Source of the DNA: an uncultured Candidatus Saccharibacteria bacterium
GTDB lineage: Bacteria > Patescibacteriota > Minisyncoccia > JAHCSD01
Length of the DNA stretch: 45,239 bases
Assembly (NCBI GenBank): GCA_964373435.1
Contig: CAYJUS010000001.1
Coordinates: 473 to 45,711 of the forward strand
Reading direction: 5' to 3'
Shown: positions 1 to 45,239 of the stretch, piece by piece
How positions within the stretch are numbered: the stretch's first letter is position 1
Layout: each line of letters begins with the position of its first letter
Made by a program: the position numbers and the translations under genes
The notes under the pieces: model-generated
What the model saw: only the letters and a program-made list of their open reading frames with translations
Database searches by the model: none
What the model was told of the DNA's origin: nothing

Positions 1-2
1 AT

Positions 3-536
3 TTACAACAGAAACCCTAGGGGGGTCAGACCCCCCTTTCGTTTGCGGCTACCTAACCCTTGGAATAATTTACCCTTGGTTTCCTTATATTTTTCAAATG
101 ACCCATGGGATTCGATATGCTCCGGCGTCAAATTAGTAAGTACGGCTACGTCAAAATCAATTCCCCAATGTCGCCACTGTTTAATTCCTTCTGAGGTAAC
201 TTCGATTATCGCATACCCGCATCCTGCGTTTACCGCGTCTCGCAAAAATTTTTGTAACCTGAAACGACCCGGCATGGTCATTTTCAAGGTGTTCTGCCGT
301 TCTTCGTCATTAATTGCAAATCGAATGGATGATAAAGAAGCGACTTTCCCCCCTGATTCACGAAAGATACGGTGGCACATATCGACCACCGTTGATTTTC
401 CGTTTGTCCCGGTAACTCCAATGACAATAAGTTCTCGTGAGGGAAACCTGTATAAAAACGCGCCCGCGGCCGCAAGCGCAAGATGATACCACGACAATAA
501 AAAACCGGGAATCAATTGTCGCATAAAAACCTTCAT
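3..536 (-). CDS. Mur ligase family protein (MurE/MurF-like), N-terminal part; the 3' end leaves the window
   Basis: The ORF is open to the window edge. It has the ATP-binding loop GVTGTNGKST and the central-domain motif LTNLTPEHIESHG. Confidence 0.75.
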   Translation of the reverse strand: MKVFMRQLIPGFLLSWYHLALAAAGAFLYRFPSRELIVIGVTGTNGKSTVVDMCHRIFRESGGKVASLSSIRFAINDEERQNTLKMTMPGRFRLQKFLRDAVNAGCGYAIIEVTSEGIKQWRHWGIDFDVAVLTNLTPEHIESHGSFEKYKETKGKLFQGLGSRKRKGGLTPLGFLL

Positions 537-608
537 TCTATCTCAAACATAGCACGCGCTCTCAAAATCGCAAAGAATCAATGTAACGAATTCGGGCCCG
601 TTACGTCG

Positions 609-642
609 GAAAAATGAAAAGGCAGAACATTCATTCTGCCTT
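609..642 (-). terminator. Intrinsic terminator after the paralog pair
   Basis: A 9-bp stem aaggcagaa/ttctgcctt (619-627 / 634-642) is followed on the - strand by ttcattttt. Confidence 0.6.
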
Positions 643-677
643 CTTCGTTTATGATTTATTCCTCTGTACCTAGAAGC

Positions 678-1733
678 CTAATTTTTCAGGCAAGTAGGGG
701 TAATCCAAAGGTCACCTCTGAAACCATCAAAGTGTGTATAGGTTAAGCAAACTTTCGCTTCTGCCGGTCTATAATAAAGTAGCCCCAATGCCGGCACAAA
801 CTCTCCTTCGATGCGGGATCCAACACAGAGATAACCGAGGCTATTCAGAAGGCTATCGGAATCGCAAATGATGAGACATACTGCCTCTCGCACGGTAAGC
901 CCCCGTCTTTGTTCTATTAATCCGGTACAAATGAGTTCTTCTGCTTCAAACGCACTCATGCCTTCGGTAGAACCCGTACCTGCTTCGGCATCAACATCAT
1001 ATATCCAGTAGAACAGTGTTCGGGGAGTTTCTACTACACTCTCAATGTTGTTCTCGTTCATAAGACATTCGCCTCTTTTGCCGTCAACCAGAATAAATTT
1101 CATGAGTCTCGCGAGGGGGAGGCAATTTACCACGAGAAGATAACTTTCGTGTCCCGGCTCGGGATCAGGAATGTTTTCTAACGCGGTATCGGTGTCCATC
1201 CCAAGTAAATCGGGAAGAAAATATCCTTTATCGCATGCGTCCATGTACTTTCGAAGGTACTCTTCTTTAACCTTTCGAGGGTCAAATGCGGGCTGCTTTT
1301 CACATCGGTTACGCAACTGGTTAAAAAATTCGCCTGAAATTCCCGCTACGTCCCAACGTGCAACAAGGACCTCTGCCACTTCTCGACCATACCCACGGTT
1401 TATGAACGTGGTTGTCATCTCACGAACCTTGCTTTTGGTAAGACTCTCCAATGACCTTTTCTCTTCTTTTGTTAAAACCATTTCTGAATTCTCCGTTTCT
1501 GTGTTTTCTATGATTCCGCGAAGCGCTCGGAACCATCCGTCGCCATGATCGCGCTTAAACACCGCGATCCATTTGACGAGCTTCTCTTCTTCGTTCGAAA
1601 GACCCTCTTGCTGCGCTCTCTGCGCCGCTTTCGTGGGTGTCGACTCCTCTAGCCCGATTTCGAAAAGAAGATCGGCTTTGGGATGCCGAAGTGCTTCACG
1701 TACCTTCACCATAAGATCTTCTCTAGACCTCAT
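678..1733 (-). CDS. Hypothetical protein, paralog A (351 aa); no family recognised
   Basis: Long ORF with a GGGAGG SD 5 nt before the ATG. The first ~212 codons are identical to ORF 1775..2788. Confidence 0.7.
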   Translation of the reverse strand: MRSREDLMVKVREALRHPKADLLFEIGLEESTPTKAAQRAQQEGLSNEEEKLVKWIAVFKRDHGDGWFRALRGIIENTETENSEMVLTKEEKRSLESLTKSKVREMTTTFINRGYGREVAEVLVARWDVAGISGEFFNQLRNRCEKQPAFDPRKVKEEYLRKYMDACDKGYFLPDLLGMDTDTALENIPDPEPGHESYLLVVNCLPLARLMKFILVDGKRGECLMNENNIESVVETPRTLFYWIYDVDAEAGTGSTEGMSAFEAEELICTGLIEQRRGLTVREAVCLIICDSDSLLNSLGYLCVGSRIEGEFVPALGLLYYRPAEAKVCLTYTHFDGFRGDLWITPTCLKN

Positions 1734-1774
1734 ATATACCTCCCTTGTCCTTCCGTAGCTTTATGCGAAGGAGG
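1099..1774 (-). repeat. Direct repeat copy 1 (676 nt, identical to 2154-2829)
   Basis: Base-by-base comparison at an offset of 1055 nt. It covers a 41-nt leader plus 635 nt of coding sequence. Confidence 0.9.
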
Positions 1775-2788
1775 TTAACTAAGGCAGGAGGCCGAGCCCC
1801 ACCCCGAAAGCGAGCTGTTCGCCCAGTGCCAAAGGAGCCTCGGCTCGCCCCCGCTGAGCCACAAGCTCGCGACATTGCCGCCGCCGTGGCAAGAGCCAAC
1901 CGCAAAGACGTTATGGTCTTTGAGAGCCCCTGAATCTGCTATGGCAAGACAGACGACTTCTCGCGCGGTGAGCGCTTGTCTTTTCTTTCTTCCAAAGGAT
2001 TTTTGCGCATCAACCGGTTTCTTGCCGCATGTGGCCTTTCCGTCTTCAACATCATACCGCCAGTAAAAAAGCGTTTTGGGAACTCCCACCACATCTTCAA
2101 TCTCGTTCTCGTTGAGAAGACACTTTCCTCTCTCGCCGTCAACCACAACGAACTTCATGAGTCTCGCGAGGGGGAGGCAATTTACCACGAGAAGATAACT
2201 TTCGTGTCCCGGCTCGGGATCAGGAATGTTTTCTAACGCGGTATCGGTGTCCATCCCAAGTAAATCGGGAAGAAAATATCCTTTATCGCATGCGTCCATG
2301 TACTTTCGAAGGTACTCTTCTTTAACCTTTCGAGGGTCAAATGCGGGCTGCTTTTCACATCGGTTACGCAACTGGTTAAAAAATTCGCCTGAAATTCCCG
2401 CTACGTCCCAACGTGCAACAAGGACCTCTGCCACTTCTCGACCATACCCACGGTTTATGAACGTGGTTGTCATCTCACGAACCTTGCTTTTGGTAAGACT
2501 CTCCAATGACCTTTTCTCTTCTTTTGTTAAAACCATTTCTGAATTCTCCGTTTCTGTGTTTTCTATGATTCCGCGAAGCGCTCGGAACCATCCGTCGCCA
2601 TGATCGCGCTTAAACACCGCGATCCATTTGACGAGCTTCTCTTCTTCGTTCGAAAGACCCTCTTGCTGCGCTCTCTGCGCCGCTTTCGTGGGTGTCGACT
2701 CCTCTAGCCCGATTTCGAAAAGAAGATCGGCTTTGGGATGCCGAAGTGCTTCACGTACCTTCACCATAAGATCTTCTCTAGACCTCAT
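1775..2788 (-). CDS. Hypothetical protein, paralog B (337 aa); no family recognised
   Basis: Long ORF with the same SD and N-terminal module as paralog A. Its C-terminal ~125 aa are diverged. Confidence 0.7.
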   Translation of the reverse strand: MRSREDLMVKVREALRHPKADLLFEIGLEESTPTKAAQRAQQEGLSNEEEKLVKWIAVFKRDHGDGWFRALRGIIENTETENSEMVLTKEEKRSLESLTKSKVREMTTTFINRGYGREVAEVLVARWDVAGISGEFFNQLRNRCEKQPAFDPRKVKEEYLRKYMDACDKGYFLPDLLGMDTDTALENIPDPEPGHESYLLVVNCLPLARLMKFVVVDGERGKCLLNENEIEDVVGVPKTLFYWRYDVEDGKATCGKKPVDAQKSFGRKKRQALTAREVVCLAIADSGALKDHNVFAVGSCHGGGNVASLWLSGGEPRLLWHWANSSLSGWGSASCLS

Positions 2789-2829
2789 ATATACCTCCCT
2801 TGTCCTTCCGTAGCTTTATGCGAAGGAGG
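2154..2829 (-). repeat. Direct repeat copy 2 (676 nt, identical to 1099-1774)
   Basis: Same comparison as for copy 1. Confidence 0.9.
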
Positions 2830-2867
2830 ATTTCCAGGCACACTGCCTAAATTTTAGAGAACAGGTC

Positions 2868-2896
2868 AGTATACCAACCCCCCAAAAAATAGTCAA
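2868..2896 (-). promoter_or_regulatory. Sigma70-like promoter for the paralog B-A operon
   Basis: The - strand reads TTGACT-N17-TATACT (2896-2891 / 2873-2868). Confidence 0.6.
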
Positions 2897-2900
2897 GCTA

Positions 2901-2930
2901 TTGACATATTTCTCGCTTCTGATATATAAT
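2901..2930 (+). promoter_or_regulatory. Sigma70-like promoter for the small membrane protein gene
   Basis: TTGACA (2901-2906), N18, TATAAT (2925-2930). It sits back-to-back with the - strand promoter. Confidence 0.6.
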
Positions 2931-2960
2931 GATCGGTATCCAAAAAAGGAGGTACACATA

Positions 2961-3251
2961 ATGTTTGGACGGAGAAATAGAAGTCCGGACCTTGTAAAAA
3001 AGGTTGATGAGCTGATGAAAGATATCGCGGAGGCGCAACAGTCAACGACGCAGGATCAGTCAGAAAAAGAAAGAGAGCTCACTGTGGGCCTTATTGCGGG
3101 ATTGGTAGGGGTGACTGTAACCGAGGTTTTGAGACAAGCGTTCACTAAAAAGAATTACAGAAAAGCCGCAAAAGCGATCGCGATCCGAGCCGGAATTTCT
3201 CTCGCACTTTACGCACTCGCGCGGCGAACCGTTTTCAAAAAAAACAAGTAG
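2961..3251 (+). CDS. Small membrane-anchored protein (96 aa), unknown function
   Basis: ATG 2961 is preceded by AGGAGG (2948-2953). There are two hydrophobic segments. The TTG at 2901 in the ORF track is the -35 box itself. Confidence 0.6.
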   Translation: MFGRRNRSPDLVKKVDELMKDIAEAQQSTTQDQSEKERELTVGLIAGLVGVTVTEVLRQAFTKKNYRKAAKAIAIRAGISLALYALARRTVFKKNK

Positions 3252-3265
3252 GGACAAAGACGCAA

Positions 3266-3297
3266 AAAGAGCAGGAATACCTGCTCTTTATTTATTC
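3266..3297. terminator. Bidirectional intrinsic terminator
   Basis: A 10-bp stem aaagagcagg/cctgctcttt with loop aata, flanked by A- and T-runs, lies between convergent genes. Confidence 0.7.
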
Positions 3298-3951
3298 ACG
3301 ATAAATGATAGTCGCGCGACCGTCGCTCGGTTTGTCTCTCCAGTTTTGCTTGCTTATGCGGTCGCTTTTTTCTTGAGGAAACTCTGTGAAAAAACTCGAG
3401 ACAAAGTTTTTCGCTCTGTCCCACGACGTAACAAGATGGCTGTTGACATCGAAGTCTTTATACTCATGATGCGCGCTTGCAAGAATCACGGGCACGCCTC
3501 CGCTTTTCCCCGCATCAAAACATCTTACGTGGAAACGTTCGCCCCGCTCTTTCGAAACCTCCCAGTCACACTGAAAACTCATGAATTTGATGCGAGAATG
3601 AATCAGTAGATATTGCCCGGATCCTGTCATGGAAAAACGCCATCCTTTCTCTCGAAACAATTTCTTGAGTTCACTTGATGAAAACCCCACAAACATGAGA
3701 TTCACCGGGTCAAGTGTTTTTGTCCAACTGATGCCGAACGAGTGCACGGAGGCATTCACGGTACACACCATGAACGTGTAGGGAAAAAATTTCACCGTAC
3801 CTCGCTCCCCTATTTGCATCCCGACCCTATGGGGAAAAAGAATTGCGAAAACCAATGGAGATAAAAAGAACGCGGCAATGTTTCTTACACACGCAATAAC
3901 AATGTTTCTTATACGCGCAATGCTCTCTCCGATACGGCAAATGTCTTTCAT
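3292..3951 (-). CDS. Membrane protein, possibly an LssY-like C-terminal domain protein
   Basis: ORF with an N-terminal TM helix. ATG 3951 has GAGGTG upstream. The family call is from memory only. Confidence 0.4.
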   Translation of the reverse strand: MKDICRIGESIARIRNIVIACVRNIAAFFLSPLVFAILFPHRVGMQIGERGTVKFFPYTFMVCTVNASVHSFGISWTKTLDPVNLMFVGFSSSELKKLFREKGWRFSMTGSGQYLLIHSRIKFMSFQCDWEVSKERGERFHVRCFDAGKSGGVPVILASAHHEYKDFDVNSHLVTSWDRAKNFVSSFFTEFPQEKSDRISKQNWRDKPSDGRATIIYRE

Positions 3952-3987
3952 TCCTCGCACCTCGCATTTTCAAAGAGTGGTGGCTAC

Positions 3988-5082
3988 TCAGGAAACCCTC
4001 TTTCGTAGCTTCTGAATTATTGTATACAGGGTATACCACAAGCGGTCAAGCGGGTAGTCGTATGTCCCCGCATATCGCGCTTCGTTTCCGCCGAACCCCC
4101 GCTTGAAACGAGTGACGCCGGGCCACTTTTTTTCCGAAACCCCCCACAAGTCATATTCCGTGCATCCTCGCCTTTTCGCCTCCTTTATTGTCTCCCAATG
4201 AAGAAGGTAGGGCGCCATACTATTGCGATAGTCGTTGGATGAAGCGCCGTGGAGATAAGTTGCACGCGGGCCAAAAAATATCGTAATGTTTGCCGCAAGG
4301 ATAGTCCCTTTATATTCTGCGGTAAATAGTTCTCCGACGGGATCGCTCGGGGAGGATCTGACCCTCCCCGAGAGGCCAGATCCTCCCCCGACTAGCATAT
4401 TCTCGTAATATTTCCTTGTATGGAGGTGGAACCCGTCTCGTTTCACGGTTTCCTCAAACAGCGGCCAGACACGTTCAAAATAGCCGTTTGTTACGCTCTC
4501 GTTTTTAGATACCGTCACTTCTTTTCGCTCGGCAAGCCGGATATTATACCGCGTCTTGGGACGCATAGAAGCAAGAATCTCCTCTTCGGATTTCGTGAGA
4601 TCAAGGATAATGGTTTCCCGCGGCTGAACGTCTTTGGAAGATTCGCGAAGGCCAACTCTCTTTAAAAACTCTTTTATTTCTTTCGTCGCAGCCCACTCGG
4701 GATCCATCCGAAAAAAGATTGCGTTTTCTCTTTCCGCAAGCTGTCGTACCTCGCGCAGGAAAATTTCAAAAACGCCAACGGGTTTTTTGAGGGAGAGAAA
4801 ATCTACAAGAGGACCTCGGGGAGCGTAGAGAAATGTTTTTCCGAACGGAAGCGGATGGGTAAGGACAAGCGCGGCCATACGCCATTTGTCGTTTCCCCTC
4901 CCTCGGAACTTTTTCTCTCCTGTAAAATCAACTGTGAATGATCTCTTCTCGGTTGCAATGATAACGTGGGCGTGATTGCCCGCTTCATTTTGAAAAAGAC
5001 CCCAGTCATAAGACTGGAGAAAGGAACCTGCGGGACTCGCAGAAACAAACGTGTTCCAGTGTGTCCTGAAATGGAGCTGCAT
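3988..5082 (-). CDS. FemAB-family peptidoglycan bridge-forming aminoacyltransferase
   Basis: 364 aa, with FemAB-like blocks (SFLQSYDWG, YAPRGP, RYNIRLAERK, HLHGASS, PYLLHWE, GVxxFKxGFGG). Confidence 0.75.
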   Translation of the reverse strand: MQLHFRTHWNTFVSASPAGSFLQSYDWGLFQNEAGNHAHVIIATEKRSFTVDFTGEKKFRGRGNDKWRMAALVLTHPLPFGKTFLYAPRGPLVDFLSLKKPVGVFEIFLREVRQLAERENAIFFRMDPEWAATKEIKEFLKRVGLRESSKDVQPRETIILDLTKSEEEILASMRPKTRYNIRLAERKEVTVSKNESVTNGYFERVWPLFEETVKRDGFHLHTRKYYENMLVGGGSGLSGRVRSSPSDPVGELFTAEYKGTILAANITIFFGPRATYLHGASSNDYRNSMAPYLLHWETIKEAKRRGCTEYDLWGVSEKKWPGVTRFKRGFGGNEARYAGTYDYPLDRLWYTLYTIIQKLRKRVS

Positions 5083-5083
5083 A

Positions 5084-5677
5084 TTATTTTTTTGTCTTCC
5101 CTAAGATTTTTAACGCTTCTTTTACGCGCCCTTCGATGTTGTTTTCTTCTGCCGAAACCTGCGAGAGGGCTTCGCGCGCGTCACGCGCGGTGTACCCCAG
5201 CGCAACCAGCGCATCGATCGCATCATGCCGTTGGCTTAATTCCTCGGGAGCTATTTCTTTTTCTCCCGCTTCCCAGTCCTCTACTTTCCCCTTGAGCTCG
5301 AGAATGATTTTTTGCGCGGTCTTTTTCCCGATTCCGGAAACCTTGATGAGGAGTTTGTCATTTTCGCTCAAAATTGCTATTCTTAAATCTTTGGGGCTTG
5401 CGACGGAAAGCACGGAGAGCGCGCCCTTGGGGCCAATACCCGAAATCCCAATCAGCAACTCAAACATATCGAGTTCGTCTTGAGAAGAGAATCCGTAAAG
5501 ATCAAGTTCGTTTTCCCGCACGTAGAGATAGGTGTAGAGCTTCACGGGGTTTCCCGCTTCAGGGAGAACATTTCTTGTTTCGCGCGAAACGAACACCCTA
5601 TATCCCACGTTCCCCACGTTTATCACCACGTATTCCTCGCGCCCGTCTTCAATTGTTCCGTAGAGACTGCTTATCAC
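5084..5677 (-). CDS. ruvA: Holliday junction branch migration complex subunit RuvA
   Basis: Starts MISSLYGTI..VVINVGNVGYRV, has the HhH motifs GISGIGPKGAL / VSGIGKKTAQKI, and carries a C-terminal domain III. Confidence 0.9.
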   Translation of the reverse strand: MISSLYGTIEDGREEYVVINVGNVGYRVFVSRETRNVLPEAGNPVKLYTYLYVRENELDLYGFSSQDELDMFELLIGISGIGPKGALSVLSVASPKDLRIAILSENDKLLIKVSGIGKKTAQKIILELKGKVEDWEAGEKEIAPEELSQRHDAIDALVALGYTARDAREALSQVSAEENNIEGRVKEALKILGKTKK

Positions 5678-5718
5678 TACTTAATATTACCGCTTTTATA
5701 CGCTTCCTTCAATTGATT

Positions 5719-7698
5719 ATGAGATTCCAATTAACAACCGACCTGCGATTGACTTCGGACCAGCAACGCGCAGCCGAAACGCTTACGAAAGGAATCGCGT
5801 CCGGTTTCAAAAACCAGGTGCTTTTGGGCGTTACGGGGTCGGGTAAAACCTTTACGGTTGCTTCCGTCATTGAACGAGTCCAGAAGCCGACACTCGTAAT
5901 CTCGCACAACAAAACCTTGGCCGCGCAACTCTATCAGGAATTCAAGGAATTTTTTCCGGAAAACGCGGTCCACTATTTTGTAAGCTACTATGACTACTAT
6001 CAACCCGAAGCATATATCCCGCAAACTGATACCTATATTGAAAAAGACGCAAAAATAAATGACGAGATCGACCGATTACGGCACGCCGCCACCCAAAGCA
6101 TTCGTACGAGGCCCGATACGATTGTGGTGGCATCGGTCTCGTGTATTTACGGGATAGGAGACCCTGAAGAATACGAAAAGGTTGCGCTTGAGATAAAGAA
6201 GGGGGAACACGTATCGCGAAAAAAGATAATCGAAAAACTGGTGGAGCTTCAATACGCGCGAGACAATATTCTCGCGGTTCCGGGGAGCTTTCGCACGCGA
6301 GGCGAACAGGTAGAGATCGCTCCCATTACGGGCGACAATATAATCAGGATAGCTCTTCGCGAAAACGAAATAGAGTCGATCACACGCGCTCATCCCCTCA
6401 CGGGGGAGACAACCTCGCACACCGACGCGATACAAATTTTCCCCGCAAAACATTTCGTGACCCCCCAGGAGAAACTTGAGCGTGCGCTCAAGAATATTTC
6501 CCGCGAACTCGAGGAACGACTGGAGGATTTCAAAAAAGCGGGCAAACTTCTCGAAGCGCAGAGAATCGAAACGCGCACGCGTTTTGATATAGAAATGATG
6601 CGCGAGACGGGATACTGCGCGGGAATCGAAAACTACTCGCGCCATTTGAGCTTCCGAAAACCGGGAACCCCCCCTTCGACGCTTCTTGACTATTTCTCCT
6701 TCGACCCCTTTCGACTACGCTCAAGACAAGCCGCTCAGGACAAACCTAAAGATTTTTTGCTTGTGATTGACGAGTCGCACATGACGATTCCCCAAATCCG
6801 CGGAATGTATAACGGCGACCGCGCGCGAAAAGAAATACTCGTCGCACACGGCTTTCGCCTTCCCTCTGCGCTGGATAATCGTCCTCTCACATTCGAAGAG
6901 TTTAACGCCCTACGGGGAGAAACACTGTATACATCGGCAACGCCGGGCCCCTATGAGCTGGGAGAAACAAGAACGCATATCGTCGAACAGCTCACGCGTC
7001 CTACCGGCATTCTTGATCCTCCCGTGGAAATCCATCCCACAAAAGGACAAGTCGAACACCTCATACGGCGCATTCGGGAACGAACAGCGAGGAAAGAGCG
7101 GGTTCTCGTTACGGTTCTTACCAAGCGTCTTGCGGAAGACCTCACTGAATTCTTGCTCAAGGAAAATATACAGGTGCAGTATCTCCATTCGGAAATCAAA
7201 ACGTTGGAACGCCCAGAAATACTACGCGATTTACGGCTGGGAACGTATGATGTCATAGTGGGGGTTAACCTCCTGCGGGAAGGCCTTGATCTTCCTGAAG
7301 TTTCCCTTGTTGCGATATTAGATGCGGACAAAGAAGGGTTTTTGCGCAACGACACGACGCTCATCCAAACCATGGGGCGCGCCGCGCGGCACACGAACGG
7401 CCAGATTATCATGTATGCGGACACTACCACCCAATCAATGAAGCGAGCAATCCGGGAAACGGATCGACGAAGAGCATATCAAAAAGCCCACAACAACCGG
7501 TACGGCATTGTTCCCACACCGATAAAGAAGGATGTCCGCGCGCCGATTGTTGAAAAAGGGGAGGGAGGTATAAAAGAAGGGTTCAAAAAGATGACGTTCA
7601 AAGAGCTTCAAAAAGAAATGAAAAAAGCGGCGGAAAGTCTGGAGTTTGAACGGGCGGCAGAAATACGAAACATGATAAAAAAACTTGTCACGTCATAA
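5719..7698 (+). CDS. uvrB: Excinuclease ABC subunit UvrB (with a ~17-codon in-frame insertion)
   Basis: Motifs GVTGSGKT, DESH, GFRLPSALDNRPL, helicase motif VI GRAARH, and the C-terminal UVR domain. Homology starts at ATG 5719. Confidence 0.95.
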   Translation: MRFQLTTDLRLTSDQQRAAETLTKGIASGFKNQVLLGVTGSGKTFTVASVIERVQKPTLVISHNKTLAAQLYQEFKEFFPENAVHYFVSYYDYYQPEAYIPQTDTYIEKDAKINDEIDRLRHAATQSIRTRPDTIVVASVSCIYGIGDPEEYEKVALEIKKGEHVSRKKIIEKLVELQYARDNILAVPGSFRTRGEQVEIAPITGDNIIRIALRENEIESITRAHPLTGETTSHTDAIQIFPAKHFVTPQEKLERALKNISRELEERLEDFKKAGKLLEAQRIETRTRFDIEMMRETGYCAGIENYSRHLSFRKPGTPPSTLLDYFSFDPFRLRSRQAAQDKPKDFLLVIDESHMTIPQIRGMYNGDRARKEILVAHGFRLPSALDNRPLTFEEFNALRGETLYTSATPGPYELGETRTHIVEQLTRPTGILDPPVEIHPTKGQVEHLIRRIRERTARKERVLVTVLTKRLAEDLTEFLLKENIQVQYLHSEIKTLERPEILRDLRLGTYDVIVGVNLLREGLDLPEVSLVAILDADKEGFLRNDTTLIQTMGRAARHTNGQIIMYADTTTQSMKRAIRETDRRRAYQKAHNNRYGIVPTPIKKDVRAPIVEKGEGGIKEGFKKMTFKELQKEMKKAAESLEFERAAEIRNMIKKLVTS

Positions 7699-7730
7699 CC
7701 CCCGGAATTGGGTATTGTACGGGGAAAAAC

Positions 7731-7790
7731 AAAAAACCGGGGCGGTTTGTCTTTTCTCAAGACCCCAAGCCCCGGCTTTTATTTTCTTTT
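7731..7790. terminator. Bidirectional terminator between uvrB and the convergent gene
   Basis: Stem ccggggc/gccccgg (7737-7743 / 7769-7775) with an inner gtctt/aagac helix, an A-run before and a T-run after. Confidence 0.6.
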
Positions 7791-8765
7791 CGAATCTTCG
7801 TGTTTGTTTTTGAAAAGTTCATATTCATGTTTTCCGTTGTGTTCTTTCCTGAATAATTTTTCTATGTGTCGTTCAAGTGAAGAGATGCGTGTCTCCGGCG
7901 AAGGAGTTCGTCCGGGTCCGCTATTATCTCGCGGGATCTCAAACCCAAGAAGCTCCTGAATGCGCCGTACAAACTCTTCGACGCGAAATTCCGCGGTTTC
8001 GGCGTGGACGAGACCGTGCGCGGTTTCCGTCTCTTCGCTCGGGAGAAGCGGAGCGCTCTCGATCACGAGACGCGATCCTTCCCATCGAATACGGTTTTCC
8101 TGTATCCAGATGATTTCGAGGTCGTCCACCCTGCGGCTGGATTTCCTGAACCCGTAGTGGTGCATAAGATGTCCTCTGTCCGATGACTCAATGCCCACCA
8201 TCTGCTTTACCAAAAGTCCGCCTTTCACGCGCAGGCCGTGGTTCAGCATGACGCGATATTCGACAGAGCGCGGCGTGGGGCTTCCGCGGCCGCACGCGCA
8301 CTGAATTTCTTCGTGGGAAAATACCGCCCACCCGCCGAATGATTCGAGAACCGCCTTAAGTTCCTGTTCGTTGGAAGAGAACGTTTTTGCATGCGAGCTT
8401 GTATCCGCCGCGATCGCAGACACCAAAGGAAACCGAGTGGTCGGATCCCAAGGAACCGCGCAATTTAGATATTGGTCGTTCACCCGTTTAATGGTTTCGC
8501 GCTCGGCAACCAATGCGAGGCACAGTGCCTGTGCGGGGAGAAACCGAACCCCTTCTTGTTTTACGAGTTCGCGCCCCAAAATGTCGATGCGCCGCGTCAG
8601 CATCCGAATCGACCTTCTCCAATCAATAAACTTTGGCGGGGTGTAGTCTTTTAGGTTGGGCAGATGAATGGGTTTATCCTGCTCTGGTTGATCGGAAGTT
8701 GCCATCCCTTTTCTAAGCCAATTGTAACGGGGGAAAATGTCCTCGAGCAGCGTTGTAATGCTCAC
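7779..8765 (-). CDS. Hypothetical protein (328 aa), no family recognised
   Basis: GTG 8765 has GAGGAGA about 7 nt upstream. The gene has its own consensus promoter and flanking terminators. Confidence 0.65.
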   Translation of the reverse strand: MSITTLLEDIFPRYNWLRKGMATSDQPEQDKPIHLPNLKDYTPPKFIDWRRSIRMLTRRIDILGRELVKQEGVRFLPAQALCLALVAERETIKRVNDQYLNCAVPWDPTTRFPLVSAIAADTSSHAKTFSSNEQELKAVLESFGGWAVFSHEEIQCACGRGSPTPRSVEYRVMLNHGLRVKGGLLVKQMVGIESSDRGHLMHHYGFRKSSRRVDDLEIIWIQENRIRWEGSRLVIESAPLLPSEETETAHGLVHAETAEFRVEEFVRRIQELLGFEIPRDNSGPGRTPSPETRISSLERHIEKLFRKEHNGKHEYELFKNKHEDSKRK

Positions 8766-8819
8766 TATCCTGTCTCCTCTTTTTGGATGTCAGAATGCAA
8801 AAATTTTAAAGAACCTTTA

Positions 8820-8848
8820 TATATAACATGCACAAAGATATTTGTCAA
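8820..8848 (-). promoter_or_regulatory. Sigma70-like promoter of gene 7779..8765
   Basis: The - strand reads TTGACA-N17-TATATA. Confidence 0.65.
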
Positions 8849-8857
8849 CGAAAATGA

Positions 8858-8891
8858 AAAAGCCCGGGCACGTTTAGGTGTACGGGCTTTG
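8858..8891 (-). terminator. Intrinsic terminator ending the 10922..8907 operon
   Basis: Stem aaagcccg/cgggcttt, followed by a T-run on the - strand. Confidence 0.5.
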
Positions 8892-8906
8892 ATGCTATGA
8901 GTTCGA

Positions 8907-9917
8907 CTATAACTCTGATTCAGTCTCTCCTGTCTCTTCAGGTGGCTCGCCCTCCTCGTCTTTGGGAGCTGCAAGACTCCTCATTCGGGGAGAAGCCGGG
9001 GGGAGCGCCCGCCGCGCGTGCTCAAGCTTTCGCTTGCCCGCTTCGAGCAATCCCTTAACGTCGGCAGAGGCAATTCGATATTGATCCACCATCTTCGCCC
9101 CTTCGAGCGCAACGGTGACGGCTTCCAGAGAAAGCTGGATGGTGGCCACGATCGCATCTTTTGCGGCGTAAAGCGATTGATCCGTATCGAGAAGCTCTTT
9201 TGCGGTATCCCGTATTGCCGCGATCGGCTGATGAACGGTGGTAAACTGGTGGTACTGGCTCACTGCTTTTTGGAACACCTCGAGCGCGGCATAACATACC
9301 TCGCCCATTGTGCGGGCGACTCCCTCGGAGAGGTCGACGGTGGCTTTAAGCTCCTCTATGAGCTCCTGTCTCCTGGTCTCCCTTTCCTCTTCTGTAAGGA
9401 TGTCGAGTTGCGCATCCAAAAGCATCATGATCTCGGGGTCAACATCGATCTCCGAGCGATCCGCAAGGAACTGGTGCAGGCGTTGGAGGTCCCATTTTTC
9501 TGTCTCCGCCTGCCTGATCTGTTCCCTTAGATTCAAAATCTCTTCACGGTATTCCACCGCATCTTCTGAGAGACCTCGAAGCGCTTCTTGCGTGCCGTCA
9601 ATGCCGCCGCGCATCCGCTTCTCTATATATTGGAGAACGTCTTCTTCCTCTCCTATCGCATCAATCAACCCCTCAGGGAGGCGGTCGAAAAGACTTCTGG
9701 GAACAATGGAACGGACAACTCGCGCAAAGATTCCCTTGCTTCGGTCTCCGGGAAGGTGAAGATCCTTCCGGATCCAGTCATCCAGTTTCCCCATCCCTCT
9801 TTTGTAATCTGTCAATCGCGCGATCTGCTGTTTCAACGTAGGATCTCTTCGTCTCCGGAGCGAAATTAACGCTCTGCTCTCGTTTTGTCCTTTGCCTCTT
9901 CGATCCCGACGACGCAT
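8907..9917 (-). CDS. Coiled-coil protein (336 aa), possibly TelA-like; acidic C-terminal tail
   Basis: Long ORF with predicted helical and coiled-coil character. The TelA resemblance is weak and from memory. Confidence 0.6.
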   Translation of the reverse strand: MRRRDRRGKGQNESRALISLRRRRDPTLKQQIARLTDYKRGMGKLDDWIRKDLHLPGDRSKGIFARVVRSIVPRSLFDRLPEGLIDAIGEEEDVLQYIEKRMRGGIDGTQEALRGLSEDAVEYREEILNLREQIRQAETEKWDLQRLHQFLADRSEIDVDPEIMMLLDAQLDILTEEERETRRQELIEELKATVDLSEGVARTMGEVCYAALEVFQKAVSQYHQFTTVHQPIAAIRDTAKELLDTDQSLYAAKDAIVATIQLSLEAVTVALEGAKMVDQYRIASADVKGLLEAGKRKLEHARRALPPASPRMRSLAAPKDEEGEPPEETGETESEL

Positions 9918-9944
9918 ACTTCCCTCCTTTCTCTTTGTGTGGTG

Positions 9945-10442
9945 TTAGTAGTATCCGCGTCTCACGGTTTCAAGGGGAAACCAATCGTTGCCATAGGCAC
10001 CCTTGAGTTTCCCCCGAAGATACCGGTAGCTCCAGCTTTTGCCCGCCTTTGGGTCGTGGTCTATCCCGTTGTTAAGCGCTTTCCAAGCGTTATTTGCCGC
10101 AAAGACAACCAACCCCGCGGGATTCCACGAAAGCGCGCGTGATACCATTGATCTTCCGAGCGCCCGGCGCGCAATGATCTTTTCAAGCGCGAGAAGTTCT
10201 TCGTTAGTCAGGCTTCTCACCCGTTGGGGTGAGTAAGAAAAGTATTCATTCGCAAGCGCTAAAAAAGTCTTGGCAAAACGCACCTTCGAGCGGGACATGC
10301 GTGTATCAGTTTTTTGTCTCCGCTCTGCTTCTTTCAAAGCGCGCGCCTCTTCCATGTTTGTCTGAATCTCACAGACCACCCGATCCCGGGGATTTTGGCG
10401 GATTAAGCCCTCTCTTCGTCTCGACTCTTCAGCCACAGCCAT
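9945..10442 (-). CDS. Hypothetical protein (165 aa)
   Basis: ORF in operon context. GGAGG lies only 3 nt before ATG 10442, so the start is uncertain. It overlaps the upstream gene by 40 nt. Confidence 0.5.
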   Translation of the reverse strand: MAVAEESRRREGLIRQNPRDRVVCEIQTNMEEARALKEAERRQKTDTRMSRSKVRFAKTFLALANEYFSYSPQRVRSLTNEELLALEKIIARRALGRSMVSRALSWNPAGLVVFAANNAWKALNNGIDHDPKAGKSWSYRYLRGKLKGAYGNDWFPLETVRRGYY

Positions 10443-10591
10443 ATCCCTCCGACAATAAGCGCGATAACGAGCAGGAAAAAGAGCGGCGGGAAGATAATGC
10501 TCAAAACCAATCCCAAAATCAACGGAAGCACTTTAACGACAAACAGCAGTCCTCCGACGACTGCCGCTGCAACCGCGACCACCTTTGTCAT
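10403..10591 (-). CDS. Small two-helix membrane protein (62 aa)
   Basis: AAGGAGGTG lies 7 nt before the ATG, and the sequence is almost entirely hydrophobic. Confidence 0.65.
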   Translation of the reverse strand: MTKVVAVAAAVVGGLLFVVKVLPLILGLVLSIIFPPLFFLLVIALIVGGIWLWLKSRDEERA

Positions 10592-10622
10592 CTCTTGTCA
10601 CCTCCTTTCTTAAGAATTATTC

Positions 10623-10922
10623 CTATTTTACTGTGGATTCTCGGGGATGCTCGTAGAGCATTCGTACCGTCTCACGGCTTGACGCAAGAATCGTCTTCGC
10701 AATCTGCTCATCAGTAAGATTAAGTTTTTTCAAAGATCGATATCTTCGGATAAACTCTTCTGCGAAAAACACGTCCGGGTTCACCACTCTCTTAAGTTCT
10801 CTGCGGGCTCTTTGAAACGCCGCTCTCCCTGCGCGAGAGACTATTCTCCCGGTGAATGCGGTGGTTTCGCCAAGCACCCCTCTCTCTTTTTGAGGTTGGG
10901 CAGGATCCTTTCCGTCGTTCAT
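10623..10922 (-). CDS. Hypothetical basic protein (99 aa); first gene of the operon
   Basis: The internal ATG 10922 has GGGAGGAAGG upstream. The longer GTG 11057 start has no SD. Confidence 0.5.
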   Translation of the reverse strand: MNDGKDPAQPQKERGVLGETTAFTGRIVSRAGRAAFQRARRELKRVVNPDVFFAEEFIRRYRSLKKLNLTDEQIAKTILASSRETVRMLYEHPRESTVK

Positions 10923-11219
10923 ACGATTCCTTCCTCCCTTCCGAAGAAGAACGACCTGCGGTTTTTTCTTGACCGCCTTTTTGCAGGCCAAACACTGTAT
11001 TATAGACCTTCCAAGATTTTTTGTCAAGCCCCGAACCAAGAACTCCATAGAATACACTGTGGTTGGAGGGTTGGTAAGCCGTTATAAACATAGATGGAGG
11101 CGCAGTCCCGTACCGAACGAGGTTCTGGTACGGGGCAAGCCCCGACAGTGATTCCGCTTGATTTTTTCTATACGAAGTGATAAGGTAGAGTCTGAATTCA
11201 CTTCGCAAAGAGTACTGAC

Positions 11220-11504
11220 ATGCCAATCATTCAATCGGCAAAAAAGGCGTTACGCCAAAATACCCGGAGAAGAAAACAAAACCTCAAGAGGAAAAATGAA
11301 ATGAAACTGCTCACCAAGGCCCTGAAAAAAGTTCTTGGAGAACAAAAACAGGAAGAAGTCCGGAGACTCCTCCCCTTGGTATACAGAGCCCTCGACAAAG
11401 CCGCGAAAAAGAATGTGATCAAAAAAAATACCGCGTCCCGAAAGAAGTCGCGGCTCGCGAGATTGGCAGCAAAAGCTTTTTCTCCTCCTCCCCACGCCTC
11501 TTAA
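11220..11504 (+). CDS. rpsT: 30S ribosomal protein S20
   Basis: N-terminus MPIIQSAKKALRQNTRRR and a lysine-rich 94-aa protein. Confidence 0.9.
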   Translation: MPIIQSAKKALRQNTRRRKQNLKRKNEMKLLTKALKKVLGEQKQEEVRRLLPLVYRALDKAAKKNVIKKNTASRKKSRLARLAAKAFSPPPHAS

Positions 11505-12454
11505 CCGTTATGCGATATACGCGCAACAAATAGTTCGAGCGCAAGACGGGGTTCCCGTTTTCCGCTTTTGCTATCGAGGTCTATCGTCGCAATCATCCGG
11601 TAGATCTTTTTTAATTCTCCAAGAGTAAAGCGCTTTGACTGATCATACGACTTGCGAATCACGTAGGGGTGAATGGGAAGCCGTTTCGAAAAAAGGGTGA
11701 ACGGCACGCGCTCTTCGTCAAGCGCCTTCACCCGAATGAGATTCTTAATGCGGTATGCGATCATCGAAAGGAGGTAAGACTCGTTCGCCCCTTTTTCCAT
11801 CATTTCTCCCAGAAGCCGCATGGCATGTTTTTTTTGTCTCGAAGACAATGCATCGATCATCTCGAAAATGTTCGTATCAATATCCTTTTTAAGATGGGTG
11901 GCTACGTGGTTCTCGGTAATATCGCCCCCGGAATAGGAGACGAGTTTGTCGAGTTCGTTCTTCAGGCCCCACGTGTCACGAAAGGCGCTCAAGTTCAAGA
12001 AGAGCGCGAGCGCGTCTGAATCTATGCGGGCTTTCTTGTTTTCGAGATATTCCGATGCCCAGCGCTTCCTTGCGACTCCTTTTAGTTCGCGAAACTCTTG
12101 TGTTTTTGCGACGCGCGGGAGCCACGCCGTAAGACCGCTCTTTTTCCCTTTCTCCGCCTGCCTGAAGATGACAATAACGTCTTTCTCTTTTTCGAGGGGT
12201 CGTGCCTCGAGGAATTCTTTAAACTGTTTCTGGAAGAGGTCGCTCTCGGAGGTGCTCGTTATGATGATAAGTTTTTTCTCCGGGAAAAGAGATGCTGTTT
12301 CAATTATTTTTTTGAAGTTCTCGAATCCGTCTTCCTCTGTATCGAGTCGATGAAAACTAAGACCACTCGTGTGGGTTTTTTTGTATTCTCTGATAATCTC
12401 GTTAAGTTTTTCCCGGCTCCGATAGGTGTCGGGACCGTAAAGAAAGTAAATCAT
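11501..12454 (-). CDS. holA: DNA polymerase III delta subunit
   Basis: 317 aa starting MIYFLYGPDTY, with HolA-like length and layout. It overlaps the rpsT stop convergently. Confidence 0.8.
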   Translation of the reverse strand: MIYFLYGPDTYRSREKLNEIIREYKKTHTSGLSFHRLDTEEDGFENFKKIIETASLFPEKKLIIITSTSESDLFQKQFKEFLEARPLEKEKDVIVIFRQAEKGKKSGLTAWLPRVAKTQEFRELKGVARKRWASEYLENKKARIDSDALALFLNLSAFRDTWGLKNELDKLVSYSGGDITENHVATHLKKDIDTNIFEMIDALSSRQKKHAMRLLGEMMEKGANESYLLSMIAYRIKNLIRVKALDEERVPFTLFSKRLPIHPYVIRKSYDQSKRFTLGELKKIYRMIATIDLDSKSGKREPRLALELFVARISHNG

Positions 12455-12470
12455 ATCGAGATAATAGGAA

Positions 12471-13532
12471 TTAGGAATCAGGAATTAGTTCCCACTTCAC
12501 GCGTTGGTATGGTTCTACCACCTGAATCCAGATAGACCCGGGAACAAATTCGACTTCGGATCCACGTTCATCATAAAAAGAGAGCGCGCTCGCAGGATTG
12601 TTTCTGTCCTTCATCCATTTCCCGTAGATCTCTCGCCCGTTTTGATATATGCTCGCCCCGCCCTCCCCCTCTATTTCTACGTCATTATACTGCCCCTCGA
12701 TTTGGCGGGATGAGGCGCGCATCACAATAACGTTTTTTGCCTCAACCTGTTTACTGGTTAAGCGATCGGTTTCCGCCTTGTCCCCTCTCCAACGCGCGTA
12801 CGTATTTTTTTCAGGACGATAGACATACCTTATGTTAAAAGGATAGGGGTAGCCGATGGTAAGGGCAGCGGTTTGCGACGACGCGTGAGAAGACTCACGG
12901 TGCCGATACCCTTCGAACGCGGTCTCCGTACGATACCCAAGACTGGTTGCGGCATTAAGGAGACGTTCTCCTGAAGTAAAGCCGTTGTGGGGACGGGGGA
13001 TTTCGGGTTTCCGGTAAAACGCGCCAAAGGGGTTTCGAAGCGCGTTGATATTTTCGATGATACCGCGATTAAGTTCAGAGAGCGCGTAGTGGGATCCCCC
13101 CCAATGAACAAATACGGCGTCCACACCCATCGCCAAGGGAATAAAGTCGTGCCGCGCGCTTCTCACGCTCCCTATCTCCGAAGGCAGTTCGCATTGAAAC
13201 ACTGCGAGAATGCGGGTGATGCCTCCGGTAACCACGGGCATTTCAACCACAAGATCCGCGGCGCCGATTCCCGAGAGCGGACGCGCCTCGGGATCTGAAG
13301 CCATCATTACGGCAAAGGGGCGCCGCGAGTGGAACTCGCAAGGAAGACCCGAAATTGCACTCGAAGGAACTTCTTTAGAGATTCGCTCCTCTTGATGCAT
13401 ATCGCCCGAGACAAGAGAGGTTGCAACATAGACTCTCGAAGGAAAAGTCCGTAAAACAAAAACAGCGCCCCCCGCCAAACCCGCAACAACGAGCGCCCCC
13501 AATAAAAGAATGGGTGTTTTTTTGAATTGCAC
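12471..13532 (-). CDS. DUF3048 (YerB-like) secreted or lipoprotein-like protein
   Basis: N-terminal TM/signal segment plus blocks RPLSGIGAADLVVE, GGITRILAVF and GSVRSARHDF. Confidence 0.6.
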   Translation of the reverse strand: MQFKKTPILLLGALVVAGLAGGAVFVLRTFPSRVYVATSLVSGDMHQEERISKEVPSSAISGLPCEFHSRRPFAVMMASDPEARPLSGIGAADLVVEMPVVTGGITRILAVFQCELPSEIGSVRSARHDFIPLAMGVDAVFVHWGGSHYALSELNRGIIENINALRNPFGAFYRKPEIPRPHNGFTSGERLLNAATSLGYRTETAFEGYRHRESSHASSQTAALTIGYPYPFNIRYVYRPEKNTYARWRGDKAETDRLTSKQVEAKNVIVMRASSRQIEGQYNDVEIEGEGGASIYQNGREIYGKWMKDRNNPASALSFYDERGSEVEFVPGSIWIQVVEPYQRVKWELIPDS

Positions 13533-13592
13533 GGTTTTCTTTTATACAAAATCGCAGACTCGAGAACCGTCCAACGGCATGTGTGAGGCTTT

Positions 13593-14417
13593 TTATCTCT
13601 TGAGCGTGCTCCTTACTTTTTCTACGATCTCGCCGGGGGTAAAGTGCGCCTTGATGAGATAGTCCTGCGCCCCAAGCCGGAGCCCCCGCTCCACGTCTTC
13701 TTTCTGGCCTAGGTTTGAAAGGATAATAACGGGTATTCCTTTTGTCTCGGAATCTTCTTTTATTCGTTTCAACACTTCAAACCCATCAATGCCGGGGAGG
13801 ATAAGATCAAGGAGTATCAGCCCCACCATGTGTTCTTTCGCCATTTTTGTCCCCTCTTCCCCGTCAATCGCCTGTACCACCTCAAACCCTTCTTTTTCGA
13901 GTTTCTGCACAATAAGATCCCGCAAAAATTTGTCGTCTTCCACAATGAGAACCTTATGGGGAAGGGGGCCACCTGTCTTCTCTTCTTTTTTCGGAGTCGA
14001 AGGTGTCCCCGTATTCGTGGGTTCTGGGGTTTTTGTGTTGGATTGTTCCGACGGGAGGTTTTGTCGGATTTTTTTCACGACTTCCTCGGGAGAAAATTCT
14101 GCTTTAATGAGATAATCTCTTGCCCCCGACTTTATTGCCTCCTCTATCTCGACCGGTTGCCCGGAATTTGAGATCACAATAATGGGGGTGTTGCGCAGGG
14201 CCTCGTCCTGTTGCGCCTCACGCATTACCTCAAATCCTCCCATTTTCGGCATGATAATATCGAGCAACACCAAATCGGGTTTCTCCTCACGAAACTTTTG
14301 AAGACCGTCCACCCCGTTCTTCGAAACAAAAACTTCATACCCTTCCTTCTTGAGCTTGCTCTCAAGCACTTCGAGCAATACCTCTTCGTCCTCGATGATA
14401 AGAATTTTTTGGGCCAT
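13593..14417 (-). CDS. Tandem-receiver response regulator (REC-linker-REC, no output domain)
   Basis: Two CheY-like domains (DEE..LLDIIMP.., DDK..LLDLILP.., each with a K+Y/F signature) joined by a Pro/Thr-rich linker. Confidence 0.85.
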   Translation of the reverse strand: MAQKILIIEDEEVLLEVLESKLKKEGYEVFVSKNGVDGLQKFREEKPDLVLLDIIMPKMGGFEVMREAQQDEALRNTPIIVISNSGQPVEIEEAIKSGARDYLIKAEFSPEEVVKKIRQNLPSEQSNTKTPEPTNTGTPSTPKKEEKTGGPLPHKVLIVEDDKFLRDLIVQKLEKEGFEVVQAIDGEEGTKMAKEHMVGLILLDLILPGIDGFEVLKRIKEDSETKGIPVIILSNLGQKEDVERGLRLGAQDYLIKAHFTPGEIVEKVRSTLKR

Positions 14418-14497
14418 GCAAACGCGAATGAGTTACAAATAATTTTACAAATATATACAAACAAATATTCGTAATAATTTGTATATCGATTCGTAAC

Positions 14498-17095
14498 CTA
14501 TTGGTGTTTGTTATATTGTACCATGTTTCCCCAATCACTGCCAGTGGTGACGTCCACTTCGAGGGGAACCGAGAGCGTGTGTACGGTTTCCATAATACGG
14601 GTGATGTGTGGTACCGTTTCTTTCACTATATCACGCCTTATTTCAAAAAGTAAGTCGTCGTGAATCTGCAAAACGAGACGGGCATCCAACCGTTGCTCTT
14701 CGAGGTAGTTAACGGTACGGATCATCGCGAGTTTAATAAAATCCGCGTTTGTGCCTTGAGCGGTCATGTTAACCGCCATCCGTTCTGCCTCGGCGCGAAG
14801 ATCGTTTCGGGAAGAATGAATTCCGGGGAGGTATCTCCTCCTTCCGAACACCGTCTCCACGAAACCCTGCTCTCGGGCCCGCTCTTTCACCTGCTCGATG
14901 TAGCGGGCAACCCCCTCAAACTTCTGAAAATAGTTCCTGAGGAACGAACGGGCTTCGGAGAGGTCTTTTTTTAGGGAACGGGCTATCCTGCGAGCGGAAA
15001 CCCCGTACATAAGCCCGAAATTAACGGCTTTTGCACTCTCCCGCAATGCGGGAGTGACATGCGCTTCGTCCACCCCCCAAAGAAGTGAAGCGGTGAAGGT
15101 GTGAATATCCTCGCCCCGCGCAAACGCCTCGCACATTTTCTTGTCTCGGGAAAGATGCGCGATAATGCGCAGCTCAATTTGGGAATAGTCGAAAGAAACA
15201 AAGACGCTCCCTCTTGGCGCGACAAACGCGCTGCGGATTTCTTTTGCCCACCTTCCCCGTTTCGGAATATTTTGGAGATTAGGGTTTGAACTCGAAAGTC
15301 TTCCGGTCGCCGTGGTGGTTTGGTGAAAAGTGGTGTGGATTCGTTTTGTACGCCGCTTAACAAGACGCGGAAGAGCATCCACATAAGTGGATTTCAGTTT
15401 AAAAAGTTCCCGATAGTCAAGAAGGGGCGGGACGATTGGGTGGAGAGACTCAACACCCGCAAGATCGCCAGCGGAAGTAGAAACAAAACCGGTTGGTGTT
15501 TTTTTTAATCTTCTGGAGGGAATCCCCAATTCTTCGAAAAGGAGGGTCCGCAGCTCTTTTGGGGAATTAATGTTAAATTTTCGTCCTCCCAGACGGTATA
15601 TTTTCTTTTCTCGATCTAAAATTTCTCGCGCGAGGATCCGGGAAAGCTGTTCGAGGCGAGAAGTACTTACCCGTATTCCCGTTTCTTCCATTTTCGCAAG
15701 AACAGAAACGAGCGGCATCTCGATATCCCGCAGGATGTGTTCAAGCTTCGCCTCGTTAATTTTACCATCAAGAGCGGCAAAGAGAGACGGAAAAGGATTT
15801 TGCGCGCCCCCTCGAGAACCCACATAGCGCGCGCACAAGCGCGGAACGCTATAGTCCTCTTCTCCGGGATCGACAAGATACGCCATAATAAGAAGATCGT
15901 GGGTTGCGCCCCGAAGTTGGATCCCGCGTCTCGAAAACTCTTTAAGAAGGAACTTGAGGTCATACACTACTTTCTCAAATCGCGTGTCCTCAAGAAACTG
16001 TTTCGCCTCCCTTCGCGAAAGATCAAGAGAACGAGAGGAATTTTTTTTAATAATCCTAACGCTTCCCCCTTCTCTCCCCGCGAACTGAACGTCTAGAAAG
16101 AATTTTGAAGAAGGAGACCGAAACGGTGTCGCGCCTTTTTCGGGAAAGGTCGCTTCGTCCGCCGGAGCCTTCACGCTCTCTCCGGGCTCCGAGGAAAGCT
16201 CAAGGGCGCTTATGCGTTTCAAAAGACTGTAAAAGCCGAGGTCTCTGAAAAGATCTGCGAGCGCGCCCGCACTACAGTGTTCCTTCCACTTCGCGCGCGA
16301 AAGCTCGAAGGAAAGCGCGACATCGGTATAGATGGTAGCAAGTTGTTTACTAAAAAATGCCTGCTCTTTCCCCGCGCGAAGTTTTTCCTCCACTCGTGGA
16401 GAAAGAGAATTTTTTTCAAGGTTTTTGTAGAGCATCTCGATGCTCCCAAACCGCTGGATAAGATCCCGTGCGGTTTTCTCCCCCACCCCCGCCACGCCCG
16501 GGATATTATCGGAGGGATCCCCTACAAGTCCTTTGAAGTCTGCGAGTTGCAGGGGCGCGATTCCGAAACGCTCCTCGACCGCCGAAGGATCATAGATAAC
16601 GACATCGCTAAATCCCCTTCGGAATGTATATACCTCCGTATGCGAATCAACCAATTGCAATGTGTCGAGGTCCCCTGAAAGGATAATGATGCCGAGTTCT
16701 CCTTTCGCCTTTTCCTTGCGGAGATATTTTTGCGTGAGAGTCCCGATGATATCGTCCGCTTCGTAAGACTGTTTTTCAAGCACGGGGATACCGAACGCGT
16801 CCACTATTTTTCTTATGGTGCCGAACTGCTCCTTCAAGTCTTCGGGCGTTGCGGGGCGCTGCGCCTTGTACTCCGCAAACTCTTTATGCCGAAACGTGGG
16901 ACCCGGAAGATCGAATGCGGCAACGACATAGTCGGGCTTGAGCTCCCGAAGCGCCTTGATAAGGACCGAGGTAAAACCGTACACCGCTCCCGCGGGCTCG
17001 CCCCGGGGAGAAGCAAGAGGAGGAAGCGCGTGGTATGCCCTATGTATGAGCGCGTGAGCGTCAATAACAAGTAGTGTCTTTTTTTTATGGGTCAT
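14498..17095 (-). CDS. polA: DNA polymerase I
   Basis: 865 aa with a 5'-3' exonuclease N-terminus (LLVIDAHALIHRAYHA) and pol A motifs (DYSQIELR, RESAKAVNFGLMYG, QIHDDL). Confidence 0.95.
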   Translation of the reverse strand: MTHKKKTLLVIDAHALIHRAYHALPPLASPRGEPAGAVYGFTSVLIKALRELKPDYVVAAFDLPGPTFRHKEFAEYKAQRPATPEDLKEQFGTIRKIVDAFGIPVLEKQSYEADDIIGTLTQKYLRKEKAKGELGIIILSGDLDTLQLVDSHTEVYTFRRGFSDVVIYDPSAVEERFGIAPLQLADFKGLVGDPSDNIPGVAGVGEKTARDLIQRFGSIEMLYKNLEKNSLSPRVEEKLRAGKEQAFFSKQLATIYTDVALSFELSRAKWKEHCSAGALADLFRDLGFYSLLKRISALELSSEPGESVKAPADEATFPEKGATPFRSPSSKFFLDVQFAGREGGSVRIIKKNSSRSLDLSRREAKQFLEDTRFEKVVYDLKFLLKEFSRRGIQLRGATHDLLIMAYLVDPGEEDYSVPRLCARYVGSRGGAQNPFPSLFAALDGKINEAKLEHILRDIEMPLVSVLAKMEETGIRVSTSRLEQLSRILAREILDREKKIYRLGGRKFNINSPKELRTLLFEELGIPSRRLKKTPTGFVSTSAGDLAGVESLHPIVPPLLDYRELFKLKSTYVDALPRLVKRRTKRIHTTFHQTTTATGRLSSSNPNLQNIPKRGRWAKEIRSAFVAPRGSVFVSFDYSQIELRIIAHLSRDKKMCEAFARGEDIHTFTASLLWGVDEAHVTPALRESAKAVNFGLMYGVSARRIARSLKKDLSEARSFLRNYFQKFEGVARYIEQVKERAREQGFVETVFGRRRYLPGIHSSRNDLRAEAERMAVNMTAQGTNADFIKLAMIRTVNYLEEQRLDARLVLQIHDDLLFEIRRDIVKETVPHITRIMETVHTLSVPLEVDVTTGSDWGNMVQYNKHQ

Positions 17096-17219
17096 AGTGG
17101 GAAAGGATTAACAAAAAATAACAGACTGAACAGCAAAAGAGAGTCGAGCGACTACACGCAAAAAAGTTTAGATTGGTGCTTCGGCCATTTGCGTGACGTT
17201 TGAATTTTGGCACTCGACG

Positions 17220-17708
17220 CTACCCAATGGTTATTCTTCTCTCCTTGTCTCCCATACCCTCGAACTTAATCCAAATGGCGTCAGCGGGTATGGCGCGTTT
17301 TATTCTTTCTGCCCATTCTATCACGATCAAGGTATTTGGTTTTTTTGTGCTGTCTTCGAAGTCAACGCCGATAAGGTCTTTCTTGCGGGAGAGCCGATAA
17401 AAATCGAGGTGATAAAACGCTCTGAAGCCATGGCGCTTTAACGCGCGAGAGCTTAGCCGATATTCTTTGCTTATTACAAACGTGGGGCTTGTGATCCTCT
17501 TTTTCATGCCGAGAGCGCGCCCGACTCCTTGCGCAAATCGGGTCTTTCCCGTACCGAGCTCGCCAGATAGCGCGAGTACGCGTGCGGTTCTCTTCGACGA
17601 GGGAAGGAGACGAACCAACTCCTCCGCGATCCTCTTGGTTTCTTCCTCGTTTCTCGTTGTGACGACCACCGTGCCCATAGTGCCCTTTATTATACCAAAA
17701 TTTTGCAC
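17220..17708 (-). CDS. tsaE: tRNA t6A biosynthesis ATPase TsaE
   Basis: Motifs LSGELGTGKT, ITSPTF and YHLDFYRL. Confidence 0.85.
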   Translation of the reverse strand: MQNFGIIKGTMGTVVVTTRNEEETKRIAEELVRLLPSSKRTARVLALSGELGTGKTRFAQGVGRALGMKKRITSPTFVISKEYRLSSRALKRHGFRAFYHLDFYRLSRKKDLIGVDFEDSTKKPNTLIVIEWAERIKRAIPADAIWIKFEGMGDKERRITIG

Positions 17709-17727
17709 TTCTCTCTAATTATCTTTA

Positions 17728-17860
17728 CCCCGCACGTAAAAGAGACCGTGCTCAAGGTTCGCTGAAATTCGTCTTGCCGAGAGGCTGTCAACGCAAGACG
17801 ATACTGTTTTCTCCCTCGAGTATCATCGCAACGGAAGAACCGTCTCTTTTATGTGCGGGG
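17728..17860. other. Inverted-repeat-bounded structured element (element Z)
   Basis: ccccgcacgtaaaagagac (17728-17746) pairs with gtctcttttatgtgcgggg (17842-17860), including one G-U. The inner 9-bp hairpin is 17769-17777 / 17793-17801. Confidence 0.5.
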
Positions 17861-17889
17861 TTGACTCTTCGCAGAATGCGGGCTAGACT
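17861..17889 (+). promoter_or_regulatory. Sigma70-like promoter of the DHH-family gene
   Basis: TTGACT-N17-TAGACT, 38 nt upstream of ATG 17927. Confidence 0.55.
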
Positions 17890-17926
17890 GGATCGAATAC
17901 CCAAGAACGATAAAGGGAACGCTCAC

Positions 17927-19090
17927 ATGGCGCTGGATACTATACAACAAGTGATCCAACAAATTGAGAGATCCGCTCGTGTGCTTTTGGTCCCACACAA
18001 GGATTTCGACCCCGACGTGTTCACAAGCGCTCTCGCGCTTGCTGTCTTTCTTAAACAAGGCAAAAAGCAGGTAGACTTTTATGTTCCCTACGAGTTGCCG
18101 GAAAAATTTTTCTTTCTTCCGGGAACAAAGTCACTTGAAGCTCCCTCGCGTCTTTCGGGGGATTTTATAATCAGGGTAAACACGCAGGGGAGAAAGATAA
18201 AAGAGCTCCGATACCAAAGCGACGGAGAGGCCCTAAAGATCTACCTCACCCCCGAAGGAGAACCTCTTGCCCATGAAGATATTTCTCACGAACGCGCCGG
18301 AGATCAGTACGATACGGTCATTACGGTAGGGTGTCAAGACCTCGAGTCTGCGGGAGAGGTATTCGAACGATACCCCCATCTCTTTTTTAACAAACCCGTC
18401 ATCAACATAGACCGCAAACTCCACAACGAGGAGTTTGCGGAAATTAACCTTGTCGATGTCGCGCGAGGGGCCCTTGCGGAACTCACCACAGACGTAATCG
18501 AAAAATGGCGGCACGATGCGATGGGGGAGGAAATCGCGACTATCCTTCTTACGGGAATCATTTCGGGAACCAATAACTTCCGGAGCCACTCCACCACGCC
18601 CCACACCCTTTCCCAAGCCGCACACCTCATCTCGCAGGGGGCGGACCATCAAGCCATCATCCAGAACCTCTATAAAACAAAGCGGCTCCCCCTACTCAAG
18701 CTCCTCGGCCGCCTTATGAGTAATACGGAATACCTCGAAGAGGTGAGGCTTTCTTGGAGCACTCTTACGAGTCAAGATCTCTATGATACGGGGAACACCG
18801 CACGCGACCTCACACACATTCTCGATGAATTCAGGGAACAATTTCCCCACCCCGAAACAATCGCAATTTCTCTCACGAACGGGAATCCGGAAAATCCCAA
18901 CTCGAAGACGCTGATTTATTCTCCCCGCGAACATCTTATCGCGCTTCTCCATCGCGAACTCGGAGGAGAAAGGAAGTCAAATAAGCTCGTGGTAGAATCG
19001 GGTAAAGAACCGACGGCGCTGTTGAAAGAACGGGTGATAGGGCTTCTTGGTAATGCGGAAGAAAAAAGGGTGTGGTATAATAAAAGGTGA
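17927..19090 (+). CDS. DHH/DHHA1-family phosphoesterase-like protein (NrnA-like) with degenerate catalytic motifs
   Basis: NrnA-like layout. The motifs read HKDFDPD and GIISGTNNF instead of the canonical Asp/His-rich versions. The ORF-track start at 17774 lies upstream of the promoter. Confidence 0.6.
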   Translation: MALDTIQQVIQQIERSARVLLVPHKDFDPDVFTSALALAVFLKQGKKQVDFYVPYELPEKFFFLPGTKSLEAPSRLSGDFIIRVNTQGRKIKELRYQSDGEALKIYLTPEGEPLAHEDISHERAGDQYDTVITVGCQDLESAGEVFERYPHLFFNKPVINIDRKLHNEEFAEINLVDVARGALAELTTDVIEKWRHDAMGEEIATILLTGIISGTNNFRSHSTTPHTLSQAAHLISQGADHQAIIQNLYKTKRLPLLKLLGRLMSNTEYLEEVRLSWSTLTSQDLYDTGNTARDLTHILDEFREQFPHPETIAISLTNGNPENPNSKTLIYSPREHLIALLHRELGGERKSNKLVVESGKEPTALLKERVIGLLGNAEEKRVWYNKR

Positions 19091-20769
19091 TGAGAAGCAA
19101 GAATGGCATCCTGGGCGAAACCGAAAAAAATCCCGGGAATACGCTCGAAAAAGTGTATGAAAAAGAAGAACGAAAGGCTCAAAAGGAGCTTGCAGCTTCG
19201 CTAAAGTTTCCTTTTGTGAATCTCTCTCTCGCCCCCATAAACCGGGAAACCCTTACACTCATCCCCGAAGAAAAGGCTCGGGATGCGCAACTCGTGACGT
19301 TCAGCAAAAAGGGGGAAACTATACACGTAGGTATCGTAAACCCTAAAAAAAAAGAGTCGCAAGCGCTTCTTGGTTGGCTCAAAGAACGAGGGTTCGATTA
19401 CAAGGTATTTGTGGTGACAAAGACCGCGCTTGAGAAGGTGTTTCTCCGCTACCCCGCGGCCCGGAAGCAAAGCCCCCGTATCCAGGGAACCGTCTCTGTA
19501 AACCACGACCTTATCGAAAGAATACAACGCACGACAAGAACGCTCGACCAGTTAAAAGAACGGGTGAGCAAAGACGAAGAAGACGCGACGTCGGAAATAC
19601 TGGAAACGATTCTCGCAGGAGCGCTTGCGTTCAGCGCATCGGACATTCATATCGAAGCTGAAGCGGGAAGGTCAAAAATCCGCTACCGGGTCGATGGAAT
19701 GCTGAATGACATCACGTTTCTCCGACACGAAGTGCACGACTTGCTCATTTCACGGATTAAAATTCTTTCTCGCCTCCTCCTTAACGTCCACGATACTGCT
19801 CAGGACGGCCATTTCACTATACGGAGCGGGGGAGAAGAGATAGAAATCCGCGTCTCTATTATCCCCTCAGAATACAAAGAGGCTGTGGTGCTTCGAGTTT
19901 TGAACCCCCGGCTGCTTCTCTCGATTCATGAGCTCGGTCTTCGAGAGGACCTCGAGAGAATAATATTGGAGAAAGTACGCGCTCCCTACGGGATGATCCT
20001 TGTGACCGGACCGACGGGGTCCGGGAAAACAACAACTCTCTACGCATTTATCGAGGATATAAAAAAACCGGAGATCAATATAATCACAATCGAAGATCCG
20101 ATAGAAAACCGCGTTTAGGGGGTAGCACAAAGCCAGGTAAGCCCTCAAAAATGATAAGATTTCCCCCACGCTCTTCGCGCGATTTTGCGCCAAGACCCCG
20201 ACGTAATCCTTGTGGGAGAAATGCGAGACGCGGAAACCGTTTCTACGAGCCTCAACGCAGCGCTCACCGGCCACATGGTGTTCTCGACGCTTCATACGAA
20301 CGACGCGGCGGGCGCAATCCCGCGACTGATTGACTTAAACGCAAAGCCGTCGCTCGTCTCCCCCGCGCTTGACGTCGTGATCGCCCAACGACTCGTACGA
20401 AAACTTTGTAGCCAGTGCAAAAAAGAACGGAGCATAAACAAAGAAGAGTCTAAAAAAATCGAACCCCACCTTCACCTTGCCCCCCTGCCCGTACAAAAGG
20501 AGATAGAACGGTTCACAAAAGAGATGCGCGTCTGGGGACCCGGCGGGTGCCCCGCCTGTTTGGGAGGAGGATACAAGGGGAGAATTGGCATATTCGAAGT
20601 ACTGATGGTGGACGAAGAAATTGAACGGATGATTCTTTCTTCCCCTACCATTACCGACTTAAAGAGCAAAGCGAAAGAAAAGGGCATGACCACCATGATG
20701 CAGGACGGAATCCTTAAGGCGTCCCGGGGGGTAACATCCCTCGAAGAAATTTGGAGGGTTACGCAATAA
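19090..20769 (+). pseudogene. pilB: Type II/IV secretion ATPase (PilB/GspE family) interrupted by three in-frame stop codons
   Basis: T2SSE N-terminal domain, Walker A GPTGSGKTT, then TAG 20116, TGA 20152 and TAA 20155 in the same frame. Beyond them come [15 protein letters not shown], the His box [14 protein letters not shown], and CxxC..CxxC. Confidence 0.85.
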
Positions 20770-20777
20770 ACAAAAAC

Positions 20778-20995
20778 AACCCACAAACTGTAGGCAGGTT
20801 TCCCGCTAGGCGGGAAAAATGGAACCCCTCTGAGGAATACTCCAGTCCCCCACCGCTTTTACGCTTCGGCCATAAAAGACCCGCGAAAAATAAAAGGGAG
20901 GCGGTAAAGGTGGTGGGGGGCCAGAGTACCCATCGAGAAAAACCCCAAATTGAGATCTAAAACCCGAAACCTCAATTGCCTACAGTTTGTGAGTT
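20778..20995. other. ~218-nt multi-helix structured element closed by a 15(+3)-bp inverted repeat (element X); an ncRNA or a MITE
   Basis: cacaaactgtaggca (20782-20796) pairs with tgcctacagtttgtg (20977-20991). Internal hairpins are tttcccgc-tag-gcgggaaa, ctttta..gcTTCGgc..taaaag and aattgag..ctcaatt. Confidence 0.5.
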
Positions 20996-21037
20996 ATTTT
21001 TCTCATTAACAGTCTATATTAACAAAATACGAGGAAT

Positions 21038-22048
21038 ATGTCAAGCCCCCTCGCAAACAAAAAAGATGTCCGGGAGGAACACGCCTTCGACCTCACCTTA
21101 CGGCCTCAAAGCTGGAAGGAATATATTGGACAGGGAAAAATCAAGAACAACCTCAAAATTTTTCTTGAAGCGGCGAAAAAAAGAGGCGAATCCCTCGAAC
21201 ACATTCTCCTTTACGGACCCGCGGGACTGGGCAAGAGCAGTCTCGCCTATATTATCGCGCGGGAGATGGGAGCGAATATGCGGGTGACGTCGGGACCCGC
21301 GATTGAAAAAGCAGGAGACTTAGGGTCCCTTCTCACCAATCTCGCCGAGGGCGATATTCTGTTTATCGACGAGGCGCATCGCTTGAACAAAACAATCGAG
21401 GAGGTGCTGTATCCCGCAATGGAGGACTACAAACTCGATATTATTATCGGAAAAGGACCTTCGGCAAGAATCCTGGAACTCAAACTTCCCCGCTTCACCC
21501 TGATTGCGGCAACCACACGAATAGGGCTCCTCTCGGGCCCTCTCCGGAGCCGCTTTGGAGACACCTACAAACTTGATTTTTATTCGGCGGAAGAGATACA
21601 GGACATAATTTCGCGCTCCGCCCGCATCCTCAATGTAGCGATTGATACAAAAGGACTTGAGCTAATCGCGGCTTCGTCCCGACAAACGCCACGAGTTGCA
21701 AACAGGCTGTTAAAACGCGTGCGTGATTTTGCGGAAATAGAAGGAGAGGGAGAAATTACTCACGTAATTGCGAAAGAGGCCCTAAAACGGCTCGAGGTAG
21801 ATTCTCTGGGGCTCGAGGTAACCGACCGAAAGCTTCTCGAGACAATAATCGATAAATTTGGCGGAGGGCCTGTAGGGATAAAAACACTGGCCGCAAGCAC
21901 CGCAGAAGAAGAGGACACTATCGAATCGGTATATGAACCCTATCTCCTCCAGATTGGCTTTATCGAACGAACCTCCCGCGGGAGAGTGGCGACCCCCGCG
22001 GCATACTCGCATCTCGGGAAAACACCGGCGACGCGATCGTTTCTATAA
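21038..22048 (+). CDS. ruvB: Holliday junction DNA helicase RuvB
   Basis: [12 protein letters not shown], Walker A GPAGLGKS, Walker [25 protein letters not shown]. Confidence 0.95.
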
Positions 22049-22063
22049 TCGTCTCGCTATCAT

Positions 22064-22273
22064 ATGTTCACATTCGTTCTCCTTTTTTTGCTATCACTCC
22101 TCGGAATTTATGCAACGTTTGCAGTTGCGGTACTGTATCACCTATGGAAGTTTGATCTCGACCCAAAAACCGCGAAAATGGCAAGCGTGGTGTTTATTCT
22201 TGTTTCTTCACCGCTGATTGCGGCGATTCTCTTTGTGTTTTTTCGTACGCCGTGGGAAACGATATTTTCGTAA
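22064..22273 (+). CDS. Small two-helix membrane protein (69 aa)
   Basis: ORF with two hydrophobic helices; no family recognised. Confidence 0.45.
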   Translation: MFTFVLLFLLSLLGIYATFAVAVLYHLWKFDLDPKTAKMASVVFILVSSPLIAAILFVFFRTPWETIFS

Positions 22274-22301
22274 CGCGTGGCTTCATGCGCGAGAGGCATG
22301 C

Positions 22302-22895
22302 ATGGTTTCTTCCGACCCCCGCCTCTGGCTCATGCCCCACATTACCGCTATGCCGCTCCAACTTAACCCCGGAGAACAAGTCATTATTAAAACCGGACGC
22401 CATCGATTCATTCTCTACGGAAAGGTGGGGCAGCTCATCGGGATGTTTGCGATAATCCTCGCAATAAGCATCGTGATTCTCTCCTCTCTCCCTCCGGAGA
22501 GCCCCTTCCGAAACATTGCGATATTAACGCTCCTTTTGACGACTCTCTTTGTGTGGACATACGCCTTTGTTGTCTGGCTCGACTACCATCTCGATATATG
22601 GATCGTGACGACAGAACGCATTATCGATACCGAACTCTTGGGCCTTTTCCAGCGCAATCTCTCGGAATTCAAACTCTCACGCATCCAGGATGTCAGCGTT
22701 GATGTTCACGGGATTTTCCCTACCCTGCTCGACTACGGGAATGTTCACATCCAAACCGCAGGAGTTACGCGTCAATTTGTTTTCCAGCAAGTACCCAAGC
22801 CCCAAAAAATCAAGCGCCTGATTCTCGAAGCACACGACACATACATGACCGCGCACCTCGCCCACGCTCATGAAGCAAAACGGACCGGCATGTAG
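22302..22895 (+). CDS. Membrane protein with a bacterial PH domain (YdbS/YdbT-like)
   Basis: Two TM helices followed by the block TTERIIDTE..LSEFKLSRIQDVSV..GNVHIQTAG. The start is uncertain (ATG 22302 chosen). Confidence 0.6.
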   Translation: MVSSDPRLWLMPHITAMPLQLNPGEQVIIKTGRHRFILYGKVGQLIGMFAIILAISIVILSSLPPESPFRNIAILTLLLTTLFVWTYAFVVWLDYHLDIWIVTTERIIDTELLGLFQRNLSEFKLSRIQDVSVDVHGIFPTLLDYGNVHIQTAGVTRQFVFQQVPKPQKIKRLILEAHDTYMTAHLAHAHEAKRTGM

Positions 22896-22924
22896 CAAGA
22901 AAGATTCTCGCCAACGCCAAACGC

Positions 22925-22952
22925 AAAAAACCGTCCTCAATGACGGTTTTTT
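22925..22952. terminator. Bidirectional intrinsic terminator
   Basis: aaaaaaccgtc / gacggtttttt with an 11-bp stem and loop ctcaat, between convergent genes. Confidence 0.75.
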
Positions 22953-22977
22953 CGTGCATGTCCCCCTGCGGAGAAAA

Positions 22978-23355
22978 CTATTTGACGGGGCAGTATTTTT
23001 CTACATGGGCTATCAGTTCTTCGGCTCCGGTCTCTGGTTTTGAGAGGTATCCTGAAGCGCCAAGTTTTAACGCTTCTCGTATATCCTCTGCCTGTTCAAG
23101 AACAGTAAGAACGAGGACCGGAATATGTTTTGTCCCGGGGTCGCTTTTCAACTGGCGCAGGATTTCAAACCCGCTCATGCCGGGAAGGATAAGGTCGAGC
23201 AAAACGAGGTCCGGCATTTCGTCTTTTACCCTCCGGAGCCCTTCCAAGCCCTCTGCCGCAAGCAAAACCTTGTATCCTTTTTCTGTTAATCGCGCGCTGT
23301 ATATTTTTGAAAGCGAGGGATCGTCTTCGATGAGAAAAACTTTTTTCATCGCCAA
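22978..23355 (-). CDS. Single-domain (CheY-like) response regulator
   Basis: 125 aa with IEDD..., LLDLILPGMSG and a conserved Lys region; no output domain. Confidence 0.85.
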   Translation of the reverse strand: MAMKKVFLIEDDPSLSKIYSARLTEKGYKVLLAAEGLEGLRRVKDEMPDLVLLDLILPGMSGFEILRQLKSDPGTKHIPVLVLTVLEQAEDIREALKLGASGYLSKPETGAEELIAHVEKYCPVK

Positions 23356-23381
23356 AACTCTTTATGATACTATCTAACTAT

Positions 23382-23410
23382 ATTATACCAACAAAGATCT
23401 TGACATTCAA
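23382..23410 (-). promoter_or_regulatory. Sigma70-like promoter of the CheY-like gene
   Basis: The - strand reads TTGAAT-N17-TATAAT. Its -35 box overlaps the -35 of the + strand promoter. Confidence 0.6.
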
Positions 23411-23429
23411 AGGGAATGTCCCGTACAAT
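23400..23429 (+). promoter_or_regulatory. Sigma70-like promoter driving a long leader toward the LTD gene
   Basis: TTGACA (23400-23405), N18, TACAAT (23424-23429). Confidence 0.6.
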
Positions 23430-23806
23430 GCATCATCCACCAAAGATCACCCTCCTTCGCCCTTCGACTTCCTCCGACAAACTCCTCTCCACGAGGGTCG
23501 TCTTCGACTCCGAGGTCGCTCAGACTCGAGGAGAGGCTCTCGAGAGCGGAACAGGTCGCTCGGGGCTTCGGAAGGGTTTATTATTTGTCCGCATCTTTCA
23601 TGTGGTTACGAACAATAAAAGAAGCGGCGCCGAGGCGTCGCTTTGGTTGGCCAAGCTAAGCTTGGATATGGAAAGAACAAAAATGTGAATTGAGGTTTCG
23701 GGTTGGAGGTTAAAGAACAGGAGAAGCCGTAACTTCACTTCTTATTCTAACAACCCAGCGGATCATGTCAAGCAAAAGTTATCCACACCAGCCACATTCA
23801 CCCTTT

Positions 23807-25426
23807 ATGACAAAAATGAAAAATTTTATTCTCCGTCTTGTTTTTCTTCTCGCGCTCGCGTTTCCTGTTTTTAGTAACGCGGGGGGCTCGATCTCGATTA
23901 CCGAAATCATGTATGATTCGGAGGGTGCGGATAGCGGCGGGAAAGCGAGTGACGGAACATATTTCTCGCGTGAGTGGATCGAGGTTTTTAATGCGGCGGG
24001 TAACGCGATTGATCTAGAAGGATGGAAATTTAATGATGGCGCGAACCACATCTTGAATGTCCCCCCGGAAAAAGGCGGACAAGGATCCATGGTAATCGCC
24101 ACCGGCGGATATGCGATACTTACGGATGACGCGGCTACCTTTCTTCGTGATCATCCGGGGTTTTTGGGAACGGTTATTGATACGGTTATGAGTCTCACGA
24201 ATACGTCTAAGACGTTAACGTTGCTTGATCGGGATGGCAACGCCGTCGACTCTATCACGTATCAAAATACCTGGGGGGGAAACGGAAATGGCTATACGCT
24301 CGCGAAGACCGATTCCGCCTGGAAGGAATCAGCGGTCCTGGGAGGGACGCCGGGAGCACCTACGGACATCCAAAACAACCCACAGGAAAATCCGCCAACG
24401 AATCTTCCGCCCTCAACCCCCGCGTCTCCCGGTGGATTCTCTCCCGATGCTCCTCCACAAAACCAACAAACAGAAAACGCGGCGCCCCATGCGAAAGCCG
24501 GGGTAAGCGCGCGCGAGGTGGCTGTCGGAGAAGAAGTCACGTTTAACGCGTCCGGTTCGTCTGACTCGAACGGAGACACCCTCTTGTTTGGTTGGAACTT
24601 CGGAGACGGAAACAAATCGCAAAAAGAAATCACCACGCACCGTTATGACAAGTCTGGCGCCTATAATGTCGTACTTATGGTAAGCGACGGAAAGATCGAG
24701 TCGTATGATTACTTCACGATCATTGTAGCTGAACCGGTGTATTCCCGCTTTATCTTTATCAATGAATTTCTTCCCTCTCCTTCGGGTCCGGATGAAGAAA
24801 ACGAGTGGATAGAACTCGTGAATGAATCAAACGAGTCTGTGGATCTTTCCCGCTGGCAGCTTGACGATAAAGAGGGGGGAAGCGCGCCGTTCACCGTCCC
24901 CGAAAAAACCGTGATTGGCCCAAATTCGTTTCTCGTTTTTGGACGGCCCCAAACAAAAATCGCCCTGAATAACGAGGGCGACGCGGTACGACTGTTTGCG
25001 CCGAACGGATCGCTCGTGCACGAAACATCCTATGCCGAAAAAACAAAAGAGGGGTTGGCCGCGGCAATGTTCTCCTCGAATTGGGAGTGGACCGAATCCC
25101 TTACCCCGGGAAGTTCCAATGTATACTCTCGGGGGAAAGGTGCTGCGACCTATTCTCTCAAAGACCCGCAATACTCTTTCCTCCCGCCGATAACTTCAAC
25201 CGTCCCTCCTCCAGAAACATCGGCGTATTCAAAAGAGAACGTGCCCCTTCAGGGGGGAGAACCAACGGAGGAACGCCGCGAATATAAACCTCAAAGCGCC
25301 GAATCAAAACGCTTCATTTCCTTGCTTCCTCGGGGAGTCCTTGGAATTAGCCTCGCGCTCGCCATCGCCTTGGGGGGCGCACTCGGGGTTTGGGTTCTCA
25401 AGAAACGTCTGAACGAACCGCTCTAG
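23807..25426 (+). CDS. Secreted, membrane-anchored protein with two lamin-tail domains and a PKD domain
   Basis: Signal peptide MKNFILRLVFLLALAFPVFS; LTD blocks (ISITEIMYD..EWIEVFN, IFINEFLPSP..EWIELVN); PKD block (FNASGSSDSNGDTLLFGWNFGDG); and a C-terminal TM helix. The start could be 23765, 23807 or 23816. Confidence 0.75.
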   Translation: MTKMKNFILRLVFLLALAFPVFSNAGGSISITEIMYDSEGADSGGKASDGTYFSREWIEVFNAAGNAIDLEGWKFNDGANHILNVPPEKGGQGSMVIATGGYAILTDDAATFLRDHPGFLGTVIDTVMSLTNTSKTLTLLDRDGNAVDSITYQNTWGGNGNGYTLAKTDSAWKESAVLGGTPGAPTDIQNNPQENPPTNLPPSTPASPGGFSPDAPPQNQQTENAAPHAKAGVSAREVAVGEEVTFNASGSSDSNGDTLLFGWNFGDGNKSQKEITTHRYDKSGAYNVVLMVSDGKIESYDYFTIIVAEPVYSRFIFINEFLPSPSGPDEENEWIELVNESNESVDLSRWQLDDKEGGSAPFTVPEKTVIGPNSFLVFGRPQTKIALNNEGDAVRLFAPNGSLVHETSYAEKTKEGLAAAMFSSNWEWTESLTPGSSNVYSRGKGAATYSLKDPQYSFLPPITSTVPPPETSAYSKENVPLQGGEPTEERREYKPQSAESKRFISLLPRGVLGISLALAIALGGALGVWVLKKRLNEPL

Positions 25427-26992
25427 CTAACTCCTCGGAAGAGTGAACGTGAATGTCGTCCCCTCGCCCGGTTCTGATTCAACGGTGATGGTTCCTCTGT
25501 GGGCTTCAATATAGTGCTTCACGAGATACAAGCCAATTCCTGCGCCGTCAGGGACTTTTTTTATTGCCTCTTTTGTACGGAAAAATTTTGTGAATATGCG
25601 CGCAATATCTTCTTGTGTGATTCCAATGCCGGTGTCGGTAATGCTGCAGGCCAAAGCGGGCTTCGTGTGTAGTGTGGCGCTCGCAATACGAATAGACACC
25701 GTGCCTCCTTCGGGGGTGTACTGGACGGCGTTCCGCAGTAAAATCTCCACCACGCGTCCGATTTTCATACGATCAAGCGATATTTCGTCAAGGGGAGCAC
25801 CCCTGCGATCAAAACCCACGGTAACGTAATGTTGTTTTGCCTCTTTTTCAAGGTCCCGCATCACATCGCTCACAATTTCCCACAACTGATTAGGTTTTTG
25901 CTCAAGCCGGATTGTTCCTCCCTCGATCGCAAGCATGTCGTAGACGTCCTCAAGGATGCTTATTAAAAAGATGCTTTTAGCGTAAATGTTGGCAAGAGGC
26001 CTCCGGAAACGATCACTCTCTTTAGGGACGAGTTTTGAGATTTCCTCAAACAATGATTCCGTGCTCCACCGAATAACCGAGAGGGGGGTACGGAACTGGT
26101 GAGACACCACCGATATAAAGTCTCCTTTCGCGCGATCAATCATCTTGAGTTTTTCGAGGGCGTGTGCGAGTTTTTGTTTTTCCTCTTTTAATTCTCCGAG
26201 GGTGTACTCCAGCCGTTCGGTGCGAGAACGCACTTCTTCTTCCAACTTCGCCTTAGGGAGAATCGCGATGCGCTCCTGCTCGAGGAAGTCCTCCGGAAGA
26301 ACCCGCAACACCCGAGGCGCTGCTTCTTCAAGAAAATCAAAGCGTTCGCGAAATTCACGGTAGGTATCCCGAAACAATTTCTCGATCCGCAAAAATCCCG
26401 TTTCCTTTAAAACGAGTTTCGCGAGGTATCCGACAACTCCCGCAAGGATTGCCTCCGCCTTTTTTTCCTGTATGCGCGTAAAACCGCCGAGCATCACCTC
26501 GAAACGAGGCCAATCAAAGGTGTTGTTTTCCAGGAGATGCGCCGTCTCGTTTTTTTCTCGAAGATAATCCAGAAACCGGCGGCGGGAATCCTCGTTGAGC
26601 TGCCCCCGGGTTCGCTCGAAAAGCAACGCGACAAACTCCTCGGTAAGCTTGAGGGTTTGGAGGGAGGAAGGAAGAAAAAGGACGGCAAAATCGCCCTCCG
26701 CGCGCTCGGGATGGCAACCGCGGAACACGTGCTCGCGAAGCGCCTCGGAAGAAGTGCGATTGCGAGACTGTTCCTGGGTGACATGGCGCTCGAGTTCCCG
26801 ATAGATACGCGCTGCTTCCTTCTCTCGCAGAGGGCCCGGAGAAAGAGCCGCGAGAAGCCGCACTGATCTCAAAAAATCCTCCACTCGTTTTCTGTCCGAG
26901 ATCTTTTCGTCGAGGCTCTTAAAGACGCATTGTTCAAATCCTTCGCGGGGGATGCGTTTTTTAGAAAAGAGAGTAAACACGGTGGTTTCCAC
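25427..26992 (-). CDS. Cytoplasmic sensor histidine kinase
   Basis: H-box SHQFRTPLS, N-box LLRNAVQYTP, G-boxes DTGIGI and GAGIGL. The 270-aa N-terminal region has no TM segment. Confidence 0.9.
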   Translation of the reverse strand: METTVFTLFSKKRIPREGFEQCVFKSLDEKISDRKRVEDFLRSVRLLAALSPGPLREKEAARIYRELERHVTQEQSRNRTSSEALREHVFRGCHPERAEGDFAVLFLPSSLQTLKLTEEFVALLFERTRGQLNEDSRRRFLDYLREKNETAHLLENNTFDWPRFEVMLGGFTRIQEKKAEAILAGVVGYLAKLVLKETGFLRIEKLFRDTYREFRERFDFLEEAAPRVLRVLPEDFLEQERIAILPKAKLEEEVRSRTERLEYTLGELKEEKQKLAHALEKLKMIDRAKGDFISVVSHQFRTPLSVIRWSTESLFEEISKLVPKESDRFRRPLANIYAKSIFLISILEDVYDMLAIEGGTIRLEQKPNQLWEIVSDVMRDLEKEAKQHYVTVGFDRRGAPLDEISLDRMKIGRVVEILLRNAVQYTPEGGTVSIRIASATLHTKPALACSITDTGIGITQEDIARIFTKFFRTKEAIKKVPDGAGIGLYLVKHYIEAHRGTITVESEPGEGTTFTFTLPRS

Positions 26993-27072
26993 GGTATTCT
27001 CACATATAGTATATCACGAATCGCCCTCCCGAAGAAAAGTGACGAAGCGGGTCTTCCCTAAAACCCACACAT

Positions 27073-27081
27073 GTGTATAAT
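27073..27081 (+). promoter_or_regulatory. Extended -10 promoter element for yebC
   Basis: tgtgTATAAT lies 27 nt upstream of ATG 27108; the -35 is weak. Confidence 0.4.
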
Positions 27082-27107
27082 GTGGTATTATTACATAATA
27101 GATAGCC

Positions 27108-27842
27108 ATGTCGGGTCACTCACACTGGGCGGGTATCAAACACAAAAAAGCGGCGGAAGACGCCAAGCGCGGAAAGGTGTTTTCCAAGCTCGCGCGTATT
27201 ATCGCGCTCGCGGCAAAAGAAGGGGGGAACAATCCTGCGACCAACCCCAAACTGAAAGACGCGATCGATTACGCGCGCTCCTTCAACCTCCCCAAAGATA
27301 ACATAGAACGCGCTATCAAGCGCGGGGCGGGAGACGTTGAGGGCACGACGCTCGTGTCATGTCTCCTTGAAGCATTCGGGCCCGGGGGAACGCCGCTCCT
27401 TGTGGAAACCATCACGGACAATAAAAATCGGACTCTCGCAGAAATCAAAACGATTCTTGCGAAACACAACGGAAAACTTGCGGGAGAAGGAAGCGTGAAA
27501 TGGCAGTTTGAACGAAAAGGGATTATAGCCATAAAGAAGCCGGAAGGGGCAAAGGGGCCGAAAGAGGATTTGGAGTTTGCGGCGATTGATGCGGGGGCGG
27601 AGGATCTGAACTGGCAAGAGGGTGGGGTGCTCCAGATACATACGAAAACGGAGAGTTTGGATAAGGTGAAAAATAATTTGAAAGAGTCGGGGATGAAGAT
27701 ACAGTCCGCAACCCTCGGATGGGTGCCGAAAGAAGAAGGTACGCCCGAAGACGAAAAAACAAAAAACGCCCTCGCAAAACTTTTTGAAGAATTAGACGAA
27801 CACGATGATGTGCACGCCATCTATTCTAATATTAGCGAATAA
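27108..27842 (+). CDS. yebC: YebC/PmpR-family transcriptional regulator
   Basis: Starts MSGHSHWAGIKHKKAAEDAKRGKVFSKL and shows full-length family similarity. Confidence 0.95.
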   Translation: MSGHSHWAGIKHKKAAEDAKRGKVFSKLARIIALAAKEGGNNPATNPKLKDAIDYARSFNLPKDNIERAIKRGAGDVEGTTLVSCLLEAFGPGGTPLLVETITDNKNRTLAEIKTILAKHNGKLAGEGSVKWQFERKGIIAIKKPEGAKGPKEDLEFAAIDAGAEDLNWQEGGVLQIHTKTESLDKVKNNLKESGMKIQSATLGWVPKEEGTPEDEKTKNALAKLFEELDEHDDVHAIYSNISE

Positions 27843-27843
27843 C

Positions 27844-27911
27844 TGCGAATAGCTTACGCCCTGCGAATGATGCGATATTCGCACAATTCGCATCCGCGAA
27901 GCGAATTCGCA
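27844..27911. promoter_or_regulatory. Array of TGCGAAT/ATTCGCA half-sites (operator-like) between yebC and ruvC
   Basis: TGCGAAT at 27844 and 27862; ATTCGCA at 27877 and 27886; the 10-bp palindrome GCGAATTCGC at 27901-27910. This includes a perfect TGCGAAT-N8-ATTCGCA. Confidence 0.5.
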
Positions 27912-28412
27912 CGATTCGTGATCGTCTTAGGTATTGATCCCGGGACACGAAAGATTGGCTACGGCGTGATAGAGGAAACGGGCGGACGTCTCCGCCACGT
28001 CTCCCACGGCGTGATAAGAACAGACCCTGAGAATTCTCGCCAGGAAAACCTTCTCGAACTTCAAACCGCGCTTATTAATCTGGCAAAGCATCACAAACCG
28101 CAAAAGATCGGCTTAGAAAAGATCTTCTTTTCAAAAAACGTAAGAACGGCGATGGGGGTAAGCGAGGCGCGAGGCGTCATTCTTCTTACTGCGAAAGAAT
28201 TGGGGGTCCCTCTTGTGGAGTTTACGCCGCTTGAGGTAAAGCAGGCGGTGACGGGAAGCGGAGCGGCGGATAAAAAACAGGTACAAAAAATGGTAACATT
28301 CATCCTTCGCCTTGAGGAAGAGCCGAGGCCGGACGACGCGGCAGACGCTCTCGCCATCGCAATATGTTGCGCGAGCAACACGTCGCGACAAAACCTAAGC
28401 GCTAAATCCTAA
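27867..28412 (+). CDS. ruvC: Crossover junction endodeoxyribonuclease RuvC
   Basis: VLGIDPGTRKIGYGVIE, LEKIFF and a C-terminal DDAADALAIA. The true start may be GTG 27918. Confidence 0.9.
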   Translation: MMRYSHNSHPRSEFARFVIVLGIDPGTRKIGYGVIEETGGRLRHVSHGVIRTDPENSRQENLLELQTALINLAKHHKPQKIGLEKIFFSKNVRTAMGVSEARGVILLTAKELGVPLVEFTPLEVKQAVTGSGAADKKQVQKMVTFILRLEEEPRPDDAADALAIAICCASNTSRQNLSAKS

Positions 28413-28432
28413 TTCACATATGGAATAAAATT

Positions 28433-29095
28433 ATGCCCGAACTCACCCAATACATGATTACAAGCGGCGTACCGAGGGAACTCATCGGTCTTGTTTTGAT
28501 GCTTCCTCTTATTGCGACTTTCGTCGCGTTCTCACGTGAGATTATCGGGGTCAAAGGATTCGGTATCTACACCTCTCTTATCATCGCGTACGCCTTCGTA
28601 GGGACGGGTCTTGCGAGCGGCGTTATTATCTTTATGGTTGTGCTTCTTTCGGGGACCCTGGTACGTCTTGTTGTCAGGCGTTTCCGGCTTCTCTACCTCC
28701 CCCGTATGGCGATTGTACTCACGGGCGTTGCGTTCACTCTCTTTTTTATGTTTATCGTCGCGGCGTTCTACAGAGAAATCGTCGTTCTCAATATATCTCT
28801 TTTCCCTATTATTATTATGATACCGCTTGTAGAAAAGTTTATCTCGGCCCAAATAGAGCGAGGGGCCCAAACGGCCATCACCCTTACAATCGAAACGTTG
28901 GCACTCGCCTCTCTCTCGTTTTTTATCATCACGTGGGGATGGCTCGTGGAAATCCTTCTTGATTGGCCGCTCGTGGTATTCCCCGTCATGCTCATCCTAA
29001 ATGTGCTCATCGGCAAGTGGACGGGCCTCCGTGTTACTGAACTTATACGATTTAAAGAGCTCATCAAGCATCTCGAACTCTCCCGGAAACAATGA
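28433..29095 (+). CDS. Multi-pass membrane protein resembling the 7TM module usually fused to an inactive transglutaminase
   Basis: About 6-7 hydrophobic segments, with its stop overlapping the start of the downstream ATP-grasp gene. The family call comes from context and memory. Confidence 0.5.
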   Translation: MPELTQYMITSGVPRELIGLVLMLPLIATFVAFSREIIGVKGFGIYTSLIIAYAFVGTGLASGVIIFMVVLLSGTLVRLVVRRFRLLYLPRMAIVLTGVAFTLFFMFIVAAFYREIVVLNISLFPIIIMIPLVEKFISAQIERGAQTAITLTIETLALASLSFFIITWGWLVEILLDWPLVVFPVMLILNVLIGKWTGLRVTELIRFKELIKHLELSRKQ

Positions 29096-30414
29096 TTCCC
29101 TTACGCTACTTTCTCAATAGCGGCGGCGTTCTTGGAATAAACGCGAGAAATCAGCTCTACATCAGGCCCTCTGGTTTTAGGAGGGCCGTTCGTATACTCG
29201 ACAACAAACTGACCACAAAACGCGTCCTTAAAAAAGCGGGGGTTCCAACGCCCGAAACTTTGGGGGTTATCCGGTCGCCAAAGGATCTCTATGAATTTGA
29301 TTGGGACAGGCTCCCGCCAAGCTTCATTCTGAAACCCAACCGCGGCTACACCGGAAGGGGAATTATAATTGTGTATGGAAAGAAAAAAGGAGAGCGCTCC
29401 GCGTGGGTAAAAGCGGACAGATCCATCCTCCGCGTCCGAGATCTCTACGCGCACATCCAAACCATTCTCGAGGGAGAACACACAAAAACCGGCTTGGCTG
29501 ATCGCGCCTATTTCGAAGAACGGCTCAAAATCGCAAAAGTGTTCAAGCATTATTCGTTTCGGGGTATTCCGGATATCCGTGTGATCGTCTATCACAAAAT
29601 CCCGATCATGGCGCAACTCCGCCTCCCCACCCTCCATTCCGAGGGAAAGGCAAATTTACACTTGGGCGCGATCGGGGTGGGAGTTGACATGGCAACCGGT
29701 GTCACCACAAACGCAATCTTAAACAACTCTTTTATCGAGTATATCCCCGGAACCCGGCTCTCGCCAAGGGGAATAAAAATTCCCTATTGGAAAAAAATCC
29801 TCTCGTTGGCGCATCTTGCGCAAGTGGCAACGCGGATTGGTTTTGTAGGGGTGGATATCGCGATAGACCGTGAAAAGGGTCCGGTAGTAATTGAGTTGAA
29901 CACCCGGCCGGGGCTCACGATCCAGACGGCAAACCTTGCGCCGTTAGGAGAACGGCTCGAGCGGATCCGCGGGCTCAAGGTGGAGAGCGTGGAACGCGCG
30001 GTAAGTATCGCCCGCAACCTTTTTGGAGGCGAAGTAACGGAGGAAGACATAGAGGAGGTAGCGGGGAAAAAAATAATCGGTGTGAACGAAAGAGTAGAAA
30101 TTATTTCGGGAGAAAATAGAAAAATAGAGACGGTGGCAAAAATTGACACGGGGGCCTATCGCACGGCAATCGCGCAAACAATCGCAAGCGCCCTCGATCT
30201 CAAAGAAGCAGAGCGCTACAAGGTCGTACGAAGCACGCTCGGAAAAGAAGAGCGACCGGTTGTGAAGATAACCCTCAAGCTTCGGGGAGAAATAATGGAG
30301 ACAGAGGTCTTTGTCTCGGATCGGGAAGAAATGAAGCGGGATGTCATCGTAGGACGAAAAGACTTAAAAAGATTTCTCGTCGACCCTGCAAAAAATATTC
30401 TCGTAGGGAAATAA
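29092..30414 (+). CDS. RimK-related (alpha-L-glutamate ligase-like) ATP-grasp enzyme fused to a retropepsin-like C-terminal domain
   Basis: N-terminal LGINARNQLYI..LDNKLTTKRVL signature, ATP-grasp core (VIELNTRPG), and C-terminal KIDTGAYRT (30139-30165). Confidence 0.7.
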   Translation: MIPLRYFLNSGGVLGINARNQLYIRPSGFRRAVRILDNKLTTKRVLKKAGVPTPETLGVIRSPKDLYEFDWDRLPPSFILKPNRGYTGRGIIIVYGKKKGERSAWVKADRSILRVRDLYAHIQTILEGEHTKTGLADRAYFEERLKIAKVFKHYSFRGIPDIRVIVYHKIPIMAQLRLPTLHSEGKANLHLGAIGVGVDMATGVTTNAILNNSFIEYIPGTRLSPRGIKIPYWKKILSLAHLAQVATRIGFVGVDIAIDREKGPVVIELNTRPGLTIQTANLAPLGERLERIRGLKVESVERAVSIARNLFGGEVTEEDIEEVAGKKIIGVNERVEIISGENRKIETVAKIDTGAYRTAIAQTIASALDLKEAERYKVVRSTLGKEERPVVKITLKLRGEIMETEVFVSDREEMKRDVIVGRKDLKRFLVDPAKNILVGK

Positions 30415-30420
30415 CCATCT

Positions 30421-31572
30421 ATGCTTCTCACAAAAACCCCGCAAAACGCCAACGCGGACAAAAACCTTGCACGCATAGGGGAAAGGTTACGCGTGCTCCA
30501 TTATCTCGACCCTATTAATCTCCGGAGTGAGAAGAAACGATTTCTGCGGCGCTGGCTCAATGGTTCGGTGTACAACCCCCGGTTCCGCTATCGGAAAATT
30601 GATATTGATCTTGAAGGGATATCACGCGAGCTTCGACGTCTGCCGATCGATACCGGAAACGCCATGGGAAAAATCCTCAAAAAAAAGCGGGGACGGCTTC
30701 TTTCGCGCACCGCGCTACTTTCCGAACGAGGGACTTCACGTTTTCTTTATATGGGCCATAAGCTCTACGGCAGGCCTTCGACAACGCTCGTTTCCCGCGC
30801 GGTAAAGATCCTCGAAAAACTCAAAAATAAAACGCACGATCACCACGCACGCACCGTCTCTTCCAGAAGAGCGGCCCAAATTTTTAAACAAGCCCTCGCT
30901 CGTCACCGCATTGATTGGCACGTAACGGAAAAACGGGATCTTGCCGCAAAGGCAGGAGTATCAACCAACAAAAGTGTCTTGGTGGTACGAAAAGGCGCGT
31001 GGTTTTCCCGGAAAGAAGTGAAGCGTCTTATCGCTCACGAAATAGAGACCCACATATTTCGGATAGAAAACGGACGGCTTCAGCCGTACTCGATTTTTGC
31101 CCAAGGTTTCCCGGGACCCGAGACAACGGAAGAAGGGCTTGCGGTGTGGGCCGAGTTTCGTCGCGTGAGAAACGATTACGAGCGGCGAAGAATAATCGCG
31201 GCGCGCACGGTCGGCGTGGAGCGTGCGCTCCATCGTTCCTTTTTTGAGGTTTTCGAGCACCTTATTGGATTCAATCTCCACCCTGATTCCGCGTGGGACA
31301 TATGTGTGCGCGTAAAACGCGGCCTCCGGGATACCTCTCGGTTAGGGGCTTTCACGAAAGACCACCATTATTTTAAGGGGTATCTCGAAATCAAACAGTA
31401 TCTCAAAAAAGGAGGAGACTTGCGGGATCTCTATGTCGGAAAAATAAACGTGGCGAGCGTCGAACGCCTCTCGCGCCTCTCCGCTGTTATCCCGCCCAAA
31501 TTTCTCCCTTGGTATCTCAAAGACCGCAAAGGTTCACATGCAAGACACTATAGTAGATCTACAAACCCTTAA
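30421..31572 (+). CDS. DUF1704/MATCAP-family metallopeptidase (QEGLA-motif protein)
   Basis: HExxH as HEIETH (31036-31053) and an EEGLA motif (31129-31143). Confidence 0.65.
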   Translation: MLLTKTPQNANADKNLARIGERLRVLHYLDPINLRSEKKRFLRRWLNGSVYNPRFRYRKIDIDLEGISRELRRLPIDTGNAMGKILKKKRGRLLSRTALLSERGTSRFLYMGHKLYGRPSTTLVSRAVKILEKLKNKTHDHHARTVSSRRAAQIFKQALARHRIDWHVTEKRDLAAKAGVSTNKSVLVVRKGAWFSRKEVKRLIAHEIETHIFRIENGRLQPYSIFAQGFPGPETTEEGLAVWAEFRRVRNDYERRRIIAARTVGVERALHRSFFEVFEHLIGFNLHPDSAWDICVRVKRGLRDTSRLGAFTKDHHYFKGYLEIKQYLKKGGDLRDLYVGKINVASVERLSRLSAVIPPKFLPWYLKDRKGSHARHYSRSTNP

Positions 31573-33145
31573 ACGATTTTTCCGCGCCCACCTCAAAACC
31601 CCCGTTTTTGGCGCAGGAGTGTACGCGTTCCATCGGTTAGGGCCCGAGGAGTTTTTGCCCGATTATCGTATCCTCGCGCTGCGGGATAGTCTTGACACGC
31701 GCCTCATTGAAAAAGACGTAAAGGTGATCGTGCTCGAAAAAGGAATGGGCGCCGCTCACCTGGATGCCCCGCGAAATGCCACCACTGTTCTTTCCCATCC
31801 GAAAGTTCGTGCATATCTTTCCGGATTTAAACGCCCGGTTGTCTTGGTATATAAAACCTCTGAAAAAATGGAGGGCGTGGCGAAGAAAGAAGGCTGGATT
31901 CTCGCACAAAACCGTGTCACGTTCGGTAAAACACGCTTCGAACACAAAGCGCGCCTGAGAAAAATTCTCTCGCGCATAGGGGTTCCGGTACCTCCCGGCG
32001 AAATAGTGACGCTCTCCCACACAACGAAGGATCTCGACGAACCCCGCGTCTCCGTGCTCTTCACCCATCTTTACCGCCGCTTCCGAAAAACATACGGGGT
32101 TCCGTTTGTGGTCCAGCATCCCACGAGAGGAGGGGGAAAGGGAACGTTCTTTATCCGAAACGAAGAAGAATTCTTCTCAGCGCTTCGAAACCTGCGCGTA
32201 CGAATTCCGAAAGACGACGACCGAAGAGAAACGGAGAAGAAAACGCATGACGTAGTGGTCGCCCAGTTCGTGAGAGGTCCCTCACCAAGCATCACAGGAT
32301 GTGTCACGCGCCATGGCATTCTCTCGACCAACCTCCAAAACCAAATTTTGGATTCCCCTTTTCTTTACAATCCCCGAAGGGGGGCAGGACTTTTTTGCGG
32401 ACACGATTGGTCGGGGGCCAGTTTCCCTCCCCACATAGAGAAAGAAGCATACCGTATCGTGGAAAAAATAGGAACCCTTCTCAAACAGGAAGGGTATCGG
32501 GGAGTGTTCGGCATTGATTTTGTTCTTGACGAAAGTCGTAAACGTCTCTATGTAACCGAGTGCAACCCGCGACTGCTTGGCTCTTTCCCGACGCTCGCTA
32601 TGGTGCAACTCGCATCACACGAACCTCCCATTCTTGCCTTCCACATCCTTGAATACCTTGGCATTCCCTACCGGCTTGACCGAGAGAAGATAAACCGCCT
32701 CATGAGAAAAAAAAAGGAGGGGGCGCAAATGCTCCTCCACAACCTCTCGGGGGTCTGGGCAAAAAATCACGACCAGCTCGAAGCCGGAGTGTATCGGCTT
32801 CGCGAAGAACCGGCAACCGGCCCGCCGGGAGCGAGGTTCGCCAAAGGCGACGACCGGCAACCAATCCTTGAGTTTCTACGGCCGGGATATAAACTCCGGC
32901 ATATAGAAAACAAAGGTGAATTTTTGATCACGGAGGGGGTGCCGTTCAAAAAATCACATTTCAGCCCTAACAGGAGGCTCCTCCGTATCCTCACCTCGAG
33001 AAGCGCTCTCGGGCGCCCCCCGCGGGATCTCGCCCCTTGGGCGCAGCACATCGCACAAATAGTTTATGCGGGGTTGAAGATACGGCCCGTACGATTCGCA
33101 AGAATAATCAAGTGGTTTAACCCCCGTTATCTCGCGAAGGGATAG
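31538..33145 (+). CDS. ATP-grasp domain protein (second ligase of the operon)
   Basis: 535 aa with ATP-grasp blocks (FVVQHPTRGGGKGTFFI, VVAQFVRG, GVFGIDFVLD..LYVTECNPRL). It overlaps the previous gene by 35 nt. Confidence 0.65.
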   Translation: MQDTIVDLQTLKRFFRAHLKTPVFGAGVYAFHRLGPEEFLPDYRILALRDSLDTRLIEKDVKVIVLEKGMGAAHLDAPRNATTVLSHPKVRAYLSGFKRPVVLVYKTSEKMEGVAKKEGWILAQNRVTFGKTRFEHKARLRKILSRIGVPVPPGEIVTLSHTTKDLDEPRVSVLFTHLYRRFRKTYGVPFVVQHPTRGGGKGTFFIRNEEEFFSALRNLRVRIPKDDDRRETEKKTHDVVVAQFVRGPSPSITGCVTRHGILSTNLQNQILDSPFLYNPRRGAGLFCGHDWSGASFPPHIEKEAYRIVEKIGTLLKQEGYRGVFGIDFVLDESRKRLYVTECNPRLLGSFPTLAMVQLASHEPPILAFHILEYLGIPYRLDREKINRLMRKKKEGAQMLLHNLSGVWAKNHDQLEAGVYRLREEPATGPPGARFAKGDDRQPILEFLRPGYKLRHIENKGEFLITEGVPFKKSHFSPNRRLLRILTSRSALGRPPRDLAPWAQHIAQIVYAGLKIRPVRFARIIKWFNPRYLAKG

Positions 33146-33176
33146 CGCGCGTTCGTCCCCAAGAACAGACGGGGGG

Positions 33177-34367
33177 TTATTCTGGACGTATGCGCAGAAA
33201 TCGTTTCTTCCCCACCTGAACGAGGGTAGGACGGGTAAGACGCAACGGATCTCTCCAGTCCTTTTTTGTTTTGCCATCCAGTTCCACCGCGCCCTCCCGG
33301 ATAAACCGTTTTGCCTCGGTGTTCGAAGCAGCAAGCCCCAAACGAACAAGAAGCGGGGGGAGGGCGTAATCGCCCCTTTTGATGGCCATTGTTTTAATCC
33401 GGGAAGGGGTGGTATGTTTTTTGAAGACGCGGTCGAATTCTTCTTCCGCCTCTTTCGTTTTTTGAGAGCCGTGGTAGATAGAAACCACTTCACGCGCAAG
33501 ACGAGCTTTCGCGTCGCGCGGATGGAAACGAATTTCTTTTTTGATACGAACGAGTTCCCTCTCGCTCACGCGGGTTACCAGTTCAAAGTATGGAAGAATA
33601 CAAGAATCGGGAAGAGACATAATTTTCCCATACTGGGCATGGGCGGATTCCGTAAGACCAATATAGTTCCCCAGGCTTTGGCTCATTTTCCTCGTCCCGT
33701 CGGTGCCACGAAGCATCTTAAGCGTAATTAAGTCTTGGGGCTCTTGTTTGAATGCCCTTTGGAGCGCCCGCGCCTGCATCTCATTAAAAAGCTGGTCGCT
33801 CCCGACTACGGTGAGATCAGAACGCACGGCAACCGAATCATACGCTTGGAGCGCGGGGTAGAGGAGTTCGTGCAAACGAATCTCGCGTTTCATGCGAATC
33901 CGCTCTTTAAACATGTCCCGTTCGAGCATCCGCTGAACGGTAAAGTGTGAAAAAAGACGGAGAAACTCCTCTGCCCTCATTCGGTCGTACCACTCGCTGT
34001 TGTAATGGACTTCTGTCTTTTTGAGATCCAGTATGGACGAGAGTTGCGTAAGATACGATCGGGAGGTTTCACGCACATCGCGTCTGGCCCGAAGTTTTCG
34101 TGTACGGGATGTATCGGTGGGATCGCCAAACCGCCCCGTGAAATCCCCTATAATAAAGACGATGGTGTGGCCGGACAACTGCAGCAGCCGTAATTTTTCG
34201 TATACCGCGGCGTAACCTAAATGAAGGTCGGGGGTGGTGGGATCTACCCCGTGCTTCACCCGAAGTTTTCTCCGGGAGGTCAGTTTTCTTATCACGCTCT
34301 CTTTGTCTATCACCTCCACCACTCCCCTTTTGAGAAAGGTGGGGACGGAAAATGTGTGCATGCCCAT
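33177..34367 (-). CDS. tyrS: Tyrosine--tRNA ligase
   Basis: HIGH-type DLHLGY, KMSKS-type KMSQS, and a C-terminal S4-like domain. The start could be 34361, 34367 or 34406. Confidence 0.9.
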   Translation of the reverse strand: MGMHTFSVPTFLKRGVVEVIDKESVIRKLTSRRKLRVKHGVDPTTPDLHLGYAAVYEKLRLLQLSGHTIVFIIGDFTGRFGDPTDTSRTRKLRARRDVRETSRSYLTQLSSILDLKKTEVHYNSEWYDRMRAEEFLRLFSHFTVQRMLERDMFKERIRMKREIRLHELLYPALQAYDSVAVRSDLTVVGSDQLFNEMQARALQRAFKQEPQDLITLKMLRGTDGTRKMSQSLGNYIGLTESAHAQYGKIMSLPDSCILPYFELVTRVSERELVRIKKEIRFHPRDAKARLAREVVSIYHGSQKTKEAEEEFDRVFKKHTTPSRIKTMAIKRGDYALPPLLVRLGLAASNTEAKRFIREGAVELDGKTKKDWRDPLRLTRPTLVQVGKKRFLRIRPE

Positions 34368-34417
34368 GGGGGTGGTAAAAATAAAACTACTCTTTAGAAT
34401 AAGCATACGCTAGTCCC

Positions 34418-34433
34418 CGGTTGAATTCAACCG
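34418..34433. promoter_or_regulatory. Perfect 16-bp palindrome in the tyrS/PBP divergent region
   Basis: cggttgaattcaaccg. Confidence 0.35.
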
Positions 34434-34456
34434 AAAAATATGATAGGAAAAACGCA

Positions 34457-36934
34457 ATGGTGACAAAAAACAAAAGGGGGAACCCGCGAAATCCATACGG
34501 AGCGCTCGTCCGCGGAAGACCGAAAAAACGCGGTTTGTTCTTTGCCGGGATAATACGGCTGGTACGACTGGGGCTTGTCGCGGGAATCCTTATTATAATG
34601 GGGGGAATATTTATGTTTGTGTATTTCGCGAAGGATCTCCCTGACCCCTCTCGCCTCGACAAAATCGATGTCAGCCAATCTACCAAAATATATGATCGTA
34701 ACGGAAACGTGGTGCTGTACGACATATATGGAGAAGTGAGAAGGAATGTGGTTCCGTTCGGGGACTTCCCGTCCTATTTGGTCTATGCGACAATCGCGAT
34801 CGAAGACGAACGGTTTTATTCGCATCCGGGGATTGACATAGAGGGAGTTCTTCGGGCAGCCGTCCATAATGTCCTTAACAACGGGTCGATACAGGGCGGC
34901 TCGACCATCACTCAACAATTTGTAAAAAACGCCCTCCTCACGCCCGAACGTACGCTAACCCGGAAGATAAAAGAGTGGGTTCTCGCGACGGAATTAGAGC
35001 GCCGGTATTCCAAAGATGAAATAATGGGGTTTTACCTGAACCATGTTCCTTATGGTTCGGTCGCATACGGCGCGGAAGCGGCGTCGCAAATTTACTTCGG
35101 GAAATCCGTAAAAGATATCACACTCGCCCAGGCCGCAACCCTCGCTTCTCTCACCAAGGCACCTACGTACTACTCTCCCTATGGATCTAACCCAGAACGG
35201 CTGGAAGAACGGAAACGCCTCGTTCTCGAGAAAATGGCTCGTCTTGGCTTCATCGAAGATCGGGAAAAACAGCAGGCAGAAGAAGAAGAGATTACATTCG
35301 CACCGAATATCCAGAAAATCCAGGCTCCTCACTTTGTCATGTTTGTGCGAGAATATCTTGAGCGCACGTACGGAAAGGAGGTTCTAGAAAAAGGGGGGCT
35401 CCGTGTCACCACCACGCTCGATTTCGAACTCCAGAAACTTGCGGAGGAAGCGGTGGCAAAATACCAGGAAAACAACAAAAAACAGTTCGGTGCTTCAAAC
35501 GCCGCGCTTGCGGCTATCGATCCGAAAACAGGCCAGATCCTTGCGATGGTGGGGTCGGTCGACTATTACGACATTGAAAACGATGGAAACGTGAATGTGG
35601 CAACACGGGAACGACAGCCCGGCTCCGCCTTCAAGCCTTTTGTGTATGCTGCGGCATTCCAGAAAGGATACACTCCCGACACAGTACTTTTTGACGTACC
35701 CACGGAATTCGCAACGCCCGGAGCAAAGAGTTACCAGCCCCGCAATTATGACGGGGGCTTCCGAGGACCAATACGGATGGAGTCTGCACTTGCGCAATCC
35801 CTCAATATTCCTTCTGTGAAAACATTGTATCTAGCGGGGGTCGAGGAAGTGGTAGCGTTCGCGAACAAACTGGGAATCACCACCCTCCGCGATCCTTCGC
35901 GTTACGGCCTTTCCCTTGTGTTGGGCGGAGGGGAAGTAAAACTCCTTGACCTTACTTCGGCATTCGGCGTATTCGGGCAGGAAGGTATAAGACATCCGCC
36001 TGTGTTTATCGCCCGTGTCGAAACCGAAAAAGGAGAAGTGGTCGAGGAATTCCGTGAGAAAAAAGAAAGTGTTCTCTCCCCGGAAACATCGCGACTGATA
36101 AACGCTATCCTCTCTTCAAACGAACTTCGCGCCCCGATATTTGGATCCGGCTCGCCGCTTGTCGTTCCAGGATACCAAGTGGCGGCGAAAACCGGAACCA
36201 CCCAGGAATACCGGGATGGATGGACGGTCGGGTACACCCCCACGCTCGTCACGGGGGTGTGGGTGGGGAACAACGACAACCGTCCGATGAAAGGAAGCGC
36301 GGATGGGGTAAATGTCGCTTCTCCCATATGGAATTATTTCATGCAACACGCGCTCCCACGGTTTCCGAAAGAAGATTTCAAACCATACGAAAAAGAAGTG
36401 ACGCGAAAACCAATTCTCGACGGAGAGGTTTTTCCAGAGAACACCGTCCATTCTATCCTTTATTGGGTGAGAAAGAACGACCCGCGGGGCGAACCGCCCC
36501 AAAAACCGTCAGAAGACCCACAGTTCGACAATTGGGAAAAGGGCGTCCGGGAGTGGGCGAAAATGTCTCCCTACAAAGCCTTCCTTGACGAGGAGGGAAG
36601 TGGTTTCATTCCGAGAGAAGACCCCCGCGCCCTCGACAAACTCCCGAAACTAACGATTTCAAGTCCGGCTCCCTATGAAGTATTTTCAGGAACATACGGA
36701 GAGGTAGAAATATCGCTTGACGCGTTTTGGGGTGTTTCCCAGTTTGATATATTTTTAGGAGACCGCTTGGTCGGAAGCTACCACCCTAACCCACGCGAAA
36801 ACAAAAAAAACGTCTATTCTTTCCTTGTCCTTCTCCCAGAGGAACAAAAGGGGGAACAAACGACGCTCTTGGTTCGTGTGTTTGACGTGGCGGGGAACAA
36901 AACAGAGGCGCAGGTCCCGGTGCGAATACGGTAG
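34457..36934 (+). CDS. Class A penicillin-binding protein (transglycosylase/transpeptidase, PBP1A-like)
   Basis: N-terminal TM helix; GT51 motifs EDERFYSHPGID and GGSTITQQ; transpeptidase motifs SAFKPF, SLN and KTGT. Confidence 0.9.
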   Translation: MVTKNKRGNPRNPYGALVRGRPKKRGLFFAGIIRLVRLGLVAGILIIMGGIFMFVYFAKDLPDPSRLDKIDVSQSTKIYDRNGNVVLYDIYGEVRRNVVPFGDFPSYLVYATIAIEDERFYSHPGIDIEGVLRAAVHNVLNNGSIQGGSTITQQFVKNALLTPERTLTRKIKEWVLATELERRYSKDEIMGFYLNHVPYGSVAYGAEAASQIYFGKSVKDITLAQAATLASLTKAPTYYSPYGSNPERLEERKRLVLEKMARLGFIEDREKQQAEEEEITFAPNIQKIQAPHFVMFVREYLERTYGKEVLEKGGLRVTTTLDFELQKLAEEAVAKYQENNKKQFGASNAALAAIDPKTGQILAMVGSVDYYDIENDGNVNVATRERQPGSAFKPFVYAAAFQKGYTPDTVLFDVPTEFATPGAKSYQPRNYDGGFRGPIRMESALAQSLNIPSVKTLYLAGVEEVVAFANKLGITTLRDPSRYGLSLVLGGGEVKLLDLTSAFGVFGQEGIRHPPVFIARVETEKGEVVEEFREKKESVLSPETSRLINAILSSNELRAPIFGSGSPLVVPGYQVAAKTGTTQEYRDGWTVGYTPTLVTGVWVGNNDNRPMKGSADGVNVASPIWNYFMQHALPRFPKEDFKPYEKEVTRKPILDGEVFPENTVHSILYWVRKNDPRGEPPQKPSEDPQFDNWEKGVREWAKMSPYKAFLDEEGSGFIPREDPRALDKLPKLTISSPAPYEVFSGTYGEVEISLDAFWGVSQFDIFLGDRLVGSYHPNPRENKKNVYSFLVLLPEEQKGEQTTLLVRVFDVAGNKTEAQVPVRIR

Positions 36935-37034
36935 ATACTCTGGCTGAAACCAAACCGTCAAGATGTTTCTCTTGGTTCGCGCGCCCGGACGAACGGGCCT
37001 GCGGTTTTCTCGCTTCTCGATGAAAAGAAAAATA

Positions 37035-37355
37035 TCACGAGCGGATAGAAAGTTTCTTAAAAGGAGGGTGGTTTATTTTTCGCAATCTTGTGTTGATTTT
37101 TTCAAGAAAAACGTTTTGGTGCAAAAACAAAGTCCCCGCGGCATGGGGATTTTTTATCCTTAAAACCAAGGTGCCGCGCACCACATTCTCCACATGATAA
37201 AGAGAACGAGGGGAGGGTTTTTTTGTCATTGCATCCAATCCTTCTTCGCGGACCACCTCCTCTATGATTTTCTCCAACCCTCTCTTTTGTAGTTGGTCAT
37301 TGAGGCGGAAACGGTTTGCTAACCGAAAAAGAGAAGATGATATGTGGCGAAACAA
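37035..37355 (-). CDS. DUF721/DciA-like protein
   Basis: 106 aa immediately downstream of dnaN, with the block RGTLVLRIKNPHAAGTLFLHQNVFLEKIN typical of the family. Confidence 0.55.
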   Translation of the reverse strand: MFRHISSSLFRLANRFRLNDQLQKRGLEKIIEEVVREEGLDAMTKKPSPRSLYHVENVVRGTLVLRIKNPHAAGTLFLHQNVFLEKINTRLRKINHPPFKKLSIRS

Positions 37356-37373
37356 AATAGAGTAGTAAAATGG

Positions 37374-38492
37374 TTAACCGTTCTTGATGGGCATAACAAG
37401 ATAGAATTGAAGAGGGTCTTCGGGGGACGTTAAAATGACGGGTTGGATTTCGGAATTTATCCCGAACACCACTTCTTTCGCCCCCATGCTTTCCAGTCCA
37501 TCGAGAAGAAATTTCCAATTAAACGCGATGGAAAGATGCTCTCCGGGAAGTTTTATTGATTTAGCAAACGGAATAATAGTAGCACCCTCTCCAGAAGAAG
37601 ATTCACGTGCCGCAAGTTCCACCCGATCTTTAAAAAAGTCAAATGTGATATCGTTCGATCGGTTCGAGAAAGCGCTGATCGCTTTAATTTTTGGTACCAA
37701 AACAGACGAGGAAAAAGAAACATGAAAAGACGTGTCTCGCGGAACAATCTCGTCATACCGGGGGAATTCTCCGTCAATGAGACGCGAAACCAACTCACAG
37801 TTTTCGTTATTAACTACAACTTGATTTTGATCTCCCGCAAGAAGGGTGGTTTTTTCGTCGCCTCCGCTAAAAACCCGAATAATTTCGTTCACCGATTTCG
37901 ATGGAAGAATAAACGAAAAATCATTTTTGATATCCCCAAGGGGTATTTTTTTCTCGGTAAGCCGAAAACTGTCGGTAGAAGCAAGAATAAGATGATGCGC
38001 TGAGGAGTCTGTCTTCAAAAAAACACCAGTGATCTCCGGTCGCATTTCCGAAACACCCGCGATTCGTACAACTTTTTCCAAACCCGAAATAAACTCTTTT
38101 GTGGTTATTGGTATCCTCTCCCCTTTTTTGGGTTGCGGAATAATAGGAAATTCTTCGGGATCGCTACCGAGAATTTGTGCTTTGTAGTGTTCCGTTTTAA
38201 GTAGTATGTTGTGTTTTTTTGATTCCAGCGTTATTTTTTTCGCGCCGACAAGGTTGTGCACAAATGTGCTGATTAATTTCGCGGGAATAGCTGCTTTTCC
38301 TTCCTCTTCTATTTTCCCCGGTATCGTGCAGGTGATTGCCATTTCAAGGTCTGTGGAAGAAATGGTAATTTTGTTTTTTTCTGTGCGGATAAGAACGTTG
38401 CTTAGAATAGGAAGGTTGACGTTTTTCCCCGCGATACGTTCTGTGATACGCAACGCTTCTCGCAATTTTTCTTGTAGACAAATAATCTTCAT
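37374..38492 (-). CDS. dnaN: DNA polymerase III beta sliding clamp
   Basis: 372 aa starting MKIICLQEKL, with three-domain length and a position downstream of dnaA. Confidence 0.9.
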   Translation of the reverse strand: MKIICLQEKLREALRITERIAGKNVNLPILSNVLIRTEKNKITISSTDLEMAITCTIPGKIEEEGKAAIPAKLISTFVHNLVGAKKITLESKKHNILLKTEHYKAQILGSDPEEFPIIPQPKKGERIPITTKEFISGLEKVVRIAGVSEMRPEITGVFLKTDSSAHHLILASTDSFRLTEKKIPLGDIKNDFSFILPSKSVNEIIRVFSGGDEKTTLLAGDQNQVVVNNENCELVSRLIDGEFPRYDEIVPRDTSFHVSFSSSVLVPKIKAISAFSNRSNDITFDFFKDRVELAARESSSGEGATIIPFAKSIKLPGEHLSIAFNWKFLLDGLESMGAKEVVFGINSEIQPVILTSPEDPLQFYLVMPIKNG

Positions 38493-38710
38493 AATTATTA
38501 TCCGTATTTATTAATAGTTTATTGTTGTTAAGAGAGGCTTGAAACCTGTATAACTCTTTTTTTTCGCTTATTTTAAGGGAATTATGTGTTGTGGGGAAGG
38601 GGAGGAAGAGAGGAAAAACAGAGGGGGGAACACAGGAAAACACACTTTTTATTCTTCCTGATTTCTTTCCCACCGTTTTTCCATATTTTTTCCCCTTGTT
38701 TTCCTCAATC

Positions 38711-40165
38711 CTACCCGTTTTCCATGTATAACCTTTCTCGTAACGAATTGATTTCTTCGAGAAGCGTGTCGCTGTTCTCCAGTTGTCTCGTAATTTTTTC
38801 GCATGCGTGCATAACCGTGGTGTGGTCCCGTCCTCCTAACTTCATACCAATAAAAGGGTAAGAAGACTTTGTCTCTTTTCTCAGAAGATACATAATGATT
38901 TGTCGCGGGACCACGAACTCTTTTTTTCGTTTTTCACTGATAATATCTTTTTCACTCACGTCATAAAAAACCGAAACCACCCGGAGCACTTTTTTCCACC
39001 CTATCACCTTGTTGTTTTTCGAAATCACAGGGGCGAGGATGGTTTTCGCGGTTGCAGGATTTGTTATGCTTTCGGGGTTTGAGCGCGAGGAAGCCGCAAG
39101 CCGGTTCAGCGCGCCTTCAAGTTCTCGGATGTTGGTTTGGATATGGGTGGCGATAAACTCACACACCTCGTCGGTGGGGTTTAAGCCGCGCTCCTTCGCC
39201 TTTATTTTCAAGATCGCGATGCGTGTTTCTAAATCAGGTTGTCCGATATCAGCGATCATTCCTCCCTCGAAACGGGAGCGGAGTCGCCCTTCGAGCGTTG
39301 CGATTGATTTTGGAGGTCGGTCAGAGCTCAAGACAATCTGTTTGTTCCTTTCGTACAGCTCGTTGAATGTGTGGAAAAACTCCTCTTGTGTTTTTTCTTT
39401 TCCCGCGAGAAACTGGATATCGTCAATAATAAGAACATCAACTTTCCGGTATCGGTCCTTAAACTCTTCTATTTTTCTGTCTCGTATAGAGGTGACAAGC
39501 TCCCCGGTGAACTTCTCGGACGTGACATATTTTATGTTCTTCCGCGCGGGTTTCTTGGCTATTTCGTTGCCGATTGCCTGGAGAAGATGTGTTTTCCCAA
39601 GTCCCACCCCTCCATATAAAAAAAGAGGATTGTATAGCGTACCCGGGTTTTGTGCGACGGACCAGCTTGCTGCATGCGCCAGTTCGTTGGACCCCCCCAC
39701 TATAAAAGAATCAAATGAATATTTAGAATTCAGGTTTGTGGCTCCGTTGATTTTCGGAACATCCAAATTCAGTTGTTTTTCGTCGTATGAATTCACCAGA
39801 GACAATGTGTCCCGCGAGGATGATTTTTTCGGCAAGAGCGCCCTGGAGGTTTCGACCACATACTCGACCTTGTTTATTTCAGTGGGCAACCCCTTGAACA
39901 CCTTGAGGAGAGACGCGCTGTATTTATTTTGCAGCCATTCTTTTGTGAAACTATTGGGGACGCCTATGGTTGCGGTTTTGTGTTTTTTCGAAATAAGCGA
40001 GGTATTTTTGAACCACGTGGTAAAGCTCGCTCGAGAGATGTTGAGCTCTATTTCTCCTAAAACCGTTTTCCACAGTTCTTTGTTCGTCATGTTTTCCCAA
40101 TGCGGCGAGTCCGCTTTTGCGTATGATCTAAAGAGGGGGCGGTTGCGGCGTTGGCCTTGGTTCAT
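38711..40165 (-). CDS. dnaA: Chromosomal replication initiator DnaA
   Basis: Walker A GGVGLGKTHL, DDIQFL, sensor and box VII regions, and the C-terminal HTH DHTTVMHA. ATG 40165 has GAGGGTGG upstream. Confidence 0.95.
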   Translation of the reverse strand: MNQGQRRNRPLFRSYAKADSPHWENMTNKELWKTVLGEIELNISRASFTTWFKNTSLISKKHKTATIGVPNSFTKEWLQNKYSASLLKVFKGLPTEINKVEYVVETSRALLPKKSSSRDTLSLVNSYDEKQLNLDVPKINGATNLNSKYSFDSFIVGGSNELAHAASWSVAQNPGTLYNPLFLYGGVGLGKTHLLQAIGNEIAKKPARKNIKYVTSEKFTGELVTSIRDRKIEEFKDRYRKVDVLIIDDIQFLAGKEKTQEEFFHTFNELYERNKQIVLSSDRPPKSIATLEGRLRSRFEGGMIADIGQPDLETRIAILKIKAKERGLNPTDEVCEFIATHIQTNIRELEGALNRLAASSRSNPESITNPATAKTILAPVISKNNKVIGWKKVLRVVSVFYDVSEKDIISEKRKKEFVVPRQIIMYLLRKETKSSYPFIGMKLGGRDHTTVMHACEKITRQLENSDTLLEEINSLRERLYMENG

Positions 40166-40185
40166 TGTACCACCCTCACGATATT

Positions 40186-40248
40186 TTATCCACAACTCCT
40201 CGTCAAGTTTAAAACCTTGTTTACAGCCTGTGGATTATCTGTTGATAA
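40186..40248. promoter_or_regulatory. DnaA box cluster upstream of dnaA
   Basis: TTATCCACA (40186-40194, perfect), TGTGGATTA (40229-40237) and TGTTGATAA (40240-40248), the latter two with 1 mismatch each. Confidence 0.6.
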
Positions 40249-40382
40249 CCCAACAAAAACTACCGTGGCAGAGGCGTTACGCCCCTGCCCCCCGACAAAG
40301 CATTGACCCTTATGTTGTTTGTTGTTACCCTTGTAGATATGCACGTGTTACCCTCTATTAATAATCGTTGACCACTGAACTG

Positions 40383-40517
40383 TGTCTATCACATACCAGC
40401 CCAAAAAAAGGAGACGCAGGCGCGTGCACGGGTTTTTGCACCGCATGAGGACGAAAGCCGGAAGAAGAGTTATCTCGCGCCGGAGGGCGAAAAAACGGAA
40501 GCGACTCTCCGTGTAAC
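40383..40517 (+). CDS. rpmH: 50S ribosomal protein L34 (44 aa; absent from the ORF track)
   Basis: GTG start after an in-frame TGA. The translation is [43 protein letters not shown]. Confidence 0.9.
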
Positions 40518-40549
40518 ACCACGGCGGCCGGAGTCTCCTCCCCATCTTT

Positions 40550-40900
40550 ATGGCCCTTTCTCGCTTGTTTCGGATTACCCGCAAGACCGATTTCACACGC
40601 ATCACCAAGAAAGGAAAACGCCTGCGGGGTCCTCACTTCAAGGTGGTGTTTGTGGTAAATCGTCTTCCGTATGCCCGTATCGCCGTCGTGGTGTCTAAAA
40701 AAATCGCGGCGAAATCTTCTCGCCGCAACAAAATTCGCAGAAGAATAACCGAGGCATTCCGGACCCGTTTCGCGAAATCACTCGCGGGACACGATATTCT
40801 TCTTGTGGTGGGGTCGTCCTCCGAGCATATCTCGCGAAGCGAGACAGAAGCGGAACTTCTCTCGCTCTTCAGAAAAATTCACTCGCAACATCCACGATGA
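40550..40900 (+). CDS. rnpA: Ribonuclease P protein component
   Basis: Basic 116-aa protein (RITRKTDFTRITKKGKR..) between rpmH and yidD. Confidence 0.85.
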   Translation: MALSRLFRITRKTDFTRITKKGKRLRGPHFKVVFVVNRLPYARIAVVVSKKIAAKSSRRNKIRRRITEAFRTRFAKSLAGHDILLVVGSSSEHISRSETEAELLSLFRKIHSQHPR

Positions 40901-41145
40901 AACAACCCATTTTTATTCTTATCCGAATATACCAGTGGTTTTTATCGCCAGCGCTCCACACGGTTGCGCTGCAGTTTTTTGCTTTTCCCGGATGCAGGTA
41001 CTACCCTTCCTGCTCCCAGTACGCCTACAATGCGATCCAGCGGGATGGAATTCTTAAGGGCGTGGCAAAGGGGTTAAAAAGGTTGTGTACATGTTTTTGG
41101 CCGAGGCGGGGAGGATACCACCCCGTCTCGTCACACGAATTATGA
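40897..41145 (+). CDS. yidD: Membrane protein insertion efficiency factor YidD
   Basis: IRIYQWFLSP...CRYYPSCSQYA motif and an ATGA overlap with rnpA. Confidence 0.85.
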   Translation: MKQPIFILIRIYQWFLSPALHTVALQFFAFPGCRYYPSCSQYAYNAIQRDGILKGVAKGLKRLCTCFWPRRGGYHPVSSHEL

Positions 41146-41870
41146 GCGTTGTTACCTCCATATTCCATGAAGCTGTTTTCCGTCCTCTCCTGAACTTGCT
41201 GATCGTCCTCTACGAAACGATCCCGGGGGCGGACCTTGGGGTTGCGATTATCGCTCTGACCGTTCTGACGCGGATAGTGTTTTATCCTCTTTCCCATAAA
41301 GCCATTCGGTCTCAAAAAGCGCTTACCGAACTTCAGCCGAAGATCAAGGAACTGCAGGAAAAATACAAACAGGAAAAAGACAAACAGGCAAAAGCAGTGA
41401 TGGAGCTTTACCAAAAAGAGGGGGTGAACCCTTTCTCGGGTTGCGCTCCGCTCCTTTTACAGCTTCCGGTTTTTTTCGCCCTCTTCCAGCTTTTCCGAAT
41501 CGATTTTCATTCGTTCGACCCCTCGCTTCTCTACTCGTTTGTTCCTGTCCCCTCGTCTCTCGACCCCACCCTTTTTGGTATTGTGGACCTTACGACGGAA
41601 AGCTCAAAAACCATGGGAGGAATCATCCTTGCGTTTTCTGCGGGGTTCGCCCAGTTTGTACAGTCAAAAACCCTCTCTATGGGTCCGGCGAGAACACCGC
41701 AGGATAAATCTCAGTTTTCTCAGATGATGCAAATGCAAATGACATATTTTATGCCGATTTTTACAGTCATTATTGTATGGAACCTGGAATCCGGCCTTGC
41801 GCTCTACTGGTTGGTTACCTCCCTCTTTTCAGTTTTTCAGCAATGGGTTATAAATAGAAAAAAGAGTTGA
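41142..41870 (+). CDS. yidC: Membrane protein insertase YidC (short form)
   Basis: Start ATG 41142 overlaps the yidD stop. Family blocks present are LTRIVFYPLSHK, LQPKIKELQEKYK and NPFSGCAPLLLQLPVF. Confidence 0.85.
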   Translation: MSVVTSIFHEAVFRPLLNLLIVLYETIPGADLGVAIIALTVLTRIVFYPLSHKAIRSQKALTELQPKIKELQEKYKQEKDKQAKAVMELYQKEGVNPFSGCAPLLLQLPVFFALFQLFRIDFHSFDPSLLYSFVPVPSSLDPTLFGIVDLTTESSKTMGGIILAFSAGFAQFVQSKTLSMGPARTPQDKSQFSQMMQMQMTYFMPIFTVIIVWNLESGLALYWLVTSLFSVFQQWVINRKKS

Positions 41871-41873
41871 AGT

Positions 41874-42317
41874 ATGGTTGACGCAATAAAAGTACACACC
41901 GAAGAGTTCTTTACCGCGATGGGCTTTGAGGCAGAGGTGGAGATCACCGTCCAGGGTGAGTTTTTCGACGTTTCGGTCACTGTTCCCGACGCGCATTGGC
42001 TGATTGGTTCCGGCGGGAAGAACATCGGCGATCTTTATTATGTGTTGCGGCTTTTTCTCGCATCACGCCTCGGGGGACGCGTTCTCTTTGTGCTTGACGT
42101 TAACGGATACATGAGGAAAAAGGAAGAATTCCTGCGGGAGCTTGCGCGCGCGATGGCGGACCGCGTTCGAAGATCCCGAGAGCCGCTCATCTTAAAGCCC
42201 ATGTCTCCCCGCGAAAGACGCATTATCCATACGGAGCTCGCCTCTTTCCCCGATATCGTGACCGAAAGCGCGGGAGAGGATCCCGAACGGAGACTCACGG
42301 TAAAACCGTATCCGTAA
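41874..42317 (+). CDS. jag: Jag/KhpB-like RNA-binding protein (KH + R3H)
   Basis: C-terminal R3H block ERRIIHTELASFPDIVTESAGE and a position after yidC. Confidence 0.75.
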   Translation: MVDAIKVHTEEFFTAMGFEAEVEITVQGEFFDVSVTVPDAHWLIGSGGKNIGDLYYVLRLFLASRLGGRVLFVLDVNGYMRKKEEFLRELARAMADRVRRSREPLILKPMSPRERRIIHTELASFPDIVTESAGEDPERRLTVKPYP

Positions 42318-42373
42318 AACGTTAAAAACCCAAACAGAGTCGTCATGTGTTCATGTTTTTGAGTTTGTAACAA

Positions 42374-42397
42374 GGCGTGTGGGGCACGCTGTTTTTT
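42374..42397 (+). terminator. Intrinsic terminator after jag
   Basis: Stem gcgtg/cacgc followed by tgtttttt. Confidence 0.45.
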
Positions 42398-43813
42398 ATG
42401 AAAAAGAGCATCGCATTTAATACATTGATTTCGAGCGGGGCTCGCGTAATCGGAAGCGCGCTTGCATTTGCGAGCTTCGCCGTAATCGCGCGCGCGCTTG
42501 GGAAGGAGGGATTCGGGATGTATTCTACCGCAATGGCGTTCGGATTCACCGCAAGCGCGCTCGCGGATTTGGGTCTTTACTCGGTCCTTATAAAAGAGAT
42601 ATCGCAAAAGGATGCGGACGAGAAACGGATCACCGCTCATATTTTTTTCCTCCGCGTTCTGATCCTTCTTTTCGTGTCCCTTGCGGTGTTTGCATTCGCG
42701 GGGATTATCCCTCTTTACTCCCCCGTCCTGAAACTCGCGATTGGCCTTGGGGTCGTAGCGTTTGGGTTTTCCAGTCTTTCCCAGCTTTTGATTGCGATCT
42801 TTCAAAAACACTTCAGTCTTGAGAATGTGGCGATTGCGGAGGTGGTAGGAAGAAGCGCCCAACTCCTTTTGGTGTGCATCGCGTTTGTTTCGGGGTGGGG
42901 GCTTTACGCGTTTTTGTGGGCGGCGATCATAGGCGCCTTTTTTATCTTTCTCGTGGAGTGGGTGCTCTCGCGAAAATTCGTTTCGTTCGGGTTTGAATTT
43001 AACCCTTGGTATGCGCGCGAACTTTTCGTAGCCGCTCTTCCCATCGGCGTTTCTTTGGTCTTCACTCTCATCTATTTCCGGGTGGACACTATTTTACTCT
43101 CCCTAATGAAGCCGGCCGAAGACGTAGGGATATATAATGTGGCGTATAAAGTGCTGGAGTTTGCCATATTTTTCCCCGCGGTATTTGCGGGGATCGTAAT
43201 GCCGCTCCTTTCGCGCTACGCCCTGTCCCAAAAAGAGAAATTCAGAGACGTCTTTCAAAAGTCTCTTGATATCATTATTATTTTTGCAACACCAATACTT
43301 TTCGGGGGCATGATCCTTGCTCCTAAAATCGTGGTGCTTGCAGGAGGAGGAGAGTTTGCGGCATCCGCCGCGCCATTGAGGTGGCTCTTGGTTGCAGTAT
43401 GGTTTATTTTCCTAGGGAACCTCTTAGGACGCGCGATAATTGCGCTTAACGAACAAAAAAAAGCCGCGTGGGTCTATTTCGGCGGCATGATCTTTAACGT
43501 GGCCGCGAACCTTGTGTTTATCCCTCGATATTCCTATACTGGCGCAGCCGCGACCACGGCAGTTACCGAGCTTATTATCACTGCGCTTCTTTTTGTGATT
43601 ATAACAAAAAAGACTGGGTTTGTTCCTCGCGTGCGGCCGGTATTCACGTCAGCACTCTTTTCATCTTTTATGGTGATTCCTGTCTATTTTTTTCGTGAAC
43701 AGCACTTCTTATTTGTACTTCCCGGCGCGATTGTCCTCTATCTTGTTCTCGTTTTTCTTTTTCGCGTTATCGACCGGGAGAAACTCTCTTTTCTTTTTCA
43801 GAGCCACGAATAA
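42398..43813 (+). CDS. MOP-superfamily flippase (Wzx/MurJ-like polysaccharide or lipid II flippase)
   Basis: About 470 aa with ~12-14 TM segments and the N-terminal block NTLISSGARVIGSAL. ATG 42398 is chosen over the upstream GTG. Confidence 0.65.
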   Translation: MKKSIAFNTLISSGARVIGSALAFASFAVIARALGKEGFGMYSTAMAFGFTASALADLGLYSVLIKEISQKDADEKRITAHIFFLRVLILLFVSLAVFAFAGIIPLYSPVLKLAIGLGVVAFGFSSLSQLLIAIFQKHFSLENVAIAEVVGRSAQLLLVCIAFVSGWGLYAFLWAAIIGAFFIFLVEWVLSRKFVSFGFEFNPWYARELFVAALPIGVSLVFTLIYFRVDTILLSLMKPAEDVGIYNVAYKVLEFAIFFPAVFAGIVMPLLSRYALSQKEKFRDVFQKSLDIIIIFATPILFGGMILAPKIVVLAGGGEFAASAAPLRWLLVAVWFIFLGNLLGRAIIALNEQKKAAWVYFGGMIFNVAANLVFIPRYSYTGAAATTAVTELIITALLFVIITKKTGFVPRVRPVFTSALFSSFMVIPVYFFREQHFLFVLPGAIVLYLVLVFLFRVIDREKLSFLFQSHE

Positions 43814-43831
43814 ATGATTTTCTGCGTCGTG

Positions 43832-43860
43832 AACAAAAAACCGCTTCAGGCGGTTTTTTG
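43832..43860. terminator. Bidirectional intrinsic terminator
   Basis: aacaaaaaaccgc-ttcag-gcggttttttgtt. Confidence 0.7.
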
Positions 43861-44060
43861 TTCATGTTTGTTCACGTTCATATATTACACCACACCCGGT
43901 GCGACAACTTCGAATGCGCGAGCCCGTTAGACAACAAGGGGATATACCCGCAGAAAACAAACAGAAAAGTTCGATGGGATAGCGCATGGAAACCAACGGG
44001 CCGTTTTGTTTCGAAGTTGTAGCACCGGGCACACTTTTTCTGAATGGATGACAGTCATGG
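43855..44060 (-). repeat. Leader repeat copy 1 (orphan; no downstream gene)
   Basis: The 153-nt core 43881-44033 is identical to 44778-44930, and the flanks are ~80% similar. The closing stem is 43895-43914 / 44010-44029. Confidence 0.85.
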
Positions 44061-44106
44061 AATTAGTCATGGAATTTGGATGTCATGGAATTTGGAATTA
44101 GTTTGT

Positions 44107-44772
44107 TTAGTTCAGGTTGCAACAGAGGATTTGCCTTTGCCCCGTGTTTGTCCTGTCTATACAGATATCGAATTGGGTGCGGCAGTAAGGCTTTATGATT
44201 TCTCCGGTGGCGTCCCGCGGGTCCGGAAACGATGGACAGCGTATTCCGCTTGAAAGGAGGGCGCTCGATGTTACCACCGTACAGCCACAGGTTGCAGCGG
44301 CGATCGTGGGCGAGCTCAAACAAGACTGGAACACCGATGTATCCAGGATGATGGGTGATGGTCCGCGACTACTCCCCTCTCCGAAAGAAAAATTAGGCGG
44401 GGGAGGCACACCGAGTTGCGCCAAATCAGGATTGATCGTCCTTAGAATAAGGACGGAGCCGAGAAGCAAAAAGAGGCCGAGGAGCGCGCCCTGTATCCAT
44501 TCTTTTGCGTCGTTCTGGCCGGCCCCGCTTCCCGCAGAGGTTATGTACTTGATTCCGCCGAATACCAAAACGCCAAAGGCAAGCGCGCCCGCGGCCGCAA
44601 GCCCGAACCGAAAGAACCATTGGATAAAGTCCGGCAGGGGGGGGACGCTCGATCCAAGATCCGGGTATTCAAGCTCGAGCTCTTGTGCAAAAACAGGATA
44701 TACAAAAAATCCGTAGATCGCTACAAAAGAGAATAACAATAGCGAAAGCGTGGAAAGCTTAACTTTTTTCAT
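44107..44772 (-). CDS. Secreted or membrane protein with a TrbC/VirB2-type pilin-like core and a Cys-rich C-terminal extension
   Basis: Signal peptide (..VYPVFAQE), two hydrophobic helices flanking SAGSGAGQNDAKEW, and 9 Cys in the last ~75 aa. The family call is tentative. Confidence 0.6.
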   Translation of the reverse strand: MKKVKLSTLSLLLFSFVAIYGFFVYPVFAQELELEYPDLGSSVPPLPDFIQWFFRFGLAAAGALAFGVLVFGGIKYITSAGSGAGQNDAKEWIQGALLGLFLLLGSVLILRTINPDLAQLGVPPPPNFSFGEGSSRGPSPIILDTSVFQSCLSSPTIAAATCGCTVVTSSALLSSGIRCPSFPDPRDATGEIIKPYCRTQFDICIDRTNTGQRQILCCNLN

Positions 44773-44958
44773 GTTTGTATATTACACCACACCCGGTGCG
44801 ACAACTTCGAATGCGCGAGCCCGTTAGACAACAAGGGGATATACCCGCAGAAAACAAACAGAAAAGTTCGATGGGATAGCGCATGGAAACCAACGGGCCG
44901 TTTTGTTTCGAAGTTGTAGCACCGGGCACATTTTCCCGTGAATGTACGACAGTCATAG
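44765..44958 (-). repeat. Leader repeat copy 2 (5' leader of gene 44107..44772, includes its ATG)
   Basis: The core 44778-44930 is identical to copy 1. The 20-bp closing stem is 44792-44811 / 44907-44926. Confidence 0.85.
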
Positions 44959-45016
44959 AAAGCATCATAGAAAGGAGTCATAAGAAGGAAGGTCGTGGGA
45001 AGGAACCGTAGGGGGA

Positions 45017-45239
45017 TCACAGGATTCTCCCGACGGTATTCCCCCATAGCCATTCATCGGCACTACACAATTGTTGGTTGAGGCCGCTGTATAGCCCCGT
45101 GGGGTCTACCCCTCCCAGAAGTCCTCCGCTGCATCCAAAGTTATATAGCGCAGTTCGTATCCCTCCCGCGTCGGTTGCTACTAAAATAGTGAGAATCACC
45201 GCAACAATGAGAATGTCTATCACCCAGCCTACCGGAGTT
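45017..45239 (-). CDS. C-terminal part of a second pilin-like membrane protein (5' end outside the window)
   Basis: The ORF is open to the window edge. A hydrophobic helix is followed by a Gly/Cys-containing tail. Confidence 0.45.
   Translation of the reverse strand, partial: TPVGWVIDILIVAVILTILVATDAGGIRTALYNFGCSGGLLGGVDPTGLYSGLNQQLCSADEWLWGNTVGRIL

Follow-up and report, generated by a model that had tools for sequence, protein, structure and literature searches.

Partial gene conversion between tandem paralogs is well known in bacteria, as in tufA and tufB of Salmonella and in the opa and pil families of Neisseria. Some bacterial proteins serve as targets of diversity-generating retroelements (DGRs), and a study by Paul and colleagues in 2017 was reportedly the first survey of the variable proteins of CPR DGRs. 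According to Roux et al. 2021 (PMC8144416), the CPR DGR targets typically show neither a transmembrane segment nor any other conserved domain that can be recognized. Here we analyse two tandem genes, an upstream copy A and a downstream copy B, in a stretch of 45,239 nucleotides (referred to as the window). The family to which copy A belongs has the same features as the CPR DGR targets of DGR clade 2 (PMC8144416), namely a C-terminal variable region (VR), a template, adenine-only mismatches and an adjacent reverse transcriptase with bAvd; as in those targets, there is no transmembrane or other recognizable domain in copy A. The locus differs from them in that reverse transcriptase, Avd and template repeat are all missing from the window, neither copy has the YTTGG-periodic element, and copy B lacks any VR signature. 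We consider it probable, at roughly 0.7, that the locus is a tandem pair of paralogs of the Pfam family DUF5701 in one operon, in which a shared block of 676 nucleotides is a product of recombination and not a functional cassette.

Structure of the tandem pair

The two blocks are exact copies over 676 nt at an offset of 1,055 nt, and neither end can be extended by a single base; past the 5′ edge, only 12–15 of 50 positions are identical at the same offset. The perfect identity, like the junction and the number of copies, is as given by the assembly, and a de Bruijn graph assembler may merge sparse differences between repeat copies, so that 'perfect' should be read as at least near-perfect. On the minus strand, each block runs from a 41-nt leader (CCTCCTTCGCATAAAGCTACGGAAGGACAAGGGAGGTATAT, with GGGAGG inside it) through the ATG and codons 1–211 to the first two bases of codon 212, which is AAG in copy A and AAA in copy B. 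On the 3′ side of this boundary, DNA identity is at once about 75–78% and then decays with indels. The stop codon of copy A (TAA, 1777–1775) abuts base 1774, the first of the downstream block, and the period is exactly the leader plus the entire copy A coding sequence (41 + 1,014 nt). A previous sequence-only reading of this DNA had described both the identical blocks and a precise head-to-tail unit, and recomputation reproduced each of them.

Table 1 Features of the DUF5701 locus, in coordinates of the window
Feature	Coordinates	Strand	Remarks
Sigma-70-like promoter of the gene pair	2868..2896	-	Consensus scan: TTGACT-17-TATACT, upstream TG
Upstream copy of the 676-nt block	2154..2829	-	Leader with GGGAGG ribosome-binding site (2829-2789), codons 1-211 and two bases
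Copy A, 337 aa (P0001), upstream paralog	1775..2788	-	ORF; ortholog of the gene of relatives
DGR-type variable region of copy A	1778..1903	-	Encodes GSCHGGGNVASLWLSGGEPRLLWHWANSSLSGWGSASCLS; same position as the VRs of L007 and L012
Downstream copy of the 676-nt block	1099..1774	-	Begins right after the copy A stop codon
Copy B, 351 aa (P0002), downstream paralog	678..1733	-	ORF; residues 1-211 identical to copy A
Copy B codons 212-351, the diverged 3′ part	681..1098	-	No VR signature; WGSASC replaced by LWITPTC
Intrinsic terminator-like hairpin 3′ of copy B	617..644	-	Consensus scan: GGCAGAA...TTCTGCC, then T-rich

One promoter and one terminator had also been proposed for the pair. Both were recovered in a consensus scan (Table 1), and both have equivalents in orthologous loci: a similar promoter-like site lies at the same relative position in the orthologs, and the terminator-like hairpin is kept in three of them (L001, L002 and L005). 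Directly 3′ of copy B, the terminator is followed by the gene for a Mur ligase. A candidate structure in the leader, in which CCTCC would pair with GGAGG and mask the ribosome-binding site, was rejected (its z-scores, 0.13 and 0.04, did not exceed those of shuffled sequences), and Rfam gave zero matches at the gathering threshold across the whole window.

DUF5701 is a DGR target family

DUF5701 is a target family of DGRs in Patescibacteria. There are more than 322 homologs, nearly all of the named ones from Patescibacteria, and an RVT_1 reverse transcriptase adjoins the DUF5701 gene in four of six independent contexts (L006, L007/L008, L009 and L012), three of which also include bAvd. At two unrelated loci, a template repeat (TR) matches the last 125 nt of the gene, with mismatches concentrated at template adenines: 21 of 23 in L007 (VR 6600–6724, TR 8495–8619) and 17 of 17 in L012 (VR 4561–4685, TR 6455–6579). 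In these proven targets, the last 40 or so codons (GSRY...WGSASC) are rewritten from the template by adenine-specific mutagenesis. A T-rich, YTTGG-periodic element follows the stop codon of the proven targets and of the orthologs, and is absent from both window copies. Searches for template repeats in L001–L003, L005, L006, L009 and L010 gave none, except that the two VRs of L006 match each other. For none of the 'type 1' VRs (copy A, L005, L006 and L010) did we find a template repeat or a reverse transcriptase.

The multi-target locus L006 resembles the window in that two DUF5701 paralogs lie near each other in one genome. The L006 paralogs, however, share their 3′ ends, with matching VRs and about 100 nt of identical sequence downstream, whereas the window pair shares its 5′ end. 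Sharing of the 3′ end is what the cis-elements of DGRs require.

A full-text literature search for 'DUF5701' returned no papers, and there is no published function for the family. The sequence-only reading had recommended a Foldseek search for the fold, which gave nothing with E < 1 for the full model of copy A (against PDB and BFVD) or for the domain of copy B (against PDB); the weak best matches were to C-type lectins (E of about 1–2, target-normalized TM-scores of 0.37–0.43). A profile search of PDB sequences yielded only spurious helical matches.

Copy A resembles a DGR target

Copy A matches the DUF5701 profile (PF18959) at 43.6 bits (E = 3.7 × 10−11, residues 193–335), where 27.4 bits are needed for gathering. 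Residues 1 to about 187 form a helical N-terminal region, which is followed by the alpha/beta domain of DUF5701; this domain begins near residue 190 in an AlphaFold2 model with a mean pLDDT of 84. After residue 212, copy A keeps 31 of 39 family-conserved columns. An assignment of copy A to the ADP-ribosyltransferase family 2CompART was rejected (E = 0.024 and 15 bits, far under the cutoff of 27, with no support from structure searches); a literature search for '2CompART' returned irrelevant substring matches only.

The gene lies in the same neighbourhood in all five relatives (L001–L005), in the order RuvA, FemAB, a 220-aa protein, the DUF5701 gene and Mur ligase, and copy A is 52–57% identical to these orthologs over its full length, with the synteny common to all. 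L001 and L005 each have one copy of the gene, and theirs are the only contigs to reach the Mur ligase; those of L002–L004 stop at the gene or shortly past it, so that copy number can be read in L001 and L005 only. A check for a tandem duplicate in L001–L003 and L005 showed no leader-like sequence behind the stop codon.

The VR of copy A contains 10% adenine compared with 30% in the remainder of the gene, and its DNA shares 78–81% identity with that of the VRs in L005, L006 and L010. Over the 150 nt upstream of the VR, identity is 75% to the ortholog L005 and 61–63% to L006 and L010. Together with homology, the depletion of adenine in the VR and its conservation at the DNA level suggest that copy A is a DGR-type target; neither the depletion nor the conservation is seen in copy B, the tail region of which has 24% adenine and no similarity to VRs. 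A template for the copy A VR would resemble GGCTCTCGCCACGACGACGACAAAGTCGCGAATTTGTGG...TGGGGCTCGGCCTCCTGC. We searched the window with the reverse transcriptase and Avd sequences of L006, L007 and L009 (tblastn) and obtained no match below E = 0.1; an adenine-tolerant scan and a pattern search of the same 45 kb gave no template repeat for either copy. Remote (trans) targets of DGRs are known, and a DGR could sit elsewhere in the genome.

Copy B is diverged but maintained

The C-terminal remainder of copy B is an aberrant and anciently diverged DUF5701 remnant. Copy B scores 21.2 bits against PF18959, under the 27.4-bit cutoff, but its homology is clear by alignment; typical family members match the 3′ part with E values from 5 × 10−6 to 0.02. 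Only 19 of the 39 family-conserved columns after residue 212 are kept, and the 20 losses include EDGK..LGK.P..A and GSAS. In a phylogenetic tree, the copy B segment is basal to copy A and L001–L005. Over residues 213–295, copy B differs from copy A with pS = 0.69, dS = 1.85 and dN = 0.44 (ω = 0.24). A search of 1.84 billion representative proteins yielded no further relative of the tail.

These losses raise the question of whether copy B is decaying like a pseudogene and has no function of its own, such that copy A alone matters. The score under the Pfam cutoff, the loss of about half of the conserved positions, a tail modelled at low confidence (pLDDT of 50–66) and the lack of homologs elsewhere point in this direction. 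However, the 139 diverged codons of the tail are free of stops, a result equalled in only 3 of 20,000 shuffles, and the other two frames contain 9 and 10 stops. The ω of 0.24 relative to copy A, the intact ribosome-binding site and start codon, and a domain core that is predicted to fold like the rest of the family (pTM of 0.77, with a pLDDT of 76 for the C-terminal domain) likewise argue against decay. The copy B reading frame is maintained under purifying selection, and we regard the pseudogene explanation as unlikely.

The identity boundary lies within a domain

The sequence-only reading had taken residue 212 as the boundary between a constant N-terminal module and alternative C-terminal modules, in the manner of polymorphic effector or toxin loci or of variable receptor-binding loci. 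In such a programmed system, the 676-nt repeat would be a substrate for switching. The head-to-tail geometry and the provision of a ribosome-binding site for each copy fit this idea. So does the occurrence of the first 85 or so residues ('GLSNEEEKLxKWxAV') on three short metagenomic proteins (P0131–P0133) with unrelated C-termini; P0131 and P0132 share 85% identity across 87 residues, beyond which they are unrelated. Intragenic recombination has also been proposed to fuse diverse domains to the C-termini of DGR targets (Roux et al. 2021, PMC8144416).

The placement of the boundary argues otherwise. Residue 212 falls inside the DUF5701 domain, since the Pfam match spans residues 193–335, the alignment with ordinary family members reaches back to about residue 148 and the modelled domain starts N-terminal of 212 as well. 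The two parts of the protein also fail to behave as cassettes in relatives: the N- and C-terminal parts of the orthologs L001–L005 have diverged together at comparable rates, as in one ordinary protein, and no contig that is long enough to tell has more than one copy of the gene. Such co-variation is the outcome that the sequence-only reading had named as a refutation of its proposal. Between copy A and the orthologs, pS is 0.58–0.71 over the N-terminal part and dS is 0.97–2.8 over residues 213–295. The N-terminal identity of copies A and B therefore does not reflect constraint on the sequence, because the same part has diverged between copy A and the orthologs.

Nor did we find the other parts that a modular system would be expected to have. 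A survey for orphan C-terminal cassettes had been suggested; the B-type tail has no second example in the representative proteins or in the window, and the 45 kb contain neither a third DUF5701 copy nor an orphan cassette. The resemblance to polymorphic toxin loci is one of superficial layout only, with identical N-terminal parts and different C-terminal parts in tandem; unlike those loci, the pair has its junction within a domain and comes without orphan cassettes. Pfam and NCBIfam searches detected no toxin, immunity, trafficking or secretion domain, the matches being to DUF5701 and, below threshold, to 2CompART, and neither a signal peptide nor a convincing membrane segment was predicted. 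The head shared with P0131–P0133 ends near residue 85, a boundary distinct from that at residue 212, and its attachment to unrelated tails could be a frameshift artefact of the short, unpolished contigs from which proteins such as P0131 and P0132 derive. We consider a programmed modular system very improbable. For the proposed variable receptor-binding locus the outcome is mixed, in that the family is indeed diversified by DGRs and the cassette modularity is not supported.

Origin of the mosaic

Between copies A and B, dS is 0.007 over codons 1–212, where codon 212 alone differs, by one synonymous change, and 1.85 over codons 213–295. The reading frame thus switches abruptly from a dS near zero to saturation, the pattern by which a tandem duplicate shaped by conversion or other recombination is recognized. 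The 3′ thirds are old and diverged (dS of about 1.85, dN/dS of 0.24) and the copy B reading frame has been kept, so the identical block reflects a recent event. The repeat had been proposed as a substrate for recombination, and recombination is the best account of the pattern.

The same pattern might have arisen during assembly, if the assembler had placed two strain alleles of one gene (with A-type and B-type tails) one behind the other or had miscounted the passes through a repeat loop of its graph, with the identity produced by bubble collapse. The DNA probably comes from a short-read metagenome-assembled genome, since its closest relatives are Patescibacteria genomes of this kind; both proteins occur on one contig only in a collection of 15 billion proteins; an exact repeat of 676 nt is longer than the usual k-mers and reads; and three ortholog contigs (L002, L003 and L004) break off at or just past the gene. 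Against an artefact, the join between stop codon and leader (TTAGTTAA followed directly by CCTCCTTCG) has no sequence in common with the ancestral downstream flank, and an assembler would need real k-mers to create it. Two alleles would moreover enter the same 3′ flank, of which copy A retains no trace, and the dS of 1.85 in the copy B tail is on the scale of different species, far past strain variation. An assembly error is accordingly a poor explanation, and we give it little weight.

We return to recombination within a tandem pair as the preferred account. Copy A is orthologous to the gene found in relatives between FemAB and Mur ligase, and has retained a typical adenine-poor VR. Copy B is an extra copy, the last 140 codons of which split from those of copy A at least as anciently as the species split, with loss of the VR sequence and of several family-invariant motifs. 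Two routes could have led to the present arrangement. In route (a), the tandem pair would be old, and recent intrachromosomal gene conversion would have homogenized its 5′ two-thirds. In route (b), a recent tandem duplication of the 1,055-nt unit of leader and coding sequence would have been followed by replacement of the downstream 3′ end and its flank by a diverged allele. Route (a) requires the loss of B-type copies in every sampled relative; route (b) requires a donor allele, and none is present among the 1.84 billion representatives.

The locus shares with gene-converted tandem paralogs the sharp change, inside one reading frame, from an identity of 100% to synonymous divergence at saturation. 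It differs from them in showing one tract in one genome, with no sign of recurrent exchange, and in that the tract reaches the edge of the unit, for which recent duplication with replacement of the 3′ end fits equally. Identity up to the exact 5′ edge is a little unexpected under simple gene conversion, and favours route (b). In either case the pattern is an ordinary mosaic of duplicated genes with an ordinary mechanism, not a cassette system.

The net effect would be that one promoter expresses two cytoplasmic proteins with the same N-terminal 211 residues, and so presumably with a partner or location in common. The two would differ in their putative ligand-binding ends, that of copy A being of the DGR-writable type and that of copy B being fixed. 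A stronger version, which we regard as doubtful, is that a DGR target family is here escaping hypermutation: copy A would retain a retroelement-written site, copy B would have a fixed and selected end, and recombination would keep the N-terminal 211 residues identical, so that the two proteins could engage a common partner.

Implications

Taken by itself, the locus is a textbook mosaic of tandem paralogs and teaches little. The gain is in annotation: DUF5701 is a DGR target family of Patescibacteria, with a VR of the form GSRY...WGSASC and a T-rich, YTTGG-periodic element downstream, and the link between a Pfam family and CPR DGR targets should help future surveys. If the escape from hypermutation were real, the 676-nt repeat would let cells delete the copy A tail and pass to a B-only state, and if the head of about 85 residues were also shuffled, Patescibacteria would be shuffling modules on top of DGR mutagenesis. 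In the pair itself, a DGR-type form of one protein naturally stands beside a fixed form, and a comparison of the two may be used to find the ligand or partner.

An exact repeat at the base of a tandem pair

The two paralogous genes, copy A (P0001, upstream) and copy B (P0002, downstream), share a block of 676 nt that is identical at an offset of 1055 nt and cannot be extended by even one base at either end, with the reservation that identity and copy number are read from an assembly, in which the assembler may have erased sparse differences between the blocks or miscounted the unit. On the minus strand, the block comprises a 41-nt leader with GGGAGG, the ATG, codons 1–211 and two bases of codon 212, which is AAG in one copy and AAA in the other. 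As the period is the sum of 41 and 1014 nt, the leader and the copy A coding sequence together make up the repeated unit exactly. Past the boundary, DNA identity is immediately ~75–78%, and further on it declines as indels accumulate. Chance cannot account for an exact repeat of 676 nt. The sequence-only reading is confirmed here for the repeat and its period and for the stop codon of copy A, whose TAA is followed immediately by the downstream block; the single promoter and terminator that it placed around the pair were both located, and orthologous loci have them at equivalent positions. It is unlikely that an assembly artefact underlies the pair, because the join between the copy A stop and the leader requires real k-mers, the ancestral 3′ flank leaves no trace after copy A and the tails of A and B differ at the level seen between species.

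Coordinates of features in the window and in related loci
Feature	Sequence	Position	Strand	Remark
Copy A	window	1775-2788	-	ORF, 337 aa
Copy B	window	678-1733	-	ORF, 351 aa
Identical blocks	window	1099-1774; 2154-2829	-	676 nt each
Sigma-70-like promoter	window	2896-2868	-	upstream of gene pair
Terminator hairpin	window	644-617	-	downstream of gene pair
Copy A variable region	window	1778-1903	-	last 126 nt
Conserved 5′ UTR	window	2836-2860	-
Small gene	window	2901-3289	+	ATG 2961 to 3251; promoter 2901-2930; terminator 3266-3289
222-aa ORF	window	3292-3960	-
Counterpart of 222-aa ORF	L005	2060-2722
Gene end and inverted copy	L007	6600-6724; 8495-8619
Reverse transcriptase ORFs	L007	7037-7471; 7479-8087	-
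Repeat pair	L012	4561-4685; 6455-6579
DUF5701 array	L006	3180-9673
T-rich element	L001	3240-3320
T-rich element	L002	4615-4680
T-rich element	L003	3650-3710
T-rich element	L005	3993-4050
T-rich element	L006	6240-6290; 8853-8900
T-rich element	L007	6733-6780
T-rich element	L012	4694-4740

Domain limits, orthologs and neighbourhood

Copy A is a DUF5701 protein (PF18959, Pfam, residues 193–335, 43.6 bits versus a cutoff of 27.4), a threshold that copy B, at 21.2 bits, does not reach. NCBIfam and PDB sequence searches with the window proteins gave no match, and a full-text literature search for 'DUF5701' returned no paper. The profile of the C-terminal domain recovered more than 322 DUF5701 proteins of 200–300 aa, and its named matches are nearly all from Patescibacteria. 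Few relatives match over the full length: three database proteins and two additional loci, at 52–57% identity, all of which share the neighbourhood RuvA – FemAB – (220-aa ORF in L005) – X – Mur ligase. Among the ortholog loci (L001–L005), one of which derives from a Patescibacteria MAG, the gene is single-copy in L001 and L005, whose contigs extend to the Mur ligase; the copy count rests on these two, as the contigs of L002–L004 stop at or shortly past the gene.

The AlphaFold2 model of copy A (87-sequence alignment) is confident (pLDDT 84), with helices at residues 1 to ~187 and an alpha/beta domain from ~190 to the end. Identity thus ends, at residue 212, ~20 residues inside the domain, and also well within the stretch alignable to ordinary family members, which begins near residue 148. 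A constant N-terminal module with alternative C-terminal modules, of toxin or receptor type, had been proposed for this locus. What stands is a tandem unit shaped by recombination; a polymorphic toxin or cassette system is rejected on domain content, the position of the boundary inside the domain, the co-variation of N- and C-terminal parts of the orthologs as one gene and the lack of other tails in the window and among 1.84 billion representative proteins. A profile of residues 1–147 also retrieved three short metagenomic proteins (P0131–P0133, 192–225 aa, from Logan contigs of 2.3–3.8 kb) that have only the first ~85 residues in common, with the signature GLSNEEEKLxKWxAVxKRD. Their C-termini are mutually unrelated and none is DUF5701 (P0131 and P0132 agree at 85% of 87 residues and are unrelated beyond them), a pattern that may reflect genuine shuffling of a head module or frameshifts in unpolished contigs.

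The promoter of the paralogs stands back to back with that of a small gene (perfect TTGACA-18-TATAAT) with an AGGAGG ribosome-binding site, its own terminator and a probable 96-aa ORF with hydrophobic stretches; this gene is absent from L001–L005. A further ORF, of 222 aa and unmatched in Pfam, lies between FemAB and the paralogs; it has a counterpart at the same position in L005 (44% identity) and is absent from L001–L003, so the FemAB-to-Mur-ligase interval gains and loses genes between relatives. The 5′ UTR between promoter and ribosome-binding site is conserved in the window, L002, L003 and L005, with the sequence TGTTCTCTAAAAT followed by a short hairpin (window, GGCAGTGTGCC; L002, GGCCAGTGCGGCC; L003, GGCTAGCGTAGTC), in which some differences between loci look compensatory. 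The repeated leader begins just past this hairpin, and ~30 nt of it are absent from the orthologs.

Retroelements that diversify DUF5701

Diversity-generating retroelements (DGRs) target DUF5701, a link that lies outside the original finding and alters the reading of the window locus. Among loci of other DUF5701 genes (L006–L013), an RVT_1 gene directly adjoins an ordinary DUF5701 gene in 4 of 6 independent contexts (L006, L007/L008, L009 and L012, but neither L010/L011 nor L013), and the accessory gene bAvd (PF22296) accompanies the reverse transcriptase in L007, L009 and L012. The last 125 nt of the L007 gene pair with an inverted copy beside bAvd, and 21 of the 23 mismatches have A in the template and a different base in the gene; all mismatches in the L012 pair (17/17) are of this type. 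Both pairs bear the defining template repeat/variable region (VR) signature of a DGR, which is direct proof. The VR occupies the final ~40 codons, from GSRY to WGSASC. DGR targets in CPR bacteria (clade 2) are typically without a recognisable domain (Roux et al. 2021, PMC8144416).

The layout of L007 and L012 is unusual, with target and bAvd on the plus strand and the reverse transcriptase, in two ORFs in L007, on the minus strand. Since the template repeat also reads in sense on the minus strand, bAvd is antisense between template and reverse transcriptase. The L006 array runs VWA/CobT_C (722 aa), DUF5701 (295 aa), AAA_5 MoxR-like ATPase (548 aa), DUF5701 (283 aa) and truncated reverse transcriptase (188 aa), with part of a phage integrase close by. 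Its two DUF5701 genes are identical at the 3′ end and over ~100 nt downstream, with VRs that differ at scattered positions, and no template repeat was found within the 16.8 kb examined. Three of five ortholog contigs end at or near the gene (L004 at 6867, L002 148 nt past it and L003 203 nt past it), L004 at residue 292, just ahead of the VR start (~296); population heterogeneity of the VR would have this effect on assembly.

The variable region is retained in copy A and lost in copy B

The last 126 nt of copy A contain 10% adenine, compared with 30% elsewhere in the gene, and share 78–81% DNA identity with the VRs of L005, L006a, L006b and L010. The preceding 150 nt are 61–63% identical to L006 and L010, the proteins of which are only ~30–40% identical overall to copy A, and 75% identical to the ortholog L005. 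Low adenine and this level of identity show that copy A carries a typical retroelement-written VR. The equivalent segment of copy B has 24% adenine and DNA unlike any VR, and its tail reads LWITPTC in place of the family WGSASC. Past residue 212, copy B keeps 19 of 39 family-conserved columns, versus 31 in copy A, and has lost the near-invariant EDGK..LGK.P..A motif. In comparisons with ordinary family members, copy A reaches E 1e-17 to 1e-30, and copy B no better than 5e-6. The 45-kb window holds no reverse transcriptase, Avd or template repeat for either copy, and no third DUF5701 gene.

Between stop codon and terminator, the proven targets L007 and L012, as well as L006 and the orthologs L001–L003 and L005, have a T-rich element of 60–80 nt with YTTGG/YTCGG/CTTG repeats every ~10–11 nt, which may be a cis element of the DGR target site. 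It is absent in L009, L010 and L013 and after both window copies (after 1775 and after 678); the latter absence points towards copy A being a fossil rather than an active remote target.

Age and history of the pair

By Nei–Gojobori estimates, the copies differ by one synonymous change in codons 1–212, at codon 212, and by pS 0.69, dS 1.85 and dN 0.44 (omega 0.24) in codons 213–295. Copy A differs from its orthologs in other species by pS 0.58–0.71 in codons 1–212, and the N-terminal DNA is thus not intrinsically frozen; the values for codons 213–295 are dS 0.97 to saturation and dN 0.16–0.31. A neighbour-joining tree of residues 213–295 places copy B below copy A and all orthologs, yet inside the subfamily. 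No stop interrupts the 139 diverged codons of copy B (equalled by 3 of 20000 shuffles), with 9 and 10 stops in the other two frames. Divergence, open frame, omega and tree together establish that the 3′ third of copy B is old and selected, and the open frame and omega make a pure pseudogene unlikely. The domain core of copy B is predicted to fold like the family (AlphaFold2, pTM 0.77), with the VR-equivalent tail modelled at low confidence (pLDDT 50–66). This third is also unique: among 1.84 billion representative proteins, the C-terminal 138 residues match the cluster of orthologs over their first 107 residues (E 3e-15), and the only other matches are three weak multi-stretch ones.

An old 3′ part fused in frame to a 5′ part of zero divergence makes a recombination mosaic. 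Old tandem paralogs may have had their 5′ 676 nt recently homogenised by gene conversion, which demands loss of a B-type copy in every sampled relative. Alternatively, the 1055-nt unit may have been recently duplicated in tandem, after which the 3′ end and flank of the downstream copy would have been replaced by a diverged allele, which demands a donor absent from all databases. Duplication and replacement fit slightly better, given that identity extends right to the edge of the duplicated unit and that the copy B downstream flank differs from that of the orthologs. On either route the 676-nt block arose incidentally through homologous recombination and is not a constant module by design.

The window proteins have no signal peptide, and the one hydrophobic stretch in them corresponds to a strand/helix buried in the domain. 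We infer that one operon yields two cytoplasmic proteins with identical N-terminal 211 residues and different putative binding ends. The locus adds a member to two kinds already known, tandem paralogs that recombination has shaped and families targeted by DGRs; its main value lies in the link between DUF5701 and DGRs and in the contrast that a DGR-type paralog makes with a fixed one.

Follow-up and report, generated by a model that had tools for sequence, protein, structure and literature searches.

What is built, and what is cut, by four coupled genes that encode a 7-TM protein, an ATP-grasp ligase fused to a retropepsin-like domain, a MATCAP/DUF1704 metallopeptidase and a second ATP-grasp protein? 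The genes, all on the + strand and with their catalytic motifs intact, lie in a 45,239-nt stretch of Candidatus Saccharibacteria contig CAYJUS010000001.1 (assembly GCA_964373435.1), the whole of which is called the window here. An earlier note on this DNA proposed a system that ligates and trims peptides, and held that no substrate or function had been shown experimentally. The first proposal stands broadly, but the operon needs to be named as a variant of Rlo, and related loci do not keep its four genes together. The second statement is outdated, given data on rloABC of Pseudomonas aeruginosa and other Gammaproteobacteria (genetics, and an in-vitro protease specificity for runs of at least 8 Glu; Lormand et al., mBio 2025, PMC12239564), on RimK-RimB and the RimBK hybrid (biochemistry; Little et al., JBC 2025, PMC11957791), and on MATCAP/TMCP enzymes (PMC10499314). 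The operon is a compact, rearranged version of Rlo that most likely builds and trims an acidic, glutamate-type peptide chain at the inner face of the membrane. Its host was confirmed to belong to the CPR (Patescibacteria), and has a tiny genome.

A coupled operon

Genes 1 to 4 occupy positions 28433-29095 (220 aa), 29092-30414 (440 aa), 30421-31572 (383 aa) and 31538-33145 (535 aa). The first junction is an ATGA overlap (29092-29095), the second a 6-nt gap (30415-30420), and the third a 35-nt overlap (31538-31572) produced by a 13-aa C-terminal extension of gene 3; conservation of the gene 4 N-terminus from residue 5 supports its start at the ATG at 31538. These coordinates and junctions, as well as the positions of the four motifs singled out earlier (LGINARNQLYI, KIDTGAYRT, HEIETH and EEGLA), all proved exact on recheck. 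Upstream on the same strand are genes for a YebC/TACO1-family protein (27108-27842) and RuvC (27867-28412), which serve as context and are not claimed as parts of the system. Because the gaps are short (24 nt between YebC and RuvC, 20 nt between RuvC and gene 1), and because consensus scans for a promoter or terminator gave nothing convincing and no signal above shuffled controls, the transcription unit may be larger than four genes, with YebC and RuvC possibly co-transcribed. The order YebC-RuvC-7TM-ligase is kept in every Parcubacteria-type locus examined, and forms a conserved syntenic backbone.

Fusions are known for each adjacent gene pair of the window: 7TM~ligase (6 clusters), ligase~retropepsin-like~MATCAP (50 of the nearest 150 cluster representatives, about 40 genome loci), ligase~retropepsin~ATP-grasp2 (P0375) and MATCAP~ATP-grasp2 (P0248, two assemblies), where some of the single-cluster fusions P0375 and P0248 could be assembly or frameshift artefacts. 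Translational coupling and these natural fusions together establish the four genes as one functional module, as had been proposed. The three soluble proteins, the products of genes 2, 3 and 4, carry net charges per 100 aa of +5.7, +11.5 (very basic) and +6.9, with the genome typically near +1; this could simply mean an affinity for membrane or nucleic acid. Neither an acceptor candidate with an acidic C-terminus nor a precursor-peptide ORF was found in the window.

Families and active sites

Profile searches uphold the families and active sites first assigned to the four proteins, with all scores well above the Pfam gathering scores. Gene 1, judged by profile and pairwise matches, is homologous only to the C-terminal part of RloB, the 7TM membrane half. 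It scores 92 bits against PF14402 7TM_transglut (E 4.7e-26, profile positions 58-247 of 248), matches positions 316-507 of 508 in the RloB model NF052267, and aligns with residues 309-505 of Legionella RloB at 28% identity (E 5e-19). A transglutaminase-like domain is missing, and the 20 nt between RuvC and gene 1 could not accommodate one at the N-terminus. Hydropathy and positive-inside analysis predict an N-out (about 15 aa), C-in topology. On the cytoplasmic side are the loop motif LLYxP (28688-28702), ExF (28832-28840) and the TGLRxxE tail (29021-29041), which are at least 90% conserved among 35 7TM sequences, Legionella RloB included. In 7TM~ligase fusions the ligase comes directly after the 7TM C-terminus, itself predicted cytoplasmic.

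The N-terminal domain of gene 2 (29092-30036) is an RloC-type ATP-grasp (TIGR02291, "alpha-L-glutamate ligase-like"). It scores 200 bits against PF14397 ATPgrasp_ST (E 4.5e-59), 249 bits against TIGR02291 (E 4.3e-74, under the equivalog cut-off of 314), and is 41% identical to Legionella RloC (E 3e-67). Its features include the LGINARNQLYI signature (29131-29163), the stretch with K81 (29326-29346) and the catalytic/Mg motif E268-L-N-T-R272 (29893-29907); K81, E268, N270 and R272 are invariant in 38 gene 2 homologs. The closest structures to its AF2 model are ArgX/LysX and RimK, with D-Ala-D-Ala ligases and cyanophycin synthetase also among the matches. ArgX/LysX and RimK all ligate onto a protein C-terminal Glu. 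As a RimK-type ligase the domain falls far below threshold (TIGR00768, 36 bits vs a cut-off of 143), and its match to the TTL Pfam family is marginal (E 0.008, below cut-off), so it is not a TTL family member. For the CPR members, as for RloC, we infer the ligated amino acid from family resemblance alone, and a non-peptide carboxylate acceptor is possible because Pfam names the ligase family "sugar-transfer associated."

The C-terminal domain of gene 2 (30073-30411) is a retropepsin-like aspartic peptidase of RloA/RimB type (PF05618, 39.7 bits, E 5.8e-10), which also matches NF052264 RloA3 and TIGR03698 clan AA, shows homology to RloA at E 5e-4, and aligns with the RloA crystal structures 9g58/9g59 (PMC12239564). 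KIDTGAYRT (30139-30165) contains K350-I-D352-T-G-A (30139-30156), and is followed by E-R388-PVV (30250-30264), S-D-R411 (30316-30324) and G-R-K-D (30352-30363). D-T-G-A and G-R-x-D are invariant in the 38 homologs. K350, R388 and R411 align with residues spaced like K46, R114 and R137 of RloA, whose poly-Glu binding is experimentally validated (PMC12239564), and little or no variation occurs at these positions or at the catalytic Asp. The domain is predicted to be cytoplasmic, because it has no signal peptide. The earlier description of the system as membrane-associated was thus right, but missed both this and the absent transglutaminase-like domain; with both proteobacterial periplasmic elements missing or relocated, the likely site of action changes.

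Gene 3 is by sequence a MATCAP/TMCP-family (DUF1704, QEGLA) metallocarboxypeptidase-like protein. It scores 209.7 bits against PF08014 MATCAP (E 8.5e-62) and 229 bits against TIGR02421 (E 7e-68, under the cut-off of 339), and human MATCAP (7z5g) aligns with it across both motifs (E 1.3e-12). Its metal motif HEIETH (31036-31053) is H-E-x-x-x-H (H206, E207, H211) and not the classical HExxH; EEGLA (31129-31143) lies within T-E-E238-G-L-A (31126-31143). H206, E207, H211 and E238 are invariant in 29 homologs.

Gene 4 has a three-domain biotin-carboxylase/PurK-like fold (AF2 pLDDT 90.7, pTM 0.90). It matches PF02655 ATP-grasp_3 (36 bits, E 9e-9) and, far under the cut-off, NF005096 (PRK06524; E 8.6e-36). 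Foldseek gives biotin carboxylase domains as best matches and PurK also near the top (TM about 0.5, 12-15% identity), and found no close characterised relative. Its invariant residues, computed over 39 homologs, mark a Gly-rich loop, G198-GGKGTF (32129-32149), the motif E341-C-N-P-R345 (32558-32572) and the C-terminal tail P-x-(F/Y)-L-A-K-G (33122-33142).

Conservation of the module

When gene 2 is taken as the seed, every evaluable locus (61/61) also carries the 7TM gene, a raw count not corrected for phylogeny, like those below. A second ATP-grasp is nearly always next. In about two thirds of loci (43/64) it is of the RimK family, which in most related operons holds the slot that gene 4 fills here; the gene-4 type accounts for roughly a fifth, and was counted in at least 8 loci. 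MATCAP, found in about 4%, is rare in the architectural class of the window, and only 1 of 44 fully evaluable loci has all four genes. Co-conservation across related genomes, proposed in the earlier note as a check, therefore holds only in part, for the 7TM gene with gene 2 but not for the full set, as gene 4 is mostly replaced and MATCAP is seldom there. MATCAP is still part of the system despite its rarity, because other CPR lineages (Gracilibacteria, Peribacteria and others) encode ligase and MATCAP as a single protein of about 780 aa. Loss of the retropepsin D-T-G tracks this fusion: in raw counts, it has decayed in 47/50 MATCAP-fused representatives vs 22/56.

A proposed mechanism and its alternatives

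With a probability of about one half, the four genes make up a variant of Rlo (RloB-RloC-RloA) found in Patescibacteria, in which everything faces the cytoplasm and two accessory enzymes are added, and which makes and trims an acidic chain. The ligase or ligases would attach from the cytoplasmic side to the 7-TM protein, which would act as membrane dock and possibly as product conduit. With ATP they would assemble an acidic chain through alpha linkages, most probably of oligo- or poly-glutamate, either free or on the C-terminal carboxylate of some acceptor. The fused retropepsin would homodimerise and make endolytic cuts in long Glu runs, probably also activating or organising the ligase as RimB does RimK. 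The MATCAP-like zinc enzyme would trim from the C-terminus, like its eukaryotic relatives, which take C-terminal Tyr/Glu and poly-Glu side chains off tubulin tails, and the second ligase would add another ligation step, for initiation, branching or capping. By analogy with Rlo phenotypes, the role is probably in envelope or osmotic homeostasis; the analogy may not transfer, because the Pseudomonas protease is periplasmic and the site of action differs here.

It is possible, if rather unlikely, that the same machine performs different chemistry, its product not glutamate-based but either part of the cell envelope (a peptidoglycan stem or cross-bridge peptide, or an amidated polymer of uronic-acid or teichoic-like type) or a storage polymer similar to cyanophycin, with the 7-TM protein a flippase or exporter and the peptidases editing or recycling. 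The Pfam name ATPgrasp_ST would fit this, as would P0364, in which ligase~retropepsin is joined to a YdjC-like carbohydrate deacetylase domain, and the cell-shape and beta-lactam phenotypes of Rlo mutants (PMC12239564). The structural matches to D-Ala-D-Ala ligases and cyanophycin synthetase point the same way, and the ligase pair recalls the two ligase activities of the latter. But the best structure and sequence relatives are ligases of Glu or aminoadipate to protein C-termini rather than Ddl, the commonest second ligase is of the RimK family, and the retropepsin keeps its poly-Glu-binding residues. A PBP1A gene conserved 1.3 kb downstream would also suit a cell-wall product, but the linkage may be historical rather than functional, since a convergent tyrS intervenes and PBP1A belongs to the syntenic backbone near oriC.

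More doubtful is a RimK/RimB-like modifier that polyglutamylates and deglutamylates the C-terminus of a specific cytoplasmic protein, e.g. ribosomal protein S6, to tune translation, with the 7-TM protein as regulator or sensor only. Ligase and retropepsin are both cytoplasmic, as in RimK-RimB and the RimBK hybrid, the nearest structures are RimK and LysX/ArgX, the usual third gene is RimK-family, and MATCAP relatives act on protein C-terminal tails. Against this, the gene 2 ligase is of RloC and not RimK type by its TIGR00768 score, and the 7-TM partner, which canonical Rim systems lack, is universal in the evaluable loci and repeatedly fused to the ligase. In Pseudomonas, rimB did not interact genetically with those rloA protease mutants that were tested, no acceptor was found in the window, and nothing was found to support S6 as a target.

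It is very improbable that gene 4 encodes an enzyme of the carboxylase type, with chemistry like that of biotin, PurK or carbamoyl-phosphate enzymes, and is merely syntenic with an Rlo-like core, as its top Foldseek matches and the name of its nearest NCBIfam model ("biotin carboxylase") might suggest, given the low similarity of those matches, scores of 11-19 bits against accC and other carboxylase models with cut-offs in the hundreds, the absence of a nearby biotin-carrier or carboxyltransferase gene, proteobacterial PRK06524 relatives that adjoin a C45 peptidase, an aminotransferase and an oligopeptide ABC transporter, translational coupling and fusion to MATCAP and to ligase~retropepsin, and the RimK-type ligases that take the same slot elsewhere.

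Comparison with known systems

Iyer, Abhiman, Burroughs and Aravind (Mol Biosyst, 2009; cited in PMC12096838) reportedly predicted neighbourhoods of ATP-grasp, 7TM-transglutaminase and "Zn_protease" genes; the Rlo-variant reading shares with this the general idea that peptide ligation goes together with a membrane protein and a partner resembling an aspartyl protease. That work is not known to describe the CPR form that lacks the transglutaminase, the fusion of MATCAP to ligase~retropepsin, a retropepsin site that decays when MATCAP is fused, or the alternation of second ligases.

Prokaryotic PF08014 homologs elsewhere again have an ATP-grasp ligase as neighbour, adjoining N-formylglutamate amidohydrolase and GshB/RimK-type ligases (glutamate-peptide chemistry once more), and one in Photobacterium is induced 27-fold at low salinity alongside RimK (PMC10308900). 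They differ in length (620-660 aa vs 383 aa for gene 3, which is under the TIGR02421 cut-off), in some cases in an N-terminal domain that Pfam detects as N-formylglutamate-amidohydrolase-like or in a separate neighbouring FGase gene, in a GshB-type ligase, in QEGLA rather than EEGLA, and in lacking a 7TM or retropepsin partner. The eukaryotic MATCAP/TMCP1-2 enzymes (KIAA0895L/KIAA0895; PDB 7z5g), detyrosinases and deglutamylases that remove C-terminal Glu and poly-Glu chains (PMC10499314), share the family and identical HExxxH and (T)EEGLA motifs, and the TTL/TTLL tubulin cycle likewise pairs a peptidase with amino-acid ligases of the ATP-grasp type, whose substrates are acidic C-terminal chains. 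However, identity is confined to the catalytic half (E 1e-12), the host here lacks tubulin, and the peptidase is operon-linked or, in other CPR, ligase-fused.

RimK-RimB is similar in that a cytoplasmic glutamate ligase of the ATP-grasp class is physically coupled to the retropepsin by which it is stimulated. RimB raises poly-alpha-Glu synthesis by RimK about 4-fold and, like RloA, cleaves runs of at least 8 Glu (PMC12239564, PMC11957791). RimBK, a natural, proteolytically active fusion, is a precedent for the architecture of gene 2. Its order is protease-ligase, whereas gene 2 is ligase-protease with an RloC-type ligase and an obligatory 7-TM partner, and so gene 2 is an independent fusion.

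Closest is rloABC, which is annotated in its canonical form on a plasmid of Legionella adelaidensis (L090). The same families share one operon: 7-TM (RloB), TIGR02291-type ATP-grasp (RloC) and PF05618 retropepsin (RloA), the last with its catalytic D-T-G and poly-Glu-contacting Lys/Arg conserved in the window. The differences are that the 7TM protein here is without the periplasmic inactive-transglutaminase domain of RloB, that the retropepsin, secreted in RloA, is joined to the C-terminus of a cytoplasmic ligase, that the order is 7TM-ligase~protease rather than protease-7TM-ligase, that a CPR bacterium of monoderm-like type is the host while RloB is reported as 96% proteobacterial, and that two further enzymes, the MATCAP-like peptidase and the second ATP-grasp, are added.

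Layout of the operon and its position near oriC

The four plus-strand genes lie exactly where the earlier note placed them: gene 1 (28433-29095, 220 aa), gene 2 (29092-30414, 440 aa), gene 3 (30421-31572, 383 aa) and gene 4 (31538-33145, 535 aa), with genes 1 and 2 overlapping at ATGA, 6 nt separating genes 2 and 3, and a 35-nt overlap of genes 3 and 4. The last of these comes from the 13 C-terminal residues by which the MATCAP ORF (gene 3) extends beyond its homologs; the ATG at 31538 is the true start of gene 4, since the N-terminus is conserved from residue 5. The YebC and RuvC genes precede the operon on the same strand (gaps of 24 and 20 nt). A promoter and terminator scan of 26900-34500 gave signal counts not above those of shuffled controls, so the transcription unit is not delimited and may exceed four genes. 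An Rfam scan of the whole window found no RNA families, and no tRNAs were found in the window.

The conserved backbone order is RuvB ... YebC-RuvC-(system)-TyrRS-PBP1A-DnaN-DnaA, with the operon about 5.6 kb from dnaA, as it is in relatives (loci L003 and L093). The probable replication origin region (37374-41084) holds dnaN (37374-38492, minus strand), dnaA (38711-40195, minus strand) and, beyond dnaA, a cluster of DnaA-box-like sites (40186-40248), followed by yidC (41085-41870, plus strand); G+C falls to 0.41 at 37-39 kb. The tyrosyl-tRNA synthetase gene (33177-34406, minus strand) is convergent with gene 4 across a 31-nt spacer. A functional link between this enzyme and the "tyrosine carboxypeptidase" family of gene 3 was considered and set aside, because the adjacency is conserved in loci where MATCAP is missing and is most likely backbone synteny. 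Of the relatives, "Patescibacteria group bacterium Bin_050" is the closest, and those with complete genomes measure 0.96-1.33 Mb. That such ultra-small genomes keep a system of three to four genes (about 4.7 kb in the window) at a conserved position near oriC suggests an important function.

Elsewhere in the window, at 19087-20769 (plus strand), a gene for a PilB-like type II/IV secretion (T2SSE) ATPase is broken into two ORFs by three in-frame stops (TAG, then TGA and TAA) in a conserved motif region. In relatives it is one gene encoding 555-1009 aa, and the split copy is likely a pseudogene or an assembly error.

Protein families and active sites

The enzymes of the operon retain intact catalytic residues, with every motif cited in the earlier note found at the coordinates given there, and all four of its family assignments held in profile searches with scores far over curated cut-offs. 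Gene 1 matches PF14402 (7TM_transglut) at 92 bits over profile positions 58-247. It covers positions 316-507 of 508 in the RloB model, which is the 7-TM half only; the inactive periplasmic transglutaminase domain of RloB is absent, and none can be encoded because RuvC ends 20 nt upstream. Gene 1 is a bare seven-helix bundle, predicted to be N-out/C-in.

Gene 2 joins an "alpha-L-glutamate ligase-like" ATP-grasp domain (PF14397 / TIGR02291) to a retropepsin-like domain (PF05618). The TIGR02291 match identifies the ligase as RloC-type (E 4.3e-74, residues 8-311), its 249 bits lying under the 314-bit equivalog cut-off. Ligase residues K81 and E268-L-N-T-R272 are invariant across 38 homologs, as are K350-I-D-T-G-A and G421-R-x-D of the retropepsin, which can be aligned with crystal structures of the RloA type (9g58, 9g59). 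In 9g58 the matching Lys (D-2) and two Arg (D+66, D+89) are spaced exactly as K46, R114 and R137 of RloA are relative to D48, and experiments have shown that these RloA residues bind poly-glutamate (PMC12239564). Their gene 2 counterparts, K350, R388 and R411, are invariant or nearly so. The structures nearest to the AF2 model of gene 2 (pLDDT 79.7) are those of ArgX/LysX and RimK, enzymes that ligate glutamate or aminoadipate onto the C-terminal glutamate of a protein.

Gene 3 belongs to the MATCAP family by PF08014 (209.7 bits against a cut-off of 27; profile positions 7-356 of 365). Its HExxxH residues (H206, E207, H211) and E238 of T-E-E-G-L-A are invariant among 29 diverse homologs and align with HEIGTH and TEEGLA of human MATCAP; the H-E-x-x-x-H motif is atypical and characteristic of this family. 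Gene 3 falls outside the TIGR02421 "QEGLA" equivalog (229.5 bits against a cut-off of 338.65), its motif being EEGLA rather than QEGLA.

Gene 4 carries the ATP-grasp G198-GGKGTF loop, D327 and E341-C-N-P-R345, invariant in 39 homologs. Its extreme C-terminus (33122-33142; P-x-[FY]-L-A-K-G, then stop) is invariant or nearly so in these homologs and in a natural fusion protein, P0248, and is modeled by AF2 at lower confidence (the last block averages pLDDT 68). Such invariance is unusual for a free C-terminal tail, and it is suggestive here because the system is presumed to work on C-termini.

Gene neighborhoods

Homologs of gene 2 number more than 4000 at cluster level, essentially all from Patescibacteria (CPR) and with a length of about 440 aa; when 1.84 billion representatives were searched exhaustively, 1924 relatives emerged. 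In gene-2-seeded loci, comprising seven contexts and an unbiased metagenome sample of 80 loci, the 7-TM gene lies directly upstream in all 61 evaluable cases, and a tightly coupled second ATP-grasp ligase almost always follows. This second ligase is most often a RimK-family protein of about 300 aa (PF08443; 43 of 64 loci), part of these carrying the RimK pre-ATP-grasp domain as well. The gene-4-type ligase, about 500 aa, is found in at least 8 loci by HMM and in 11 of 53 by tblastn; 2 of 64 loci have MATCAP as the next gene. The expectation in the earlier note that the four genes travel together therefore stands for the 7-TM gene and gene 2, and fails for the full set, present in 1 of the 44 loci evaluable on both sides. 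Universal co-conservation of gene 4, assumed after the first contexts, was likewise rejected by the unbiased metagenome sample. Besides the closest relative (76% identity; loci L007/L010), a few genomes, of Spechtbacterales type and others, share the exact gene set of the window.

Examples of the RimK-family third gene, about 300 aa, are L098:7335-8237 and L171:7389-8276 (from loci L098-L175). Locus L009 has both a gene-4-type and a small ATP-grasp protein, and in L005/L006 an M17 leucyl-aminopeptidase gene comes immediately after the second ligase (L005:9837-11219).

Seeding instead with MATCAP (80 loci from species-representative genomes) places a gene-2-type ligase immediately upstream in 47, all of them CPR bacteria. 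This adjacency, together with the fusions described below, led us to reject the notion that MATCAP is an unrelated insertion in one lineage. Homologs in DPANN archaea are stand-alone genes. Those of Woesearchaeota, Iainarchaeota and Nanoarchaeia share 33-39% identity with gene 3, equal to other CPR sequences; ligase and 7TM partners are absent nearby (L012, L017, L018, L023, L024, L038, L053, L070 and others), and the neighbors examined are unrelated (CorA, Trm1 and others). In Proteobacteria the homologs carry, or lie next to, N-formylglutamate amidohydrolase-like domains, and GshB/RimK-type ligases accompany them. Another conserved MATCAP neighborhood appears in L058:5865-13905 and L085:5849-13899 (labeled Planctomycetia and Omnitrophota), where it includes a radical-SAM (spore-photoproduct-lyase-like) protein, a secreted nitroreductase-family protein, a distant gene-4-like ATP-grasp (24-27% identity), a protein of about 525 aa and a CstA peptide/pyruvate transporter.

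Natural fusions and decay of the retropepsin site

In about 40 of the 47 loci with a ligase upstream of MATCAP, a single ORF of 765-800 aa runs from the ligase through a retropepsin-like segment (about 110 aa) to MATCAP, an architecture confirmed by Pfam. The D-T-G is retained in 3 of these and degenerate in 37, reading D-L-S, D-L-A or D-P-T; no gene-4-type ligase occurs within 8 kb of the degenerate fusions. A separate sample, the 150 nearest 50%-identity cluster representatives, was sorted with HMMs built from our own alignments, and D-T-G was tallied by alignment position. It contains 50 ligase-(retropepsin-like)-MATCAP proteins, 44 ligase-retropepsin proteins, 47 with the ligase only, 6 7TM-ligase fusions and 2 in which a second ATP-grasp follows ligase and retropepsin. 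D-T-G is lost in 47/50 MATCAP-fused proteins and in 22/56 proteins that have a C-terminal extension and no such fusion (Fisher p about 1e-9, uncorrected for phylogeny). Of the 50 fused proteins, 43 keep an intact MATCAP motif; among the seven that do not, five are truncated sequences.

Pfam verified 7TM-ligase fusions with or without a transglutaminase domain (P0491, P0496, P0497, P0507, P0508), a ligase-retropepsin-ATP-grasp_3 protein (P0375) and a ligase-retropepsin-MATCAP protein with detectable retropepsin (P0366). P0248, in which MATCAP is joined to a gene-4-type ligase, occurs in two assemblies with the expected genomic context. Each pair of neighboring genes in the operon thus has a fused counterpart in some genome, which strongly supports a single machine whose parts associate physically. 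Its place is the cytoplasmic face of the membrane, because in the fusions the ligase directly follows the 7TM C-terminus. All three enzymes are cytoplasmic, the 7-TM partner is obligatory, and the fusions couple the parts physically or functionally.

The ligase-retropepsin core is also found fused to a YdjC-like carbohydrate-deacetylase domain (P0364) and to a region of about 400 aa with no assigned family (P0379). P0501 is a fusion of the ligase to TPR repeats.

A proposed build-and-trim mechanism and its rivals

We propose, at a probability of about 0.5 for the model as a whole, that the operon builds and trims an acidic chain, most likely poly-glutamate. Judging from family biochemistry, the RloC-type and second ligases would build an alpha-linked acidic chain, which the retropepsin, as a dimer, would cut endolytically. 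The retropepsin probably also activates the ligase, which would account for retention of the domain after catalytic decay. MATCAP would trim exolytically and could take over trimming altogether, and the 7-TM protein would serve as a dock for the enzymes, perhaps also exporting the product or anchoring it.

The main rival keeps this architecture and changes the product to an envelope peptide, a glycan-amide or a cyanophycin-like polymer. We consider it possible, on balance unlikely. Several observations make glutamate the most likely monomer: the nearest characterized ligases are glutamate ligases, the usual second ligase is of the RimK family, the poly-Glu-binding residues of the retropepsin are conserved, glutamate chains are the target of both peptidase families, and the three enzymes are unusually basic for the genome (net charge per 100 aa of +5.7, +11.5 and +6.9 for genes 2, 3 and 4, where near +1 is typical). 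A search of the window for substrates found no precursor-peptide ORF within or beside the operon. Three consecutive minus-strand ORFs at 7779-10442 (328, 336 and 165 aa) belong to no Pfam family; the middle one (8907-9917) ends ...PPEETGETESEL, the sole acidic C-terminus among the larger window ORFs. It was tried as a substrate lead and dropped, having no Pfam family and not being FtsZ.

RimK-like modification of the tail of a cytoplasmic protein is a less probable alternative, and a rather doubtful one. The nearest structures to gene 2 include RimK, as noted; by profile, gene 2 lies outside the RimK family (TIGR00768, 36 bits against a cut-off of 143; PF08443, 22.8 bits over just 34 residues), and searches with gene 4 gave no RimK match. 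Among the window ORFs examined, no rpsF gene, encoding the RimK target RpsF, was identified.

That gene 4 is instead a carboxylase-type enzyme is very improbable. Its AF2 model (pLDDT 90.7, pTM 0.90) has a three-domain biotin-carboxylase/PurK-type fold, and the resemblance to biotin carboxylases, at 12-15% identity and TM about 0.5, indicates fold class only. The accC model TIGR00514 scores 16 bits against 626, and neither the window nor related loci contain biotin-carrier or carboxyltransferase genes. Its proteobacterial PRK06524 relatives lie beside a C45 peptidase, an aminotransferase and an oligopeptide transporter with no biotin carrier, and elsewhere RimK-type ligases fill its operon slot. 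An anti-phage defense role was rejected, as PADLOC returned no model match for any of the four proteins.

What is new

The locus is not categorically new, and belongs to the Rlo/Rim ligase-plus-retropepsin kind; such neighborhoods were reportedly predicted in a computational study in 2009. We found no description in the searchable literature of the transglutaminase-less, fully cytoplasm-facing CPR form, of a MATCAP-family peptidase recruited as operon partner or fusion, of the reciprocal relation between MATCAP fusion and retropepsin-site decay, or of the alternating second ligase. In Pseudomonas the Rlo system has effects on cell shape and biofilm formation as well as on osmotic tolerance and sensitivity to beta-lactams, and the CPR variants are natural experiments that constrain its substrate and mechanism. 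They indicate that the periplasmic transglutaminase-like domain is dispensable, that a protease tethered to the ligase can function on the cytoplasmic side, and that the system design includes a second ligase, usually of RimK type. They also indicate that the retropepsin site can decay once a MATCAP-type exopeptidase is fused while the domain itself stays, which fits the ligase-activating role shown for RimB. [quoted passage not shown]

Comparison with known systems

Eukaryotic MATCAP/TMCP1-2 remove C-terminal tyrosine, C-terminal glutamate and poly-Glu side chains, being both deglutamylases and detyrosinases, and carboxypeptidase activity on acidic tails (tubulin) is known for the eukaryotic enzymes only (PMC10499314); the host of gene 3 has no tubulin. 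It is conceivable, and we think improbable, that the operon encodes a reversible machine for C-terminal (poly)glutamylation, docked at the membrane, near-universal in Patescibacteria and set beside the replication origin, that would be the prokaryotic counterpart, possibly the source, of the TTL/TTLL and MATCAP/TMCP pairing of the eukaryotic "tubulin code." Writer and eraser would then sit in one operon, even in one polypeptide. As a sub-hypothesis of this reading, the invariant ...LAKG tail of gene 4 may itself be the primer for the chain, which an active retropepsin would release from it; this would explain why gene-4-type ligases turned up only beside intact retropepsin sites.

RimB/RimK, the subject of another 2025 paper, is the closest mechanistic precedent for gene 2. 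RimB cleaves poly-Glu and, by direct binding, raises poly-alpha-glutamate synthesis by RimK about four-fold, and a natural RimB-RimK hybrid (RimBK) is proteolytically active (PMC11957791). The RimB model NF052261 reaches only E 0.018 on gene 2. RimBK, however, places the retropepsin before a RimK-type ligase, whereas in gene 2 the ligase precedes the protease; the two fusions are therefore independent.

NCBIfam searches led to the Rlo proteins, encoded by the rloABC operon of P. aeruginosa, which was described in 2025: the retropepsin RloA is secreted and cuts stretches of eight or more Glu, RloB is an inactive transglutaminase and 7-TM protein, and RloC is an ATP-grasp of the cytoplasm (PMC12239564). 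The triple protease mutant is rescued from hypo-osmotic lethality when either rloB or rloC is deleted, and the genetic phenotypes in hypo-osmotic tolerance and cell shape are known only in that species (PMC12239564). The Photobacterium damselae response to low salinity, in which a QEGLA/MATCAP-family gene adjoining a GshB-annotated ATP-grasp rises 27-fold and RimK 52-fold (PMC10308900), fits this hypo-osmotic theme. Against the canonical annotated rloABC copy on a Legionella plasmid, gene 1 matches RloB residues 309-505, the 7-TM half (E 5e-19), gene 2 matches RloC (41% identity, E 3e-67), and the C-terminal domain of gene 2, which has the RloA-type D-T-G and fold-family match, matches RloA (E 5e-4). 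These matches make the window locus an Rlo system in rearranged form. Unlike Rlo, it lacks the periplasmic transglutaminase-like domain, joins its retropepsin to the cytoplasmic ligase with neither signal peptide nor TM segment in place of RloA's secretion by signal peptide, and carries two additional enzymes. The third gene being mostly RimK-family, the CPR operon often mixes RloB-, RloC- and RloA-like parts with RimK-like ones, components that Pseudomonas keeps in separate operons.

Follow-up and report, generated by a model that had tools for sequence, protein, structure and literature searches.

We show here that an intergenic repeat found twice beside a pilin-like gene of an uncultured Candidatus Saccharibacteria bacterium is bounded by inverted arms that recur on elements in other genomes, where they are flanked by short direct repeats that differ from site to site. 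Very probably, each of the two repeats is a MITE-like, non-autonomous element of 135 bp that belongs to a family of mobile elements of very small size in Patescibacteria. Full-length members of this family measure about 290-345 bp and carry a single gene, for a GIY-YIG nuclease of about 95 aa of the UPF0213/SLX1 type. A published description of this element family was not found in the literature. The window analysed is a stretch of 45,239 nucleotides from one contig, and all coordinates below refer to it unless another locus is named.

Results

Two copies of a hairpin-ended element in the window

The maximal identical block covers 153 of 153 nt, 43881-44033 against 44778-44930 at an offset of 897, which reproduces the identity, the position and the spacing given in a first-pass annotation of this DNA. 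Including its diverged flanks, the repeat extends over 43867-44037 and 44764-44934 (97% identity), plus a 34-nt stretch at 76%. Inside each 153-nt copy lies a 135-bp unit with 20-bp inverted closing arms (CCCGGTGCNACAACTTCGAA), and in both copies 19 of the 20 arm positions (95%) are complementary, as expected from the closing stem with one mismatch that had been described. The window arms are of the type CCCGGTGC, and their pattern occurs four times in the window against 0.00 expected by chance. The features of the two copies and their surroundings are as follows.

43828..43866, no strand assigned: intrinsic-terminator-like hairpin, outside the element (terminator scan)
43867..43890, - strand: other-side flank of copy 1, running into the terminator; homologous to 44764-44787 with a 10-nt indel
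43891..43894, no strand assigned: left 4-nt direct repeat of copy 1, CACA on the + strand and TGTG on the - strand (inverted-repeat scan)
43895..44029, no strand assigned: element copy 1, 135 bp, non-coding, hairpin-ended, MITE-like, with arms at 43895-43914 and 44010-44029 and interior at 43915-44009 (arm search; no GIY-YIG coding capacity)
44030..44033, no strand assigned: right 4-nt direct repeat of copy 1, CACA (inverted-repeat scan; alignment with L032)
44034..44100, - strand: 3' flank of the 221-aa gene (alignment; direct-repeat search)
44107..44772, - strand: 221-aa T4SS-pilin-like gene between the two copies (ORF; PF18895 sub-threshold)
44779..44784, - strand: TAATAT hexamer, ahead of the 221-aa gene at 6 nt from its ATG (read by eye)
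44788..44791, no strand assigned: left 4-nt direct repeat of copy 2, CACA (inverted-repeat scan)
44792..44926, no strand assigned: element copy 2, the identical 135 bp, with arms at 44792-44811 and 44907-44926
44927..44930, no strand assigned: right 4-nt direct repeat of copy 2, CACA (inverted-repeat scan)
44931..44990, - strand: paralogous flank beside copy 2, ...cattcacgggaaaaTGTG (alignment)
45017..45239, - strand: 3' end of the upstream hydrophobic gene, partial, running off the window (ORF)

Folded as RNA, the element reaches -58.9 kcal/mol on the + strand (z -4.9 against shuffles) and -58.4 kcal/mol on the - strand (z -3.2), and folded as DNA it has a z-score of -5.6; the strong folding noted earlier therefore holds for both strands, which do far better than shuffled sequence, and the 7-bp inner helix gcccgtt/aacgggc is present in the minimum-free-energy fold. 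Between the end of copy 2 and the ATG of gene 44107..44772 there are indeed 5 nt. Because the two copies have different flanks within a single contig they are not a collapsed assembly repeat.

The 221-aa protein matches PF18895 with an E-value of 1.9e-4, under the Pfam cut-off, and many of its homologues carry PF18895, so that the description of the neighbours as pilin-like is upheld for this protein as a weak likeness to T4SS pilins. The partial gene at 45017..45239 has a weak match only to the gene upstream of the orthologue in L032, a syntenic locus described below. The terminator hairpin reported beside copy 1 was found, with an extent of 43828-43866, and it separates the convergent flippase gene (42377..43813, + strand) from the pilin-like genes. 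The flank at 44034..44100 contains GTCATGGAAT-like short repeats and an A-rich target context (- strand ...cattcagaaaaagTGTG), and it aligns as homologous to 44931-44990 and to positions of about 860-890 in L032; the 60 nt adjoining the arms are about 71% identical between the flanks of copy 1 and copy 2. A promoter scan near the element gave no full sigma-70 match, and a tRNA/tmRNA scan found none. The TAATAT hexamer between copy 2 and the 221-aa gene might conceivably act as the -10 box of a leaderless transcript.

An empty counterpart of copy 1

The locus L032 is syntenic with the window over dnaA, yidD, yidC, the Jag/R3H gene, the flippase gene and the pilin-like gene (42% identity), and its pilin-like orthologue has no element on either side. 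At the position of window copy 1 the alignment shows a single TGTG: L032 reads ...CATTCGGGGAAAATGTG^ACGTATT..., against ...CATTCAGAAAAAGTGTG[element]TGTGGTGTAAT on the - strand of the window. One side of this empty-site alignment is clear, the other shows only moderate similarity, and the comparison applies to copy 1 alone. The description of copy 1 as an orphan leader is thus replaced by that of an element in the 3' flank of the 221-aa gene with an empty counterpart in L032. Presence/absence polymorphism between near-identical strains was not seen.

These data bear on a reading of the repeat in which an intergenic segment of about 200 bp was copied locally beside the gene and the hairpin is an ordinary, immobile palindrome. 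Both copies have the same 4-nt repeat and partly homologous flanks, and in L032 the flank motif occurs only downstream of the pilin-like gene, as local copying would have it. However, such an event accounts for the second copy at most, copy 1 has its empty site, and the same arms occur with other 4-nt repeats at no fewer than 17 sites in other genomes; we therefore regard segmental duplication as the whole explanation as unlikely.

The family in other genomes

Arm-pattern scans of genomes and metagenomes detected paired arms in several Patescibacteria and Saccharibacteria assemblies, and the shortest of the characterised elements measures 71 bp, the longest 345 bp. Besides the window, these arms are found on elements in L003-L005, L008, L009, L014, L015, L018, L022, L033, L036, L037, L049 and L050. 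The ends of the family can be written CCCGGTGCNACAACTTCGAA ... TTCGAAGTTGTNGCACCGGG, that is, as two 20-bp, almost perfectly complementary terminal inverted repeats. An inverted-repeat scan of about 302 kb detected 21 elements, 19 of which have perfect 4-nt flanking direct repeats (chance 1/256 each), while those of the other two (one same site) match at three of the four nucleotides. The 4-nt repeat differs by site (TATG, TGTG, CTTG, TACG, TTTA). Over 14 elements, 96.8% of the cells in the arms are paired and changes on both sides are seen in 12 of the 20 pairs, a level of covariation reached by none of 500 shuffles but one that does not separate a hairpin from two identical protein-binding ends. 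Mismatches in the arms on the sense strand comprise six G-U against three A-C by hand count.

The target profile is A-rich upstream, followed by T (15/17), A (14/17), T (16/17) and G (17/17), and the target sites in the window deviate from TATG at one position. Eleven of the 12 testable TATG-flanked insertions lie exactly on a host start codon, with a host ORF of 66-474 aa beginning at the 3' copy of the ATG. Elements sit at the start codons of rpsE, rpmB, mscL, an ftsK-like gene, secA, truD, a lexA-like gene, PFOR subunits and T4SS genes. The presence of the same arms at unrelated genes bears out the earlier suggestion that the repeat is independent of the genes around it.

Interiors are unrelated between subfamilies, and those of the MITE forms have no similarity to the nuclease gene above chance. 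The interior in L004 is 64% identical to that in the window, and an 8-bp inner helix of the window interior is kept there through one double and three single compensating changes, a conservation between two sequences that may leave room for some function of the interior. Alignments inspected by eye show that neither the pseudoknot atgcgc/gcgcat nor the GTTGTC segment proposed as a competing switch arm is kept in L004, the sole relative with a homologous interior. The arms recur and covary, while the interior is not conserved outside L004.

It had also been suggested that the repeat is a cis-regulatory leader RNA, such as a riboswitch or a protein-binding leader, dedicated to pilin-like genes. 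The strong sense-strand fold, the position of copy 2 at 5-19 nt upstream of the ATG and the inner helix kept in L004 would suit such a role. Against it stand the arms at many unrelated genes, the unconserved interior across the family, the absence of the element at the syntenic orthologue in L032, the location of copy 1 downstream of the 221-aa gene and the loss of both the pseudoknot and the switch segment in L004. Rfam likewise returned no match at gathering scores across the whole window, in keeping with the statement that the element belongs to no known riboswitch class; the Rfam check advised for the element itself, carried out over 43700-45239 at E <= 10, gave chance or terminator matches only, the best of them (E 0.07) to the terminator. 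A pilin leader is already largely refuted by these findings, and we regard it as very improbable. Among the three options that had been offered, a recombination module comes closest to what was found; a pilin leader or cis-regulatory RNA does not agree with it.

A recombination module of the integron type, in which the repeat would be an attC site marking gene cassettes, is nevertheless hardly credible. It is true that near-identical imperfect palindromes of about 130 bp, capable of single-stranded folding, stand between unrelated neighbouring genes. The arms GTTGTAG/GTTGTCG (CGACAAC / GTTGTAG), however, do not match the core consensus RYYYAAC / GTTRRRY, the stem has one internal mismatch and neither extrahelical bases nor an unpaired central spacer, insertions of the family occur at start codons within operons and bring 4-nt duplications, and its long members encode a GIY-YIG nuclease and not a tyrosine recombinase. 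A template/variable repeat of a diversity-generating retroelement (DGR), a retron, a CRISPR array and a group I or II intron were also considered and dropped, as the copies are identical, non-coding and intergenic; reverse transcriptase, Cas and intron models did not match, and the inverted ends and the duplication explain the anatomy.

Intervening sequences in rRNA genes are typically removed by RNase III, and it is improbable, though conceivable, that the element is a domesticated RNA hairpin whose task in the pilin operon is RNase III processing, 3' stabilisation or attenuation between co-oriented genes. A 20-bp near-perfect duplex, an RNA fold of -58 kcal/mol and the placement of both copies between or after co-oriented genes are compatible with this, as is the tolerance of insertions bearing GIY-YIG genes in rRNA genes of CPR bacteria in the passages of one report on GIY-YIG (PMC11270868). 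Yet the orthologous locus in L032 works without the element, and recent copying alone predicts the identity of the two copies.

The nuclease of the full-length members

A GIY-YIG ORF lies between the same arms in L018, L033, L049, L022, L036, L037 and L050, and the seven intact full-length elements and the frameshifted L005, which come from different assemblies, have no gene other than the nuclease ORF between their arms. A search with the repaired L005 ORF yielded 122 proteins of about 95 aa with PF01541 that begin with MPGATTS and end with SKL. The PF01541 match of the full-length relatives has an E-value of 2e-13, and the catalytic residues Y14, Y25, R35, H39 and E71 are invariant or near-invariant. 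Purifying selection on the nuclease is strong (dN/dS 0.07-0.10) in a set that includes two copies in one MAG which are 90.8% identical and have unrelated flanks. In the main clade the first codons of the nuclease (M-PGATTS) and its last codons (SKL-stop) are the arms themselves, and the nuclease loci read TATG-CCCGG...CCGGG-TATG.

By sequence, the nearest solved structures are the UPF0213 proteins BH0048 and EF2693, plus SLX1, with E-values of 1.8e-10 (1zg2), 4.5e-7 (1ywl) and 6.6e-5 (SLX1, 7wme); TIGR01453 matches the nuclease weakly. The inner part of the arms varies with the clade of the nuclease (L044, L050), and in the distant clade of L051 inverted repeats surround the ORF with no clear flanking duplication. 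At E <= 1e-10 the UPF0213-like family is much larger, with 3,927 clusters, and its members may likewise be mobile, with clade-specific ends (L044, L051). Among viral contigs, the relaxed arm pattern gave two single-arm matches, and GIY-YIG relatives were found at one locus, L043, where the stretch inspected had no matching arms.

In the deletion derivatives L008 and L010 the N-terminal third of the nuclease ORF remains, and the nuclease ORF of L005 is frameshifted; these three link the coding and the non-coding forms as intermediates. The nuclease ORF of L022 is extended in frame by 36 nt, made up of a 32-nt mini hairpin and its 4-nt repeat; a scan with strict settings detected no other mini hairpins of 26-70 nt. 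The 45-kb window itself holds no full-length element and no GIY-YIG coding capacity, and a search for protein homologues of the reading frame through the window element (MPGATTSKQNGPLV...) gave no candidates.

The arms also leave traces in assemblies and annotations. Assemblies break at them (the contigs of L003, L012 and L013 end there), spurious ORFs beginning with MPGATTS result from them, and start-codon annotation can go astray, as with P0048, whose annotated start is an internal Met.

No DDE, HUH, serine or tyrosine recombinase was found inside any element, the sole ORF being the PF01541 protein. It is possible to imagine that the family is moved by a conventional transposase which is encoded elsewhere and recognises the 20-bp ends, the GIY-YIG gene being a passenger or an accessory such as a homing or repair helper. 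Terminal inverted repeats with a target duplication of fixed length are the hallmark of DDE transposition, and no GIY-YIG transposase is known or was found in the literature. This arrangement is quite improbable in view of the nuclease ORF being the sole gene of the seven intact full-length elements and L005, of the inner arms that change with the nuclease clade and of the strong purifying selection on the ORF; moreover, no transposase gene adjoins the elements, the one exception being an rve fragment in L023 at a distance of 1 kb.

Discussion

It seems that the window element is a MITE in its short length, its lack of coding sequence, its terminal inverted repeats and its 4-nt duplication, as well as in the empty site of copy 1 and in the existence of longer coding elements with the same ends; the exception is a partner encoding a transposase of a known class. 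We assume that an autonomous partner is present elsewhere in the same genome. Copy 1 would have arisen when an ORF-less derivative inserted next to the 221-aa gene, in its 3' flank, at a near-cognate site (A-rich, then TGTG). Copy 2 occupies a homologous stretch of about 200 bp just upstream of the same gene, and the second copy is recent, since the core is perfectly identical while the flanks are 60-70% identical. Its origin may lie in a second insertion, at a paralogous target, or else in gene conversion or a segmental duplication; flanks and 4-nt repeat are common to both window copies, and local duplication rather than transposition could account for the second.

The preferred target is A-rich and then reads TATG, and almost all insertions into it fall exactly on a host start codon, so that the upstream ATG copy starts the nuclease ORF while the downstream copy, 1 nt past the 3' arm, still starts the host gene. 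We infer that the enzyme of mobility is the nuclease, which a full-length copy at another place in the genome would supply in trans, and that its substrate would be the arms folded into a hairpin or cruciform. This role of the nuclease is put forward with caution, since GIY-YIG nucleases act by hydrolysis and none is known to be a transposase. The host may tolerate the insertion through translational coupling or through bridging by the hairpin, and the element at the pilin locus would merely form a stable hairpin in the co-transcript and have no regulatory role of its own. As a tentative proposal, the elements that share these arms may constitute a new class of autonomous prokaryotic transposable elements, the smallest known (about 290 bp), mobilised by a bare 95-aa SLX1/UPF0213-type GIY-YIG nuclease that acts on the hairpin or cruciform of the perfectly complementary 20-bp ends, and inserting with a 4-bp duplication exactly on start codons, where they borrow the initiation signals of the host while giving it a fresh ATG.

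Among known systems, the Correia elements of Neisseria are non-coding bacterial MITEs with a TA duplication, for which we know of no autonomous partner, and other MITEs derive from insertion sequences with DDE transposases. The window element shares with Correia elements a size of about 100-150 bp, the lack of coding sequence and terminal inverted repeats of about 20-26 bp, and the family shares with them a short target duplication of fixed length, multiple copies, insertion near genes and co-transcription as a long hairpin. It differs from Correia elements in its 4-bp duplication (mostly TATG) and in insertions that lie mostly exactly on start codons, and from other MITEs in that the coding elements with the same ends encode only the 95-aa GIY-YIG nuclease. 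Rickettsia palindromic elements are short palindromic repeats that can sit in frame inside coding sequence, as does the mini hairpin of L022 within the nuclease ORF; to our knowledge they have no associated enzyme and no preference for start codons.

Homing GIY-YIG enzymes, such as seg of phage T4 and the relatives of I-TevI, are proteins of about 200-250 aa with a DNA-binding domain. They recognise targets that are long and specific, and they are propagated through homologous repair, with neither inverted ends nor a target duplication. Like free-standing GIY-YIG homing genes, the family has a GIY-YIG catalytic domain in a small selfish gene placed in the same orientation between host genes. 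Unlike homing endonucleases, its protein is the bare catalytic domain, its sites share only the A-rich stretch and TATG, and inverted ends and 4-nt duplications are present. UPF0213/YhbQ and SLX1 proteins resemble the family nuclease as its best sequence matches among solved structures and in their size, the bacterial ones being about 90-107 aa long; in contrast to it, they are described as stand-alone or repair nucleases, and a report of UPF0213/YhbQ or SLX1 bracketed by inverted repeats or mobile was not found in the literature. CPR bacteria, the same bacterial group as that of the present family, have GIY-YIG-encoding insertions in their rRNA genes (Tsurumaki et al., 2024; PMC11270868), and the passages of that paper on GIY-YIG make no mention of terminal inverted repeats, target duplications, start-codon targeting or ORF-less derivatives.

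For the window, these results remove a false lead, in that it holds two copies of a mobile repeat and not a pilin riboswitch. If the proposed role of the nuclease is true, GIY-YIG would be added to the short list of enzyme classes that drive DNA transposition in prokaryotes, and the smallest size at which an element can be autonomous would be revised downwards. A function or mobility of UPF0213/YhbQ proteins was not found described in the literature, and the proposal would suggest a role for these very common small proteins. It would also mean that, in the tiny, gene-dense genomes of Patescibacteria, a parasite can settle on the start codons of essential genes such as rpsE, rpmB and secA without killing its host.

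Results

In this analysis, we confirm that the window holds two identical 153-nt blocks (43881-44033 and 44778-44930, alike at 153/153 positions, the maximal identical block), with weaker similarity extending to either side of this core (97% over 171 nt and 76% over a further 34 nt). The closing stem that the first-pass annotation had drawn for them is also real: each copy has 20-nt inverted arms, CCCGGTGCGACAACTTCGAA / TTCGAAGTTGTAGCACCGGG, with one mismatch and 135 nt from end to end, and the arm pattern occurs four times in the window against 0.00 expected by chance. The predicted fold is a long closed hairpin on either strand that is far stabler than shuffled controls (RNA z -4.9 and -3.2; DNA fold z-score -5.6 versus shuffles). 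Rfam and tRNA scans gave nothing in or near the element. The features concerned are as follows.

43828-43866: terminator-like hairpin
43895-44029: copy 1 of the hairpin element
44107..44772, - strand: pilin-like gene, as annotated; 221 aa, hydrophobic, sub-threshold T4SS_pilin match, homologues carrying the T4SS_pilin domain
44792-44926: copy 2 of the hairpin element

The arm of copy 2 stops 19 nt short of the ATG of the 221-aa gene, and its identity block 5 nt short. A TAATAT hexamer lies 6 nt before this ATG, with like spacing at several other element sites, including locus L049; it is only a hint of a leaderless start, since a promoter scan found no match near the window element. The 3' flanks of the pilin-like genes (44041-44100 and 44939-44990) contain short tandem-like repeats, in which GTCATGGAAT occurs three times and TCATAGAAAG-like units adjoin copy 2; one unit is also found at the syntenic site L032.

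The same arms with other contents

A scan for the arm pattern in one genome per species found paired arms at three loci of the Patescibacteria MAG JAHCSD01 (L003, L004 and L009), and a relaxed rescan found the second arms in two Saccharibacteria MAGs (L005 and L008); single-arm matches in the genome scan numbered four, as expected by chance. A separate metagenome scan added L010-L015. The elements from these scans are 71, 110, 133, 135, 139 or 285 nt long and only the arms are conserved, the interiors being unrelated except in L004, which is 64% identical to the window interior. An RNA with a function in its 95-nt interior would not be expected to look so. An 8-bp interior helix on the - strand is kept between the window and L004 (one double and three one-sided changes), which, with two sequences compared, may be taken as a hint only. 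The pseudoknot and the GTTGTC "switch" segment once proposed have no counterpart in L004 in an alignment read by eye. A ~260-nt repeat (..ctaggactcgaacagaatcaatttagcggagtgcattcag..) without an Rfam match at gathering scores is common to two contigs of JAHCSD01 (L003:1030-1300 and L004:50-330), and in L004 it lies ~35 nt from the hairpin element.

Direct repeats at the insertions and an unoccupied site

A short direct repeat flanks every element. In an inverted-repeat scan of ~302 kb of DNA, 19 of 21 elements had perfect 4-nt flanking repeats and the other two, of one same site, matched at 3/4 positions. The repeat is TATG at most sites, TGTG at both window copies (read on the - strand), and CTTG, TACG or TTTA elsewhere; because it varies by site, it lies outside the element proper. 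L032, which belongs to the MAG of L003, L004 and L009, is syntenic with the window (dnaA, yidD, yidC, Jag, flippase, then a pilin-like gene of 42% identity) and has no element at this locus. The window - strand reads ...CATTCAGAAAAAGTGTG[135 nt]TGTGGTGTAATATA, and L032 reads ...CATTCGGGGAAAATGTG^ACGTATTAAAAATA, with a single TGTG. Copy 1, formerly regarded as an orphaned leader, thus inserted downstream of the pilin-like gene, in its 3' flank, and duplicated 4 bp of the target. A dedicated leader or riboswitch for pilin-like genes is rejected, given that the arms occur at unrelated host genes, the interiors are unrelated and the L032 locus has no element.

Coding relatives

Read on its TATG-flank strand, the 285-nt L005 element begins ATG-CCC-GGT-GCT-ACA-ACT-TCG... 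(MPGATTSK) and continues into a GIY-YIG domain with one frameshift. The repaired ORF retrieved 122 proteins of ~95 aa (PF01541), whose sources, where named, are all Patescibacteria lineages. Most of those inspected start with MPGATTS and end with ...YYQSKL, termini which are the translated arms, the stop codon being the TAG within GTTGTAGCACCGGG. At the loci of several of them the layout is TATG|CCCGG...(ORF)...CCGGG|TATG, and the element is the sole insertion between two host genes. Catalytic-type residues are invariant or nearly so and dN/dS is 0.07-0.10 (a set including two copies in one MAG, L018 and L033, 90.8% identical with unrelated flanks), evidence from sequence comparison that the ORF is a working gene. 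Among solved structures, those nearest in sequence belong to two UPF0213 proteins, BH0048 and EF2693, and to the structure-specific nuclease SLX1. L008 and L010 have kept no more than the N-terminal third of the ORF and, with the frameshifted L005, form a decay series from coding to MITE-like elements. GIY-YIG coding capacity was looked for in the window and none was found; the window copies are therefore non-autonomous.

An exhaustive profile search at E <= 1e-10 gave 3,927 50%-identity clusters of the nuclease family. On a soil contig, L051:1466-1765 carries a GIY-YIG ORF of a different clade, with the tail ...YLTG, with a 14-16-bp inverted repeat of its own around it (CACCCCGTGAGATA / TATCTCACGGGGTG); YLTG-stop is encoded by the 3' arm, and a flanking duplication is not clearly seen at this element. 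The YLTG end is common to many family representatives. In view of the clusters and the L051 clade, hairpin-ended GIY-YIG elements may be much more widespread than this family.

Target choice and start codons

At 11/12 testable TATG-flanked sites, the ATG of the downstream repeat starts a host ORF (66-474 aa). The host genes at TATG sites are:

rpsE
rpmB
mscL
ftsK-like
secA
truD
lexA-like
two PFOR subunits
PrgI-like and TraC-like T4SS genes

Reconstruction gives a target made of an A-rich run and then T-A-T-G, the four letters being present at 15/17, 14/17, 16/17 and 17/17 sites respectively. The window targets, gaaaaagTGTG and gggaaaaTGTG, are one position off this profile and neither is at a start codon. 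Given the geometry of insertion, the nuclease ORF begins at the upstream ATG copy, which retains the host initiation signals, and the start of the host ORF falls 1 nt past the 3' arm and 9-10 nt past the nuclease stop codon. We infer that host expression would survive either through termination-reinitiation or through the 20-bp stem, which would place the upstream signals beside the second ATG. At L049:2476-2764, the database start of protein P0048 is an internal Met (MFFY...); the actual ORF begins further upstream, at the flanking-repeat ATG (MPGATTSIMFFY...), which follows a TATAAT box by 6 nt, and the arms seem to mislead start-codon annotation.

Repeat insertion at one start codon is seen in proteins reading ...EVVAPGMPGATT and in L050, in which a decayed element, reduced to its 3' arm (1290-1312), stands directly ahead of an intact one. 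L022 has two tandem elements of ~75 nt each, both with TTTA flanks, and a 32-nt mini hairpin (CCCGGCGCTACAAC-CAA-GTTGTAGTAACCGGG, 3024-3055) nested in a GIY-YIG ORF with CGAA/CGAA flanks (by eye); hairpin plus repeat make 36 nt, adding 12 in-frame residues that are also present in the diverged proteins P0034, P0056 and P0062. At L011:1309-1332 a 3' arm (TTCGAAGTTGTAGCACCGGG) stands alone, directly before the TATG start of rpsL; no 5' arm can be recognised, and the solo arm looks like a decayed remnant. Two independent full-length elements lie in the CPR T4SS-like gene cluster (L018 and L022, with L019-L031), at a TraC-like start in L018 and a PrgI-like start in L022; these sites, and the window copies around a T4SS-pilin-like gene, may reflect chance or a locus bias.

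The arms

The two arms are complementary at 96.8% of positions in a set of 14 distinct elements, a level that no slid register and none of 500 shuffles approached. Changes on both sides are seen in 12/20 base pairs of the arms (e.g., GC to AG/CT, TTCGAA to ATCGAT, ACTTCG to ACAACG), the outer CCCGG is nearly invariant and position 9 is unpaired in 5/14 elements. In L044, from a distant nuclease clade, CCCGGTAGT is retained but the inner arm differs and the duplication is TACG. That complementarity stays near-perfect across such divergence suggests that pairing, as a hairpin or a cruciform, may matter, which would fit an SLX1-like enzyme. Arms serving as two identical protein-binding ends would covary likewise, and the observed covariation fits either case.

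Discussion

It is quite likely that the window feature represents two copies of a non-autonomous hairpin-ended mobile element. Like a MITE, it is short and non-coding, its ends are inverted, the duplication has a fixed length, an empty site exists and a coding relative shares its ends; it departs from one in that the partner's enzyme is a GIY-YIG nuclease, not a known transposase class. That this nuclease is the mobility enzyme is a separate proposition, plausible and somewhat favoured. Homing-endonuclease genes have a long shared target, whereas this family has none, encodes a bare catalytic domain and makes 4-nt duplications, which ruled that class out.

The window copies share flanks beyond the 4-nt repeat (identity over the 60 nt that adjoin the arms, where there are indels, is ~71% on one side and 61% on the opposite one), and their core is 100% identical. 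A ~200-bp stretch comprising flank and element may have been duplicated to lie upstream of the pilin-like gene; alternatively, a second insertion or gene conversion may have brought the element into a paralogous 3' flank that the upstream gene already had. L032 has the flank motif only downstream of its pilin-like gene. On both histories, the identical cores are the product of recent copying, not of selection for a function specific to pilins.

Elsewhere in the window, adjacent paralogous genes on the - strand (678-1733 and 1775-2788; 351 and 337 aa) share a 300-nt block at 90% identity (986-1285 versus 2041-2340). G+C is 0.40-0.42 at 37000-39000 versus ~0.50 elsewhere, around genes just upstream of dnaA (38711..40195, - strand), and the rpmH-rnpA-yidD-yidC-jag cluster comes next; the origin of replication probably lies here.

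Full-text literature searches, covering few subscription-journal papers, turned up no account of elements of this kind. The feature in the window is ordinary by itself; the interest comes from the family it reveals, which appears to be undescribed and mechanistically unusual.
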